A stretch of 64,000 nucleotides of DNA from Mayamaea pseudoterrestris. Lineage: Eukaryota. Where the stretch lies: assembly GCA_027923505.1 (NCBI GenBank), contig BROI01000015.1, forward strand, positions 310,001 to 374,000, given 5' to 3'. A program made the position numbers and the translations under genes. Under the pieces are notes generated by a model, which worked only from the letters and a program-made list of their open reading frames with translations, made no database searches and was not told the origin of the DNA. Shown here piece by piece: positions 1 to 64,000 of the stretch (position 1 is its first letter; every line of letters begins with the position of its first letter).

Positions 1-328
1 GCAAATGCGTCCAACAATGGCGTCATTTATGATCCCGATTGTGCATTGATCCCACTCGGGCCTCAACTTCAATGCAAGAGCGAGTTTCACGTTCTTGCTG
101 TATTGATCAGCCAATAACATTGATTGACTAATAGGTTGCCTTCGCAACATTTCTGTAAACTACAAGCTCTTCGTTAAGCCTGGTATCGGAGAATTGGATT
201 TGTCTACAGCCCTTCGCAGTCGATATGTAAGACGGAAACTTATTGGTCCTTTCGGAGTCGGTCGATGAGATTAACGCACAAAAATCAACCGAAAGCACGA
301 GTAAGCATCCAGCGACAGCCACATCAAA

Positions 329-1087
329 ATGGGTTTATCATCAGTTCAAAACTCTCCTTCGAGATCCAAGCAGTTTGAATTTGGTGCAAGTCTGACCTCG
401 CTCACAAGCGCAAATAGCCCCATGCCAATCATGCCTCGGCAGACGGTGCAGGCGCCGGTGGAAATTATGGGTTTGGAGCTGTTTCTTGGAGAGGCCGAAG
501 ATGATAGTGATTGCGATCCAGACTCGGGCAGCGAGAGTTCGTCCGACTATGACTCGTACGCTCCAGATTCTGTCGACCTCATGAAGCGAGCGCGAGGAGT
601 CAGCAGTAGGAAGAAGGAGGAACGTGACGAAGAAATGAATAAAGTGATCAACTCTGCCACTCAAGAGCCTTTGACTCGCTCTCGAGTTTTGCGTCGCGAT
701 TCTATCGATGATGACAGCCTGTACTCTTCGTTTGCCAATGACTCGCTGGATCTCCACCATCAGCGAACCGCAACGCTTGCTCATGACGAGGACGACATTT
801 CGGACAGCAATAGCAGCGAGTATGAAGACGATTTGGAGGACAGTCTACACTATGGATTCAAGAATCATCGTCTTTCCAAAAGCGACAGTGCGGACGTGTC
901 GGTGCTCGATAAAGCTCCCCGACGCAACTCGGTGCAATCGGGCAGCGACTACCATCCTTCCAAGGCCATGTACGACGACAAGATGAAGCGACGATCGTCC
1001 ATGGACAATGGTAACATGGTTGTCTTTTCGCCAGATGTTATGATTACTCAACACATTAACAACGGCGGAGCCAACGCGGCGGCGTAA
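329..1087 (+). CDS. Hypothetical low-complexity Ser/Asp-rich protein (252 aa)
   Basis: ATG-to-TAA ORF followed by an AT-rich 3' region; no recognisable domain. Confidence 0.6.
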   Translation: MGLSSVQNSPSRSKQFEFGASLTSLTSANSPMPIMPRQTVQAPVEIMGLELFLGEAEDDSDCDPDSGSESSSDYDSYAPDSVDLMKRARGVSSRKKEERDEEMNKVINSATQEPLTRSRVLRRDSIDDDSLYSSFANDSLDLHHQRTATLAHDEDDISDSNSSEYEDDLEDSLHYGFKNHRLSKSDSADVSVLDKAPRRNSVQSGSDYHPSKAMYDDKMKRRSSMDNGNMVVFSPDVMITQHINNGGANAAA

Positions 1088-1374
1088 TTGAGAAGCAAGA
1101 AGCAACGAGACGAGAACAACGCACATATCAAATGATGGTTTGCACGATCGCACGATTGACATTTGACAGCATGGAAAGAAACAGCAGCAGCTGCAGCTAC
1201 CGGTACCTACTGGGGTGAGCGTATATAAGTTGATAGTGTTGATAGTCATGTCTAGTGTAATAAACTCCTTACTTTGTTTGTACTTGTAATTGATGTTTCT
1301 CTGCCATCGAAGGAAGAAGCAGCAACAGTTGCGCCGTCACATCCTCATTTTGGCGCTTCGGGCATATATATGGA

Positions 1375-1667
1375 TGACGCAGTTTTCACTGGCACTCGTT
1401 TCTTGTTATAGCCTCATGACGCTGTTTTCACTGGCACTCGTTTTATAGTATAGCCTTTTGGCGCAGTTTTCACTGGCACTCGTTTCGCAATATTGCCTCA
1501 TGACGCTGTTTTCACTGGCACTCGTTTCACAAAAAGATTGGTGACGTAGTTTTCACTGGCACTCGTTTCATACTATTGCCTTGTGACGTAGTTTTCACTG
1601 GCACTCGTTTCATACTATTGCCTTATGACGCAGTTTTCACTGGCACTCGTTTCATACTATTGCCTTT
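1375..1667 (+). repeat. 42-bp tandem array, 7 units: TGACGCAGTTTTCACTGGCACTCGTTTC + ~14-nt linker (consensus NNNNTATTGCCTNN)
   Basis: Read directly; units start at 1375, 1417, 1459, 1501, 1542, 1584 and 1626. Linker 4 is 13 nt and divergent (ACAAAAAGATTGG). Confidence 0.97.
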
Positions 1668-1797
1668 GCACTACGACAACGTGGGACGAGGTTTCTTCCA
1701 CGGACCATTAGCTTGGATAAAGCAAGCAACGAACGAATCTGGACGAGACAGTTGTCAATCTACAGAAATCAAAGTCGTACAGACGACGATTATAAAC

Positions 1798-4700
1798 ATG
1801 GAAGACGAAGAACAGCTAAAATTGCCTCACTTGGTCGCTCAGGAGAGTAGCTTTTCAGGAGCAAACAACAATGATCTTGTCCCGCTTCCAGAGGACGAAG
1901 CGCTCGAGCCACCTCCACTGACAGAGCGAATCTCTGTATGTCAGGAGTTTCTTCCTGAAGCGGCATCTAAAGAAACAATTTCATCGTCTTCGACGTTAAT
2001 TGCGAGACCATCCATGATGAACTTGAGAATGGAGTCGACCGATTTCAGTGTGCAGCAGTTGGATCAAGACGCTTACGAAAACTTGCAGTCGAGTGATTCG
2101 AAAACGTCATCGCCCGTTCCAACATCTCCAGTGGAACCTGCTTCAGTCAAGAAACCCATGCTCAATTTTAATGGCAGACCTCCAACAACTGTCACCACTG
2201 TCACTACTTCTCCGACTCGTGCGTCAAAGAATTCCGCAGTTTCCAATGGTTCGTCTGCAACAAATGTAGCAGCAACAGCAACGGCTCCGCCACTTCCACC
2301 AACCTCACGCCACAAGAAGAATCAATCAAGTAAGCAGCTTCCATTCATTCCGGCAGCCGCATCGACGGTAGACTCAGTCGATCGAATACGACTTGGTATT
2401 TGCGCCATGGATAAAAAAGCACGAAGCAAACCCATGGCGGAAATACTCAGTCGACTCGACGAGGACTTGTACCAGGTTGTTTTCTTTGGAGATAGTGTTA
2501 TAATTAATGAGCCTATCGAAAATTGGCCGGTCGTGGACGTTGTCATTGCCTTTTTTAGCAAGGGATATCCATTGAATAAGGCCAAGGAATATGTTGCGCT
2601 TCGCAAGCCATACTGCGTCAATGATTTGGAGAACCAGCGACTCCTTCAGGATCGTCGACGCGTATACGACTTGTTGCAAGCATCTGGTATAGATGTTCCG
2701 CGACATGCGTTTCTGTCGAGAGACGGGTACGTCTCTACTGGCGTTGGCGACGGCAATGGCAATCAAGACAAGGAAGTTCAAGAGTTTGACGATCACATCG
2801 AAGTTAACGGTCTCACTATTCATAAACCTTTTGTCGAGAAGCCAGTCGATGCCGAGGATCACAATATTGCCATTTACTATCCCACTAGTGCCGGTGGTGG
2901 ATGCAAAAAGTTATTTCGCAAGATTGGTAATCGTTCGTCAGAATTCTATCCTGGGATCAATGACGTGCGTCGGGATGGAAGCTTTATTTACGAAGAATTT
3001 GTTGAAACCCAAGGTACAGACGTGAAAATGTATACCGTCGGGCCAGAGTATGGGCACGCCGAGGCTCGTAAGTCGCCGACGGTGGACGGCAAGGTGGAAC
3101 GCAACTCTGATGGAAAGGAGGTGCGGTTTCCAGTAATTTTAACGTCGCGGGAAAAGGAGATTGCGCGACGAATTGTTCTGGTGTTTAAGCAGTTTGTTTG
3201 TGGCTTTGATATTCTTCGCGTGCAAGAGGGTCATTCAGTTGTATCATATGTTTGCGATGTGAATGGGTGGTCGTTTGTCAAGAATAGTCGGTACGTATGT
3301 TCAAATTTAAGTCTAAGTTGCCGTGCAATACAAGAGGCGACTAAATACGTTGTGTTATATTTGCTACCATTTCGACACAGGAAATACTATGATGACTGTA
3401 GCCAAATCCTTTCGGAGCACATTCTGGCGCTCGTCAAGCCGAATAAGTTGCAGTCATTTTCCACTTTGGACCCACTGGTCAAGACTTGGATAAGAAACGA
3501 TGATCTTCACGAAGATGACAAGCGAAACAACAATACGTTCCTTTCACGCGCGGCTCGCATGCTTCAGGGCGAGCCGACCGAGATTGACGATGAAGAGGAA
3601 GACGAGCGCACTGCGGACAATGCGTCAGTGACGTCAACGTCAAGGATAAAAGAGCTACCACCGATGCCCGACGGAGGGTCGCCTAATCGTACAGGCTCAA
3701 CGGATTTGCTCTTGAATGCGGCAGCGACGCTAATGGAAGGGGCTCTGCCCGTGAGAGATCTTCCGAATGAGCTCACTAGTCAGCCAGCCTCTCTGGCACA
3801 TTCCGATGCCGGTTCTCCGAACGAGGAAACGCCATCACGTCTCAGATCTTCGCAAATTTCCGGATATCACCAGGAAGAGCTTCGATGCGTCATTGCTGTC
3901 ATTCGTCACGGCGATCGTTCCCCGAAACAAAAGATCAAGGTCGACATGACGGAGCCGCATATTTTAAGATTCTTCCACGATAACTGTGTCGGCGATTGCC
4001 AGAAAGATGTCAAGGTCAAGGCGAAGACGCCATTGACTGAATTTTTACGAGTTGTCCGCACGACGCTTGACGAGTTGAAGCAGCGGTCATCAGATCAAGA
4101 CTTGACGTTGCGGCACCAACTGACCCACATGCGCGATATTCTCGAGCGGTGGAAGATTGTTGGCTTAAATCGAAAGCTTCAAATCAAACCGAAAAAATTT
4201 GAAGAGTATGAAGACGAAAATGGTCAAACGAAGAAGCGATGCACCAAAGTGCAGCTGATATTAAAATGGGGAGGTAATTTGACTAAATTGGGAGAGAAGC
4301 AGTCCATTAATCTGGGTAAGCGATTCAGGCATGAAATGTATCCGGACGCCCCTGGCGGTGGTATACTTCGCCTGCATTCTACGTTCCGTCACGATTTAAA
4401 GATCAAGACGAGTGATGAAGGCCGTGTGATGAAGACAGCAGCTGCATTTGCCAAGGGACTTCTAGAGTTGGAGGGGGATCTTCCTCCGATACTTGTGTCG
4501 TTGGTGCACAAGGAGAAGGGTAGCATGCACATGCTCGATCCATCTGGAAACAAGGAAGTCAAGATGGAGCTTGACGTATGCAAAGAAAAGATAACAGCTA
4601 ATTTGCAACGCGATATCGATGTAGCTACAGCGTCCGAGGAAGATTTAGTGCTGCTTGGCGGTCCGAAGGAGCTGACGTCGTTGCGAGGCGCGCTTAAGGA

Positions 4701-6327
4701 GGTTGGCAATCCGAGAAAGATGCTGGAAAAGATTCATCGCACGATGGGCGAACTTCTTGAGCAGCTGGACGAGATGCTTGGCGCCATGGGTAGTGGCGAT
4801 GAGACGCGAATTGAAGGTGGCGAAGGACTTCGTGGTAACAACGAGGAAGACGTTGCCCTCAGTGGCGTTAAGCTTTACAAAGGCGAGACTTTGCTGGAAC
4901 TGACGGAGCGGTGGCGATTTATATACGACAGACTTTATGATTCAGAGACTGATCGATTTGACCTCAGTCGTATCCCAGATGTACATGACAATGTGCGATT
5001 TGAGTAAGTCTTTTACGAGTAGAAGCTTAACAACTCACACAATACTAACGTTGTTTATACATTCTTTCACAGCGTCCTTCATAATCCTCACATTGGTCTC
5101 TCATCGACCCTGCACCAGCTGTATGAGCTTGCCAAGGACATGGCTGACTGTGTTGTTCCGCAGGAGTATGGAACAACTGAACTGGAGAAATCGAGCGTAG
5201 GGCTCAAGATTTGCCATAGCCTGCTTGAAAAAATCAAGTGAGTATACAGTCGCTTATAGATATAAAAGTCATGTGTTTGCAATCTAACAATTCCTAATCG
5301 CTGCAACAGATATGACATTGGTGTTGCCAGAACGGACAATAACACAGACATGCGATACCTGATCAACATGGACTATAGCTTTGATTTGAACATAAACACC
5401 ATGGGCCGCCGCATTCGCACACGGCTCTACTTTAGCAGCGAAAGTCACTTGCATACGATTTTAAATGTGCTTCGCTTTGCGAAAAAAGACGGTACGCGAT
5501 CTTTGCTGTCCGAAGAAGGTATCGCCAAGCTCAATGCAACACCGGAGCTTTGTTACTTAACGCAGTTTGTGATGCGGGTGTTTGAAGACAGTCGTCGAGA
5601 CATGAACGATCCGAAACGATTCCGAGTGGAGATGCTTTTCAGCCCTGGAGCGACCGCAACCCCATTCCACATGAATGAGATGGATCGTGAAGCGGATGCA
5701 TCTCGATTTGATACCGCTCCCTTTGAGAATATTGGGCGAGACGATCTCACTTGTCAGGACGTTGAAGAATTCTTTGACTTGGCGATTTTGGCAGGTCGAT
5801 CTGCTGATCACGCAGAGAATGAGAAGGTGAACGTCTCCATGTCCGTAGAAGAGCCCGTGAAACAGAAGAAAGCTATGCTACCGTCGTCTAGCCCTGCAAA
5901 GCGCATCTCTTCTACGCCTCCACCTGTGGTAGCTGCTACTGGGGTGGCGACGAAAACTATTGGAATACCTGGCAAAAAGAAATCGGCAACAGTAAATGCT
6001 ATAGAAGATGCTACCGCAGGCGATGTGGAAAATGTAGAACGAAGAAATAAAGCGGTCGCGGACATGGCTTATTCGGATGGCCAGCCGAGTGTCCCTGATT
6101 CAAAGGTAGCTACTGTGGACGAATCGATTTCGTCGCCAGAGAGTGACGCATCTCAGGATGCTAAAGCAGACGAAATCAAAACCAGCGACGACAATGCATC
6201 CAAGTTTGCGTCACGTAAGTATTTCTGGAGCTGCGTTGGAATTGGTTGCTTCGCCCTGGGTGTCGCTTGCCTTGGAACCGCACTACACATGAGCCATGGA
6301 TCGCGACGCCGCCGGCATTGGCGATAG
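1798..6327 (+). CDS. VIP1: Inositol hexakisphosphate/diphosphoinositol-pentakisphosphate kinase (VIP1/PPIP5K): ATP-grasp kinase plus histidine-phosphatase domain; introns ~3291-3380, 5004-5072, 5238-5309
   Basis: Motifs GICAMDKKARSKPM, KPFVEKPVDAEDHNIAIYYP, HAEARKSP, CDVNGWSFVK, RHGDRSPKQK, RTRLYFSSESH. Splicing at GT..AG restores KNSRKYYDDC, RFDVLHN and KIKYDIG. First in-frame ATG is at 1798. Confidence 0.95.
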
Positions 6328-6529
6328 AAAATGCGAGAATGCATATACCGTAGTTGTTTAGTTCCAATAATACAATAGCTGCTGATAGAATTATATTCTA
6401 CCATGGCAAGTAATGTTTATAATGAGCGATTGATTCGTTCGCCTGGCACTGAAAAGACATCACGTACGTCAGCTGACACTGATCTCGCATCCTTGCCATC
6501 AACAAGCTGCCAAAGATCCGATTTCTAGC

Positions 6530-8259
6530 ATGGCGTTCCATATTACAAGCCATAATAGAATGAGACTGATTCAACTGTGTGCTATTCTACTATGTTTTCT
6601 AGCTTATAGCGTCAAAATATGCGACTCGTTTCAATATACAGTCCGATCGCTTTCACAATTGTCCCACCGACGTCCTCCATGCTGTGAACCTGCCAGAAAT
6701 TGTTCCTTTCGGCTGCCCCGATACTCTCAACAACGCACCTTGCTCACCACAACGTCTCAAGATAACAATGAAGCCAGACTTTCTCCGATTCGTCGAGCTG
6801 TTAACAAGTTCAAGGCAAGACCAGGAACATACTTGCTCATTCCCTGCATTGCAGCCCTCGTCGGCTGGTTCACCAACTGGCTTGCCGTTCAAATGATATT
6901 CTATCCCATTCAGTTCCGAGGTATACCATTGTACATAAAACCAGAGACTCCGCTTGGTCTGATTGGATGGCAAGGTATCGTTCCATGCAAGACGCGACCC
7001 ATGACGATTGCCATGGTGAACATGGTCTCAACGCACTTGCTGACGGTCAAGGAAGCCTTTAGTCGACTCGATCCCAACAAAGTTGCCGAACTGCTTGCGC
7101 CTGAAGTGCCGACACTTGTTCAGGACATGGTGAACGACATTTTGCCCATGCGTTGGCTAAAAATCTTGCCCGGTCTGGATAACTTGAAGCAAGCCATCGT
7201 GCGACACTCAACGAAAGGATTTATTAAGGACTTGACCATTGGCATGCAGCAAAATATTGACTCTGTTTTTAATCTTCAAAACTGCGTCGTGAATCAAATG
7301 GTAAAGGATCGCAGCATGCTGGGTCAGCTGTTCACAAATTGCGGCAAGGCCGAGCTTGAGTTCTTAACAAATAGTGGTCTTTGGTTTGGTTTCGCCCTGG
7401 GCATCATTCAAATGGGAGTTGCGTTATTCTGGGAAAATCCATGGACGCTATCAGTAGGTGGTGGAATCGTTGGAAGTAAGTGATGGCCTGCCTGACAATT
7501 TTCTCGCCTTGAAACTATCAGATACACTGACATTTTTACTTTCCAGTGGCGACGAATTGGTTGGCACTCAAATGGATCTTTCAACCGGTCGATCCAACAA
7601 AGTTTGGACCCTTCATTTTACAAGGACAGTTTTTGAGACGACAAAAGGAGGTATCCGTGGAGTTTAGCAAGTTCTTTGCGTCAAAGATTCTGACTGCCGA
7701 CCGACTTTGGTCGTCCGTTCTTACCGATCCAGCGACGGCGCCAGCATTCGACAAGCTTTTCGAGTCGCACTTTCAAAAGTTCCTTCACAAAGTGACACGA
7801 GGCGTTCCACTTGGAATACGGTCGGAAACCTTGCGATTGGCAACGGCCAGAGCGGTCGGAAAACTGCCGAACTACCTGCCAATCATTTTTCCGTACATGG
7901 ATGAGACCTTGGGTTTGGAGCAAACGCTGCGGAAGCGCATGATAAAAATGACGAGCAAGCAATTTGAGCGCGTACTGCATCCTATTTTCGAGGAGGATGA
8001 GCTGACATTGATTTTAGCTGGAGCCGTCCTTGGCTTTGCAGCAGGCCTTGTGCAACAGGGACTTGAGACGGGTGCTATTTCAATGCCCAACGTATGGAAG
8101 CCGCTTCGGCAAAATGTCATTGCCTTTGTACAGTCACCACGACAACAAAGCAAAACAATTGTAGAGGGAACCTGCAAAAGAATAAGGAGGCCATTCCAAC
8201 GGTGGTTCGGCTCGCCTGGATTGGACGATCCAGATGGGACATCGAATGGAATAAACTAA
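6530..8259 (+). CDS. DUF445-family membrane protein, probably plastid-targeted; intron 7476-7546
   Basis: Two related segments GWFTNWLAVQMIFYP and MATNWLALKWIFQP, GWQGIVP, and FERVLHPIFEEDELTLILAGAVLG. Hydrophobic signal followed by 'DSF' and an Arg/Ser-rich transit-like stretch. Start may be Met at 6560. Confidence 0.85.
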
Positions 8260-8431
8260 TACAAACCAGCAGCTCTATCGCGCCGCTATTTAAACTAAAA
8301 GGCATTGTTAGCTTACGTGACTACCTTCTCAATTAGCTTACCGGTACGTAGCGGTGAGAATCATCGTCGTCGTCGTAATTCGTCGAAACGTCCATAACGA
8401 TGTACTAGTAAATGACGAATGCATGCTTTGC

Positions 8432-9895
8432 CTATCCAAACCACTTTGGCTTCTTCGTAGCTTTCTTGCTCGCATCATTGCTATTGCTGCTCGCCGCATC
8501 GCCCATTCTCGGCTTACCTCCCATCATGCGTTGCAACAATGCTTCCTCTCGAGAGACTATTGTAGTCTGTTTGCCATCCTTTGCATCCTTAGTCAATGCT
8601 ACACCTGCACCAGCACCTTCTGCGCTACTCGCGTCTGCAACAGCTTTCCCAACTGGAAAATCCATAGTTCGCACCACGAACAAGTGGGATCGAAGTTCGA
8701 GCACCGCAGAGCTGAACACCTTGGCCGCCGGCACCAAGCCTTCCTGCTCGAGCGTGAGGTTATCGTCTAATACTCGCCGTGGCGGCGTAAGAAACAAATC
8801 AAACAGTGGCAGTGATATCAACGGGGCAGTCCCGTCCATGGCAACATCTCCATCCACGTCAATTGCCGTCGATGATGCATTCGCATTAGCATCACCGAGT
8901 ATTAAACACTCCTTGATTAAACTCTCCTTGACTGCTCCCACTGTTTCAGACGGCAAGAATTTTCCAACCAACTTGATTCCATTTGGAAATTGTATTGTAA
9001 CGGTAGCTTGTTTGTAGACGCGCTGGCGCTCCAATGTTTTTAAATCGCGCATGGCCTTGGTTGAAAATTGCTCACGCTCCCTTGCCGCAACCATTTGCCG
9101 TTGCAGTCGCTGTGCAATCAAAGACGCGTCGGATCCAGTGGATGCAGAAGTATCGTTCCCAGAAATAAGCAAATCTTCTTGATTATTGTTGCTTGGGATG
9201 GGCATGGCTTGTCCAGAATGCAGCGCCATCCAATCGCGAGGCGGTGGTTGTTTGCGAGCAGCCTTTTCCAGCTCCTCCTTTTGTTGCTGTAGTTTCAACA
9301 GCTTGGCTTCCGTCGGTGAAATGTAATTCACGTCTGGTTTTGACGTCTCAAGTCCAGCGGCGTGCGCGTTGGCATCAAAGCGATGACCCGCGTATGGATT
9401 GAATGAAAAGTTGTGACCACCGGTACTAGCTGCTGCTGATTGCGAACCATTGAGTGTGGCATGCGTAATCGTTGGAGGCGCAATCAAGGGAGGCAATTGA
9501 TTCGGATCAATGTGCAAATCTCGAATGGCTCGAGTTTGTAAGAGTCGACGTGCCGTGAGTAAATGGTTGGTGCTTTCATTGACCAGAACAAGTCGTTCCT
9601 CGCCAACGCGACTAAGCAACGGCGGATCCGACATGACTTGGAATCCGCAAGCGAGAAGAAAATCGACGCCTCCTCGTCTAGCGATGATTTTCTGCTGAAT
9701 GAATTTATTCTCCATCTTGAGCGTCCGAACCTTGTCATCGGCTGGCTTGGAAATGATATTGTCAAGAATCGTGATGAAGGTATTCAATGTGGACTTGCTA
9801 TCAGCATCAAAATTGTTCGAAAGGAGAATGTCAAGGGCAGCGTCCAATGCCGCGACAGATAGTGATGAAGGAGCATCAAACACCGTAGAAGTCAT
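8432..9895 (-). CDS. PUB + UBX domain p97/Cdc48 cofactor (UBXN6/PUX2-like)
   Basis: PUB: ILDNIISKPADDKVRTLKMENKFIQQKI...GGVDFLLACGF. UBX: YKQATVTIQFPNG...GKFLPSETV...LFLTPP...LEQEGLVPAA. Confidence 0.88.
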   Translation of the reverse strand: MTSTVFDAPSSLSVAALDAALDILLSNNFDADSKSTLNTFITILDNIISKPADDKVRTLKMENKFIQQKIIARRGGVDFLLACGFQVMSDPPLLSRVGEERLVLVNESTNHLLTARRLLQTRAIRDLHIDPNQLPPLIAPPTITHATLNGSQSAAASTGGHNFSFNPYAGHRFDANAHAAGLETSKPDVNYISPTEAKLLKLQQQKEELEKAARKQPPPRDWMALHSGQAMPIPSNNNQEDLLISGNDTSASTGSDASLIAQRLQRQMVAAREREQFSTKAMRDLKTLERQRVYKQATVTIQFPNGIKLVGKFLPSETVGAVKESLIKECLILGDANANASSTAIDVDGDVAMDGTAPLISLPLFDLFLTPPRRVLDDNLTLEQEGLVPAAKVFSSAVLELRSHLFVVRTMDFPVGKAVADASSAEGAGAGVALTKDAKDGKQTTIVSREEALLQRMMGGKPRMGDAASSNSNDASKKATKKPKWFG

Positions 9896-10207
9896 ACTGG
9901 AGTGTAACTTTGAAGTGTGAGTTTATGTGCTTGATTGTTTTGATACTGTAGTTGAAAGTAAAGGAAGCGTAACGATTATACACGAGCCGCGGCACCATGG
10001 TCGAGTCGCATTCAGACGCGCGCATGAAAACTAGTTACGGGAGTGAAAACGGGCTCAGTACCCGTCGTTGGCGCATCGCCATGGATGCAGCAGCGACACA
10101 ATGATGAAAAAAGCCGCAGCAGGAGCACGCAAGCAACTTGTTTCATCTTGCAGCTACTATTTAAAGTATCATCTAGCATTTATTCTATAGGGTTCGAGTG
10201 AATTATC

Positions 10208-13200
10208 ATGTCGGAAGAGCCTGGAAACAAGCGCCGCAAGACGGATGAGAAGATTCGAGGACGCGGTTTCTCCTCTATTTTAACACCGTACGGCTCGCGC
10301 AGCGCCACTGCTGCCGGCGAGGAAGAAGCAGCGAGTGTTGCGAATCGCGAGGGTGTCCGCCGAAAGACTCAAGGATCATTGCCGACAAAGCGCATGCAGT
10401 TTGGCGTGCGCCTGGGCGACGGAAGCGGCTCCTCAAGTATTTTTGGTGGACACCGGGCTGAGCGTGCGCGTGCGGACCGCGCGGTTGACGCAGTAACAAC
10501 GCTTGCCATTGACAATCGCGAAACGAGCGCCGCTTCGACCTCCTCTACGCCCGCACGTCAAGGATCCCGCAATCAAGCTTTGACGATGGCGGGTCGTCAT
10601 TCAATGGCGACCAGTGGCAATGCGAATGCGACCGCACTTACTCGCCACACGCGTCTGCCGGGTGATGACCGCACTCCAATGTATCCGCGATTGTCGCCCC
10701 CAAAAATCTTCAATAACCAAGCGACTCCAATGTTGCGCGCTAGTGTGGAAAGTTTGATGAAGCAGCATCCGCGAGCGCCGTCGGAAACGGATCGGATCAC
10801 ATTCCCCATGGAGAAGAGTTTCACTCGTGGACTTGACGCAAATGGAAAGCCAATTAGCAGCCATTTCCGCCTTGATCAGGCTCCTCAAACCAATACTAGG
10901 TTGGTTCGGGAATATTATTTGGTTCGGGAATATGAGACGAGGATCGAACAGCCGACAAAGCGCCATCGCAAGACCGATGCTAGCGACGATGTGGACGATG
11001 ATCATCGCATGGGCCAACAGCGTCGAGGCTCACCTCCGCCGCACCACCAAGATGAAGCAGACAGTGACGACACAGAAGACGACGATGATGATGATGATCG
11101 TCCTGCAGCAGGCGGAACGCAACTCCTAGGCGGTGCTGACGACGCTACCTTGTTTGCTGATCCTGCCAGTCATTTGGTTGAACGACTCGATGGATATCGG
11201 GAACATCTTCGTTTTCGCGCGACAATCGATCGACAAGAATTCTTGGACCCTCCGCGTCGAATTCATCCCTTCATTGTGCCTCCAATGCCAACGGCGACTG
11301 GTGTTGCGCATACACTGGAAGATACGATTCAAGATGCGGATCTCGTTGAGCGCCAAGCCAAAGAGATGGAGGAAGAGACGGAACGCAAGCGCCGCACAAA
11401 GTCTAACTTTACGGTCGACGATCAGATGGATGGCGAAGACGAAGATGACGAGAAAAAGAAATTACCATTGGCGGCTCTTTTCAAGCTTCCGCCTGGTGTT
11501 TTCACATGCACCGAGTGCAGGGCGCCAAGTTTACCAAACGCGACTGAATGTGTGGCGTGTAAGGCGTGGAAATGCCATAATTGTTCGAAGATAAACATCA
11601 AGGATTCGACCTCTTGTCAGGATTGTGGTGCGCCGAAGCCTGATAATTTGACAACAGGTGCACCTGGGCGAGCCACTGAAGCAGCGCCGACAAATATTGT
11701 GGCAGGTGCATCTGCTTCTTCCGGAATCTCATTTGGAAGCAGTTCTGCGGCGCCGAACGCTTCGTTTACTTTCGGATCTGGCGCCGCGCCTGCGTCGACG
11801 GGCGGCTTCCAATTTGGTGCAGTGAATGATTCGGCCTCGGCCACTGGCATTCCTACTGGCGGCTTTCGCTTTGGTGCTCCTGCAGCAGCAGCGAGTGGTG
11901 CGACGCCGCCGACAAGTTTTACGTTTGGAAATTCGTTAGCGGCTCAATCGAGTACCGCAGCAGCAGCGCCGAATGGGTTTACCTTCAACCCTGCTCCTGT
12001 GTCAACACCGTCCGAGAGCACGACAGCCGCTTCGTCTTTTAGCTTCGGTGCTGCTGCCAATCAGTCGAGCAGTACAGCAGGGTCTTCAGGAGCTGCATCT
12101 TTTAGCGGTGGCTTTTCTTTTAACAATGAAGCTCCAGCGGCGTCTTCGTCCGCTGCGCCAATGAACGGATTTTCGGTCGCGCCAGCGAGCTCCGTTTCGA
12201 CAGGTGCGCCTATTCCGTTTGTCGCTGGCGCCGCATCAGCACCTGCCTTTTCTTTTGGAAGCGGTGATAGTGAGACAAATATATCTCCCGCAACTGCGAG
12301 CACACAGGGAGCATCGCAGACAGTCACATCGAATGGCTTTGCGTCCGTTCCATCGGTCGGTCCAGATGCTAGTCATGGCATAACGGAGGTTGTCAATGGC
12401 AACGACAACGCCTCGACTGCAACTGACGAAGGGGCTTCTGCTCCACCAGCACCAGTGCCATTTGCGTTTGGTGCTGATAACAATGCTTCTGTGCCGGCCT
12501 TTGGAGGTTTTGCAGCAGTGGGTTCGACTACAAACGACGAGGGCAGCCGCAAGAAGCGCAAAGATGGCGATCAAACTAACGAGTCGATCTCGTCGTCAAA
12601 CGCATGGGGCAGCTCTATGAGTACGGTTTCGAGCACAGGTCCAGGCGTCTTTACTTTTGGCCAGTCCAATCAAGAAACTGCAGGTGCTCCATCGACAACA
12701 CAGTCGTTCATGTTTGGAGAAGCTGTATCGACAGAAACAGCATCTCAGAGCAATGCGTCTGCATTCGGAATGTTTTCAACAACTGGTGGTAACGAGCAAA
12801 GTGGCACCTTTGCGTCTAACTCCTACAACGCTGCGCCTGTGCCTGGAGCTACCTCGAATTTCGCCTTTTCACAGCCACCTGCAGCCTTCAATGGTTTCGC
12901 CTCTGGTGCGCCGTCTGCACCGGCACCGAGTCCCGCAGAATTCGGGTCTGCTACATCCTCTTTTGTTCCGCCTGCTCCTTTTTCAGCCGCGCCAGCTCCT
13001 GGAGGGTTTGCACAGGCAGCTCCAGCTCCTTATGCCGAGGGGGCGAATGTCGGTATGTTCGGCTCTGCTCCAGCGCCTGCTCATGTCGCTCCTGGGTTTG
13101 GCTTTTCAGCTCCGAATCAAGGCATAGCTCCTTTCCACCATCTGGCTGCGAACAACAACGCAGGAGCTACAACATTTGGCACTGCGCCTGGCCTCGGCCA

Positions 13201-13381
13201 ACACGTGTTCTCTGGTGGCACTGTCCTGCAGCAGGAAGCTCCACAGTTTGGTGGCAACGCGGCAAATCCTAACGGCGGCGCAGCGGCGCCTATGTTCAAC
13301 TTCGGCGCTGCTCCTGCGCCTGCTCCTTCTTCGCGCAGAATTGTCAAAGCCAAGCGCCCAGGTGGTGTTGTTCGTCGCTAA
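10208..13381 (+). CDS. FG-repeat nucleoporin with RanBP2-type zinc fingers (Nup153/Nup1-like basket nucleoporin)
   Basis: Two adjacent C-x2-C-x10-C-x2-C fingers (CTEC..CVAC; WKCHNC..CQDC), many FxFG/FSFG repeats and a basic C-terminal RRIVKAKRP motif. Confidence 0.8.
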   Translation: MSEEPGNKRRKTDEKIRGRGFSSILTPYGSRSATAAGEEEAASVANREGVRRKTQGSLPTKRMQFGVRLGDGSGSSSIFGGHRAERARADRAVDAVTTLAIDNRETSAASTSSTPARQGSRNQALTMAGRHSMATSGNANATALTRHTRLPGDDRTPMYPRLSPPKIFNNQATPMLRASVESLMKQHPRAPSETDRITFPMEKSFTRGLDANGKPISSHFRLDQAPQTNTRLVREYYLVREYETRIEQPTKRHRKTDASDDVDDDHRMGQQRRGSPPPHHQDEADSDDTEDDDDDDDRPAAGGTQLLGGADDATLFADPASHLVERLDGYREHLRFRATIDRQEFLDPPRRIHPFIVPPMPTATGVAHTLEDTIQDADLVERQAKEMEEETERKRRTKSNFTVDDQMDGEDEDDEKKKLPLAALFKLPPGVFTCTECRAPSLPNATECVACKAWKCHNCSKINIKDSTSCQDCGAPKPDNLTTGAPGRATEAAPTNIVAGASASSGISFGSSSAAPNASFTFGSGAAPASTGGFQFGAVNDSASATGIPTGGFRFGAPAAAASGATPPTSFTFGNSLAAQSSTAAAAPNGFTFNPAPVSTPSESTTAASSFSFGAAANQSSSTAGSSGAASFSGGFSFNNEAPAASSSAAPMNGFSVAPASSVSTGAPIPFVAGAASAPAFSFGSGDSETNISPATASTQGASQTVTSNGFASVPSVGPDASHGITEVVNGNDNASTATDEGASAPPAPVPFAFGADNNASVPAFGGFAAVGSTTNDEGSRKKRKDGDQTNESISSSNAWGSSMSTVSSTGPGVFTFGQSNQETAGAPSTTQSFMFGEAVSTETASQSNASAFGMFSTTGGNEQSGTFASNSYNAAPVPGATSNFAFSQPPAAFNGFASGAPSAPAPSPAEFGSATSSFVPPAPFSAAPAPGGFAQAAPAPYAEGANVGMFGSAPAPAHVAPGFGFSAPNQGIAPFHHLAANNNAGATTFGTAPGLGQHVFSGGTVLQQEAPQFGGNAANPNGGAAAPMFNFGAAPAPAPSSRRIVKAKRPGGVVRR

Positions 13382-13561
13382 GACTACCGGTAGTAGTCAG
13401 AACAGCTAGTGATTTGGTTGTATGTAAGCGACAAGATTGATTTGCCTTCCTTGAAATATGCAATTTTTGTTATGATTCAATACAATTATGCAATATTGTT
13501 TAATATAAACCGTTAGTAAGCGAATTGTAAATCAAATACATAGGTAAAATGTACTGCGCTT

Positions 13562-15304
13562 TTAATGTCGATTCGTCACTGATCTCAGTTTATTGCAAAC
13601 CTTCTTGGCCTTTTGAACGGCAAGCTCAGCAAGCACTTGTTGGTCTTCGTCAGAAAGCGAGTTACTATCACATTGGCTCGCTACGACGCTCGCCCAGCAG
13701 TCCCTATTCTTTCGCAATCGTTCACAGCCGCATTTCGTAGCAATTTGTTTCGCGCATCGCGTCAGTGGCACATCATCTTCCGAAGCGACGTGTTCCCGAA
13801 TTCTACGTTCGCTTTTGCATTTGGTTGGATCGCACTCGGGCCCACAAACGCCAGGATACTCAGCGGTCACATACTTACACGCTCCATCCTCATCCATTGC
13901 TGCTGACTGCACCATGAAATTCATCCGATCTATGCAACTAAAGTCGGCTGCCAAACGATTCAAGACGGAGGTAGTGCACTGCGGACAACCACAATTTCGA
14001 ATGGCGGAGCTGGAATTTGATGCAACAACCTTAACGGGAATGGAAAACGTTTTCGTGACTCCGCAACTTTTGGACGTAGCCGTTACTTTGACGTAACCAC
14101 TTTGGCTACCCCAATTGACGATAATACGCTTTGCAACCGACGAATTGCGTGTGACAATACTGACGCCACCTGGAACGGACCACTGGTACGAGTAGTCGCT
14201 TAAACCATCCATGATGCGAAACTTGATTCGTCGCGCTCCTGCATCAACGTACATTGGTCCTTGCAACCGTCCAAGAGATTTGTCATAGACGCGCACATAG
14301 TCCACCTGCATGATTTGCGGAAAACTTGACGTTGCGTCGGGAAATCCCGGCCAGCTTCCACCAACGGCAACATTGAGTAAGAAGTGAAACTTTTCGTCAA
14401 ATGGCCAGGGCGAAACAACGTCACTAGTCAAGGTCAAGAAGGATGCGCCATCGACGGACCAGCTAATTTTGCCAGGCGACCAGTCAACGGCAAACTCGTG
14501 AAAGCTGTCGGAAAAATGTTCATTTCCAAGCAACTCCACGGCAGAACCTTGATGCTTATTATACGGCCATGCCGGTCCATAATGAAGCGTTCCAAAGGCC
14601 GTCGATGGGTCCTTGCCAATAGCTTCCATAATATCAATTTCGCCAGACTTTGGCCACGTTCCGAATACTTCGTTCGTAGGCAACAACCAGAAAGCTGGCC
14701 AAATGCCATTGCCATATGGAATCTTGATAGAGGCTTCCAAACGACCGTACTGAAAGTCGGCGAGTCCTTTGGTGCGAATGCGTCCCGATGTATATGGCTT
14801 GCCGCCGACGTTTTCCTGGCGCGCCTCGATCACCAGGCGGCCGCTGCTGACCTTGACGTTATCGGGCTGATACCACTCCAACTCATTGTTACCCCAGCCA
14901 CTGGGCAAACCAATTTCAGTGCCGTCGCCTGTCTGATAGGCCCACTTTGACGTATCGAGGGCATTGCCGGAGAATTCATCGCTCCAGGTCAATCTCGGAC
15001 ACTGCTGCTGGCTGGAAACGCTCTGCACCGAAACGACAGCTTCCCCGCAGTTATTACTCGTCTCACAAATATCAGCCGCATACACGCAGAGGGAAGGAAA
15101 CTCGCCGCTCACACGTTGGCAGGCGGATCGTTGATCCATGACAAGGTTGGCTTGCACCCATGTCACGCGCGCACCGCAGCTGTACGCGCCGCCAGTATCC
15201 GTGGCGATGGTAGTTTCAGACAAGCAGGGACATGATGAACAAAGATCGTCTGCAGTAGCAAGTGGAAGAAAATACAGTAGGAGGAGAGTCGATTGAAGGA
15301 TCAT
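13562..15304 (-). CDS. Secreted GH16 endo-beta-1,3-glucanase (laminarinase-like) with Cys-rich modules and a PKD-like domain
   Basis: Signal peptide MILQSTLLLLYFLPLATA; WSDEF, GWGNNELEWY, YTSGRI, GIWPAFWLLP, catalytic EIDIME, MQVDYVRVY. Confidence 0.92.
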   Translation of the reverse strand: MILQSTLLLLYFLPLATADDLCSSCPCLSETTIATDTGGAYSCGARVTWVQANLVMDQRSACQRVSGEFPSLCVYAADICETSNNCGEAVVSVQSVSSQQQCPRLTWSDEFSGNALDTSKWAYQTGDGTEIGLPSGWGNNELEWYQPDNVKVSSGRLVIEARQENVGGKPYTSGRIRTKGLADFQYGRLEASIKIPYGNGIWPAFWLLPTNEVFGTWPKSGEIDIMEAIGKDPSTAFGTLHYGPAWPYNKHQGSAVELLGNEHFSDSFHEFAVDWSPGKISWSVDGASFLTLTSDVVSPWPFDEKFHFLLNVAVGGSWPGFPDATSSFPQIMQVDYVRVYDKSLGRLQGPMYVDAGARRIKFRIMDGLSDYSYQWSVPGGVSIVTRNSSVAKRIIVNWGSQSGYVKVTATSKSCGVTKTFSIPVKVVASNSSSAIRNCGCPQCTTSVLNRLAADFSCIDRMNFMVQSAAMDEDGACKYVTAEYPGVCGPECDPTKCKSERRIREHVASEDDVPLTRCAKQIATKCGCERLRKNRDCWASVVASQCDSNSLSDEDQQVLAELAVQKAKKVCNKLRSVTNRH

Positions 15305-15964
15305 GGCGTTGTTGATTTTCGTTCGATAAGTCATAGCCTATATATCTTCCTCGTCTTTCGATTCGTTGATACGATGATTGCTGGAAATCTGTCAAATTTT
15401 TAACCTCTACCGTCGCGTGGTTATGTTTCGTGAAGCAATGGCCAGTGAAATTCCTTGTCGCACCAGAGAAGGTCAACGAAGGAATGATCCGCCGGTCCGG
15501 TGAAGCTGTTATCGGCTTCCTTGACAATGGTCACTTTTTGATGCGCCTCTTCTGATCAGCTGATTCTTCGTTGAAAGTTAAAGTGGACACATTCAAATCA
15601 CTTTGACAAGACCAAAGAAAGTTGTTCAGAGTCTTTTGAAGTCCTAAAAGCTCCTCGCACCTTTCTCCGGACTCTTCCAACGCTCACTGGAGGACGATTT
15701 GAACGGCGGAGGGAACGGCATGAGTCATAAGTAATATCCACGTCGCTGAAAATCTGTCAAAGTCATGGTCATCAATCGTGCACGATCGATTGCACCAATC
15801 AGCCTTGCGGCTTGGACTGTGAATGACGGTATACCATTGCGTCTTTAATATGTCGCAACGTGAATCACCTGAACCGACGCCAACCATGGAGAGTTTGCAA
15901 AAACGTTTTGCCCCGCTATGTAGGGCTTTCGAATAATTCTTCTCGCCTTGCTTTCAATTCTACC

Positions 15965-16948
15965 ATGTCTCTCTGGATAAGGTGTACAGTAATGTCGCTG
16001 GTTGTTCTATTTGCGATCAACTGCGATCTTTATTATCGGAACAATGGCCATCACTACCGGTATGAATCCATTGCCACCACAATGATGAACGAGACGGGCG
16101 TTGACGAGAAACAGTTTCATCGTCGAAGATTGAAATCTACTACTTCCAAAATAGACTCGCCTCCCGTTATAATTATTCTTGGGCTTCCTCGATCAGGCTC
16201 GCTGCAAATACACGAATACTTTGAATGCAACAATTATCGATCCGCTCACTACTGCTGTGATGCCGACTCGAATCGCACTCGCTTTCCCTGCCTTGAACAA
16301 ACCTGCGGGTCCTGCGTCCACTCTAACCTACTGAAGGAAATTCCTCCTTTCCAAAACTGCAAAAGCAATATCCAAGTTTGGAGTCAATTTGGTGTTGAAT
16401 CACAGGATCCATACGCGTGGTTTCTTCCGCAGGAATTTGCCTTGAGCATTCTGCACAAGCACTATCCGAAAGCGAAATGGATTATCAACGCGCGATCCTC
16501 TTCCAAACGATGGGCGACGAACGTTCTGCACTGGAACACTGACACGCATCGACTACTGACGGCGTACAATATTCCATATTACTCGAGCAATCAAACCGAC
16601 GTGGTTGGCTACAACCATTACACGGCAGACATGGCACCTGACGTTCAAAACTGGACGGCCGACCTTTTGTACTTGGAGCTTAAAAAGTCGCTTGCTCGCG
16701 CTGGAGACGTTCGCGAGTATATTCGACGACTGCAGGCGCTCGCGCAAGTTCATGACCGTCATGTTAAGCTGGTAGTGGAAGCAAACGAGTATTTCCAACG
16801 ATCGCACGATCTGGTGTCGCTCAATGTTGATGATGCGAATGCGGGCCAAGTATTGGCGGATGCTTTTCTTGGGACAAGGGCGGACTGCTGGAGGTTTGAT
16901 GGAAATGCGCTTGACAATGATTGGAAGGACTTTTCCTTGAAGCTATGA
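15965..16948 (+). CDS. Type II membrane-anchored P-loop sulfotransferase-like protein
   Basis: N-terminal hydrophobic anchor (MSLWIRC...VVLFAIN), IIILGLPRSGS resembling the 5'-PSB loop, and YPKAKWIINAR...W. Confidence 0.65.
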   Translation: MSLWIRCTVMSLVVLFAINCDLYYRNNGHHYRYESIATTMMNETGVDEKQFHRRRLKSTTSKIDSPPVIIILGLPRSGSLQIHEYFECNNYRSAHYCCDADSNRTRFPCLEQTCGSCVHSNLLKEIPPFQNCKSNIQVWSQFGVESQDPYAWFLPQEFALSILHKHYPKAKWIINARSSSKRWATNVLHWNTDTHRLLTAYNIPYYSSNQTDVVGYNHYTADMAPDVQNWTADLLYLELKKSLARAGDVREYIRRLQALAQVHDRHVKLVVEANEYFQRSHDLVSLNVDDANAGQVLADAFLGTRADCWRFDGNALDNDWKDFSLKL

Positions 16949-17079
16949 TATTGACCGTACAAAATTGTGAAGTGTACGTATGCGAATTATGAAATTCGTC
17001 TTGGCCCACCAGTCCAATCAATCACTCCTCTTGTATTGTATAAAACAGTTGTAATAAAATATGTCAATGCTATTTTACT

Positions 17080-18777
17080 TTAGCGAAACCATTGCGCCAC
17101 TTCCTCTTGAAACGGCACTTGCGTAACGTCGTCGCCGACGGCTGCCACGGTGGGTGGTTGCTTCAACGCCATGTTCGCCAACTCTTGTACGTCTGCTTGC
17201 GTGACGGCATCAATGCGCTCACAAGTCGTGTGAATGTCCTCCCGCTTGTTGTATGTCAATATTTGACGACCCAAATCCTCAAACAGTACCAGCCGCGATT
17301 CGAGCTGCGTCAAAACATTGCACTTCAACATGTTTCTCGCTCGACTCAACTCCTCGTCGGAAACAGGTTCCACCGCAAGTCGCGCCAAGTGCTCTGCGAA
17401 CACTTGCACCATTTCTCGTGCCTTGTGCGGAACTGTTGATCCGCTAATGCCCCAAACTCCCGACTCATCATGGAATGATGTGAACGCTTCCGCACTTTCG
17501 GCCCACGAGTATCGATTCAGCACTTGACGATACAATCTGCTGTACATGCCCTTGCCTGGTCCACCAGCTGAAAATGAGTTTCCACCACCCAGCAAAGTCT
17601 GCAAGACGCAAGCTGGCACGAGACTGTCCGTATGCCATCCGCCCACGTGCAAGCCAACTGCAACGTTGGTCAACCCTTCTGTCGTCGGCAGTGTCCGACG
17701 ATCCTCTCCACCCCGATATATTGATGGAGTTGTAGCAGCAATTACTGTATTCTTGGCTTGTTTCAAATGACCAAAGTGCTTGTCGGCCATTTCCACTAGA
17801 TACTCGTGGCGAACACCTGCGCCAGCAATCACAAGACTGTTTGGATTGGAGAGCATGTGTCGTTCCCAGTAGCTATTAACAAGGTCTGGCGTCAAATTGT
17901 GCAAACTTTGTGGCGTTACCAAATGTGGCTGCCCCAGCTGCTGATCAATTCCATATGCCGCCGCTTGAAGTGCTTCGCCAAGTATTAACTGCGGCGGCAT
18001 GTCCATGGCTTGATACTCTAGCGCCTGCTTGGCATGATCCACCTCCTCCTGCGTAAACTGCGGCTTTAACAATACTTGCTGAAGTAGCTCCATGGCCTTG
18101 TCAACGTTAGGACGCAGCAAGTCAATGCAGTAGAGTGACTGCTCGCGTCCCGTATTGACAAAGCGCGTCGCTCCCAAGTCTTGCAGCAAGTGCTGAATCT
18201 CCAGCGCCGAGTATTGCTCCGTTGAGCCAAAGGCCAAGACTTCCAGCAAATTCGTGACTCCAGACTCTTGTGCTGTTTCAAGTCTACTCGAGACGCCGCA
18301 AACGACGCCAATGCAACTCACTTGTCCGTATGTTTCCTGCGAAACTACACGTACGCCATTTGCTAGTTGCGTCACTTGAACTTTCGGCGTCTCCAATTGA
18401 TCTGCTGGAACATTGTTTGGGATATGAGACGGAACTGATTTTGTAATCGGAAGAGCAGTCTTTAATGAAAGCTGTGAGAGTGACTCTTGTTGCTTTGTCC
18501 GAAGAGCCTCTCGTTCCGTGGCGGCCATTGCATTGGAATCGTCAAACGGATCGCGAGGATCCGGGGCTTGGTAGACTTTTTGACTCGGTTGCTGCTTGGA
18601 TGCTTCAATTGCCGTAGTTTTGGTAATTTCTGGAGGTTCACTGGCCCATGGATACTCGTAGCTGCTGTAAGTGCTTAACGATGCGCGTTTGGATAGGAAA
18701 GAACTTTTTCCAAAGAATCGAGCTTGAGGTTTGCTCCTCGATAAAATGGCTCTAGCGGCGCGATTTGTAACTCTCAT
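17080..18777 (-). CDS. MPPA: Mitochondrial processing peptidase alpha subunit (M16 family)
   Basis: Arg/Ser-rich presequence from MRVTNRAAR; VTQLANGVRVVS; Gly-rich loop LLGGGNSFSAGGPGKGMYSRLY; lacks the HxxEH motif, as expected for the alpha subunit. Confidence 0.95.
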   Translation of the reverse strand: MRVTNRAARAILSRSKPQARFFGKSSFLSKRASLSTYSSYEYPWASEPPEITKTTAIEASKQQPSQKVYQAPDPRDPFDDSNAMAATEREALRTKQQESLSQLSLKTALPITKSVPSHIPNNVPADQLETPKVQVTQLANGVRVVSQETYGQVSCIGVVCGVSSRLETAQESGVTNLLEVLAFGSTEQYSALEIQHLLQDLGATRFVNTGREQSLYCIDLLRPNVDKAMELLQQVLLKPQFTQEEVDHAKQALEYQAMDMPPQLILGEALQAAAYGIDQQLGQPHLVTPQSLHNLTPDLVNSYWERHMLSNPNSLVIAGAGVRHEYLVEMADKHFGHLKQAKNTVIAATTPSIYRGGEDRRTLPTTEGLTNVAVGLHVGGWHTDSLVPACVLQTLLGGGNSFSAGGPGKGMYSRLYRQVLNRYSWAESAEAFTSFHDESGVWGISGSTVPHKAREMVQVFAEHLARLAVEPVSDEELSRARNMLKCNVLTQLESRLVLFEDLGRQILTYNKREDIHTTCERIDAVTQADVQELANMALKQPPTVAAVGDDVTQVPFQEEVAQWFR

Positions 18778-19208
18778 TGTCGCAAAGTAGTACTGTCTAT
18801 ATATACAGTAGCGTTCAGTATGCAAATGAGTCGTAAGCTATTTAAAAGTCAACCTTTTGTCCAGGATCAACGACGACTGCCTGGACGCGGAGATCGGTGG
18901 ACGTGATGCAACTGAGCGCAGGACAAAAATCGAGCGTGACAATCTGTCGTAGCGGTACTTGTACGACATAATTTCGAAAAGATCCGTCGCTGTTCCGAGT
19001 CAACCAAGGTGATCACAATGATCGACAAGCTTCAAGCATAATGCTGTAGTTGGAATTGAAACGACCATCTATTGAAAACGAATCATTTTTTGCGCGTTGA
19101 TTTCTGTCGCTGCTGCTTGCTTTACAATCGGCTGTGTTATTTGACGATAATTGAGGAGCAACAGATTGGAAAAGAAAGCGAAAGGTTGCGCGTGAACGTG
19201 AAGAGAGC

Positions 19209-19886
19209 ATGTTTATGACAATGTTTGACACAAGCAAGATTGTTGAGTGCATCATGCGCTGCATCTTGGCTGGCAGTATGCTGTGCCTCATGTTGTGCTG
19301 TAGTCACGTCATGCTCATCATCAAAGTTCGTTCCGAGAGCAAAAACATCTCCATCAAGTACAAAAGCTGCATTGTACTTGGTCTATTGAAAGGGCAGTTT
19401 GTGTGGTCGAGTCCTGTTGCTTGTCGTATTTTTGTCGCTTGTTTTACGATTGGCACCATCCTTGGAGTGGTGGACGAGCTGAGACCACAACCCAAGCCAA
19501 AGGAGTCTTGGGCGACACGCGTATGCAACTGGCTAAAGACGCGATTCAACAGGCAAACGAATGCTAATGAAGCGAATGACTCTTCTGCAGATGATCTGTC
19601 ACTACTTTGCTGGACAATCTTCTGCATCATCAACTACGGTATTGTCTACATCATAATATGCTGCAGGAGATACATTACCATTATCGTATGTCTCTACATC
19701 ATCAACAACGTCTTACTCAGCATCATTACCAAGGTCCTTTCTATCACCACAGACATTTCCATCAAGTATCAAAGTCGCATTGTTCTCGGTATATTGGTCG
19801 GGCAATTTGTATGGTTCATGTACTACGGTAACGGTAACCGAGTCAGCACTGAACTACCATTGGCTTCTTATGTTTTCAATCACTGA
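19209..19886 (+). CDS. Hypothetical multi-pass membrane protein with an internal repeat
   Basis: 225-aa hydrophobic ORF containing ISIKYKSCIVLGLLKGQFVW and ISIKYQSRIVLGILVGQFVW. Confidence 0.45.
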   Translation: MFMTMFDTSKIVECIMRCILAGSMLCLMLCCSHVMLIIKVRSESKNISIKYKSCIVLGLLKGQFVWSSPVACRIFVACFTIGTILGVVDELRPQPKPKESWATRVCNWLKTRFNRQTNANEANDSSADDLSLLCWTIFCIINYGIVYIIICCRRYITIIVCLYIINNVLLSIITKVLSITTDISIKYQSRIVLGILVGQFVWFMYYGNGNRVSTELPLASYVFNH

Positions 19887-20132
19887 TGGCATTAAACCTT
19901 TATCAAGGCGGCTGCTGTAATCCGTTGACTGTCGCGAAATGGATGACCAGGGCAGCAATGATTCCACGTACATTACAAGTCACTGCACTTTTAACATTTG
20001 CTTTCGCAATGTAACTTTGTTTAATAACGCTACTCTCTTAACAGTCCAACTCTTTTTTTTGGTTTCGTAATGTGGCCATGACGCTGGCGTCCTCAACGAG
20101 CTAATACAGTCATGCAAGCTGCTATTGCGTAG

Positions 20133-23100
20133 CTAATGATAGCGCGGATAAGCGCACTCGAACGCCGACGGATTGATGGGTGCGTTTCCTCCGCAAAACG
20201 TAATCAAAGCGTCTCTGTCAATGTACTCTCTCAAATCACTGTAGCGTATTAGAAACTTCACCTTGTCCCTCGTCCTCGCCGATCGAACATACTTGGAAAG
20301 GCGCATCAAACCTCCAACAGCTGTTCGGGCAAACGTCGTGTTACCATGACCGACCACAACGTACGCTCGATGCAGCTGCTCGGGATAATGATCCAAAAAT
20401 ATGTTAATCAGAGTGCGGGCAAGCCTTTTGCTGGCATGCAAGCTCCAAACCTCGTCAGGTTCCACGCGAGGATTACTAAAATCTTGCGAATTTTGTGCCA
20501 TTGTCGCCTCATCGTCGGACTCTTTTTCTGATTCGCCATCAGCAACCGAACTAAGCATGGACGGGGCCGTCGTTTCCGTATCAGTCTCGTCTTCTAGTCT
20601 CTTCCTTCGCTTCTTTGCCTTGTGGGGTTTACCAAGGGATACAACAAGGGTGCAGCGCACGTTTGGGTCGGCAAGGACCAACTCACGCACTGCCATCTCG
20701 AATCGACACAGAACGGCGGCAACTGCTGCATTCTCATCCTTTCTCCAAGGAGATAATAACATGCTACGAAAGTAGAAGACCGGGTTGTCCTTCTTGTCGC
20801 GACCTTGCTGAAAAAATTGTCCATTCTGCATTTCAACGCGGCACAATCTCGTATCAATGGGAAAGGTCCGGCCGCGCCAAGCAACGGTTTCAACGATGCG
20901 CACCGCCGCTTTCGTGTGACTGCAGCGCGATGACACGAAGAAGCGCCGAATATCATCTCGAGTGACCATTCGAACTATCGGTACACTCAGAAAACCATCA
21001 GGGGCAGCTGTTGCCTTATCAGCAAAGTAACCAAGCTGTAATAGCTGCTCACAACGGAATGGGACCTGCACATGCTCAAGTATCTTCACCATTTCATTCA
21101 CGGCCTGCTCCAATGGATCATTAGACTCTATAAGAGAAAGGCTATGTCCTTGATGATGACGCAGCGGAGAACTGTAATTTGCTTGTGTGGGCATGCGCTC
21201 CTTAGTCGGACTTTTTATAAAGCGCATCATGGGATCAATCGTTGCGAGAAAAGGATCAGTAATGAACAACTTGAGTAATTTAGTCGTGTCGCTAGGCTCA
21301 TCAGTATTATCTTGGTCGGATGGGTTGTAAAGATTATGATTGTCTAATTGCTTTGGGGTTACAAAGTGACCAGGTAGCGCGGTGCTTGTCTTCAATTGAA
21401 CCATGCGATAGCTGCTCAGAACTCGCTCAGGAGACTCCTCATCGGTCGCACTAGCAAGAACATATGAAACGTCAAGAACGTCATGCTCAAACCCAGGCTT
21501 TTCAATAAAAAGCAATAGAGTCCGCATTGCAAACGTCAATGCCTTTTTGGAGCTCAATGTCGCTACATGGGAGACGTAATTCCCTGGCAAACCATCGCGC
21601 TGTAGACTACCCCCAAAATGTGAAACGTCGCCACAACTCGAAATACGTAGCGCTGGCAAAGGGGTGCGATCACCGGCACTGTGCGTTTGAATGGGGGAAG
21701 ACTCATTTGTCATGAGCGAAAGCAGCGACAAGAAATTTACACCAAGATATGTCTTCCATTGCAAGCGATCGCGGGGAGTCCCTAAATGAATTATAACTTC
21801 AAGCTTACTATCACGCTCTCGCGGTCCACCCATTTTGAAGTTCTGAACGGCAGTGTCAAAGCTAGGATCGACGCCTTCCGGCAAAGAACGGACAAAAACT
21901 GCCACATGCCATAGTCGATGCGCATGAACGTGGACACAAGAAACGAAAAAGTCAAGCTCTGGATTCGTATCAACAAGGGTGCGCAAAGACGGAATAGCCA
22001 AGACAGGATCCGTATCGTGTCGAAGGACTGGGTTCTTATCGGACATCGCTACTTTGAACGTATGAATGCCCACAAGCGAATAACCCTGCGTCAAACTGAG
22101 CGCTGTATTGGATCGATTCTGCTTGAATCCTGTACCACGGACTTGGCAAACTACATCCCTCGACACTGTTCCTTCGTAATAAACTTGTTTGTTGTCTGAT
22201 AAGCTATCCCACTGGCTGTTGTCATTGTTGTCGTCAAACGCCATTCTTCGTTTCCAGTAGTTGTCAAGAACAGGTTGGTCAAGGTTCCAACCCTTGTTAA
22301 CGACTCGTCGCGCATCGCAATAGGCATTGACCAAGATTGAAGCCCGAGCAACGCGTTTTCTCCACCGAAAAAGCTGCTCGACTCGAGCTTTGGACGTTTG
22401 GTTGCGCGGTACTGCAGCACTTGGTAAATGTGGAACAAAGAGACGAAAGAAATCAACCGGCCCAATGAGCAAGCGCTTCTCGACATATTCTGACCTAAGC
22501 CCACTCGTTCCGTCTTTGTCTCCGTTGCTGTTTGGTGTCGCTGAATCTGCAGCAGAGTCATTGACTCTACCACTGTCCTTCGACATGTGCTCCGTTGCAT
22601 GCTTCCACCACAATGCTTCCAGTCGCAATCGCAAGGACGGAAACGCACTTCCAAAACACCTGACACAATCATCCCAAGCAATTCCATAGCAGCACTGCTT
22701 CAATAAATCGTCGTCACATGCGTTTGGGTCATTTCCAATCGCGTGATCATCATGCCAAACAAACTCCTTTCCAGCGTAAGCAATACTTCCTTGATGAATG
22801 ACTTGTAGCGCTTGAAACATATTATATATAGATGATCCAAGAGTTTGTAATGCCAAAACATCGGTTTGAAACTGCGCTGCAATGGCAGCCGATCCGAGTG
22901 TATGCTCCATCGTCCACTCGCGATCATTCTCCATGTTTCGTTGTGCAAGCAACGGTGGTGTTGCGGGCGACGTCGAGTCCTGCTTGACATGCAACTGAAT
23001 GATTCCACTCTCCACTGGATTGACAACTTGCAGAAAGGCATGCTCCAATGGTATTTCTACGGGTGGGTCCTTTTCTTGGCTCTTTTTCAAAACAACCGCA

Positions 23101-23819
23101 TGTGGCATGGATCGCAGTGGCCTCTGGGCAATCATTTGAGCCGCTTCCGGTAAATGACCATTCGTCGCATGATGAATTCCCAACGTCGGTGATTCGCTCA
23201 TGGTCAAAGCGAGGTATCGCTCGAGTCGAAAATGCTTGTCAGGTGGTATGACTTGCCGAGATACTTCAAGCCACGACGGTGGAGGCACACGCGTTTCGTA
23301 TACGAGCGAAAAATGCTTCGGTCCATAGTAGTGAATGCGACTCATTGGGTTCTCTTGGTTCGCGGACCGTTCAACTGCTAATAACTCGAAGAGATCGTCG
23401 TACTCGCCCTCATGATTAATGTTGCTGGTAGACAAGTCAAAACTCGAGTATGAACCGGACCGAGATCGAGATCGGCTGCGTTGTCGTCGTTTACGTTGCG
23501 AAAAAAGCGGATCATCCATCAGCGTGGAATCAAGACTTGCAAAGTGCTTGCGGCGGACTGATTTAGCAGATAAGGCTTTTTGATTTTTCCAGCTGACTAT
23601 TTTCCAGATAAAAAAGGCGCAGACCATGACGACGACGAAAACTTCAAGAAAATATAGTTCGCGTTCAGTGAAAAGCATGAAGCGTCCATGGAGAAGCGAC
23701 CAACATGCACGAAGTTCTACTTTGAGGAAGAGCCCTATTGATTCTAAACCACGCAAAGCTCTATTCTGCACGTTCTCTCCATTAACCGGCGTGCACTTGA
23801 CATCATCCAAACGATCCAT
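20133..23819 (-). CDS. Membrane-anchored lipid-binding protein: N-terminal TM, EDR2_C/DUF1336-like domain, C-terminal CRAL-TRIO (Sec14) domain
   Basis: TM LYFLEVFVVVMVCAFFIWKIV. DUF1336-like VLDVSYVLASATDEESPERVLSSYRM. CRAL-TRIO DIRRFF...WR, GRDKKDNPVFY, FLDHYPEQLHRAYVV, TRDKVKF, LITFCGG. Start placed at MDRLDD (inferred). Confidence 0.75.
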   Translation of the reverse strand: MDRLDDVKCTPVNGENVQNRALRGLESIGLFLKVELRACWSLLHGRFMLFTERELYFLEVFVVVMVCAFFIWKIVSWKNQKALSAKSVRRKHFASLDSTLMDDPLFSQRKRRQRSRSRSRSGSYSSFDLSTSNINHEGEYDDLFELLAVERSANQENPMSRIHYYGPKHFSLVYETRVPPPSWLEVSRQVIPPDKHFRLERYLALTMSESPTLGIHHATNGHLPEAAQMIAQRPLRSMPHAVVLKKSQEKDPPVEIPLEHAFLQVVNPVESGIIQLHVKQDSTSPATPPLLAQRNMENDREWTMEHTLGSAAIAAQFQTDVLALQTLGSSIYNMFQALQVIHQGSIAYAGKEFVWHDDHAIGNDPNACDDDLLKQCCYGIAWDDCVRCFGSAFPSLRLRLEALWWKHATEHMSKDSGRVNDSAADSATPNSNGDKDGTSGLRSEYVEKRLLIGPVDFFRLFVPHLPSAAVPRNQTSKARVEQLFRWRKRVARASILVNAYCDARRVVNKGWNLDQPVLDNYWKRRMAFDDNNDNSQWDSLSDNKQVYYEGTVSRDVVCQVRGTGFKQNRSNTALSLTQGYSLVGIHTFKVAMSDKNPVLRHDTDPVLAIPSLRTLVDTNPELDFFVSCVHVHAHRLWHVAVFVRSLPEGVDPSFDTAVQNFKMGGPRERDSKLEVIIHLGTPRDRLQWKTYLGVNFLSLLSLMTNESSPIQTHSAGDRTPLPALRISSCGDVSHFGGSLQRDGLPGNYVSHVATLSSKKALTFAMRTLLLFIEKPGFEHDVLDVSYVLASATDEESPERVLSSYRMVQLKTSTALPGHFVTPKQLDNHNLYNPSDQDNTDEPSDTTKLLKLFITDPFLATIDPMMRFIKSPTKERMPTQANYSSPLRHHQGHSLSLIESNDPLEQAVNEMVKILEHVQVPFRCEQLLQLGYFADKATAAPDGFLSVPIVRMVTRDDIRRFFVSSRCSHTKAAVRIVETVAWRGRTFPIDTRLCRVEMQNGQFFQQGRDKKDNPVFYFRSMLLSPWRKDENAAVAAVLCRFEMAVRELVLADPNVRCTLVVSLGKPHKAKKRRKRLEDETDTETTAPSMLSSVADGESEKESDDEATMAQNSQDFSNPRVEPDEVWSLHASKRLARTLINIFLDHYPEQLHRAYVVVGHGNTTFARTAVGGLMRLSKYVRSARTRDKVKFLIRYSDLREYIDRDALITFCGGNAPINPSAFECAYPRYH

Positions 23820-24279
23820 TTTGCTGAGCTGTGCGCTGCTGCTGCTCCTGCATAAAAGTCCCAGTCTTCGAGAAAGCAGATTGCTGAATTTAATATTTCC
23901 TTTAGATAGTGAAATTATATGAGGGTAGAAGTGTTGAATTCGGAAAATTGGATGCGATACAGTACTACCGGTAGGAGACTTCCCAGAATATGCCTTACCG
24001 TCGAAGCTCATGGTCGAATCCGTTTCTGTTTTTGCGAGCCAATCGACATGTCCGACCGGTATTAAAAAAGGATATCGCACCTTTTTCACATTATTTTGGC
24101 GATGGGTCAAAGGTGGTCGCCGGGATCTACGACGAGTACGATATAGGTCTGCAAATGTTACATGAACAACGCTGGATATAAATCTCAATTCGATATTAGT
24201 CTCATGCAGTGGTTTACTTATATATATATATACTAATTCACCCTACCGGTAGTAATTGACCCGACGGCACTCGACGCGT

Positions 24280-25539
24280 TCATATCAATCGTCCATCATT
24301 CTCGCCGCAATGTGTCTGCGCACCCAAAAAGTTTAACACTCCCATGTCTATAGTAGAGCTGCGTTGGGCTAAAATGAGTGGCGTTTGCCGCAGCCGATTC
24401 TCGACTTGGCAACATTTCGGCTCAACAATCATCAAGTGCCGAATTGCCGCCAAGCTTGCTCCATGTCGTACCGCAAGATGTAAGGCCGTGCTACCCCGGC
24501 GATCCAACAGAGCAACAGAGGTTGGTGCTGACAAGAGGAGCTCGTCCATCAATTTGACTTGGTGTGGCTGATGTTTCAATAGAACCATGAGCGGTGTCTC
24601 GAGCTGATGGCCATCCAGTAGCATCAACGGATTCGTCCAACCAGCTTTTGCAAGTTTCATACCCGCCTCCAGCAACGCTTGAATAACACAAGCAGGAACA
24701 CTCTTGTTTGCCAATGCCATGTGGAGGGGGTACTGATACGGAGCCTTGACTTGCCGCTCCACTTTGCCTTGCGTCTGAGCATGGTAGACCATTTTGGTCG
24801 AGTGAACAATATACTTGCGCATCAAGCTCTGAGGATCCTTCTGTAGTATCTCTTGGACTTGCTGGAGCATTCTAATAGCCGCTTCCTCGCCTGCAGGCTT
24901 GCAACCGAAACAAACATTGTGAAGAAGGCCGTCTTCCTTGTGCGCTATAGCGGCAAGAGGAGCCGGGGGATGCTGCATGACTCTGGCGCTGAGCATTGTC
25001 GATGCTTCACCCATTAAATCGTTTGATGAGGCTGACTTTGATAGTATTCCGTCGGTTGATGAAGATGAAGATGATACTGTATCCGAAATGGTCGTATAGT
25101 GCGAGCTGAAAATGGCTTCATTCATGGCAGCCATGAGTGCAACCAAGTGATGCGAGTGATCCGGCTGCATTGGCACATTATCGCGAGTTGGGGTGCGGAC
25201 AGTAATGGCGACACCTGCACTGCGCCCACCAACAGACGCAGCATCTTGTTGGACCTGAATGTTCAAAGGGGCTCCTGGGAAGAGCGAGGGAAAGGATGTT
25301 TCGGCCGAGTAGGTTCGTACGTGACGAATCGGCGCTGGACCTCGAGCCGCTGCCTGATGGTGAGGAGGATGCGGCTCGTCCTCGGAGGTCTCGTGGAGGA
25401 ACGAGCCAACCGATGCACCGCAATCATCAATCGTTAGCATGTCATCCTCAAGCTCCAACAGACAGCCTAGCGTCCCATGAATGACCGTGACGAGCGGAAG
25501 TGGTGGTTTCGTAGTGCTGGGCGACGGATATTGATTCAT
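24280..25539 (-). CDS. Ankyrin-repeat protein (paralogue A)
   Basis: YPLHMAL, ETPLMVLL, DRRGSTALHLAVRHGAS, NRLRQTPLILA; first ATG (MNQYP) at 25539. Confidence 0.85.
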   Translation of the reverse strand: MNQYPSPSTTKPPLPLVTVIHGTLGCLLELEDDMLTIDDCGASVGSFLHETSEDEPHPPHHQAAARGPAPIRHVRTYSAETSFPSLFPGAPLNIQVQQDAASVGGRSAGVAITVRTPTRDNVPMQPDHSHHLVALMAAMNEAIFSSHYTTISDTVSSSSSSTDGILSKSASSNDLMGEASTMLSARVMQHPPAPLAAIAHKEDGLLHNVCFGCKPAGEEAAIRMLQQVQEILQKDPQSLMRKYIVHSTKMVYHAQTQGKVERQVKAPYQYPLHMALANKSVPACVIQALLEAGMKLAKAGWTNPLMLLDGHQLETPLMVLLKHQPHQVKLMDELLLSAPTSVALLDRRGSTALHLAVRHGASLAAIRHLMIVEPKCCQVENRLRQTPLILAQRSSTIDMGVLNFLGAQTHCGENDGRLI

Positions 25540-26765
25540 ATTCAGTAGTTGATCAGTATGATAGCAGTACTGTGAGGAGCTGTGAGAAAACGGGAAAATG
25601 TTGGACGTTCCTTTCGCAATTGTGAGTGGCACCGGGTACAAGCGCGTCGATATCAACCAACGCAGACCGCTACCTTATAGCTTCGAATACGTTCCGAGCA
25701 GCTGACATGTTCACGTGGTCTCATCAAACATTGAAGTAGGCTATTTTTGCGCTGGCGCTGGGATAGTTACTTACAAGTGAACCATTTGTCTGCAAGCTGG
25801 TATTAAGTATCAATGCACCTGCTCATGGCGTCGACGTGTTCGTTTTTGGCAAGAATGACTCGCAAAACCAAGGTCACAACTTCCGCTTCAACATTGAACT
25901 CACAAATCTGAGAAACCTCCAGATGGTGACGAAGGAAACGGTATCGCCGAAGCCTGGCATTATGCTTTCATCATGATGGTTGAAGTTTCAGTCGTGACAA
26001 AATTTCACAGAAGCGGGCCTTACAGTTACTTATGCAGTACAAACCTATTCGACACTTTAATACTGTAGTATACCGACATTATTATTTTGTGGCAGTACTG
26101 CAGACCTTTGCGTTCGCCTGGACGAAGGCATCGATTTCGATTGCGCTTTATTAGATATGCAAACCGATGGATGGATCCGAATCTTTCAATTACACTGCAC
26201 ACCCAAAGCATACAAGCCTTTGTAAGAGAACGCAGTGTATACTGTACGTACTACTGTACGCATTTTGCACTTACGTGCATGTATCAACCTGTCATTGTTT
26301 CGAGCCATTGCCGCCTTCATCACTCCAATCTTGGCAAGGCAACTGCATCAGTCCTTCCCTCTTGCCTCGGTCGATTTGTTACTATGTATCATACCGGCAT
26401 GATACCTGTATATATTTCTACCGATGCGTTGTCACTGGAAGAATGGACAAGGAAGATGCTCTGGCGTTTATAAGTATCATAAGGACGTAGCTACCTCATT
26501 CCTTCCGTGGAATATCGACGTGTTGGTTGAGCAGCTTGCGAGATGAGTCACAGGAGCTCCCGGGATGCACGCCGACAGCAAGGGCTTATTTACAAAATCG
26601 GAACTTTTCACGAGGGCAAGGACGAAAAAGGCCTCCCAGAAGCCAGCCTGTCATCCTTTCTCACATTTTGAGCTCGACAGAGCATAATCAACTTAACAAT
26701 GCTTTCCACTGGTTTGCAATCACATTCTACTTCGTTGTCGACAAGGAAACTACAACAAAGGAGCT

Positions 26766-28247
26766 ATGATGGCAGAAGGTGACAACTCCGGCGAGAGAGG
26801 GCTTCACATCGAAGAAAAAATTATGGAAATATGTGGCACTGATCAAAGCCATGGAGCGATGATTGACGAGGATGAAGATTCAAAGAAAGGCCGCGATAAT
26901 GGACAGGAAGATGAAAAGCCAACTGACGCTTCAATTGATAGTTCATTGGTAGCATCGGAGGCAGCCGCAATAAATTGTAGCTCAGCCTCTTCCACCACGA
27001 AGCGACTGCGCATCCCCGCCAAGTTTCGCAACAAGAAGCCAGCTGACATGCCTCGTCGACCACTCAGCGCATACAACATATTCTTCCGAGATCAACGAAG
27101 ACAAATTATGGAGGATCGACACCGAGGTGTCGTTTCACAACTGAATGCGGCGACGACGTCTACCGGTAGTGGCAGCGGTGGCTTGTTCGAGTCCATGGCC
27201 AGGACGATCGCATCCAAATGGAAGACAATTGCAAAAGACGAGTTGGAACGTTACTCGCAACTCGCCAACGAAGATACACTTCGATACCGTGCACAAATGG
27301 AGGAATATAACCAAAAATTCGTCGAAGACAAGTCAATGGCAGCCAAGAAAAGACGGGCGGAGAATCGAAAGATGAAGCAAGTAGAGAAGGCACAGACTAA
27401 AGCGCTCGAGAGCAAGGCAGCGAGTAAGGGTCTAACTTCTCAGCTCCGAGAGGAGGAAACTGTGCATACGGCAGTGCCATCCACGTCACCTAGAAATATC
27501 TTGCAACAGAATGTGACGGGCAAATATCCGCACACCGGATCGGCAACTACTGCACACCATTCACAATTCTCCAATGACAATCAAATGCGATTGATGTTGG
27601 CGCATGCCAATGGATTAAGCCAGACGCTCCCATCGATCCAAAATCAAAACCACCTTGTCCAAGAGTATCTTCGCCAGATTCAAACTGCGCAATCGCCAAC
27701 GATTCTCACCCAGCAACAGCTATCTCCGGCTCGCTCGCGATTAGCCGCTACAGGGCATCAAGATGGTTCAATGACATCTTTCTATCAAGTTGGCACCCAG
27801 AACCAATGGTCCATTCTACAACTGCTCCACCACCAGCACGTTCAACAGCATTCTCTTCCTACAACATCAACAGCGCATTTTGGCGACTTGAACCAGTTTT
27901 TTACCATGCAGCAACCATACCAGCAAACGAGACAGCTTCATGTGCAACCGCAGCTACAGCTACAGCAGCAGCAGCCGCAGCCGCAGCAACAGATGCCCAG
28001 CCAGTTAGACAATACTGCAGTTGGCTTACTCCTTCAGCAGTTTCAGCAGCAACACTTTAGGCTACAGCAGCAACAAAACATGGTCCATTGGAACACCAAT
28101 GCCAGTTTCTATCAGCAGCAGCAGCAGCAGCAGCAGCAAAACCAGCCGCAGGTACAGCAGGAAATCATTCATCGCGAAGACAGCGATAATCTTGATTCGT
28201 CCTCAACTGGTCGGCGGCAGAGGAAAAATTCCGGCAGCCAGGACTAA
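26766..28247 (+). CDS. HMG-box transcription factor with Gln-rich C-terminus
   Basis: KPADMPRRPLSAYNIFFRDQR...FESMARTIASKWK...Y..LA.ED..RY..QMEEY; poly-Q tail. Confidence 0.92.
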   Translation: MMAEGDNSGERGLHIEEKIMEICGTDQSHGAMIDEDEDSKKGRDNGQEDEKPTDASIDSSLVASEAAAINCSSASSTTKRLRIPAKFRNKKPADMPRRPLSAYNIFFRDQRRQIMEDRHRGVVSQLNAATTSTGSGSGGLFESMARTIASKWKTIAKDELERYSQLANEDTLRYRAQMEEYNQKFVEDKSMAAKKRRAENRKMKQVEKAQTKALESKAASKGLTSQLREEETVHTAVPSTSPRNILQQNVTGKYPHTGSATTAHHSQFSNDNQMRLMLAHANGLSQTLPSIQNQNHLVQEYLRQIQTAQSPTILTQQQLSPARSRLAATGHQDGSMTSFYQVGTQNQWSILQLLHHQHVQQHSLPTTSTAHFGDLNQFFTMQQPYQQTRQLHVQPQLQLQQQQPQPQQQMPSQLDNTAVGLLLQQFQQQHFRLQQQQNMVHWNTNASFYQQQQQQQQQNQPQVQQEIIHREDSDNLDSSSTGRRQRKNSGSQD

Positions 28248-28382
28248 GCATATCACTCAACACGAAATAGCACGATTGGAATAAACTGGAATACAACAAT
28301 CTTTCTTATTAGAAAGCAATGAATTGAACGATCGTTTCCTATATAAGAGCAATATAATTGCTAACGTTACTCCTTGTCAAAC

Positions 28383-29312
28383 TCATCCGCCATCAGTCCT
28401 GGCCTCCGTTTCACCAAAAATCTCCGTATCGTCTTCACTCGGCGGAATAATTGTAAGGGGAATACAATCCTGCCAAATTTGACACTCCCATTCAATCAGT
28501 TGCGTACGAATTCGATTGTACACATTGTAAAAGGATACAGCCAATGCCTTGTAGGCCATTTGTCCAAGCAGCAACTTGAGCGGAAGGGCCGCATGGACAA
28601 ACCGTCCCCAGCTCGGCCACTGAATCCACAAGAACCGACTCGTCAAGGCAGCTGACAATAGCTTTTCCCAAAGTGGCAGCGTCAGTAACAAGGCGATGAA
28701 AATCGTGCCTGCCATGACGGCCGCAAGAACGACTGGCGCATCCAGTAACAAGGAAAGCAGTGTACCCAAAGGAGTCAAGTGATTGTACAGACTAAACTGC
28801 GAGTCCGGTCGAAACCATGTTCGTAATATCGCATACTGCGAGTGCCAAAGGGGATCTACTTTGGTTGGATCATTTCGTCGGAGCCGATTCAAGGATGAGA
28901 GCGTCACCCAAGCAGTATTGGACCGCAGATCGCTTCCAATGGGCGCCACCACCTTAGTGCCTGGCTCAGCGTCAAACGAGTAAGCGCATGACATTGGATT
29001 TTCCTCCGTCGATAGTGCACAGTCCCAGTCAACGACTTTGATGGTGTTTTGTTCGGGAGTAACTTGTAAAGCATCAAGACCGCGCTTGACAAGTGCTTGT
29101 CGGAGTTGAAAGGAGCGTGTCTGGAGACAGAGCTGCTGCTGCAGCCGATACGTCTTAATGTCGTCCTTGCTTGCAGACGCGGCTTTTGTAGATCCGCCTC
29201 TTATTTGCGACACGGCAGAGATTAGTTGTCTTGATACATGACGCGCCTGACTTGAAGGAAGTAGCAGGGAAACAACAAGAAGTAGCTTTATTCGCAACAA
29301 GATTCTCCCCAT
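28383..29312 (-). CDS. Hypothetical signal-peptide-bearing membrane protein
   Basis: Signal peptide, 'IRGG' after it, and hydrophobic C-terminal helices; ATG at 29312. Confidence 0.7.
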   Translation of the reverse strand: MGRILLRIKLLLVVSLLLPSSQARHVSRQLISAVSQIRGGSTKAASASKDDIKTYRLQQQLCLQTRSFQLRQALVKRGLDALQVTPEQNTIKVVDWDCALSTEENPMSCAYSFDAEPGTKVVAPIGSDLRSNTAWVTLSSLNRLRRNDPTKVDPLWHSQYAILRTWFRPDSQFSLYNHLTPLGTLLSLLLDAPVVLAAVMAGTIFIALLLTLPLWEKLLSAALTSRFLWIQWPSWGRFVHAALPLKLLLGQMAYKALAVSFYNVYNRIRTQLIEWECQIWQDCIPLTIIPPSEDDTEIFGETEARTDGG

Positions 29313-29890
29313 CGTCACTTGTCACGTCGCCAATGAGACTTGTATCTGTTTCGCCTATAGAGCACCAAGACAAGATGGAACGGTAGAATTGTCTCGACAG
29401 GATCGATCAAACTTAAAATCCCATGGTCGACGAGGCGCGGCGCGTGGAAGAAGAAACGTCTGATGTCGCAACGGTTAGATTTAACAATCGCAGAGGCACC
29501 CACTGCGACTGTCACGGAAACGACTGACACGGTGAAAATTGATACGATCACGGCTGGCTAGCAGCTGTGAATATTCTATTTAACCATCAAGTGCTTCAAC
29601 TTCAATGAAAAAGATGAAAACTGTGGAAGGGCACAGATGCAGTTCAGAAATAGTGACGAGGAAGGACAGGTGCAAGGATACACATTCGCATCTTGTGGTC
29701 CATGACATGGAAGTTCATCCGCACTTCTGTAATCACAAGTTCCAGCGTACCGTATCACCGCTATTCTTCCAAATGATTGTCCGAAAGATTTGCCGAAGCA
29801 ACTTCCTTGCGTGGTGTTTTACTCTCACAATTTTGCACGAGCGCATCGTTTAATTCTCAATTCGCCGCTTTCCTTTGATCCAACAACATC

Positions 29891-31117
29891 ATGATGAAAC
29901 AGTCTACCTCCACAACCATCATGACTCTGCTTTATCCGCTTCCAACCATTATTCAAGAAACCTACAGCTACTCGGAGGAGGAAGAGGAGGACGGTCCATT
30001 TGCTGATTCTTGCGATGTTCTATCGGTTGGATCTTTTATCGGAGAAACTTTCGAGGAGGAACAGGAACACCTACAAGTTCCACAAGTACTTGTAACATCA
30101 AACCGTCGCCCTCCCATTCGACATGTTCGAACCTACTCTGCGGAAACCTCCTTTCCAACCCTTTACCCAGGAACGCCATTGGATGTCATCCAAGTCCAAG
30201 ATGATGACGCCGACCTCGGCGTTGCCATTGCTGTCAAGACGACTGTGTCTGGGCAGCAGCAGCACTGGGGAACGCTCATGACTGCCATGAACGAAACCAT
30301 TTTCAGTTCACACTGCACCACCATCTCGGATGCGACTACCTTTTCATCTTCTCTCATGGTGGAGCTGCCAAAGTCTGTCTCGACTGACAACTTGATGGAT
30401 GAAACCGACTTGCCGCCGCAAGAAATTCAGTGGACGACTCCTTCGTCGCCGGTTTCCGTTAATGAGAATGACGGCTTGCTCCACAATATTTGCTTCTCCT
30501 ACAAGCCAACCGATGACGACTCTGCCGCCAAGATGCTGCAACTTGTACAAGAGATACTACAGAAGGATCCTCAAAGCTTGATGCGCAAGCATGTTGTGCA
30601 CTCGACCAAGTCAGTTTATCATCCACAGACGCAAGGAAAGGTGGACCGTCACATCAAGGCTCCCTACCAATACCCGCTGCACATGGCACTGGCCAATAAG
30701 AGTGTTCCCGCACCTCTCATTCAAGTGTTATTGGAGGCAGCGCTGAAACTTGCCAAGGCTGGCTGGACGAATCCATTAATGCTTCTGGATGGTCATCAAC
30801 TCGAGACACCGCTCATGGTTCTATTGAAACATCAGCCACAACAAGTCAAGCTAATGGATGAACTCATTCTTTTGGCGCCAGCATCAGTGGCGCTTCAAGA
30901 CCGTCGGGGTAGCACTGCGCTTCATTTGGCTGTCAGGCATGGAGCAAGCCTCGTGGCGATTCGCCAGTTGGTTACTGTCGATCCAACAAGCTGCCTCGTG
31001 GAGAATCGATTGCAGCAAACTCCATTGACACTGGCGCAGCGGAATGCGGCCATTGATACCGGTGTGTTGAATTTTTTGAGCACAAAGACCCACGGTAACA
31101 ACGGGCGGCTGTGGTAA
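29891..31117 (+). CDS. Ankyrin-repeat protein (paralogue B, copy 1)
   Basis: Same ankyrin motifs as 24280-25539; shared PIRHVRTYSAETSFP. Confidence 0.87.
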   Translation: MMKQSTSTTIMTLLYPLPTIIQETYSYSEEEEEDGPFADSCDVLSVGSFIGETFEEEQEHLQVPQVLVTSNRRPPIRHVRTYSAETSFPTLYPGTPLDVIQVQDDDADLGVAIAVKTTVSGQQQHWGTLMTAMNETIFSSHCTTISDATTFSSSLMVELPKSVSTDNLMDETDLPPQEIQWTTPSSPVSVNENDGLLHNICFSYKPTDDDSAAKMLQLVQEILQKDPQSLMRKHVVHSTKSVYHPQTQGKVDRHIKAPYQYPLHMALANKSVPAPLIQVLLEAALKLAKAGWTNPLMLLDGHQLETPLMVLLKHQPQQVKLMDELILLAPASVALQDRRGSTALHLAVRHGASLVAIRQLVTVDPTSCLVENRLQQTPLTLAQRNAAIDTGVLNFLSTKTHGNNGRLW

Positions 31118-31193
31118 ACAATTACTACAGTTGGGAAAATACTTGTTAAATATACACACTAAACATGTTTACATTATGTGAATTTTTCACTTT

Positions 31194-34100
31194 TTAACTA
31201 CGCTTTCCTTGTTCGACAATAACTAGCCTCTCCTCTAGACTAGTAATATCTTGCTGCAACCGGAGAGTCGTCGCTTTCGATTCTGCAAGTCTCGCCTTTG
31301 ACTCGCTCCACTCCGCAGATAGCCGATGGTATTCTTCGCACAACTCTTCCGACAAGGCGTTCGACACAGCCTTCGTTTGTTCACCTTCCCCAATAGCACT
31401 GGTTTGAGCATCTTGTCCAGCGGTGAAAGCTTTCGCCAAGGCACTTGAAATGGGAGCGCTTTCCTCCATGCCTCTGCTTGACCCCTGACGAACGACTGAC
31501 ATTCGAACTGTCCGCCGACTCGTAACATTCGCTGCTCGCGCTGGCATGTTACGCTTCCAAGTGAAAACAACATCTTGGTGCGATCGGGGAGCTGGAGAAC
31601 GCAATTGACGTTGATTATATTCTTTGCATTTATTCATCGTTTCCTTCCCTGGCGAAGGCGACAAATGTTCCATGTTGCTGTCGTTGTCATCGAGTAGTAC
31701 AGCAATGGAACGGTTGCCACGTTTGGCATACGATTCACTTTTGCGGGGCGACACTGAGGGAGATATTGGCAATAGGTCTTTACTTGAAGCGACCGGGGAG
31801 TGTGCAAGTGCATTTTTCTTCCCCGGTGATCTGGGGTGCGTTGACAATGCACTGCGCTGTCGTGGGCGTCGGGCTGCTAGTTTAATCGGCTGCTCGGACG
31901 GTGCTTCTGGCGGAGCAGGCATGACCGAGACAGGCTCAATGACTAAAGGATTATTGGACGTGCTTTCCTGCGACAGAGAAGGCAGTGGGTTCGGACGCTC
32001 ATTGACATTCGCAAGTGACATAGGACTGACTGGTGACAAATTACTCGTGGCATCGTTGTCGAGCGCTGGCGCATTTCCATGCGAGTTTCTACTGGTATCA
32101 TGCAATAGCTTTCCGAACGACCCGCCGGGTGCTGTTGTTGTTTCCGGCTCGACATCAGTGTATACACATGTCGCTTCCGCTCCATTCTTTTGTTCCGGTG
32201 ATCGGTGCGAGGGGTTTCTTCCGGATGAACTCTTTTTCGGACTTTTTGCTCCAGAACTGTGCTCAAGGCGTGACTTCTGACGGGAAGATCTTCCAGATCT
32301 ATCCCTTAATGGATCGTTTGAAGCTTTCTTACTCTTAGCATCTCCTCCGACGTCGGCGCATGTCACTTCCTTTGGCTTTCGCTCCTTGCATAAGTTTAAC
32401 GATGCAATGCCGTTAAGACGCAAATCATCATTGGTCGCAACTCTGCGATGGTGGACAGCTGCTGTAGTTGAAATGGTTTCACCACCAGGGCTCATGGCGG
32501 CTGAATGGAATCTTTCTGAATATCCTTTTGCAAATGAACGACGTTTGCCTGGAGAGTCGGTGGATTTACTTGCCCTATCTTTTCCGATCATTTCACTGAG
32601 CCGATTTTCTTGTGGCTGATGGGGCGTAGCGGGGCCGTCAGCTTCTCCAAAGAAATTCGCGGCATCGTTCTCGTGAGTCCTATCGCTGTCCGTAGGCAAA
32701 AGGCTCGTTGCAACCGGAACATTCAATGGCACAGGTGTGTGCTCTTCGACGTAAGTCACATCCTGATCCGCAGTGTCAAGACCTCCAACAGATGCAGCAG
32801 ATGCTGCTTGCATAAGGACACTGCGGGGCTGGTCATTGTCGTCGTTCTTCGAACTTTGGCCTAGACTCGTTTCAGACCCTTTGACAGTCACTACCTGTCC
32901 ACCGCGGTCCCTTCGCGGTTTAATTTCGTTTCGCTTGCGATCTGACTTGTTTGATTTCATTAAACTCGCTTCAGCTTTCACATCCGGTATTTCGTCAGTC
33001 TTTTCCGTGTGTCCTTCCTTGGATCGATGCAACGTGCCACGTCTACGGTGACTTTCATTAGACTCTCTCGACGATGCCGTTTCAGTTGATCGAACGCTCC
33101 GCTGTCTGTCTCTTCTCGGATTTGCTGATAATTCTTTTGATGCAGAATCCTTTATGCTTGGTCTTCGCATGGATCTTGATGTTGAGTTGCGCCTTCTCGC
33201 TCTCCGTTCCGCGTTCTTATCAACGTCTTCCGACAAAGCCTTCGTTTGTCTTTCTGGCCTTTTCCCAGGCGAGTCTTCTTCCTCGAGTATGTATTCCATA
33301 GACCTGTCCATGTCAACACACTCTTCCTCATCGCTCGAACACTCCTCTGGACTCGGACGCGAGAGTGGTGCCAAAGGTTGTTCCGATGACTCCACGAGCG
33401 CGCTTGGACGTTGATCAGCCTCCGATGCCGTTGCTTCGAGAGTCGGCCGCTTAGACTGGTCATCGGAATCATCGTCAGAATCATTGTTATCAAGCTCGTC
33501 TCCATTCATGAGGAGTCCGGCACCAGAGGGCGGTGTTCTATTACCTCCAGGGGCAATTTCTTCGAGCGAAAATTGTGCAAATGATTTTGCAGATTCTCCA
33601 GCCGATATCTTTCGCACCGCCGCTTCAAGCTCTACTTTTGGTGCCTTTGGAGACATTGATCCCTTGCTACTGATGCCTACTCGCAGCAAGCCTTTGGCGC
33701 CGGACAAGAGTCGGCTGGCTCGCTTCCCTGGAGCTGGTTTATTAGCTGCAGCTGCAGCGGCCGCGGATGCAGATGCATGTCTGACTAGATTGTCCGGCAC
33801 TTGCATTGAATTGTCGACCACAATACCGCTTCCACTGCCATGCTGATCCAGCGGGGAACACCCAATATCATTTTCATCGTCATTCATGGTTAGGCTTCCA
33901 GAATTTTCGCTGAATAATCGACTATCCATGCGAGTGTCCTGCAGAGCGTTCCCAGGATCGTCGAACGATCGTAAATTCTGTAAAATACTAGCGGCTGATT
34001 CGTCATCTTGCTTCCTGATTGCAAGGTGCAACATACTATCAGATGCAAGAGCATTGTCAGAGAATATATCTGATTGCTTCTCTCCTTCAGCGGCATGGCA

Positions 34101-34391
34101 AGCTCCATTCAAATGGTTGTTCGATGAGGAGTCGTCGTCATCGTCGTCGTCGTAGTTGGACAGAACAAATGTTTCCTCAATCTCGTCAGCCTCAACTTCA
34201 TTCTCTACTTCCTTTGTAGTTGCAAGTGTATTGTGGTACAACGGAGGCAAGTCAAGTTCTTCATTGGCAGCAGTAGTGCTGAACAACGATGCCGAGCTGG
34301 AATGGAGCAAGGAAATGTCTTCCTTTTCGTCACGCCGTTCGAATACTTTGAGAAAGGCCGCTGGCTTCTTTTGTCGCTTGTGAACGTTCAT
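31194..34391 (-). CDS. Large disordered protein with a C-terminal coiled coil (1065 aa)
   Basis: Uninterrupted long ORF, S/D/E/R-rich, ending in heptads (LAESKATTLRLQQDITSLEERL). Confidence 0.7.
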   Translation of the reverse strand: MNVHKRQKKPAAFLKVFERRDEKEDISLLHSSSASLFSTTAANEELDLPPLYHNTLATTKEVENEVEADEIEETFVLSNYDDDDDDDSSSNNHLNGACHAAEGEKQSDIFSDNALASDSMLHLAIRKQDDESAASILQNLRSFDDPGNALQDTRMDSRLFSENSGSLTMNDDENDIGCSPLDQHGSGSGIVVDNSMQVPDNLVRHASASAAAAAAANKPAPGKRASRLLSGAKGLLRVGISSKGSMSPKAPKVELEAAVRKISAGESAKSFAQFSLEEIAPGGNRTPPSGAGLLMNGDELDNNDSDDDSDDQSKRPTLEATASEADQRPSALVESSEQPLAPLSRPSPEECSSDEEECVDMDRSMEYILEEEDSPGKRPERQTKALSEDVDKNAERRARRRNSTSRSMRRPSIKDSASKELSANPRRDRQRSVRSTETASSRESNESHRRRGTLHRSKEGHTEKTDEIPDVKAEASLMKSNKSDRKRNEIKPRRDRGGQVVTVKGSETSLGQSSKNDDNDQPRSVLMQAASAASVGGLDTADQDVTYVEEHTPVPLNVPVATSLLPTDSDRTHENDAANFFGEADGPATPHQPQENRLSEMIGKDRASKSTDSPGKRRSFAKGYSERFHSAAMSPGGETISTTAAVHHRRVATNDDLRLNGIASLNLCKERKPKEVTCADVGGDAKSKKASNDPLRDRSGRSSRQKSRLEHSSGAKSPKKSSSGRNPSHRSPEQKNGAEATCVYTDVEPETTTAPGGSFGKLLHDTSRNSHGNAPALDNDATSNLSPVSPMSLANVNERPNPLPSLSQESTSNNPLVIEPVSVMPAPPEAPSEQPIKLAARRPRQRSALSTHPRSPGKKNALAHSPVASSKDLLPISPSVSPRKSESYAKRGNRSIAVLLDDNDSNMEHLSPSPGKETMNKCKEYNQRQLRSPAPRSHQDVVFTWKRNMPARAANVTSRRTVRMSVVRQGSSRGMEESAPISSALAKAFTAGQDAQTSAIGEGEQTKAVSNALSEELCEEYHRLSAEWSESKARLAESKATTLRLQQDITSLEERLVIVEQGKRS

Positions 34392-34636
34392 ATTAGGACG
34401 CTAATGCAGTAATGGTACATTCCAGGTTGATGCAAAACCATGATGTCTTGTTCGACGGCAGCAATTGAATCTTGTGTGACCTTGGTGACTGACGCGTGCG
34501 CCCAGCTCGAAACCTTTCGTGGAGCCAGCTGCACTTTGCGACACGAGCTGACTGCTAGGCCTTGACAATGCAATTATACTCAACTACCGGCAATACTACT
34601 TTACTGTCAGTTAGACTTTTAGCTTTCTAGTATATA

Positions 34637-37403
34637 TCATATTCCAGCCGACTCGACTTGATCGCCTGACGAGCGCTTTGCGTTCCGCTTTCCGGACGAG
34701 GGTCCGAACCGAGTCTTCATCTTGTACCTCAACATGTTGCTTCGCGTATATCTTTCCGGCAATCGAGAGTTTACCCATCCTCGTCTGATTGTATCAAACG
34801 CTTGCTTCGTCGCGCCTTGATCCAACTCGCCACGCTCGTAGAGTTGGTCCATGAGACGCAAGACCTTTTCAGCCCTCTCCAATGATCCAGGCTTTCCACT
34901 AAAAACGTGACAAAGAACCAGAGTGGTATACGTCACAGAGTTTGGTCGAACATGCATCACTCCAGACTTGTGCAAATCATTCATCCGATCAATAATTTCT
35001 TGGGCCTTCTCACCCGCATCCGCTCCCTTGGCCGAGGCAAACGCCTTGAGCAGCGTGTTGAAACTTGTCACGTCGGGACAAGCCTTGTGATTGCCATTTT
35101 GATAATCTAAATACATTTCGCGCAGCAGATCACTCGCTCGATCACAACACCCTGCACGCGCCCAAGCATTAATGCAGGCATTAAAAGCAATTTGGTTGGG
35201 CCGTAACGATTCGTCTCCGTTCTTGTACGCCGCTTGAAGCTCGCGCAGTACGCCCTCTGCTCGCTCCGCACTACCAACCTTATCGTCCCCTTTCGAGTTG
35301 GCAAACGCGTTTATAAGCGCCGAATAGCTAACAAGATCGGGCGCTTCGATACTTCCTTTGGCCGCCAAGGCTTTCATGCCATCAAGAAATCGACAGGCTT
35401 GTTCCCCAGCGTTCGTGCTCCGACGATCCGTGGAAAACGACCCGAGCACAGTATTGTAAGCATACCTGCAAGAAGAATGCGAGTTTAACGAATTAAACGA
35501 GCGTTAGACATCACGGATGCCGTCAGCTTCAAGTGGTAAAATTATATTTCGCAGATTACAAGAATCAACATTGTTGGACGAAAGGGGCAGTATACCAATA
35601 CCCGAATCATGCACCGATTGCATAGCACGCGACACATATGTTTACGTACAAATCAGGTCGTGCTGCATCGTTACCACTGTAAAAATCATTTTCCATATCG
35701 TTTAAAATTCCAACGGCGCGTTCTGAAAGACCAGTTTTGGCATACGCATTAATGACTGCCGTGTACGAAAATTTGTCGGGAGTGTACCGTGCATCGCCGG
35801 CATCAGCCCGCATCTTGAGCTTTTGCAAAATCCGCTCCGCTTCCGGCCCGGCAAACGGGATGGCACCGTTCGCGAAGCAAGCGAGATATGCATTGTAGGT
35901 TGTCAAGGATGGCATTAAACTGTCATCATCCTCCAACCGGCTTAACTCTTCCATTCTATCCATAATCGCTTTAATCTTTTCCACCTTATTCTTTCGATCC
36001 GATTGGGCAAAAGCTGAAATGACCGAGGTAAAGTGAAAGTTTGTTGGTTTCAAATTGTCGTGACCAGCCGCAAAGCCCGCGTGCATTTCTTGCAAAAGTG
36101 CTTCAGCCTTTTCGGGTTGCCCCACTTTGGCAAACGCTGTAATGAGGATCAAATAAGTAGTCGCGTTTGGAGACAGTAGATTGCTGTTCTCGACAGTGCT
36201 TATATTCGGGCTCGCATGCTCTTGAAACAATCGAAGAGCATGTTGAACATCGTGCTTTCGTTTTGTCTTTGCAAAACAAGTCAGGAGAGAGTTAAAGACG
36301 TGAATTTTGTTGTATTGGACAAGGTCACCAAGATGTCGATACAGTTCCACTGCCTTCTGCCCCGCATCGTGCTGTTTTGATCGACTGTATGCTGCAATCA
36401 CAATGGCAAGTGCCGCCGAGTCTGGCTTGAGCGTTTCGTCTCCGGCCAAGTAGTTGGCATGCATTCGATGCAACCACTCGTGCGCCCGCTCGATTCCCGC
36501 CTCCGTTCCAATGCGAGCCCATGCGTGAAGAATGGCTCGGTATGTGCGTGCATTGATTGGGATTTGGTATTGGATCATGCGCTCATAAATAGCTTCACAC
36601 TTCAAGGGCGCTTCGCGAGTGCGACCACTAAGGTTCCATGATCGCATAACCAAGTTGCAGAGATTCGTGCTTGGTAGACAATCTGGCAAGCGATATGTGT
36701 CATGGAGCTCAAAGGACCGGTTGAGCAGTTGTTCAGCCATGTCTGGTGTAGCCATGTGATTCCTTTGATCACCAGCGTCACTTGATTGCGCGTGCTCCGC
36801 CTCCAACACGAGATAAAGCGACTTTTCGTTCATTGGAAAATTATATCTCACAAAGATTTGCTCGAGTCTTTCCCAAACAAGGCGCGGCGTCAATTGTTCC
36901 ATTCGCAACTGCTCACGTTCGTCCGACCACCAAACCACTCTCCAATTGTTAAGTATGCGATTGAGCAAGGTCGTATCAATCCAAGAATCATTGTCGTCAG
37001 TCGCTGAGGTTGTCTCGGACATAAAGTAATATTTTCGTTCCTCGAGCAGTCTATCCAACAAAGCAAAGGACGTAATCACGGACTCCACCGAGCGCTGAAT
37101 GGACCACCAGTGCATTAAGTCGTCTGCGTCCATCCACGCCTTCGGCGTCATGGAGCCGACTTTTGATTCAATCATAGCTTGAGCCGCAAGCACATTACTT
37201 TGTGCATCGTGTTGCATGTCGCGCCGAAACTGCCTCGTTTGTACACTGTCGTAGCCTCGATCAACCGACTTTAATGAAGGCTGTTGATCTTGAAGATTGG
37301 GTGCACCGGAAAAGCACCGAATTTGCGTACTTGATAGTCGAGAAGCCGCAACCGATCGTCGCCAAGTCAACGTCCCGGACGAGCGTAGCAATATGCGTTT
37401 CAT
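34637..37403 (-). CDS. Pentatricopeptide-repeat (PPR) protein, probably mitochondrial; intron 35466-35649
   Basis: Repeated P..TY..LI.A.AK motifs. Splicing joins PDL to YAYNTVLGSFS, completing a PPR motif. Arg/Ser-rich presequence ending IRCFS. Confidence 0.92.
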
Positions 37404-37648
37404 TTCTCAATGAACGCTACGTCGTAGAGGCGTCTAATCTGCTCCGTCTTGAGGTAGTGACACAGCTGTTATAGATGATGTTGTTTGTGAATAGGATATC
37501 GTTTCATTTATTAGCCGCTTGTATGGAGTACTTGAACAAGAAAGTCTTCCGTCATGGTCGTCTAACGTCGACTCTCCACTCATTACTTTCGTAACGATGA
37601 GACGAAGACCATCATGGTCTGGAAGTTCTTGCACTGTACGTACTTCAA

Positions 37649-37865
37649 TGACTCAGTTTTCACTGGCACTCGTTTTGAACTATTGCCTCGTGACGATTTT
37701 TCGCTGGCACTCGTTTCATACTATTGCCTTATGACGCAGTTTTCACTGGCACCTATTTCGTACAATTGCTTCGTGACGCAGTTTTCACTGGCACTCGTTT
37801 CATACTATTGCCTTCTGACGCAGTTTTCACTGGCACTCGTTTCGCACTATTGCCTTGTGACGCAG
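37649..37865 (+). repeat. 42-bp tandem array of the same family, 5 full units plus partial TGACGCAG
   Basis: Units start at 37649, 37691, 37732, 37774, 37816 and 37858 (partial); same core as 1375-1667. Confidence 0.97.
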
Positions 37866-38668
37866 CCATTATCCAGCTTTCTACAATTGAATAAACAGTG
37901 CGTCGTCGTCACTGTCAGAGAGACCATCCTCTTGACCATCATAGAGAACGAAAGCAATCGGCAATGCCGTTGTGCCCCTTCACATCCCATCTCTCAGCAA
38001 TCAGATAGCGGCTGAGTAGAATGGACCAGTTAGACGATTTCGATTGCGCTTTATTAGATATGCAAACCGATGGATGGATCCGAATCTTTCAATTACACTG
38101 CACACCCAAAGCATACAAGCCTTTGTAAGAGAACGCAGTGTATACTGTACGTACTACTGTACGCATTTTGCACTTACGTGCATGTATCAACCTGTCATTG
38201 TTTCGAGCCATTGCCGCCTTCATCACTCCAATCTTGGCAAGGCAACTGCATCAGTCCTTCCCTCTTGCCTCGGTCGATTTGTTACTATGTATCATACCGG
38301 CATGATACCTGTATATATTTCTACCGATGCGTTGTCACTGGAAGAATGGACAAGGAAGATGCTCTGGCGTTTATAAGTATCATAAGGACGTAGCTACCTC
38401 ATTCCTTCCGTGGAATATCGACGTGTTGGTTGAGCAGCTTGCGAGATGAGTCACAGGAGCTCCCGGGATGCACGCCGACAGCAAGGGCTTATTTACAAAA
38501 TCGGAACTTTTCACGAGGGCAAGGACGAAAAAGGCCTCCCAGAAGCCAGCCTGTCATCCTTTCTCACATTTTGAGCTCGACAGAGCATAATCAACTTAAC
38601 AATGCTTTCCACTGGTTTGCAATCACATTCTACTTCGTTGTCGACAAGGAAACTACAACAAAGGAGCT

Positions 38669-40150
38669 ATGATGGCAGAAGGTGACAACTCCGGCGAGAG
38701 AGGGCTTCACATCGAAGAAAAAATTATGGAAATATGTGGCACTGATCAAAGCCATGGAGCGATGATTGACGAGGATGAAGATTCAAAGAAAGGCCGCGAT
38801 AATGGACAGGAAGATGAAAAGCCAACTGACGCTTCAATTGATAGTTCATTGGTAGCATCGGAGGCAGCCGCAATAAATTGTAGCTCAGCCTCTTCCACCA
38901 CGAAGCGACTGCGCATCCCCGCCAAGTTTCGCAACAAGAAGCCAGCTGACATGCCTCGTCGACCACTCAGCGCATACAACATATTCTTCCGAGATCAACG
39001 AAGACAAATTATGGAGGATCGACACCGAGGTGTCGTTTCACAACTGAATGCGGCGACGACGTCTACCGGTAGTGGCAGCGGTGGCTTGTTCGAGTCCATG
39101 GCCAGGACGATCGCATCCAAATGGAAGACAATTGCAAAAGACGAGTTGGAACGTTACTCGCAACTCGCCAACGAAGATACACTTCGATACCGTGCACAAA
39201 TGGAGGAATATAACCAAAAATTCGTCGAAGACAAGTCAATGGCAGCCAAGAAAAGACGGGCGGAGAATCGAAAGATGAAGCAAGTAGAGAAGGCACAGAC
39301 TAAAGCGCTCGAGAGCAAGGCAGCGAGTAAGGGTCTAACTTCTCAGCTCCGAGAGGAGGAAACTGTGCATACGGCAGTGCCATCCACGTCACCTAGAAAT
39401 ATCTTGCAACAGAATGTGACGGGCAAATATCCGCACACCGGATCGGCAACTACTGCACACCATTCACAATTCTCCAATGACAATCAAATGCGATTGATGT
39501 TGGCGCATGCCAATGGATTAAGCCAGACGCTCCCATCGATCCAAAATCAAAACCACCTTGTCCAAGAGTATCTTCGCCAGATTCAAACTGCGCAATCGCC
39601 AACGATTCTCACCCAGCAACAGCTATCTCCGGCTCGCTCGCGATTAGCCGCTACAGGGCATCAAGATGGTTCAATGACATCTTTCTATCAAGTTGGCACC
39701 CAGAACCAATGGTCCATTCTACAACTGCTCCACCACCAGCACGTTCAACAGCATTCTCTTCCTACAACATCAACAGCGCATTTTGGCGACTTGAACCAGT
39801 TTTTTACCATGCAGCAACCATACCAGCAAACGAGACAGCTTCATGTGCAACCGCAGCTACAGCTACAGCAGCAGCAGCCGCAGCCGCAGCAACAGATGCC
39901 CAGCCAGTTAGACAATACTGCAGTTGGCTTACTCCTTCAGCAGTTTCAGCAGCAACACTTTAGGCTACAGCAGCAACAAAACATGGTCCATTGGAACACC
40001 AATGCCAGTTTCTATCAGCAGCAGCAGCAGCAGCAGCAGCAAAACCAGCCGCAGGTACAGCAGGAAATCATTCATCGCGAAGACAGCGATAATCTTGATT
40101 CGTCCTCAACTGGTCGGCGGCAGAGGAAAAATTCCGGCAGCCAGGACTAA
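38669..40150 (+). CDS. HMG-box transcription factor (duplicate)
   Basis: Identical translation to 26766-28247. Confidence 0.9.
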   Translation: MMAEGDNSGERGLHIEEKIMEICGTDQSHGAMIDEDEDSKKGRDNGQEDEKPTDASIDSSLVASEAAAINCSSASSTTKRLRIPAKFRNKKPADMPRRPLSAYNIFFRDQRRQIMEDRHRGVVSQLNAATTSTGSGSGGLFESMARTIASKWKTIAKDELERYSQLANEDTLRYRAQMEEYNQKFVEDKSMAAKKRRAENRKMKQVEKAQTKALESKAASKGLTSQLREEETVHTAVPSTSPRNILQQNVTGKYPHTGSATTAHHSQFSNDNQMRLMLAHANGLSQTLPSIQNQNHLVQEYLRQIQTAQSPTILTQQQLSPARSRLAATGHQDGSMTSFYQVGTQNQWSILQLLHHQHVQQHSLPTTSTAHFGDLNQFFTMQQPYQQTRQLHVQPQLQLQQQQPQPQQQMPSQLDNTAVGLLLQQFQQQHFRLQQQQNMVHWNTNASFYQQQQQQQQQNQPQVQQEIIHREDSDNLDSSSTGRRQRKNSGSQD

Positions 40151-40285
40151 GCATATCACTCAACACGAAATAGCACGATTGGAATAAACTGGAATACAAC
40201 AATCTTTCTTATTAGAAAGCAATGAATTGAACGATCGTTTCCTATATAAGAGCAATATAATTGCTAACGTTACTCCTTGTCAAAC

Positions 40286-41215
40286 TCATCCGCCATCAGT
40301 CCTGGCCTCCGTTTCACCAAAAATCTCCGTATCGTCTTCACTCGGCGGAATAATTGTAAGGGGAATACAATCCTGCCAAATTTGACACTCCCATTCAATC
40401 AGTTGCGTACGAATTCGATTGTACACATTGTAAAAGGATACAGCCAATGCCTTGTAGGCCATTTGTCCAAGCAGCAACTTGAGCGGAAGGGCCGCATGGA
40501 CAAACCGTCCCCAGCTCGGCCACTGAATCCACAAGAACCGACTCGTCAAGGCAGCTGACAATAGCTTTTCCCAAAGTGGCAGCGTCAGTAACAAGGCGAT
40601 GAAAATCGTGCCTGCCATGACGGCCGCAAGAACGACTGGCGCATCCAGTAACAAGGAAAGCAGTGTACCCAAAGGAGTCAAGTGATTGTACAGACTAAAC
40701 TGCGAGTCCGGTCGAAACCATGTTCGTAATATCGCATACTGCGAGTGCCAAAGGGGATCTACTTTGGTTGGATCATTTCGTCGGAGCCGATTCAAGGATG
40801 AGAGCGTCACCCAAGCAGTATTGGACCGCAGATCGCTTCCAATGGGCGCCACCACCTTAGTGCCTGGCTCAGCGTCAAACGAGTAAGCGCATGACATTGG
40901 ATTTTCCTCCGTCGATAGTGCACAGTCCCAGTCAACGACTTTGATGGTGTTTTGTTCGGGAGTAACTTGTAAAGCATCAAGACCGCGCTTGACAAGTGCT
41001 TGTCGGAGTTGAAAGGAGCGTGTCTGGAGACAGAGCTGCTGCTGCAGCCGATACGTCTTAATGTCGTCCTTGCTTGCAGACGCGGCTTTTGTAGATCCGC
41101 CTCTTATTTGCGACACGGCAGAGATTAGTTGTCTTGATACATGACGCGCCTGACTTGAAGGAAGTAGCAGGGAAACAACAAGAAGTAGCTTTATTCGCAA
41201 CAAGATTCTCCCCAT
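40286..41215 (-). CDS. Hypothetical membrane protein (duplicate)
   Basis: Identical to 28383-29312. Confidence 0.7.
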   Translation of the reverse strand: MGRILLRIKLLLVVSLLLPSSQARHVSRQLISAVSQIRGGSTKAASASKDDIKTYRLQQQLCLQTRSFQLRQALVKRGLDALQVTPEQNTIKVVDWDCALSTEENPMSCAYSFDAEPGTKVVAPIGSDLRSNTAWVTLSSLNRLRRNDPTKVDPLWHSQYAILRTWFRPDSQFSLYNHLTPLGTLLSLLLDAPVVLAAVMAGTIFIALLLTLPLWEKLLSAALTSRFLWIQWPSWGRFVHAALPLKLLLGQMAYKALAVSFYNVYNRIRTQLIEWECQIWQDCIPLTIIPPSEDDTEIFGETEARTDGG

Positions 41216-41793
41216 CGTCACTTGTCACGTCGCCAATGAGACTTGTATCTGTTTCGCCTATAGAGCACCAAGACAAGATGGAACGGTAGAATTGTCTCGA
41301 CAGGATCGATCAAACTTAAAATCCCATGGTCGACGAGGCGCGGCGCGTGGAAGAAGAAACGTCTGATGTCGCAACGGTTAGATTTAACAATCGCAGAGGC
41401 ACCCACTGCGACTGTCACGGAAACGACTGACACGGTGAAAATTGATACGATCACGGCTGGCTAGCAGCTGTGAATATTCTATTTAACCATCAAGTGCTTC
41501 AACTTCAATGAAAAAGATGAAAACTGTGGAAGGGCACAGATGCAGTTCAGAAATAGTGACGAGGAAGGACAGGTGCAAGGATACACATTCGCATCTTGTG
41601 GTCCATGACATGGAAGTTCATCCGCACTTCTGTAATCACAAGTTCCAGCGTACCGTATCACCGCTATTCTTCCAAATGATTGTCCGAAAGATTTGCCGAA
41701 GCAACTTCCTTGCGTGGTGTTTTACTCTCACAATTTTGCACGAGCGCATCGTTTAATTCTCAATTCGCCGCTTTCCTTTGATCCAACAACATC

Positions 41794-43020
41794 ATGATGA
41801 AACAGTCTACCTCCACAACCATCATGACTCTGCTTTATCCGCTTCCAACCATTATTCAAGAAACCTACAGCTACTCGGAGGAGGAAGAGGAGGACGGTCC
41901 ATTTGCTGATTCTTGCGATGTTCTATCGGTTGGATCTTTTATCGGAGAAACTTTCGAGGAGGAACAGGAACACCTACAAGTTCCACAAGTACTTGTAACA
42001 TCAAACCGTCGCCCTCCCATTCGACATGTTCGAACCTACTCTGCGGAAACCTCCTTTCCAACCCTTTACCCAGGAACGCCATTGGATGTCATCCAAGTCC
42101 AAGATGATGACGCCGACCTCGGCGTTGCCATTGCTGTCAAGACGACTGTGTCTGGGCAGCAGCAGCACTGGGGAACGCTCATGACTGCCATGAACGAAAC
42201 CATTTTCAGTTCACACTGCACCACCATCTCGGATGCGACTACCTTTTCATCTTCTCTCATGGTGGAGCTGCCAAAGTCTGTCTCGACTGACAACTTGATG
42301 GATGAAACCGACTTGCCGCCGCAAGAAATTCAGTGGACGACTCCTTCGTCGCCGGTTTCCGTTAATGAGAATGACGGCTTGCTCCACAATATTTGCTTCT
42401 CCTACAAGCCAACCGATGACGACTCTGCCGCCAAGATGCTGCAACTTGTACAAGAGATACTACAGAAGGATCCTCAAAGCTTGATGCGCAAGCATGTTGT
42501 GCACTCGACCAAGTCAGTTTATCATCCACAGACGCAAGGAAAGGTGGACCGTCACATCAAGGCTCCCTACCAATACCCGCTGCACATGGCACTGGCCAAT
42601 AAGAGTGTTCCCGCACCTCTCATTCAAGTGTTATTGGAGGCAGCGCTGAAACTTGCCAAGGCTGGCTGGACGAATCCATTAATGCTTCTGGATGGTCATC
42701 AACTCGAGACACCGCTCATGGTTCTATTGAAACATCAGCCACAACAAGTCAAGCTAATGGATGAACTCATTCTTTTGGCGCCAGCATCAGTGGCGCTTCA
42801 AGACCGTCGGGGTAGCACTGCGCTTCATTTGGCTGTCAGGCATGGAGCAAGCCTCGTGGCGATTCGCCAGTTGGTTACTGTCGATCCAACAAGCTGCCTC
42901 GTGGAGAATCGATTGCAGCAAACTCCATTGACACTGGCGCAGCGGAATGCGGCCATTGATACCGGTGTGTTGAATTTTTTGAGCACAAAGACCCACGGTA
43001 ACAACGGGCGGCTGTGGTAA
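41794..43020 (+). CDS. Ankyrin-repeat protein (paralogue B, copy 2)
   Basis: Identical to 29891-31117. Confidence 0.87.
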   Translation: MMKQSTSTTIMTLLYPLPTIIQETYSYSEEEEEDGPFADSCDVLSVGSFIGETFEEEQEHLQVPQVLVTSNRRPPIRHVRTYSAETSFPTLYPGTPLDVIQVQDDDADLGVAIAVKTTVSGQQQHWGTLMTAMNETIFSSHCTTISDATTFSSSLMVELPKSVSTDNLMDETDLPPQEIQWTTPSSPVSVNENDGLLHNICFSYKPTDDDSAAKMLQLVQEILQKDPQSLMRKHVVHSTKSVYHPQTQGKVDRHIKAPYQYPLHMALANKSVPAPLIQVLLEAALKLAKAGWTNPLMLLDGHQLETPLMVLLKHQPQQVKLMDELILLAPASVALQDRRGSTALHLAVRHGASLVAIRQLVTVDPTSCLVENRLQQTPLTLAQRNAAIDTGVLNFLSTKTHGNNGRLW

Positions 43021-43096
43021 ACAATTACTACAGTTGGGAAAATACTTGTTAAATATACACACTAAACATGTTTACATTATGTGAATTTTTCACTTT

Positions 43097-46000
43097 TTAA
43101 CTACGCTTTCCTTGTTCGACAATAACTAGCCTCTCCTCTAGACTAGTAATATCTTGCTGCAACCGGAGAGTCGTCGCTTTCGATTCTGCAAGTCTCGCCT
43201 TTGACTCGCTCCACTCCGCAGATAGCCGATGGTATTCTTCGCACAACTCTTCCGACAAGGCGTTCGACACAGCCTTCGTTTGTTCACCTTCCCCAATAGC
43301 ACTGGTTTGAGCATCTTGTCCAGCGGTGAAAGCTTTCGCCAAGGCACTTGAAATGGGAGCGCTTTCCTCCATGCCTCTGCTTGACCCCTGACGAACGACT
43401 GACATTCGAACTGTCCGCCGACTCGTAACATTCGCTGCTCGCGCTGGCATGTTACGCTTCCAAGTGAAAACAACATCTTGGTGCGATCGGGGAGCTGGAG
43501 AACGCAATTGACGTTGATTATATTCTTTGCATTTATTCATCGTTTCCTTCCCTGGCGAAGGCGACAAATGTTCCATGTTGCTGTCGTTGTCATCGAGTAG
43601 TACAGCAATGGAACGGTTGCCACGTTTGGCATACGATTCACTTTTGCGGGGCGACACTGAGGGAGATATTGGCAATAGGTCTTTACTTGAAGCGACCGGG
43701 GAGTGTGCAAGTGCATTTTTCTTCCCCGGTGATCTGGGGTGCGTTGACAATGCACTGCGCTGTCGTGGGCGTCGGGCTGCTAGTTTAATCGGCTGCTCGG
43801 ACGGTGCTTCTGGCGGAGCAGGCATGACCGAGACAGGCTCAATGACTAAAGGATTATTGGACGTGCTTTCCTGCGACAGAGAAGGCAGTGGGTTCGGACG
43901 CTCATTGACATTCGCAAGTGACATAGGACTGACTGGTGACAAATTACTCGTGGCATCGTTGTCGAGCGCTGGCGCATTTCCATGCGAGTTTCTACTGGTA
44001 TCATGCAATAGCTTTCCGAACGACCCGCCGGGTGCTGTTGTTGTTTCCGGCTCGACATCAGTGTATACACATGTCGCTTCCGCTCCATTCTTTTGTTCCG
44101 GTGATCGGTGCGAGGGGTTTCTTCCGGATGAACTCTTTTTCGGACTTTTTGCTCCAGAACTGTGCTCAAGGCGTGACTTCTGACGGGAAGATCTTCCAGA
44201 TCTATCCCTTAATGGATCGTTTGAAGCTTTCTTACTCTTAGCATCTCCTCCGACGTCGGCGCATGTCACTTCCTTTGGCTTTCGCTCCTTGCATAAGTTT
44301 AACGATGCAATGCCGTTAAGACGCAAATCATCATTGGTCGCAACTCTGCGATGGTGGACAGCTGCTGTAGTTGAAATGGTTTCACCACCAGGGCTCATGG
44401 CGGCTGAATGGAATCTTTCTGAATATCCTTTTGCAAATGAACGACGTTTGCCTGGAGAGTCGGTGGATTTACTTGCCCTATCTTTTCCGATCATTTCACT
44501 GAGCCGATTTTCTTGTGGCTGATGGGGCGTAGCGGGGCCGTCAGCTTCTCCAAAGAAATTCGCGGCATCGTTCTCGTGAGTCCTATCGCTGTCCGTAGGC
44601 AAAAGGCTCGTTGCAACCGGAACATTCAATGGCACAGGTGTGTGCTCTTCGACGTAAGTCACATCCTGATCCGCAGTGTCAAGACCTCCAACAGATGCAG
44701 CAGATGCTGCTTGCATAAGGACACTGCGGGGCTGGTCATTGTCGTCGTTCTTCGAACTTTGGCCTAGACTCGTTTCAGACCCTTTGACAGTCACTACCTG
44801 TCCACCGCGGTCCCTTCGCGGTTTAATTTCGTTTCGCTTGCGATCTGACTTGTTTGATTTCATTAAACTCGCTTCAGCTTTCACATCCGGTATTTCGTCA
44901 GTCTTTTCCGTGTGTCCTTCCTTGGATCGATGCAACGTGCCACGTCTACGGTGACTTTCATTAGACTCTCTCGACGATGCCGTTTCAGTTGATCGAACGC
45001 TCCGCTGTCTGTCTCTTCTCGGATTTGCTGATAATTCTTTTGATGCAGAATCCTTTATGCTTGGTCTTCGCATGGATCTTGATGTTGAGTTGCGCCTTCT
45101 CGCTCTCCGTTCCGCGTTCTTATCAACGTCTTCCGACAAAGCCTTCGTTTGTCTTTCTGGCCTTTTCCCAGGCGAGTCTTCTTCCTCGAGTATGTATTCC
45201 ATAGACCTGTCCATGTCAACACACTCTTCCTCATCGCTCGAACACTCCTCTGGACTCGGACGCGAGAGTGGTGCCAAAGGTTGTTCCGATGACTCCACGA
45301 GCGCGCTTGGACGTTGATCAGCCTCCGATGCCGTTGCTTCGAGAGTCGGCCGCTTAGACTGGTCATCGGAATCATCGTCAGAATCATTGTTATCAAGCTC
45401 GTCTCCATTCATGAGGAGTCCGGCACCAGAGGGCGGTGTTCTATTACCTCCAGGGGCAATTTCTTCGAGCGAAAATTGTGCAAATGATTTTGCAGATTCT
45501 CCAGCCGATATCTTTCGCACCGCCGCTTCAAGCTCTACTTTTGGTGCCTTTGGAGACATTGATCCCTTGCTACTGATGCCTACTCGCAGCAAGCCTTTGG
45601 CGCCGGACAAGAGTCGGCTGGCTCGCTTCCCTGGAGCTGGTTTATTAGCTGCAGCTGCAGCGGCCGCGGATGCAGATGCATGTCTGACTAGATTGTCCGG
45701 CACTTGCATTGAATTGTCGACCACAATACCGCTTCCACTGCCATGCTGATCCAGCGGGGAACACCCAATATCATTTTCATCGTCATTCATGGTTAGGCTT
45801 CCAGAATTTTCGCTGAATAATCGACTATCCATGCGAGTGTCCTGCAGAGCGTTCCCAGGATCGTCGAACGATCGTAAATTCTGTAAAATACTAGCGGCTG
45901 ATTCGTCATCTTGCTTCCTGATTGCAAGGTGCAACATACTATCAGATGCAAGAGCATTGTCAGAGAATATATCTGATTGCTTCTCTCCTTCAGCGGCATG

Positions 46001-46294
46001 GCAAGCTCCATTCAAATGGTTGTTCGATGAGGAGTCGTCGTCATCGTCGTCGTCGTAGTTGGACAGAACAAATGTTTCCTCAATCTCGTCAGCCTCAACT
46101 TCATTCTCTACTTCCTTTGTAGTTGCAAGTGTATTGTGGTACAACGGAGGCAAGTCAAGTTCTTCATTGGCAGCAGTAGTGCTGAACAACGATGCCGAGC
46201 TGGAATGGAGCAAGGAAATGTCTTCCTTTTCGTCACGCCGTTCGAATACTTTGAGAAAGGCCGCTGGCTTCTTTTGTCGCTTGTGAACGTTCAT
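43097..46294 (-). CDS. Disordered/coiled-coil protein (duplicate)
   Basis: Identical to 31194-34391. Confidence 0.7.
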   Translation of the reverse strand: MNVHKRQKKPAAFLKVFERRDEKEDISLLHSSSASLFSTTAANEELDLPPLYHNTLATTKEVENEVEADEIEETFVLSNYDDDDDDDSSSNNHLNGACHAAEGEKQSDIFSDNALASDSMLHLAIRKQDDESAASILQNLRSFDDPGNALQDTRMDSRLFSENSGSLTMNDDENDIGCSPLDQHGSGSGIVVDNSMQVPDNLVRHASASAAAAAAANKPAPGKRASRLLSGAKGLLRVGISSKGSMSPKAPKVELEAAVRKISAGESAKSFAQFSLEEIAPGGNRTPPSGAGLLMNGDELDNNDSDDDSDDQSKRPTLEATASEADQRPSALVESSEQPLAPLSRPSPEECSSDEEECVDMDRSMEYILEEEDSPGKRPERQTKALSEDVDKNAERRARRRNSTSRSMRRPSIKDSASKELSANPRRDRQRSVRSTETASSRESNESHRRRGTLHRSKEGHTEKTDEIPDVKAEASLMKSNKSDRKRNEIKPRRDRGGQVVTVKGSETSLGQSSKNDDNDQPRSVLMQAASAASVGGLDTADQDVTYVEEHTPVPLNVPVATSLLPTDSDRTHENDAANFFGEADGPATPHQPQENRLSEMIGKDRASKSTDSPGKRRSFAKGYSERFHSAAMSPGGETISTTAAVHHRRVATNDDLRLNGIASLNLCKERKPKEVTCADVGGDAKSKKASNDPLRDRSGRSSRQKSRLEHSSGAKSPKKSSSGRNPSHRSPEQKNGAEATCVYTDVEPETTTAPGGSFGKLLHDTSRNSHGNAPALDNDATSNLSPVSPMSLANVNERPNPLPSLSQESTSNNPLVIEPVSVMPAPPEAPSEQPIKLAARRPRQRSALSTHPRSPGKKNALAHSPVASSKDLLPISPSVSPRKSESYAKRGNRSIAVLLDDNDSNMEHLSPSPGKETMNKCKEYNQRQLRSPAPRSHQDVVFTWKRNMPARAANVTSRRTVRMSVVRQGSSRGMEESAPISSALAKAFTAGQDAQTSAIGEGEQTKAVSNALSEELCEEYHRLSAEWSESKARLAESKATTLRLQQDITSLEERLVIVEQGKRS

Positions 46295-46539
46295 ATTAGG
46301 ACGCTAATGCAGTAATGGTACATTCCAGGTTGATGCAAAACCATGATGTCTTGTTCGACGGCAGCAATTGAATCTTGTGTGACCTTGGTGACTGACGCGT
46401 GCGCCCAGCTCGAAACCTTTCGTGGAGCCAGCTGCACTTTGCGACACGAGCTGACTGCTAGGCCTTGACAATGCAATTATACTCAACTACCGGCAATACT
46501 ACTTTACTGTCAGTTAGACTTTTAGCTTTCTAGTATATA

Positions 46540-49306
46540 TCATATTCCAGCCGACTCGACTTGATCGCCTGACGAGCGCTTTGCGTTCCGCTTTCCGGAC
46601 GAGGGTCCGAACCGAGTCTTCATCTTGTACCTCAACATGTTGCTTCGCGTATATCTTTCCGGCAATCGAGAGTTTACCCATCCTCGTCTGATTGTATCAA
46701 ACGCTTGCTTCGTCGCGCCTTGATCCAACTCGCCACGCTCGTAGAGTTGGTCCATGAGACGCAAGACCTTTTCAGCCCTCTCCAATGATCCAGGCTTTCC
46801 ACTAAAAACGTGACAAAGAACCAGAGTGGTATACGTCACAGAGTTTGGTCGAACATGCATCACTCCAGACTTGTGCAAATCATTCATCCGATCAATAATT
46901 TCTTGGGCCTTCTCACCCGCATCCGCTCCCTTGGCCGAGGCAAACGCCTTGAGCAGCGTGTTGAAACTTGTCACGTCGGGACAAGCCTTGTGATTGCCAT
47001 TTTGATAATCTAAATACATTTCGCGCAGCAGATCACTCGCTCGATCACAACACCCTGCACGCGCCCAAGCATTAATGCAGGCATTAAAAGCAATTTGGTT
47101 GGGCCGTAACGATTCGTCTCCGTTCTTGTACGCCGCTTGAAGCTCGCGCAGTACGCCCTCTGCTCGCTCCGCACTACCAACCTTATCGTCCCCTTTCGAG
47201 TTGGCAAACGCGTTTATAAGCGCCGAATAGCTAACAAGATCGGGCGCTTCGATACTTCCTTTGGCCGCCAAGGCTTTCATGCCATCAAGAAATCGACAGG
47301 CTTGTTCCCCAGCGTTCGTGCTCCGACGATCCGTGGAAAACGACCCGAGCACAGTATTGTAAGCATACCTGCAAGAAGAATGCGAGTTTAACGAATTAAA
47401 CGAGCGTTAGACATCACGGATGCCGTCAGCTTCAAGTGGTAAAATTATATTTCGCAGATTACAAGAATCAACATTGTTGGACGAAAGGGGCAGTATACCA
47501 ATACCCGAATCATGCACCGATTGCATAGCACGCGACACATATGTTTACGTACAAATCAGGTCGTGCTGCATCGTTACCACTGTAAAAATCATTTTCCATA
47601 TCGTTTAAAATTCCAACGGCGCGTTCTGAAAGACCAGTTTTGGCATACGCATTAATGACTGCCGTGTACGAAAATTTGTCGGGAGTGTACCGTGCATCGC
47701 CGGCATCAGCCCGCATCTTGAGCTTTTGCAAAATCCGCTCCGCTTCCGGCCCGGCAAACGGGATGGCACCGTTCGCGAAGCAAGCGAGATATGCATTGTA
47801 GGTTGTCAAGGATGGCATTAAACTGTCATCATCCTCCAACCGGCTTAACTCTTCCATTCTATCCATAATCGCTTTAATCTTTTCCACCTTATTCTTTCGA
47901 TCCGATTGGGCAAAAGCTGAAATGACCGAGGTAAAGTGAAAGTTTGTTGGTTTCAAATTGTCGTGACCAGCCGCAAAGCCCGCGTGCATTTCTTGCAAAA
48001 GTGCTTCAGCCTTTTCGGGTTGCCCCACTTTGGCAAACGCTGTAATGAGGATCAAATAAGTAGTCGCGTTTGGAGACAGTAGATTGCTGTTCTCGACAGT
48101 GCTTATATTCGGGCTCGCATGCTCTTGAAACAATCGAAGAGCATGTTGAACATCGTGCTTTCGTTTTGTCTTTGCAAAACAAGTCAGGAGAGAGTTAAAG
48201 ACGTGAATTTTGTTGTATTGGACAAGGTCACCAAGATGTCGATACAGTTCCACTGCCTTCTGCCCCGCATCGTGCTGTTTTGATCGACTGTATGCTGCAA
48301 TCACAATGGCAAGTGCCGCCGAGTCTGGCTTGAGCGTTTCGTCTCCGGCCAAGTAGTTGGCATGCATTCGATGCAACCACTCGTGCGCCCGCTCGATTCC
48401 CGCCTCCGTTCCAATGCGAGCCCATGCGTGAAGAATGGCTCGGTATGTGCGTGCATTGATTGGGATTTGGTATTGGATCATGCGCTCATAAATAGCTTCA
48501 CACTTCAAGGGCGCTTCGCGAGTGCGACCACTAAGGTTCCATGATCGCATAACCAAGTTGCAGAGATTCGTGCTTGGTAGACAATCTGGCAAGCGATATG
48601 TGTCATGGAGCTCAAAGGACCGGTTGAGCAGTTGTTCAGCCATGTCTGGTGTAGCCATGTGATTCCTTTGATCACCAGCGTCACTTGATTGCGCGTGCTC
48701 CGCCTCCAACACGAGATAAAGCGACTTTTCGTTCATTGGAAAATTATATCTCACAAAGATTTGCTCGAGTCTTTCCCAAACAAGGCGCGGCGTCAATTGT
48801 TCCATTCGCAACTGCTCACGTTCGTCCGACCACCAAACCACTCTCCAATTGTTAAGTATGCGATTGAGCAAGGTCGTATCAATCCAAGAATCATTGTCGT
48901 CAGTCGCTGAGGTTGTCTCGGACATAAAGTAATATTTTCGTTCCTCGAGCAGTCTATCCAACAAAGCAAAGGACGTAATCACGGACTCCACCGAGCGCTG
49001 AATGGACCACCAGTGCATTAAGTCGTCTGCGTCCATCCACGCCTTCGGCGTCATGGAGCCGACTTTTGATTCAATCATAGCTTGAGCCGCAAGCACATTA
49101 CTTTGTGCATCGTGTTGCATGTCGCGCCGAAACTGCCTCGTTTGTACACTGTCGTAGCCTCGATCAACCGACTTTAATGAAGGCTGTTGATCTTGAAGAT
49201 TGGGTGCACCGGAAAAGCACCGAATTTGCGTACTTGATAGTCGAGAAGCCGCAACCGATCGTCGCCAAGTCAACGTCCCGGACGAGCGTAGCAATATGCG
49301 TTTCAT
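46540..49306 (-). CDS. PPR protein (duplicate); intron 47369-47552
   Basis: Identical to 34637-37403. Confidence 0.9.
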
Positions 49307-49551
49307 TTCTCAATGAACGCTACGTCGTAGAGGCGTCTAATCTGCTCCGTCTTGAGGTAGTGACACAGCTGTTATAGATGATGTTGTTTGTGAATAGGAT
49401 ATCGTTTCATTTATTAGCCGCTTGTATGGAGTACTTGAACAAGAAAGTCTTCCGTCATGGTCGTCTAACGTCGACTCTCCACTCATTACTTTCGTAACGA
49501 TGAGACGAAGACCATCATGGTCTGGAAGTTCTTGCACTGTACGTACTTCAA

Positions 49552-49768
49552 TGACTCAGTTTTCACTGGCACTCGTTTTGAACTATTGCCTCGTGACGAT
49601 TTTTCGCTGGCACTCGTTTCATACTATTGCCTTATGACGCAGTTTTCACTGGCACCTATTTCGTACAATTGCTTCGTGACGCAGTTTTCACTGGCACTCG
49701 TTTCATACTATTGCCTTCTGACGCAGTTTTCACTGGCACTCGTTTCGCACTATTGCCTTGTGACGCAG
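49552..49768 (+). repeat. 42-bp tandem array (duplicate of 37649-37865), upstream of the intact DUF2985-like gene
   Basis: Same units at +11903. Confidence 0.97.
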
Positions 49769-49923
49769 CCATTATCCAGCTTTCTACAATTGAATAAACA
49801 GTGCGTCGTCGTCACTGTCAGAGAGACCATCCTCTTGACCATCATAGAGAACGAAAGCAATCGGCAATGCCGTTGTGCCCCTTCACATCCCATCTCTCAG
49901 CAATCAGATAGCGGCTGAGTAGA

Positions 49924-51049
49924 ATGGACCAGTTAGATTTGCCTACGATCGACGAGAAAGCTTGTCAGCGAGACGCCCAAGACCAGCCTGAGCTACAATC
50001 ACAGCAGCAGCTTCAACCTTCCGACAGAACTTTGTCGAACGGTGCACTCAGGATGGGCAGTCAGTGTAGTTCACGACAAGCAGATGAAGAACGCTTACAA
50101 GTGCAGCAGCCGCATCTTTGCGAAAGAAATTCATCGCTTAACAGCTTAACTGTAAACGACATTTCTCCTCCTCGTTCCAAAGGCGAGGTTTTCCGAGACT
50201 TGATTCTTCGACTGATGGATTCACGATTCGTTCAGTTATTGGGGTATTTAATTCTCTTTCTAGTAGTTTTGGATGGCGCAATATTCTTCTTCTTTCTCAT
50301 GGGCTGGCAGACTCTCTGCAGGCCTCGCATTGAATGTAAGTGGAAAAACGAAATGTGATAGACATGCTGCACTCGTTCTTACAATGTATACTCTGCGTTA
50401 ACTTTGTAAAGGCGAACCAAGAAACGACGTATATAACATTTCAGTCCAAATTTTAAACGGCTTGTTTACATACATGGCCATTGTCGCCATGCCTTGGCGA
50501 TGCGCCAACGGTCTGCATGTCTTTGGACTCGGACTTCCGCCAAGAGACAATAGCGACGGCAAAGACTTGTACGGAATTGACTCGCCCGATATTTGGTTCC
50601 ATGTTCCTCGACGGCATCGAAGAATAATCACCACAACACTACTAATGAATTGTATCTTTCAGTTCATAAACCAAGGAACGCGCATTGTCTTTTGGAACTA
50701 TGGATTGCAAGATCAATATCCAGGCAACTTGTGGACCAACATTTTCTTTGGTTCGAGCATGCTCTGCGCAGCGGTTGGTGCCTTGCATATCGTTATCATC
50801 GAAGGCAAGGTGCAAAAGCGCAACCCCGAGTTGTTTGAACCAGGACCCATTCAACAATTCTCGGCCTGGTGTGGGAGGCGCAAACAACACATCTCCGAAC
50901 AAGAGCCAGCAACAGGACCTGCTGCAACGATTGAAACTTTGCCTCATGATGACATTGTGCAAGATGATCTTACACAGAACAAGTTTGGGTCTGTACTTGG
51001 TCCATCGGCAGAATCGGTTCGAGGAGGTTTGCGGATGTTTGGATTATGA
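49924..51049 (+). CDS. DUF2985-like multi-pass membrane protein; intron 50336-50411
   Basis: Splicing gives IECEPRNDVYNISVQILNGLFTYMAIVAMPWR, resembling the DUF2985 QILNALF...P.R signature; four hydrophobic helices. Confidence 0.72.
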
Positions 51050-51849
51050 GGGCGTGCGTAGATGAATCAAGCAGCAGGTTCTAATTTCGTTGACACGAAA
51101 AGCCAATTAAGCTTACGCTTTTGAGATTCATCGGCGGATCAAGTGTCACGGTTGGTGAGAGCAAAGTGCGATTGCGTTCGTCTAATTGTCTGCGTAACGG
51201 CGCTGTCAGGGATGAAATGACAATTGAGCAATCGTTCTTCCAACTATCGAATCACTTTTGGACTTGGAAGCGTCAATTTGCGGCCTGATATTCACTTAAT
51301 AATCGATTACGGTAGTGTATGCTTAATTTAGAAGCATTCGCTCGTCTTTGGCTGCGGCAACTACTATAGGTTCGGAATCAAACACATCCAAGATCTGAAC
51401 GCTCTGATGAACCGTCGTGAAAAGAGTACCGCACGTGTTGTTGAGCTTAAATAGAGAGTGTATGTTAAGTAGCAAGTTGAAGTAAAAGACGGAGTTTGCA
51501 GCTCAACATGAAGAGCTCCCGTTGGGCGCGGTGACGCGGTGACCACACAGACCAACGCTGTTCGATCCGTCCAAGTGTTCATTCTTCAAATATAGTCAAA
51601 CCTCATAACGAAGCCTTGTCGACGCTAACTGCTACAGCAGCTTGCTTAACGCGTCTGGGAGCGAGGGAGGAGAAAGGAGAATCGCATTGAATTGCACTCG
51701 TATTGAATTGCTCATTGCTCACACGAGTCAACGCTATCGGAACGCAGACGTTTTGCAGCAGTTTTTATCGGAAGCCTCGGACGATCACATTACGTGAGAA
51801 AACACGATTTGCGATAGCAGCATCTAGTAATTTTATACGAGAGAATACT

Positions 51850-52322
51850 ATGACGACGCCTAGCGATATCATTGACTGGCATGAAGCGATGCAGCAGTGC
51901 GGAGAAGACGAGGAATTTTTACGAGAACTCCTGGCTGATCTACAAAGCGAAATGGAGACTCAAGTTCTTTCAATTGCAGAGATTATTCAAGTAAGTTTAA
52001 GCGAGCAGACAAGAAGTATATTGTGAGTCTGTGGGAAGCTACACTCACACTTTACGCTTTCCAATCTGTCCAGAATCCACAGGACGGTCCCTATCATCGC
52101 ATAATGCGGTCAGCGCATGTTATTAAGGGTGCATCTGCAAATCTCATGTGCCATCAATTACGGACGACCGCACTGCATCTGGAGACTGCCGCAAGAGAAT
52201 GCCATGAGGCCGGAGGAACAACTTCTCCACCTGCCATGCAGCAATTGGTGCAGCAGCGCTTTGCGGAAATGCAGCAGGCAGCCACAAATTATGCTCAGTT
52301 TCTACAAACACTTGGAATTTGA
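51850..52322 (+). CDS. Stand-alone histidine phosphotransfer (Hpt) protein; intron 51991-52073
   Basis: GEDEEFLRELLADL and RSAHVIKGASANL (phospho-His motif HxxKGxS); GTAAGT..CAG intron joins the two ORFs in frame. Confidence 0.9.
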
Positions 52323-52647
52323 TACACATTTTCTTTAATTCAGTACAGTATATACTATTGGATATCTCGACAAAACTACTGCTATCAGCAATCACGTACG
52401 TTATTAGTAGTGCTCGTATTTTGACTTTATGAATTACCAATAACTAAACACAGCTAGTACCGCAGGGTAGGAGAGTGCGAAGCAGTACAAGTCGACTAAA
52501 TCTTATTCATGCGGAACCTTGAATATCATTTTGCGCTATCATTGCTTACAGCTTGCTCACTCCCTTGACTCTCATTCGAACACACAAAATGCCGTGCAAA
52601 CGACACAATACGACCGTATCTGCAATGCAATAGCATGCTGAATAAGG

Positions 52648-53865
52648 TCACAGGAGCGACTTGGGTGCGTGAGAGTCAACTACATTGCCGCAAGCGGTTT
52701 TTGTCGAAAGTAGCTCGGGTGGCTCCGGAGTTTGCGGCGCAAGGTCTGGCGTCACTGCCGCCGAAGCTTGATCAGGAGAAAAGAGCTGCTTACTGAGCGA
52801 CACAACGCCGGGTAAGGATGACCGCGATAGTTCACTTTCGTGCTTCAGGTACGTCTTTTGCGTATGCGTCTTGTCTCGTAACAGCGTCTCGATGGCGTCT
52901 GTTACAATAGTATGCGTTGCCGATTCGACAGCACGGTCCACCAGCGGGCTCTTGTATCGCTGTGACGGCGAAGAAGGCATAGAGCGCGAACAACTGCTGC
53001 TGAGCTTGAGCTCACTGGTAGTGATAGCAAGGGCAATGCTTCGTAGCTCATCGTGCCGACTGGCTGACGTGTAGGAAAGAGTTTCGGACGGTCTCGATGA
53101 TCCTTCAGTAGGTGCAGCTACACCATCGTCTTCGTCCAGCGACTCAACCTCCTCCAATTCAGACCCTGATGACTTGATTTTAAGTCTGTGCGAGGTACTA
53201 GACGACTCGGAGGTTTGCCTTGCAATAAAACCTGGCGATAGCCTCCGTTTCCCGATTGACAAACTGTTCAAAGAATCGTCAATGACAAAGTCATGCTGTA
53301 TACGATGGGGCAAGGCAGACAGTCTTGCTTTAGTGGGAGACTCTCCAAACTTGATTTGGGAACATTTGTCCCAGTTGCCTTGCACGAAAAGAGGGTGTCG
53401 CAGTACTTGGATGTTGCAGTCTCGATCGGAAATGCAGCTGTAGCCCCAGTCGTGAGCCAGCTCAAGGAAATCATCAAATGCTGACACTGCGAACCAGTGG
53501 CCCATTAGCTCGTCGGCAAACTCTTGTGCTCGAATCGCGACAAACTTTCCATCTGGTAGAAATGTAATGAGGTCAGCATTCTTGGTATCATTCGCCAAAG
53601 TCATTAGCTGTTCGGGAAACCGCTGATGCTGTTGCCCATACGAAGCTTCAACTGCATGAGAGTGATCGTACAAAGCATCCTGACTAGCTCCATGGTATGA
53701 TTTGAGTGTAGCGGCCCTTATTTGGTCTTCATCATCCTTTTCTGCTTCAAAATGATGCCCCAATTGCGATGTCGCTGCCTGGATCAACGCAGAAAGTCCC
53801 GAATGGCGACGACCCTCAGTCCTTTGTCTGTCAAGACAGATGGAAGTGCTATTCTCAGTCGCCAT
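52648..53865 (-). CDS. HSF-type DNA-binding-domain protein (degenerate domain)
   Basis: RFPEQLM...ITFLPDGKFVAI...F..ELM..WF....F......WGY...RHPLFVQG....C..I follows the HSF domain pattern. Confidence 0.75.
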   Translation of the reverse strand: MATENSTSICLDRQRTEGRRHSGLSALIQAATSQLGHHFEAEKDDEDQIRAATLKSYHGASQDALYDHSHAVEASYGQQHQRFPEQLMTLANDTKNADLITFLPDGKFVAIRAQEFADELMGHWFAVSAFDDFLELAHDWGYSCISDRDCNIQVLRHPLFVQGNWDKCSQIKFGESPTKARLSALPHRIQHDFVIDDSLNSLSIGKRRLSPGFIARQTSESSSTSHRLKIKSSGSELEEVESLDEDDGVAAPTEGSSRPSETLSYTSASRHDELRSIALAITTSELKLSSSCSRSMPSSPSQRYKSPLVDRAVESATHTIVTDAIETLLRDKTHTQKTYLKHESELSRSSLPGVVSLSKQLFSPDQASAAVTPDLAPQTPEPPELLSTKTACGNVVDSHAPKSLL

Positions 53866-54251
53866 GTCGAACCCGCACGTTCATTATCATGCATTGGCGA
53901 CAAAGATTTGTCTGGGAGTTTGGCTTTGGTCATGGTCATCATGATGGTGCGCATCGTCTTGTTCGATGTCGCTCAAAATGACCAATGTCTCGTCGTAGCG
54001 GTTTAATTTAACCGTTGCGACATCACCCTTTTATCAGTTACTATTACCGGTACGTAGTATTGTACTCGTACCCTTGTCTGGCGACTCAATTATTTAGTTA
54101 CAGTACGTACGTACATAATACATTACAAGCCATCGGTAGGGGCTGCATATAGTGCAATGAATTATGATCATAAAAGGCATGGAAGGACCCGTCAAACCTA
54201 AAGGCACCGGTAAACTTTGACACGATATGGGATCGCAGGAATAACTCACAA

Positions 54252-57043
54252 TCAATAGTCCGTGTTTGTCCAACCACCGCCACGAGGATATCTTGGGTTG
54301 CCATAAGCCGGCCCTGCATGAGATGAAGTGACAGTTAGAGGCTGCTGTACTGCTTGTCCTGGACTCACGACGCCACAACTTGGACAGTAGACAAGAGAAG
54401 AATGTACTGCGGAGGAGACAACGAATGAGGATTCGATATGTGCTCATGCTTTTTACACGAGAAACGCCATGCACACTCACCTGGAGCTTGAAGCCGGTTG
54501 CCACAACCTTGGCAGAGAATTATATGTGATCGCCCGCTAAGGACAGCCCTTTGGGTCATGACTTGTCCACGCCGCAGCAAGTCACTTTGGGCCCACAAAT
54601 CATGGCTTGATGGCGATGTAAGTGGCAGTGAAGAGACCAAGTGGTTCTCCTGCCACAAGTAATGATTCCTTTCCTGCATCTCCATGACACTAGGCGAAAG
54701 CTGTGCGCGGCCCATCTGCTGCAGGCGTAACATACGCTGGCGCTCTAATTCCAACAGTTCTTGACGCTGACTAAATTCCCAATCATCTGGATCGGCCGAC
54801 ATTGGACGGATAGTGTTTGTCTGCAAATACGCGGAATTAGGCTGCGATCGGTTAAAATGATTCGCGTATCGGCTCTCAACGCCCGGGTGATATGTTCTTG
54901 ACCCGATACTTTCGGCACGCTTTACATGCTCACGTTCTGCTATGGTAACCTCGACGCTGCCAGTCGACCGGTCGTAAAACTGTCGCTCAAAAGCTTCCTT
55001 CCTTCGCTGTGTTTGTTCTAGAGTCTCAGGACTTAGAATGCGTGTATGCGCGGTATAACTTGTATGCCCCGAATGATCATGAAGTGCAGAATGGGAACAA
55101 TTTGACGGCACTTGATTGTGTAAATGCACGCGCGATGGCGATGTAAGTGCGTCTTCATTCACCAGAGGCTGATTCTGTTGCTTCCTTCGAATCTCCTCAA
55201 GAATATAACGCTGTTCTTCGACGGACGACTGATTCATCGCATTAGCGCTCGTAATCGCATCTCGCCTTCCACCAAGCTCGTCGCGCATAAGCATTGTGGC
55301 CACTCTGGCCGCAATTTCCGCGTCAGTTTCTGTCCCACATGAATTCACTCGGATGTCTGCCACATCATCCGTATTGTTAGTTTGATGCGACAGTTCTATT
55401 TCTAGCTCTTCTTGCAATCGTCTCGCTAGCTCTTCGTCTGCGAGTAGTTGCTGTTGCATATTAAAATCAATGGTGGATGCGCGCGCCTGACCCTTAAGCT
55501 CTTGCAGGTAGACAGACTCGTAAATACTTTCCTCTGGCAGATCATCGTCGACAGCCGCACTGACAACATTAACCGTTTGCTTGTTTTGTTTAACCACCTG
55601 CTCAAAGGTAGCCATGTGACGTTCGTGCGGCTGAGCACTGATGTCCCCTTGCTGTCGTTCCGTATGATATGGTCGAATTAATGCGCAACCAGCATTCAAT
55701 CCTTTGTCATATCGTTCGTCCGTACCATCGATCGACTGTGGTGTCTCCCGAAGTACCAAAGGTGACGTTTGCGAGCATTTGCCAGTTGACTGACCGGACT
55801 TGCCATCGTGGGCTTCATCGTCAACCGAAGTCAAGTCTTTACTGCCCTCACTTTGCTCGTCTTCATTGCCCTCACTTTGCGCCCAATGATCCTTATCCCC
55901 GTCTTCATGGACATCACTATCATTGTTGGTACGATAGTGCGGCGACGTTTGCCCATCAAGAACAATTTCAAACGTTTTTGCTGCATCATTGTCGAAAGCG
56001 CGATTATAGAAAGATGTTTGAGCAGCTGTAAGTGATTCCAAGTCGGCAGCGACAGTCGGCGAGGCTTCGATCGTTGGAAGAGTAGGATTTGCTCGGACCC
56101 GAGGACGAATCTGTTGCTGAGGAGATTCGTAAATATCCTGGTAATCTTGATGAACCGGCGGTGGTGGAGGTTGAACTGATTGCTGAACCCAACGTTGGTG
56201 CTGTTGCTTGCCAAGGCCAAACAGAAATTTCTTGAGCGCTCGAGGAGACGACTCGACTGGTTTGTTGGTTATAATTGTTTTGCTGGGTACAGCTGCAGTC
56301 GCAATATTGTCGTTCAATAAATTCTTGCCTCCTCTCAAGGAGAACCTCAGGCTTCGACGTTTCGACTTGTCGCGAGTGGGGGCAATTTGCTCACTACCGA
56401 CAGTATTCTGAAGTATTGCGTTGTCCAATTGTGCTGCATCGAAAGCATCATCATTCGCTGACTTTAATGACAAGGTGTCTTCCGAATCTGATCGAGAGTG
56501 TTGCATTCGGGTTGGAGTAGTTTCGTTGGGCTCGTCGGCGTAAGATGTCGTCATGCTTTCAAAGAAAATAGGAATATCATCGCAGGATGGCCGTTTGCTC
56601 TTGCTTGAGCGTCGTTCCCGTCGGCTCATGGCATTTGACATACTCTGCTTGCCAGTGTTGGCTGCAAAGAGGAAACTCTTGCGCATCCGTTGTGGTGTCG
56701 TGGGTTTCTCGGCAATGATATTCTTGGCCGTCGCATCCGAATTACTGGAGTCATCGCGCTTTTGTAACAAATTTATTCGCCTAGTGCTGCCCGAATTTTC
56801 CATCGTCTGGATGCAGCCGATGCTGGTATCAAATTTGTTTTGATGGCCGGCGAACGATGCAAGTGATGATGTTCCGTATTGGCGGAAGGCGTCGCGACTC
56901 GGCGCACACACGTTCGTCCTTTCTTCCTCCGTTGCTAAAGTTGAGTGGTTGGGTAGCAAAGGATCCGATTTTTGATCGAAATCCGATGCAGCCGACTCAT
57001 TGTCGCCGAAGGAAACCGATGACGAGTTTCGTTGTCGCTCCAT
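54252..57043 (-). CDS. Disordered protein with MIU-like ubiquitin-binding motif(s) and a C-terminal LSD1-type C4 zinc finger; intron 54407-54480
   Basis: DEELARRLQEEL and DAEIAARV motifs. Splicing GTGAGT..CAG yields CQGC-x14-CPSC and a stop at 54252. Confidence 0.75.
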
Positions 57044-58877
57044 AATTGTTTACTGCTTTCTCTGCCCTGCGAATCCGTAAACTGCTTCACCTATACGCCA
57101 ACCGTAGTGAAAGCAACAACAAAAGCACCACTCTATTAGCTTCGCAGCTTGTTATGAAGGAAGGATACAGCAGGGTCAACGACGAGATTTTGATGGAGGG
57201 TCGCCGCGCAGTTGTGGCTCAATGGCTCAATGGCAGGCACCATGTACCATGTTGATGGTCCTCATCATGAGCCCCCACAAATATGACTTGGCCCAGTCTC
57301 GAGTTCCGATTTCTTTCTCAAAATGACTGCCAAAACAGCAGGCTATAATAAAACTCATAGGTTGTGTTGAAGTCTTACCGTTACTGAGTTCGTTGCGACA
57401 AAACCGACCATCGGGCCCACACAATTCATTCGTCGAGCAAATTCACCAAGCCCGCATCCATCCTTGCACCGATAGACTGCTGCTCTGCTGACTAAAAGCA
57501 ATCGTTCCTTCATACCTGTAAATTGACGAGATTGAGCCACAACGTGCGTCCTTTTTAATGCCTCTTCAGGGGCCCCTGAGTATCACGAGTGCAGAGTGAG
57601 CAATGCACACTGCACTGCAAACTGCAAACTGTGCGTGCTTGCAACTGTCGTCGATGCATTGTACCATCGCTTCTTCTTGTTCTAGATTCAACAACTCACT
57701 AGTCATCTACACTTTCATCTCAGCGTGCGCTTTGTGGAAATGATTTTGAACGAGTCGGCGAATACTTTTGTCGCCGACGACTTTGTTCAACAATACGCAC
57801 AAGCGACACCGCCCGGCACGCTTCCTCCTCCGGCACTCAAGTACGAGAACTTACGCCTGGGCAATGGGACATGATGCTTTTCTCTGCCAGATACTTGCAG
57901 CGACGACCGAGCAGCAGGTTTGAAACTTCACCATTTTCATCCAACATCCAACTTCCAACTCTTTTACGACATGCTGAGTCGGGCACAGCGTCTCACCAAA
58001 ATCTTTCTCTGTCGAGTTATCTTGGCTGGTCGCACGAAGATTTTCACAGATTGGCGCAAGTCATGAATGAGCCGAAGAGTTTGCGTGAGTTTCGCATGCC
58101 GGTAGGAGGGTTCACACTTGTCGATGAGACGGTGGCCTTGGACTGCGTCGTTTAGCCCATGGCACAAACTTTAAAACTCTGGAGATTGGAAGACTTCAAG
58201 CAAATGGTGGGCGCAAATTGCCGCCATTCTCTGGCGATGCACTCATGCGCCTCGTTTGTTCGCCGCAAATCGAGGACTTGCACCTCAGTCCCTCGGCTTG
58301 GTATTGGACCATTTTGCAGTGCTGCCATTTAACTCGTTGCTTCAAACAATCTCCGCGATCTTGATATGTATGAAAACAAGCTCGAGCATGATCAATCATA
58401 TCCAGTTGCTCATGCAAGCTCGGCAGGAACAAGTCGCTGCCGTAATACTCTACTTTGGGACGGCAAGGTAACGTGCGAGCAGTGGGTGGCTTTTGCTGTG
58501 TCATGCAAGGACTTTCTCGACTGTCGCTACTACTTCATTTTGCACAACCCTGTCCTTTGCGTATTTTGTAATCTCGTGGAAGCGCGCATGTGATTGTGAC
58601 TCATGAACTCCGCGTTACCGACGGCGCACGATCGATCAACTACTTTGTGACGACTCGCCAGCGAGGCACAAGAACGTTTGCCGAAGGGCATCGGCACTGT
58701 AGTTGTTAATCTATAGTCAGTAGTATGAAATGGAGGTTTTAAAGCTATACTAGCGTGGAACGTTTCTGTCCTCCATCAAAATGAAATTAACAATCCGATA
58801 AAAAGACGAGGAGGCAACCTGTTCTCCAATGCACTCCGTCTATTTTCGCATACATATGCGACTTATAAATTATTATT

Positions 58878-59189
58878 TCATTTCTTGTCAGTCGCCTTTG
58901 CTTGCATGGATTGTGAACTAAACCGCGTCGGTGGCGGAGGCAAAACGCCAAACTTGCCCAAGATCCATGCCACTCTGTCCGATGGCTGCGCTCCAACACT
59001 GATCCAGTACTGCAGTCGATCAGTTTTAAGTCTGATTTCCTTGACGCCTTGCTTGCAAGCAATTGGATTGTACGTTCCAAGGACTTCAAAGAATCGGCCG
59101 TCACGAGGAGCTTTGGAATGAGCAGCAACGAGGCGATAAAAGGGCGAATGCGTGCGACCAAACCGCTGTAAGCGTAATCGAACTACCAT
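58878..59189 (-). CDS. RPS16: Bacterial-type ribosomal protein S16 (bS16m), nucleus-encoded, probably mitochondrial
   Basis: MVVRLRLQRFGRTHSPFYRLVAAHSKAPRDGRFFEVLGTYNP...YWISVGAQPSDRV. Confidence 0.95.
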   Translation of the reverse strand: MVVRLRLQRFGRTHSPFYRLVAAHSKAPRDGRFFEVLGTYNPIACKQGVKEIRLKTDRLQYWISVGAQPSDRVAWILGKFGVLPPPPTRFSSQSMQAKATDKK

Positions 59190-59721
59190 GTTATTGATCG
59201 AATTGTTTGCTTTGCAATTAGACAAAGAGGAGATTCAAGCACCAAGTGACTCTTGTTTTGATAACTTTGATCGAAGCGACGCAGAAATGAGCCGCTTGCC
59301 CTGAGTGTGAGTGCTGGTCTGTGTCTTATGCGACTCAAATGACGTCATCTTCACGATCCTTCGATGGTCGCGAGACTGCCACAGTTACTTACCGCGTTAC
59401 TAAATCGACAGGTATGTGCTTGTGGGACCAAGAAGCCTTGCCTGTGATTGTTTGAGAGCTTTGAAATTGTAGTATACTTGTAAGAAACATGTAACGCATG
59501 AGAAAGAAGAGGAACGAGTGAATATTGACAAAGATTGATCGCCACTGCATGCATGGCGTCGTCGGAACGATTGCCATGCAGCGTACGATTGCTGGTTTCT
59601 GGTTTCCGTTGTGACGATGTCGGCTGCTGTAATTATCAGCAACTTGGAATATTGACTGGCATTGCTGATTCTGGGTCTCTCATATACTTCTTTCGATTGC
59701 TTTACAGCAAAATAAAATACG

Positions 59722-60024
59722 ATGGGAAAGGTTCACGGATCATTAGCTCGTGCCGGAAAGGTCAAGGGCCAAACACCCAAGGTCGAAGCAGCAGAGGACA
59801 AGAAGAAGCAGCCGCGTGGTCGCGCTAAGAAGCGCCTGCAATATGTACGTTGATTCGACGTTTTTGGAGACAGTCAGGGCGTGTGAGTGAGTGCTTGACT
59901 TGCATTGATTAATGTGTTCTCACCTTTTCCTTTTACCCTTTAGAACCGTCGTTACGTCAATGTTGCGACCGGAATGGGAGGCAAGAAAGTAGGACCTAAC
60001 AGTAACGCTGACAAGATGAAATAG
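59722..60024 (+). CDS. RPS30: 40S ribosomal protein S30 (eS30); intron 59845-59943; missed by the ORF track
   Basis: Manual translation [21 protein letters not shown]...[17 protein letters not shown]...GPNSN. Confidence 0.96.
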
Positions 60025-60168
60025 AGCACAATTAAACTTGATTTAAACTATTTCCCGCGTACGTTTTGCAACGACAACGACGAATATACACGTGGTATAA
60101 TTTCGTAGATTACTATTCGTACAAGAAACTGACAGCGAACAAAAACATGCAAACGATGGTATCACAGA

Positions 60169-61872
60169 CTACGTTGCACAATTCTTCTCCACGCGACCAG
60201 CGGCCCGATTTCGCGCAATCAGGTCCGTCGTGCTCAGCGTATTCGTCCGCGGCACGGTAACGGCAATTCCGAGTTTCCTAGGCAAAGCGTAGTATGGATC
60301 GTCATCTGGATCGGGATACTTTTCTAAATACTCTTCTCCAAAGGCCACCCTGTGAATCTGATGCTCGTCCAAAAAGTCCTGCGTCAAACCAAAGCAGGGA
60401 GCATTGGGAATCACCTTGGTCACCGCCTTGCAGGCTTCCACTTCCGCACATCGCTCGGCGTGCGTCATGATGGGTGGTCGCTTGTAGGTTTGGGCGTCCG
60501 CATCTCCGACGACGCCAACAAAGAGACGATTGCCGAGAGCAAGGGCGTTTTGAAATGCCTTTTTGTGGCCAATGTGACATAGGTCGTAGACTTAAGAAAA
60601 GCGAATAGAGTGAATAAGAACAAATCGATCGGCTACATCGTCTCCACAAATCACTAGCTCCATTTTGTACTCACCTCCATCGCAATACACGTTCCGACAG
60701 TTGGTGAAAAGCGGCAGGTTCAAGTACGAGCAAAGGTCAGTCAAGACGGCAATGTAGTACGTCGCCACCAACAACAGAATGACCGTGTAGGAAAGAACGG
60801 CTGCCAGCGACATGACCACCACCCAGGGATGAAGCTCTCGTCCAGCCATTTTGGCCAGGGTCAAGTCGGACGTTAAGACAGCCATGAAGAGTCCGTCGCA
60901 AATAACGTCAAAGACGCTGGGCGAGTAAGCGACGCCAAAGTGCAGCAGCAAGGCGGGTATCAGTCGCATTGTTAGCGATGTGATCAAGCCGAACCGCGTC
61001 CAACCTGACTTGAGTCCAAGCGACTGCAATATAGCAGCCGCAAAGAAGCCATAGTACAGCACGCGAACCATTTGGCTTGCGCTTAGCAAGTTTGCATCCG
61101 GCGGATGAAGCAAGTCCACCAATGGATTCTGAAGCAACTTCACATACATGTTTTGCATGCCATCCATTCCAATAATGGCTCGCGTCGCCAGTAAAATGAT
61201 GCAACTAATCAAAACTTCCCCTGGTCCCGCTCCCAAATGGTACCGCATGCCCGCCTTGCGCTTGAATGCTGACAAGTGCTTCAAAAAGAGTATCAACTGT
61301 CCACATTGCACAGCGTACCACTGCGTCTGTACATCTGTTCCGCCCAAGCAATACGTTGTCAAGATTGCCAGCCATACAGTCGAGCAGCAGTCGCAACTGT
61401 ACTTGAACAAGTCAGTGAGAGCCGTATGTTGTCGTATGCGATCAGCGTGACGTCCCACAATGCTCGAGCAGCAAAAGAAGAAGAAAATGCTTCCCATGGC
61501 CAGCCAAGTACATGCAATTGGAAATTCCGTCCCGTACGCATTCGTCAAGTACCAAGCATTGCCAAGCACCAAGAAACCAGTCAGTGTAATGAGCGATGGC
61601 GCCAGCGTATCAGGTAGGCGATTGGCAAGATTGTCAAAAATGCCTCGGGTCGTGTAGTGCACCAAAGACTTGTTGCGCACAACTTCCTGCCATTTGCTTA
61701 ACGTTAATTTCTCAGATGGTGTCAAAAACAATTCCAGCCAGCCTTCCGTCGCGGCTTGGACAGTCTGATTGCCTCCCAAGTCGCCAGTAGATTGATGGCG
61801 GATTGGAGTGTTGCTGTTGCTATTACTGCTAATGCCATTCATCGTACTCCCATCCGTCAAAGTCCCATTCAT
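60169..61872 (-). CDS. Fusion of a CDP-alcohol phosphotransferase-like (CEPT/EPT) membrane domain and a C-terminal cytidylyltransferase; intron 60591-60674
   Basis: LPDTLAPSLITLTG (CEPT-like). Splicing gives VYCDGVYDLCHIGH (HxGH), YKRPPIM..AER and PRTNTLSTTDLI. Confidence 0.88.
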
Positions 61873-62132
61873 GCTTCTACGTACTGTTTACCTCTACTTC
61901 GGTAAATGTTACGGATCGAGAGCTTGTGTTGCAGTTAAAGTGGTTTTCGTTTCGTCCAAGAGCATCCGCCCGAATGTGCGACGGTCGAACGCCGAGCGAC
62001 ACTTTGATGATGTCGTACCACGAATCCAAAGTTATCGTAGCGGTACTTACAGTGCTGGACAGAGTCGAAACAATTAAGGTTCAGGCCCTGCCAGTGTCCG
62101 TTTGTTTCGGTTGATCCTCATGGCTGGATATC

Positions 62133-64000
62133 TGTTAATATCCAGTATCTGTGAATACTCAAGTTACTTAAGCTACAGAAGCAAGCCGACGTTACCAACA
62201 CGTCGGCAACGGTCCCCTTAAAGTAGCGGTAACAACTAAATCAAATCATTCTATTGCAAAGTACACGCAATCGTCTCGTTCCCCTTCTTCTTACCAAGCT
62301 AGTAGACTGATCATCTCCTACTTGACCAAGTCCTCAAGGTAACTCGACACAAGTTGCATTGATAGGTTATTCGTCCCAATCACGCGCCCTACTGCCGCTA
62401 CAAAATCTCGTTCTAGACCCCGAGAAAAGCATCATGTCTACCGACAACAACGACACGGAGCAGTTCTTCGACACTCCTCCTCCTAAACCCCGAGCTGGCT
62501 CTCCAACATCTGCTGCAGCTGATCTTGCCACGCTCATTACAGCTCTCAAGTCGATTCCATCCGACCAGCTTAAGATCCTCCTCCAAGCCGTCCAACCGAC
62601 CGACGCGTCGTCGCCTGGAGACACTCCTCCCAAGGATGAAACCTCTATTCCAACGGCCAACGAATATGTTTCCCTCATTGGTGGTTACCTCGATGCCGAG
62701 CGCAAGATTGCCTTCTGTGGAGGCAAACCGAATCTTGACTACACGCTCCCCCAAGTGCTCGAGGACGACCCGCTCGCCAAGCACATCCCCAAGACGCCAG
62801 CTTGCCACCGCGATCTCACCATGAAGCGTGCTGCTCAAGACTACGCCATTCGCATTGCTTTCAAGCCTTCAATTGGCAAGTTAGAGAAGGCCATGCCGAT
62901 GTTCGCGTGGGGCGAGCTCATCCTTCGTGCGCTTGAAACGACTGGCGGCGATTCTGTCACTTACTCGCTGTCGAGAGACAACAAGACGCGCGTTAGTGTT
63001 TGTACCAACTTTGATGTACTCACGCTCGCTCACGTTATCGCTCAAAGCAAGAAGGATGTCGCCAATTGGCGCCCGATGGACCACGAGAACAGCTCGATGG
63101 CGATCGAGTTCGTGTTGAATCACTTGAGCACGGCGATCCAACAGATTGTCGAGCCTCGCCGAAAGGAAGATGACACCTTCGCTATCTTCTTTATGCGCAT
63201 CGCTCAAGCCAACGCTGATCTCTCATACGAGGCTGCCGACAAGATGAAGGCCGAGCTCCGTGCTTACAAATTGACCGACGTTTCCTTCCAAGACGTTCAC
63301 CATTTTGGTGCCAAGTTCCTCAACACTGAGCGCCAGCTTCACAATGGCAAGCGCTGGGACCATTCCCTTGGATTAATCTTCATTAGAGAGCTCTCCAAAT
63401 GTCCATCGGAAGTTATGCGTGTTACGTTCATTGGCATTGGAGAACGGTACGACACTGCTCTTCGTGAAATCAATCCCCTCTCCTACGACGAGCAGCGCTC
63501 TCGCATGTTCAGTTTAAACGTTCATATCTCCCAGTTAGTTGAATGCGCTGACAATCTTTACGCTCAAATCAAAGCAGTTGATGGAGGATGGCCTCCGCTT
63601 GTCAATATTGTCGACAAGAAAGCGCCCGATATCAACTCGTTGACAAAACTCAGCCACGCCGAGCAAGCTGCTCTCATCTCAAGCGGCCAAGTTGACATCA
63701 ACAATCTCGTTCAATCCAAGGTCAAAGAGCTTCGCACAAAGGACAAGAAGCAGTTGGAAGCTTACAAGAAGCGCTTCGCCAAGCAGTCGCCAAATGGCGA
63801 CACCAACCCGCGCAATCCTTCTGGCGATTCCACCAAGACCCCGACGAAAAGCGAGCTGAACGCCCTTTACCAGCATGGCGCACAAAGCCGCCTGCTGCCA
63901 AACAATAAAGGCAAAAAGTCAAGTACAAGTTCCAATGGTGCGACAAGTGCTCCAAGTGGGTGTGGAATCATACGTCTGCAACTCACAAATCCAAGTCGCC
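62133..64000 (+). mobile_element. 5' part of a Ty1/Copia (CoDi-like) LTR retrotransposon: putative LTR 62133-62364, PBS-like 62365-62378, gag from 62434
   Basis: TGTTAAT...ATTGATA imperfect inverted termini followed directly by GGTTATTCGTCCCA, which resembles the copia-type GGTTATGGGCCCA primer-binding site; then a long gag-like ORF. Confidence 0.72.
62434..64000 (+). pseudogene. Copia-type gag-like ORF (>520 codons, open to the window edge), apparently frameshifted near 63835
   Basis: Manual translation has FCGGKPNLDY, LETTGGDSVTY, WRPMDHEN and GGWPP..DKKAP. The AWRTKPP and WCDKCSKWVWNHTSATH motifs lie in the -1 frame, with TAA at 63906. Confidence 0.65.

What the first reader, a model, noticed from the sequence alone, without database searches (positions are those of the whole stretch)
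1375..1667. Dispersed family of promoter-proximal 42-bp arrays with a conserved core and variable linker
Seen: the same unit forms arrays at two unrelated loci 36 kb apart (7 units here; 5+ units at 37649, duplicated at 49552), and I see no shared flanking sequence. Both are co-oriented with the downstream gene and end ~130 bp (VIP1) and ~155 bp (DUF2985-like) before the ATG. The 28-nt core is nearly invariant while variation concentrates in the first 4 and last 2 nt of the linker; one linker is wholly replaced (ACAAAAAGATTGG). Most units begin TGACGC/TGACGT. Known: TGACGT is a bZIP site, bound by stramenopile aureochromes, and 42 bp is 4 x 10.5-bp helical turns. Inference: a helically phased multimerised protein-binding array (regulatory cassette or chromatin-organising element), or a mobile minisatellite or structured repeat RNA (short CAGT-TTTC-ACTG and GGCA..TGCC stems per unit). 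Non-uniform conservation suggests constraint rather than neutral slippage.
Basis: partly seen in the sequence, partly recalled or inferred. Interest (0 to 1): 0.8.

Follow-up and report, generated by a model that had tools for sequence, protein, structure and literature searches.

The report
Block-built promoter repeat family, diatom
A 42-base repeat sits beside gene starts at about 160 places in a diatom-like genome, usually as one or two blocks of about four copies with a decayed copy between the blocks, a fixed layout that ordinary repetitive DNA does not show and that points to a protein-bound promoter element still to be tested.

Summary
The arrays are real and belong to a genome-wide family: 435 exact core hits, control 0; at least 159 loci. 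The scan saw this family before on other DNA of this genome (e1-7561235) and called it an ordinary satellite.

New here is a fixed layout. Of 127 independent arrays, 48 span 126-215 bp, 61 span 285-420 bp, 8 lie between, 6 are longer and 4 shorter. In 38 of the 61 long arrays the most damaged inner unit has exactly four units behind it (permutation mean 10, maximum 23), and the damage differs from locus to locus. One unit subtype prefers array edges.

Arrays sit on the promoter side of genes (78 of 111 between divergent genes, 4 convergent), but co-orientation is not a rule. Folding, target-site-duplication and 10.5-bp-periodicity tests were negative; no flanking transposase was found.

Best reading (0.5): an orientation-independent, roughly nucleosome-sized module of protein-binding sites, spread by ectopic copying and refreshed by conversion. 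Main rival (0.3): a selfish minisatellite whose block size comes from its copying mechanism. No binding or expression effect is shown.

The parts
1375..1667 (+). Array of seven 42-bp units, all subtype A; layout 3 intact + 1 decayed + 3 intact
1501..1541 (+). Decayed central unit (41 nt; core kept, linker box lost), the slot that decays in long arrays genome-wide
1361..1366 (+). Short motif (GGCWWA) resembling the linker box in reverse, 14 nt before the first unit; seen within 25 nt upstream of 11 of 126 arrays (8 at exactly -14), control 2 of 126
1798..5007 (+). PPIP5K/VIP1 reading frame (PPIP5K2_N and His_Phos_2), ATG 130 nt after the array; spliced contigs of two runs cover parts of it from 1726 and 1734 and skip GT-AG introns
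305..1087 (+). Upstream reading frame without a Pfam family, ending about 290 nt before the array (tandem context)
37649..37865 (+). Array of five units plus a trailing TGACG box, in copy 1 of the duplication
49552..49768 (+). Identical array in copy 2 of the duplication
26132..49937 (.). Exact tandem duplication of 11,903 bp (26132-38034 and 38035-49937); real copy-number change or assembly artefact not resolved
35607..37403 (-). PPR-repeat gene divergent from the second array, ATG 245 nt from it (copy at 47510-49306)
49924..51049 (+). DUF2985-containing gene, ATG 155 nt after the third array; in copy 1 only its first 14 nt (38021-38034) precede the junction

Best explanation
A lineage-restricted minisatellite family whose working unit is a block of about four 42-bp units (four cores span 146 bp, four units 168 bp, about one nucleosome). 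Each unit carries a TGACG box, a nearly invariant core and a linker box. One block, or two blocks with a dispensable unit between them, sits in the upstream region of mixed housekeeping genes in either orientation. SHOWN: placement, length classes, central decay, subtype order, and turnover of units in some paralogues. INFERRED: a sequence-specific protein or complex binds each block and sets promoter chromatin (holds or excludes a nucleosome), so selection keeps block length and core letters. New sites arise by ectopic recombination or duplication, sometimes with short flanks, and units are refreshed by gene conversion from other units.
For: Length classes of 127 independent arrays: 4 up to 125 bp, 48 at 126-215, 8 at 216-284, 61 at 285-420, 6 longer. 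On contigs C1-C5, where hit lists were complete, 1 of 36 arrays had one unit and none had two, although 524 of 945 units match a searched pattern. The worst inner slot has exactly four units 3' of it in 38 of 61 long arrays; permutation mean 10.3, maximum 23 in 20,000. The 66 worst slots listed are nearly all different sequences. Subtype B sits at edges and in the middle slot of only 3 of 44 mixed arrays; 0 of 3,000 permutations reach this. Divergent gaps hold 78 of 111 classified arrays against 32 of 81 control gaps (p 3e-5), convergent gaps 4 of 111. Held-out loci: 13 of 17 classified are divergent, and 3 of 6 long arrays are clear 4+x+4. Position-specific tolerance: at CpG 23-24, TG 79 against CA 3. 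533 of 593 units are distinct, and units within an array are barely closer to each other (7.1 differences) than to units of other arrays (8.2). In 3 of 5 recent paralogue pairs the array diverged 2-3 times faster than its flanks, with multi-base subtype swaps, and one pair kept 9 slots throughout.
Against: No binding, chromatin or expression data. The flanking genes share no function (237 frames scanned). Two-block arrays are not more often flanked by two starts than one-block arrays (38 of 70 against 26 of 55). 10.5-bp periodicity was not significant. In some long arrays the middle spacer resembles the array's own downstream flank (L119, L026), as a plain tandem duplication would give. 2 of 5 recent paralogue pairs show 0 and 1 differences in the array. 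Large regions hold no array found (C1 first 2.2 Mb, C19, C20, C24), so most promoters do without it. The 146-bp match to a nucleosome may be coincidence. Gene orientation comes from my own hexamer model, with 16 of 127 arrays unclassified.
Confidence: 0.5

Rival explanations
1. A selfish or neutral dispersed minisatellite. Fragments of about four units (for example nucleosome-sized circles or repair tracts) land in open promoter DNA. Two-block arrays are tandem duplications or second insertions whose joint is the old ragged end. Uneven conservation reflects a few amplified variants shuffled by conversion.
For: Short flanks are shared between otherwise unrelated loci (10 pairs at the 3' side against 1 in shuffles; C13:372676 / C26:211981 share both sides). 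Spacers sometimes copy the flank. Units turn over fast in 3 of 5 paralogue pairs. Loci cluster regionally (variance/mean 2.15, permutation maximum 1.57). Spread by circles, microhomology and inter-locus conversion is described for Drosophila and Tribolium euchromatic satellites (PMC7403614, PMC11610590; passages).
Against: It does not by itself explain the cap at two blocks (only 6 of 127 arrays exceed 420 bp, although long arrays are the easiest to find), the rarity of 1-2-unit arrays, the subtype order or the strand-asymmetric CpG changes. In oyster dispersed arrays number falls steeply with copy number (PMC7492417, passages). Neighbouring arrays are not more alike than distant ones (p 0.3).
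Confidence: 0.3
2. A chromosome-level element that merely lives in divergent gaps: replication origin with iteron-like repeats, insulator or pairing site, acting on domains and not on the neighbouring genes.
For: Orientation independence, no common gene function, fixed block size, and regional clustering. Third-position GC is lower at array loci than in controls (0.514 against 0.548, p 7e-5), though this is confounded by 5' gene ends and by the training set. Phased repeats at origins are recalled from plasmids and viruses, not from a call.
Against: Megabase stretches lack arrays. Edges lie a median 174-178 nt from start codons on both sides, which fits a promoter role. Nothing here tests replication or pairing.
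Confidence: 0.1
3. The internal or subterminal repeat of a non-autonomous DNA transposon (Helitron/Helentron or MITE) whose ends have eroded, perhaps later co-opted.
For: The genome holds Helitron-type frames (4 matches) and Harbinger-type transposases (3 matches). Helitrons leave no target duplication and capture flanks (recalled). A reversed linker-like motif borders some arrays.
Against: No conserved flanking sequence across 126 arrays beyond the partial unit. Direct repeats at array ends match mismatched-pair controls. No DNA-transposase family among 237 flanking frames; one RVT_2 hit about 1 kb from one array. No unit-like sequence in 7 transposase or Helitron loci or in 5 stretches beside three Helitron frames (best 24 of 40). 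Those stretches cover only part of the element ends.
Confidence: 0.07
4. A structured repeat RNA or a relic spliced leader.
For: Each unit has two short potential stems. A few contigs of two spliced-transcript runs carry units joined to flanks of other loci (28 and 17 contigs laid in all).
Against: Folding is no better than shuffles (z +1.2 and -0.9). No Rfam family in the window. Across 593 units six of eight proposed pairs have no compensatory change; pair 8-15 is broken in 215 units (12 compensated) and pair 20-36 in 114. Orientation is independent of the genes.
Confidence: 0.02

Closest known systems
Human MSR1 minisatellite (PMC4725990; passages and section 8 read)
   Same: 36-38-bp unit, short dispersed clusters, regionally concentrated (19q), some near promoters, effect independent of orientation, 3 against 4 copies matters
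   Different: No sequence relation was tested or is claimed. MSR1 also lies in introns and has reporter evidence. The passages read describe no two-block layout, central decay or length cap.
Euchromatic satellites: Drosophila 1.688 / Rsp-like (PMC7403614) and Tribolium Cast1-9 (PMC11610590); passages read
   Same: Many short arrays in gene-rich DNA, inter-locus exchange, no transposon ends needed
   Different: Here no large parent array turned up (longest found 24 units; about 1,170 units estimated in the assembly), lengths are bimodal, decay is central and not mainly at edges, and promoter-side gaps are strongly preferred. In D. mauritiana 68% of 1.688 clusters have fewer than 4 repeats.
CERP2/CELE2-derived promoters bound by HIM-17 in Caenorhabditis (PMC9757741; passages read)
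   Same: A repeat family supplying a fixed motif arrangement to hundreds of promoters; the best model for how this family might work
   Different: Those are MITEs with one motif pair, a known binding protein and a tissue programme. Here there are tandem blocks, no MITE ends, no known protein and mixed genes.
Helitron/Helentron-borne minisatellites (oyster Cg_HINE, PMC7492417, passages; C. elegans 35-bp Helitron minisatellite, 10.64898/2026.08.08.743475, abstract and section 5)
   Same: Short arrays dispersed by the hundreds; in the worm a chromatin role is proposed
   Different: Conserved element flanks are absent here and 10-bp periodicity is not significant.
Aureochrome / bZIP site TGACGT (PMC4721966; two passages read)
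   Same: The hexamer begins 436 of 849 units
   Different: It is 6 of about 40 conserved letters and less conserved than the core; TGACGC is also common; binding is untested.

Membership tests
Dispersed minisatellite / euchromatic satellite | Head-to-tail units at many unlinked loci | tested here: met
   159 loci counted over 35 contigs of known length; spacing 42-43 in 583 of 604 intact neighbours
Dispersed minisatellite / euchromatic satellite | Large parent array or heterochromatic reservoir | tested here: inconclusive
   Longest array found has 24 units; the assembly may collapse repeats and contig depth gives no copy number
Dispersed minisatellite / euchromatic satellite | Concerted evolution: units far more alike within than between arrays | tested here: inconclusive
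   7.1 differences within against 8.2 between; weak only
Dispersed minisatellite / euchromatic satellite | Array number falls steadily with copy number; decay at edges | tested here: not met
   Bimodal lengths, cap near 383 bp, central decay
MITE / cut-and-paste transposon | Terminal inverted repeats shared by copies | tested here: not met
   Flank logos of 126 arrays show only the partial unit; a reversed linker-like motif lies upstream of 11 of 126
MITE / cut-and-paste transposon | Target-site duplication | tested here: not met
   Same distribution as mismatched-pair controls
Helitron / Helentron | Conserved left and right flanks (subTIR, hairpin, fixed ends) around the array | tested here: not met
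Helitron / Helentron | Unit present in an autonomous element | tested here: inconclusive
   Absent from 4 RepHel loci and 5 flanking stretches; element ends only partly covered
Promoter/enhancer repeat (MSR1-like, CERP2-like) | Placement at gene starts, independent of orientation | tested here: met
Promoter/enhancer repeat (MSR1-like, CERP2-like) | Copy-number-dependent effect on expression; bound factor | not testable with these tools
   Needs reporters, ChIP or DAP-seq
Aureochrome/bZIP response array | TGACGT sites bound by the factor; coherent target genes | tested here: inconclusive
   Hexamer in 436 of 849 units; flanking genes are mixed; binding untested
Structured non-coding RNA | Stable fold and covariation | tested here: not met
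Nucleosome-positioning sequence | 10-10.5-bp A/T versus G/C periodicity | tested here: not met
   p 0.15 and 0.66; real nucleosome maps not available

The most novel reading that the evidence does not exclude
A new class of promoter element: a self-renewing module quantised in nucleosome-sized steps (one or two blocks of four 42-bp sites, never normally three), read by a dedicated DNA-binding complex, that has taken over the divergent promoters of some 200-300 housekeeping genes in defined chromosome domains and can be copied, with bits of flank, from one promoter to another.
Probability: 0.2. Interest if true: 0.85.

Novelty: new variant of a known kind. Interest (0 to 1): 0.6.

Why it matters
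Whether dispersed tandem repeats near genes are working regulators or passengers is an old question that is hard to test, because such arrays are usually ragged. This family makes sharp predictions (four units per block, at most two blocks, a dispensable middle unit, specific invariant letters) at about 160 natural replicates in a compact genome. If it is functional, it shows a repeat family becoming core promoter architecture in a diatom and offers a compact bidirectional promoter part. If it is not, it exposes a copying process with a fixed step of about 170 bp.

Tried and rejected
RNA structure: rejected. Coding: a stop-free frame runs from 1504 into VIP1 but has no ATG before 1798, and 41- and 43-nt spacings occur (4 and 61 of 604). 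Spliced-leader relic: rejected by orientation independence. Co-orientation rule: rejected. Target duplications, terminal repeats and transposase neighbours: not found. Local hopping: arrays within 100 kb are no more alike than arrays on other contigs (111 pairs, p 0.3). One block per gene: not supported. 10.5-bp periodicity: not significant. These collections hold few diatom genomes and may leave out near relatives, so this says little. No RNA holder was listed. Two runs turned out to have spliced contigs; no listed piece of theirs spans this array, which is not evidence of silence. Contig depth over the array is hundreds of times the single-copy level in two other runs but is no copy number. 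The sigma-70 scan is not relevant to a eukaryote. Sequence look-up of earlier findings gave two unrelated phage notes; a word look-up and a near-place look-up gave nothing.

Full report
1. Observation. The window is G000:C15:310001-374000 in a 30.6-Mb assembly of 41 contigs. That it is a diatom I take from earlier notes of the scan; my own calls show a eukaryote with GT-AG introns and a light-harvesting protein. The seven-unit array at 1375-1667 and the five-unit arrays at 37649 and 49552 are there as described. The last two are one locus in an exact 11,903-bp tandem duplication whose junction cuts the DUF2985 gene 14 nt after its ATG in copy 1. The distances of 130 and 155 nt to the downstream ATGs are right.

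2. The family. The 19-nt core has 435 exact matches, control 0. From pattern and DNA searches I fetched 145 arrays with 945 units. I collapsed them to 128 groups by flank homology; this also merged two head-to-head pairs through array sequence. One single-unit locus was dropped, leaving 127. Four more searches gave 19 further loci, used as a held-out set. In all 159 loci were counted over the 35 contigs of known length. About 1,170 units are estimated for the assembly. Lists for later contigs are incomplete. Loci cluster: 66 of 129 bins of 200 kb are empty (permutation maximum 58), and none was found in the first 2.2 Mb of C1 or on C19, C20 and C24. Twenty 10-kb control stretches from such regions hold no unit.

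3. Placement. Genes were called with my own hexamer model, not an annotation. Of 127 arrays 111 could be classed: 78 divergent, 4 convergent, 10 tandem co-oriented, 19 tandem opposed. Control gaps of 200-2,500 bp were 32 divergent, 28 tandem and 21 convergent; p 3e-5 by count and 2e-5 by length. Held-out loci: 13 divergent, 3 tandem, 1 convergent, 2 unclassed. A start codon lies within 700 nt of the 3' side in 85 and of the 5' side in 84 of 125 arrays, medians 174 and 178 nt. The arrays are therefore promoter-side and orientation-independent. Pfam scans of 117 and 120 flanking frames gave mixed housekeeping functions and no DNA transposase.

4. Layout, the main new result. Spans are bimodal: 48 arrays at 126-215 bp (mode four units), 8 at 216-284, 61 at 285-420 (all but one up to 383), 6 longer, 4 shorter or decayed. 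On C1-C5 only 1 of 36 arrays had one unit and none had two, though 55% of units match a searched pattern; heavily decayed short arrays could still be missed. In long arrays one inner slot is damaged: mean mismatches in nine-slot arrays are 8.1 at slot 5 against 1.8-3.5 elsewhere. That slot has exactly four units 3' of it in 38 of 61 arrays (permutation mean 10.3, maximum 23) and at least three on each side in 38 of 61 (mean 20.3, maximum 37). The damage is nearly always a different sequence at each locus, with a few shared cases. The 'replaced linker' in the window is this slot. Blocks also occur head-to-head or tail-to-tail (C3:815530, C4:421524, C18:629635, L184). Two unit subtypes differ at three linked positions, 8, 11 and 12; subtype B prefers edges and fills the middle slot in 3 of 44 mixed arrays. 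Held-out long arrays: 3 of 6 clear 4+x+4, one weak 3+x+4, one with two defects, one without.

5. Sequence evolution. In 593 units conservation runs from 99.7% to 50% per position; 533 units are distinct, and variants other than the subtype set are nearly unlinked. CpG 23-24 changes to TG 79 times and to CA 3 times, CpG 4-5 is kept in 530, and CpG 28-29 goes mostly to CA. That asymmetry fits position-specific tolerance better than methylation decay, but amplified founder variants could mimic it. In three recent paralogue pairs arrays diverged faster than flanks (5.2 against 1.8%, 11.6 against 5.3%, 9.5 against 3.4%) with subtype swaps; in two others the arrays differ at 0 and 1 positions. A minority of arrays share short flanks with otherwise unrelated loci, most clearly C13:372676 and C26:211981, which share about 75 nt upstream and a short stretch downstream and lie between different genes. 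So arrays can be copied with bits of flank. No target duplication or common ends were found.

6. Mechanism. Shown: placement, block layout, central decay, subtype order, conversion-like turnover. Inferred: each block of about four units is a binding platform. Four cores span 146 bp and four units 168 bp; unrelated satellites in this genome have periods of 172-180 bp. I put 0.5 on a constrained promoter-chromatin module, 0.3 on a selfish minisatellite with a fixed copying step, 0.1 on an origin, insulator or pairing role, 0.07 on a transposon relic and 0.02 on an RNA. The neutral rival explains the damaged middle as an old array end, and in L119 and L026 the spacer does resemble the flank. It does not explain the cap at two blocks. 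Against the functional reading: no shared gene function, no link between block number and number of flanking starts, no significant 10.5-bp periodicity, and most promoters lack the element.

7. Known systems. It works like MSR1 (PMC4725990; passages and section 8) or, if a factor is found, like CERP2/CELE2 with HIM-17 (PMC9757741; passages). It spreads like euchromatic satellites (PMC7403614, PMC11610590; passages). It fails the MITE and Helentron end tests (PMC7492417; passages). TGACGT as an aureochrome site is from PMC4721966 (two passages). I saw only the abstract of the SIRC preprint (10.64898/2026.03.27.714674); its spacers are diverse, whereas the linkers here are homologous. No supplements were read. 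Searches on diatom tandem repeats, satellites, TGACGT promoters and 42-bp dispersed repeats listed no paper on this family; the library lacks most subscription journals, and I did not search by species.

8. Verdict. It is a new variant of a known kind, a dispersed promoter minisatellite, with an unexplained and testable one-or-two-block layout. Function is not shown. Interest 0.6.

Noticed in passing
window 26132-38034 / 38035-49937: Exact 11,903-bp tandem duplication with no mismatch; the junction truncates the DUF2985 gene start. Real or assembly artefact unknown.
   Followed up: partly
G000 C6:1054740/1057436, C8:37724/49797, C9:782018/792108 and 791222/801312: Three more near-exact tandem duplications (2.7, 12.1 and 10.1 kb apart) that contain arrays.
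   Followed up: no
L102 (G000:C9:37762-38778): The one long homogeneous array: 24 subtype-B units, nearly identical, in a divergent gap; looks like a recent run-away expansion or a source of units.
   Followed up: partly
L155, L129, L120, L144, L098 downstream flanks: Several arrays share a short downstream motif; L120 and L129 share 454 bp at 75%. Possibly old copies of one promoter fragment.
   Followed up: partly
L077, L150 (second array), L152, L091, L074: A divergent subfamily with a different linker box and, in some, a different first box; L152 has ten such units.
   Followed up: no
L162 (G000:C1:600001-610000) and L329: Unrelated satellites with periods of 172-180 and 346-352 bp; L162 is CpG-poor (observed/expected 0.66 against about 1.1 elsewhere).
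   Followed up: no
L322-L325; L319-L321: Four Helitron-type frames (open frames of 790-2,373 aa) and three Harbinger-type transposase matches in the genome.
   Followed up: partly
window 3290-3379: An in-frame 90-nt GT-AG intron without stop codons in VIP1, skipped in one spliced contig.
   Followed up: no
window 24311-24938 against 30465-31092 (and 42368-42995): Inverted 628-nt pair at 74%, within reading frames on opposite strands; probably paralogous genes.
   Followed up: no
array loci against control loci: Third-position GC is lower at array loci (0.514 against 0.548); confounded, but it may mark chromosome domains.
   Followed up: partly
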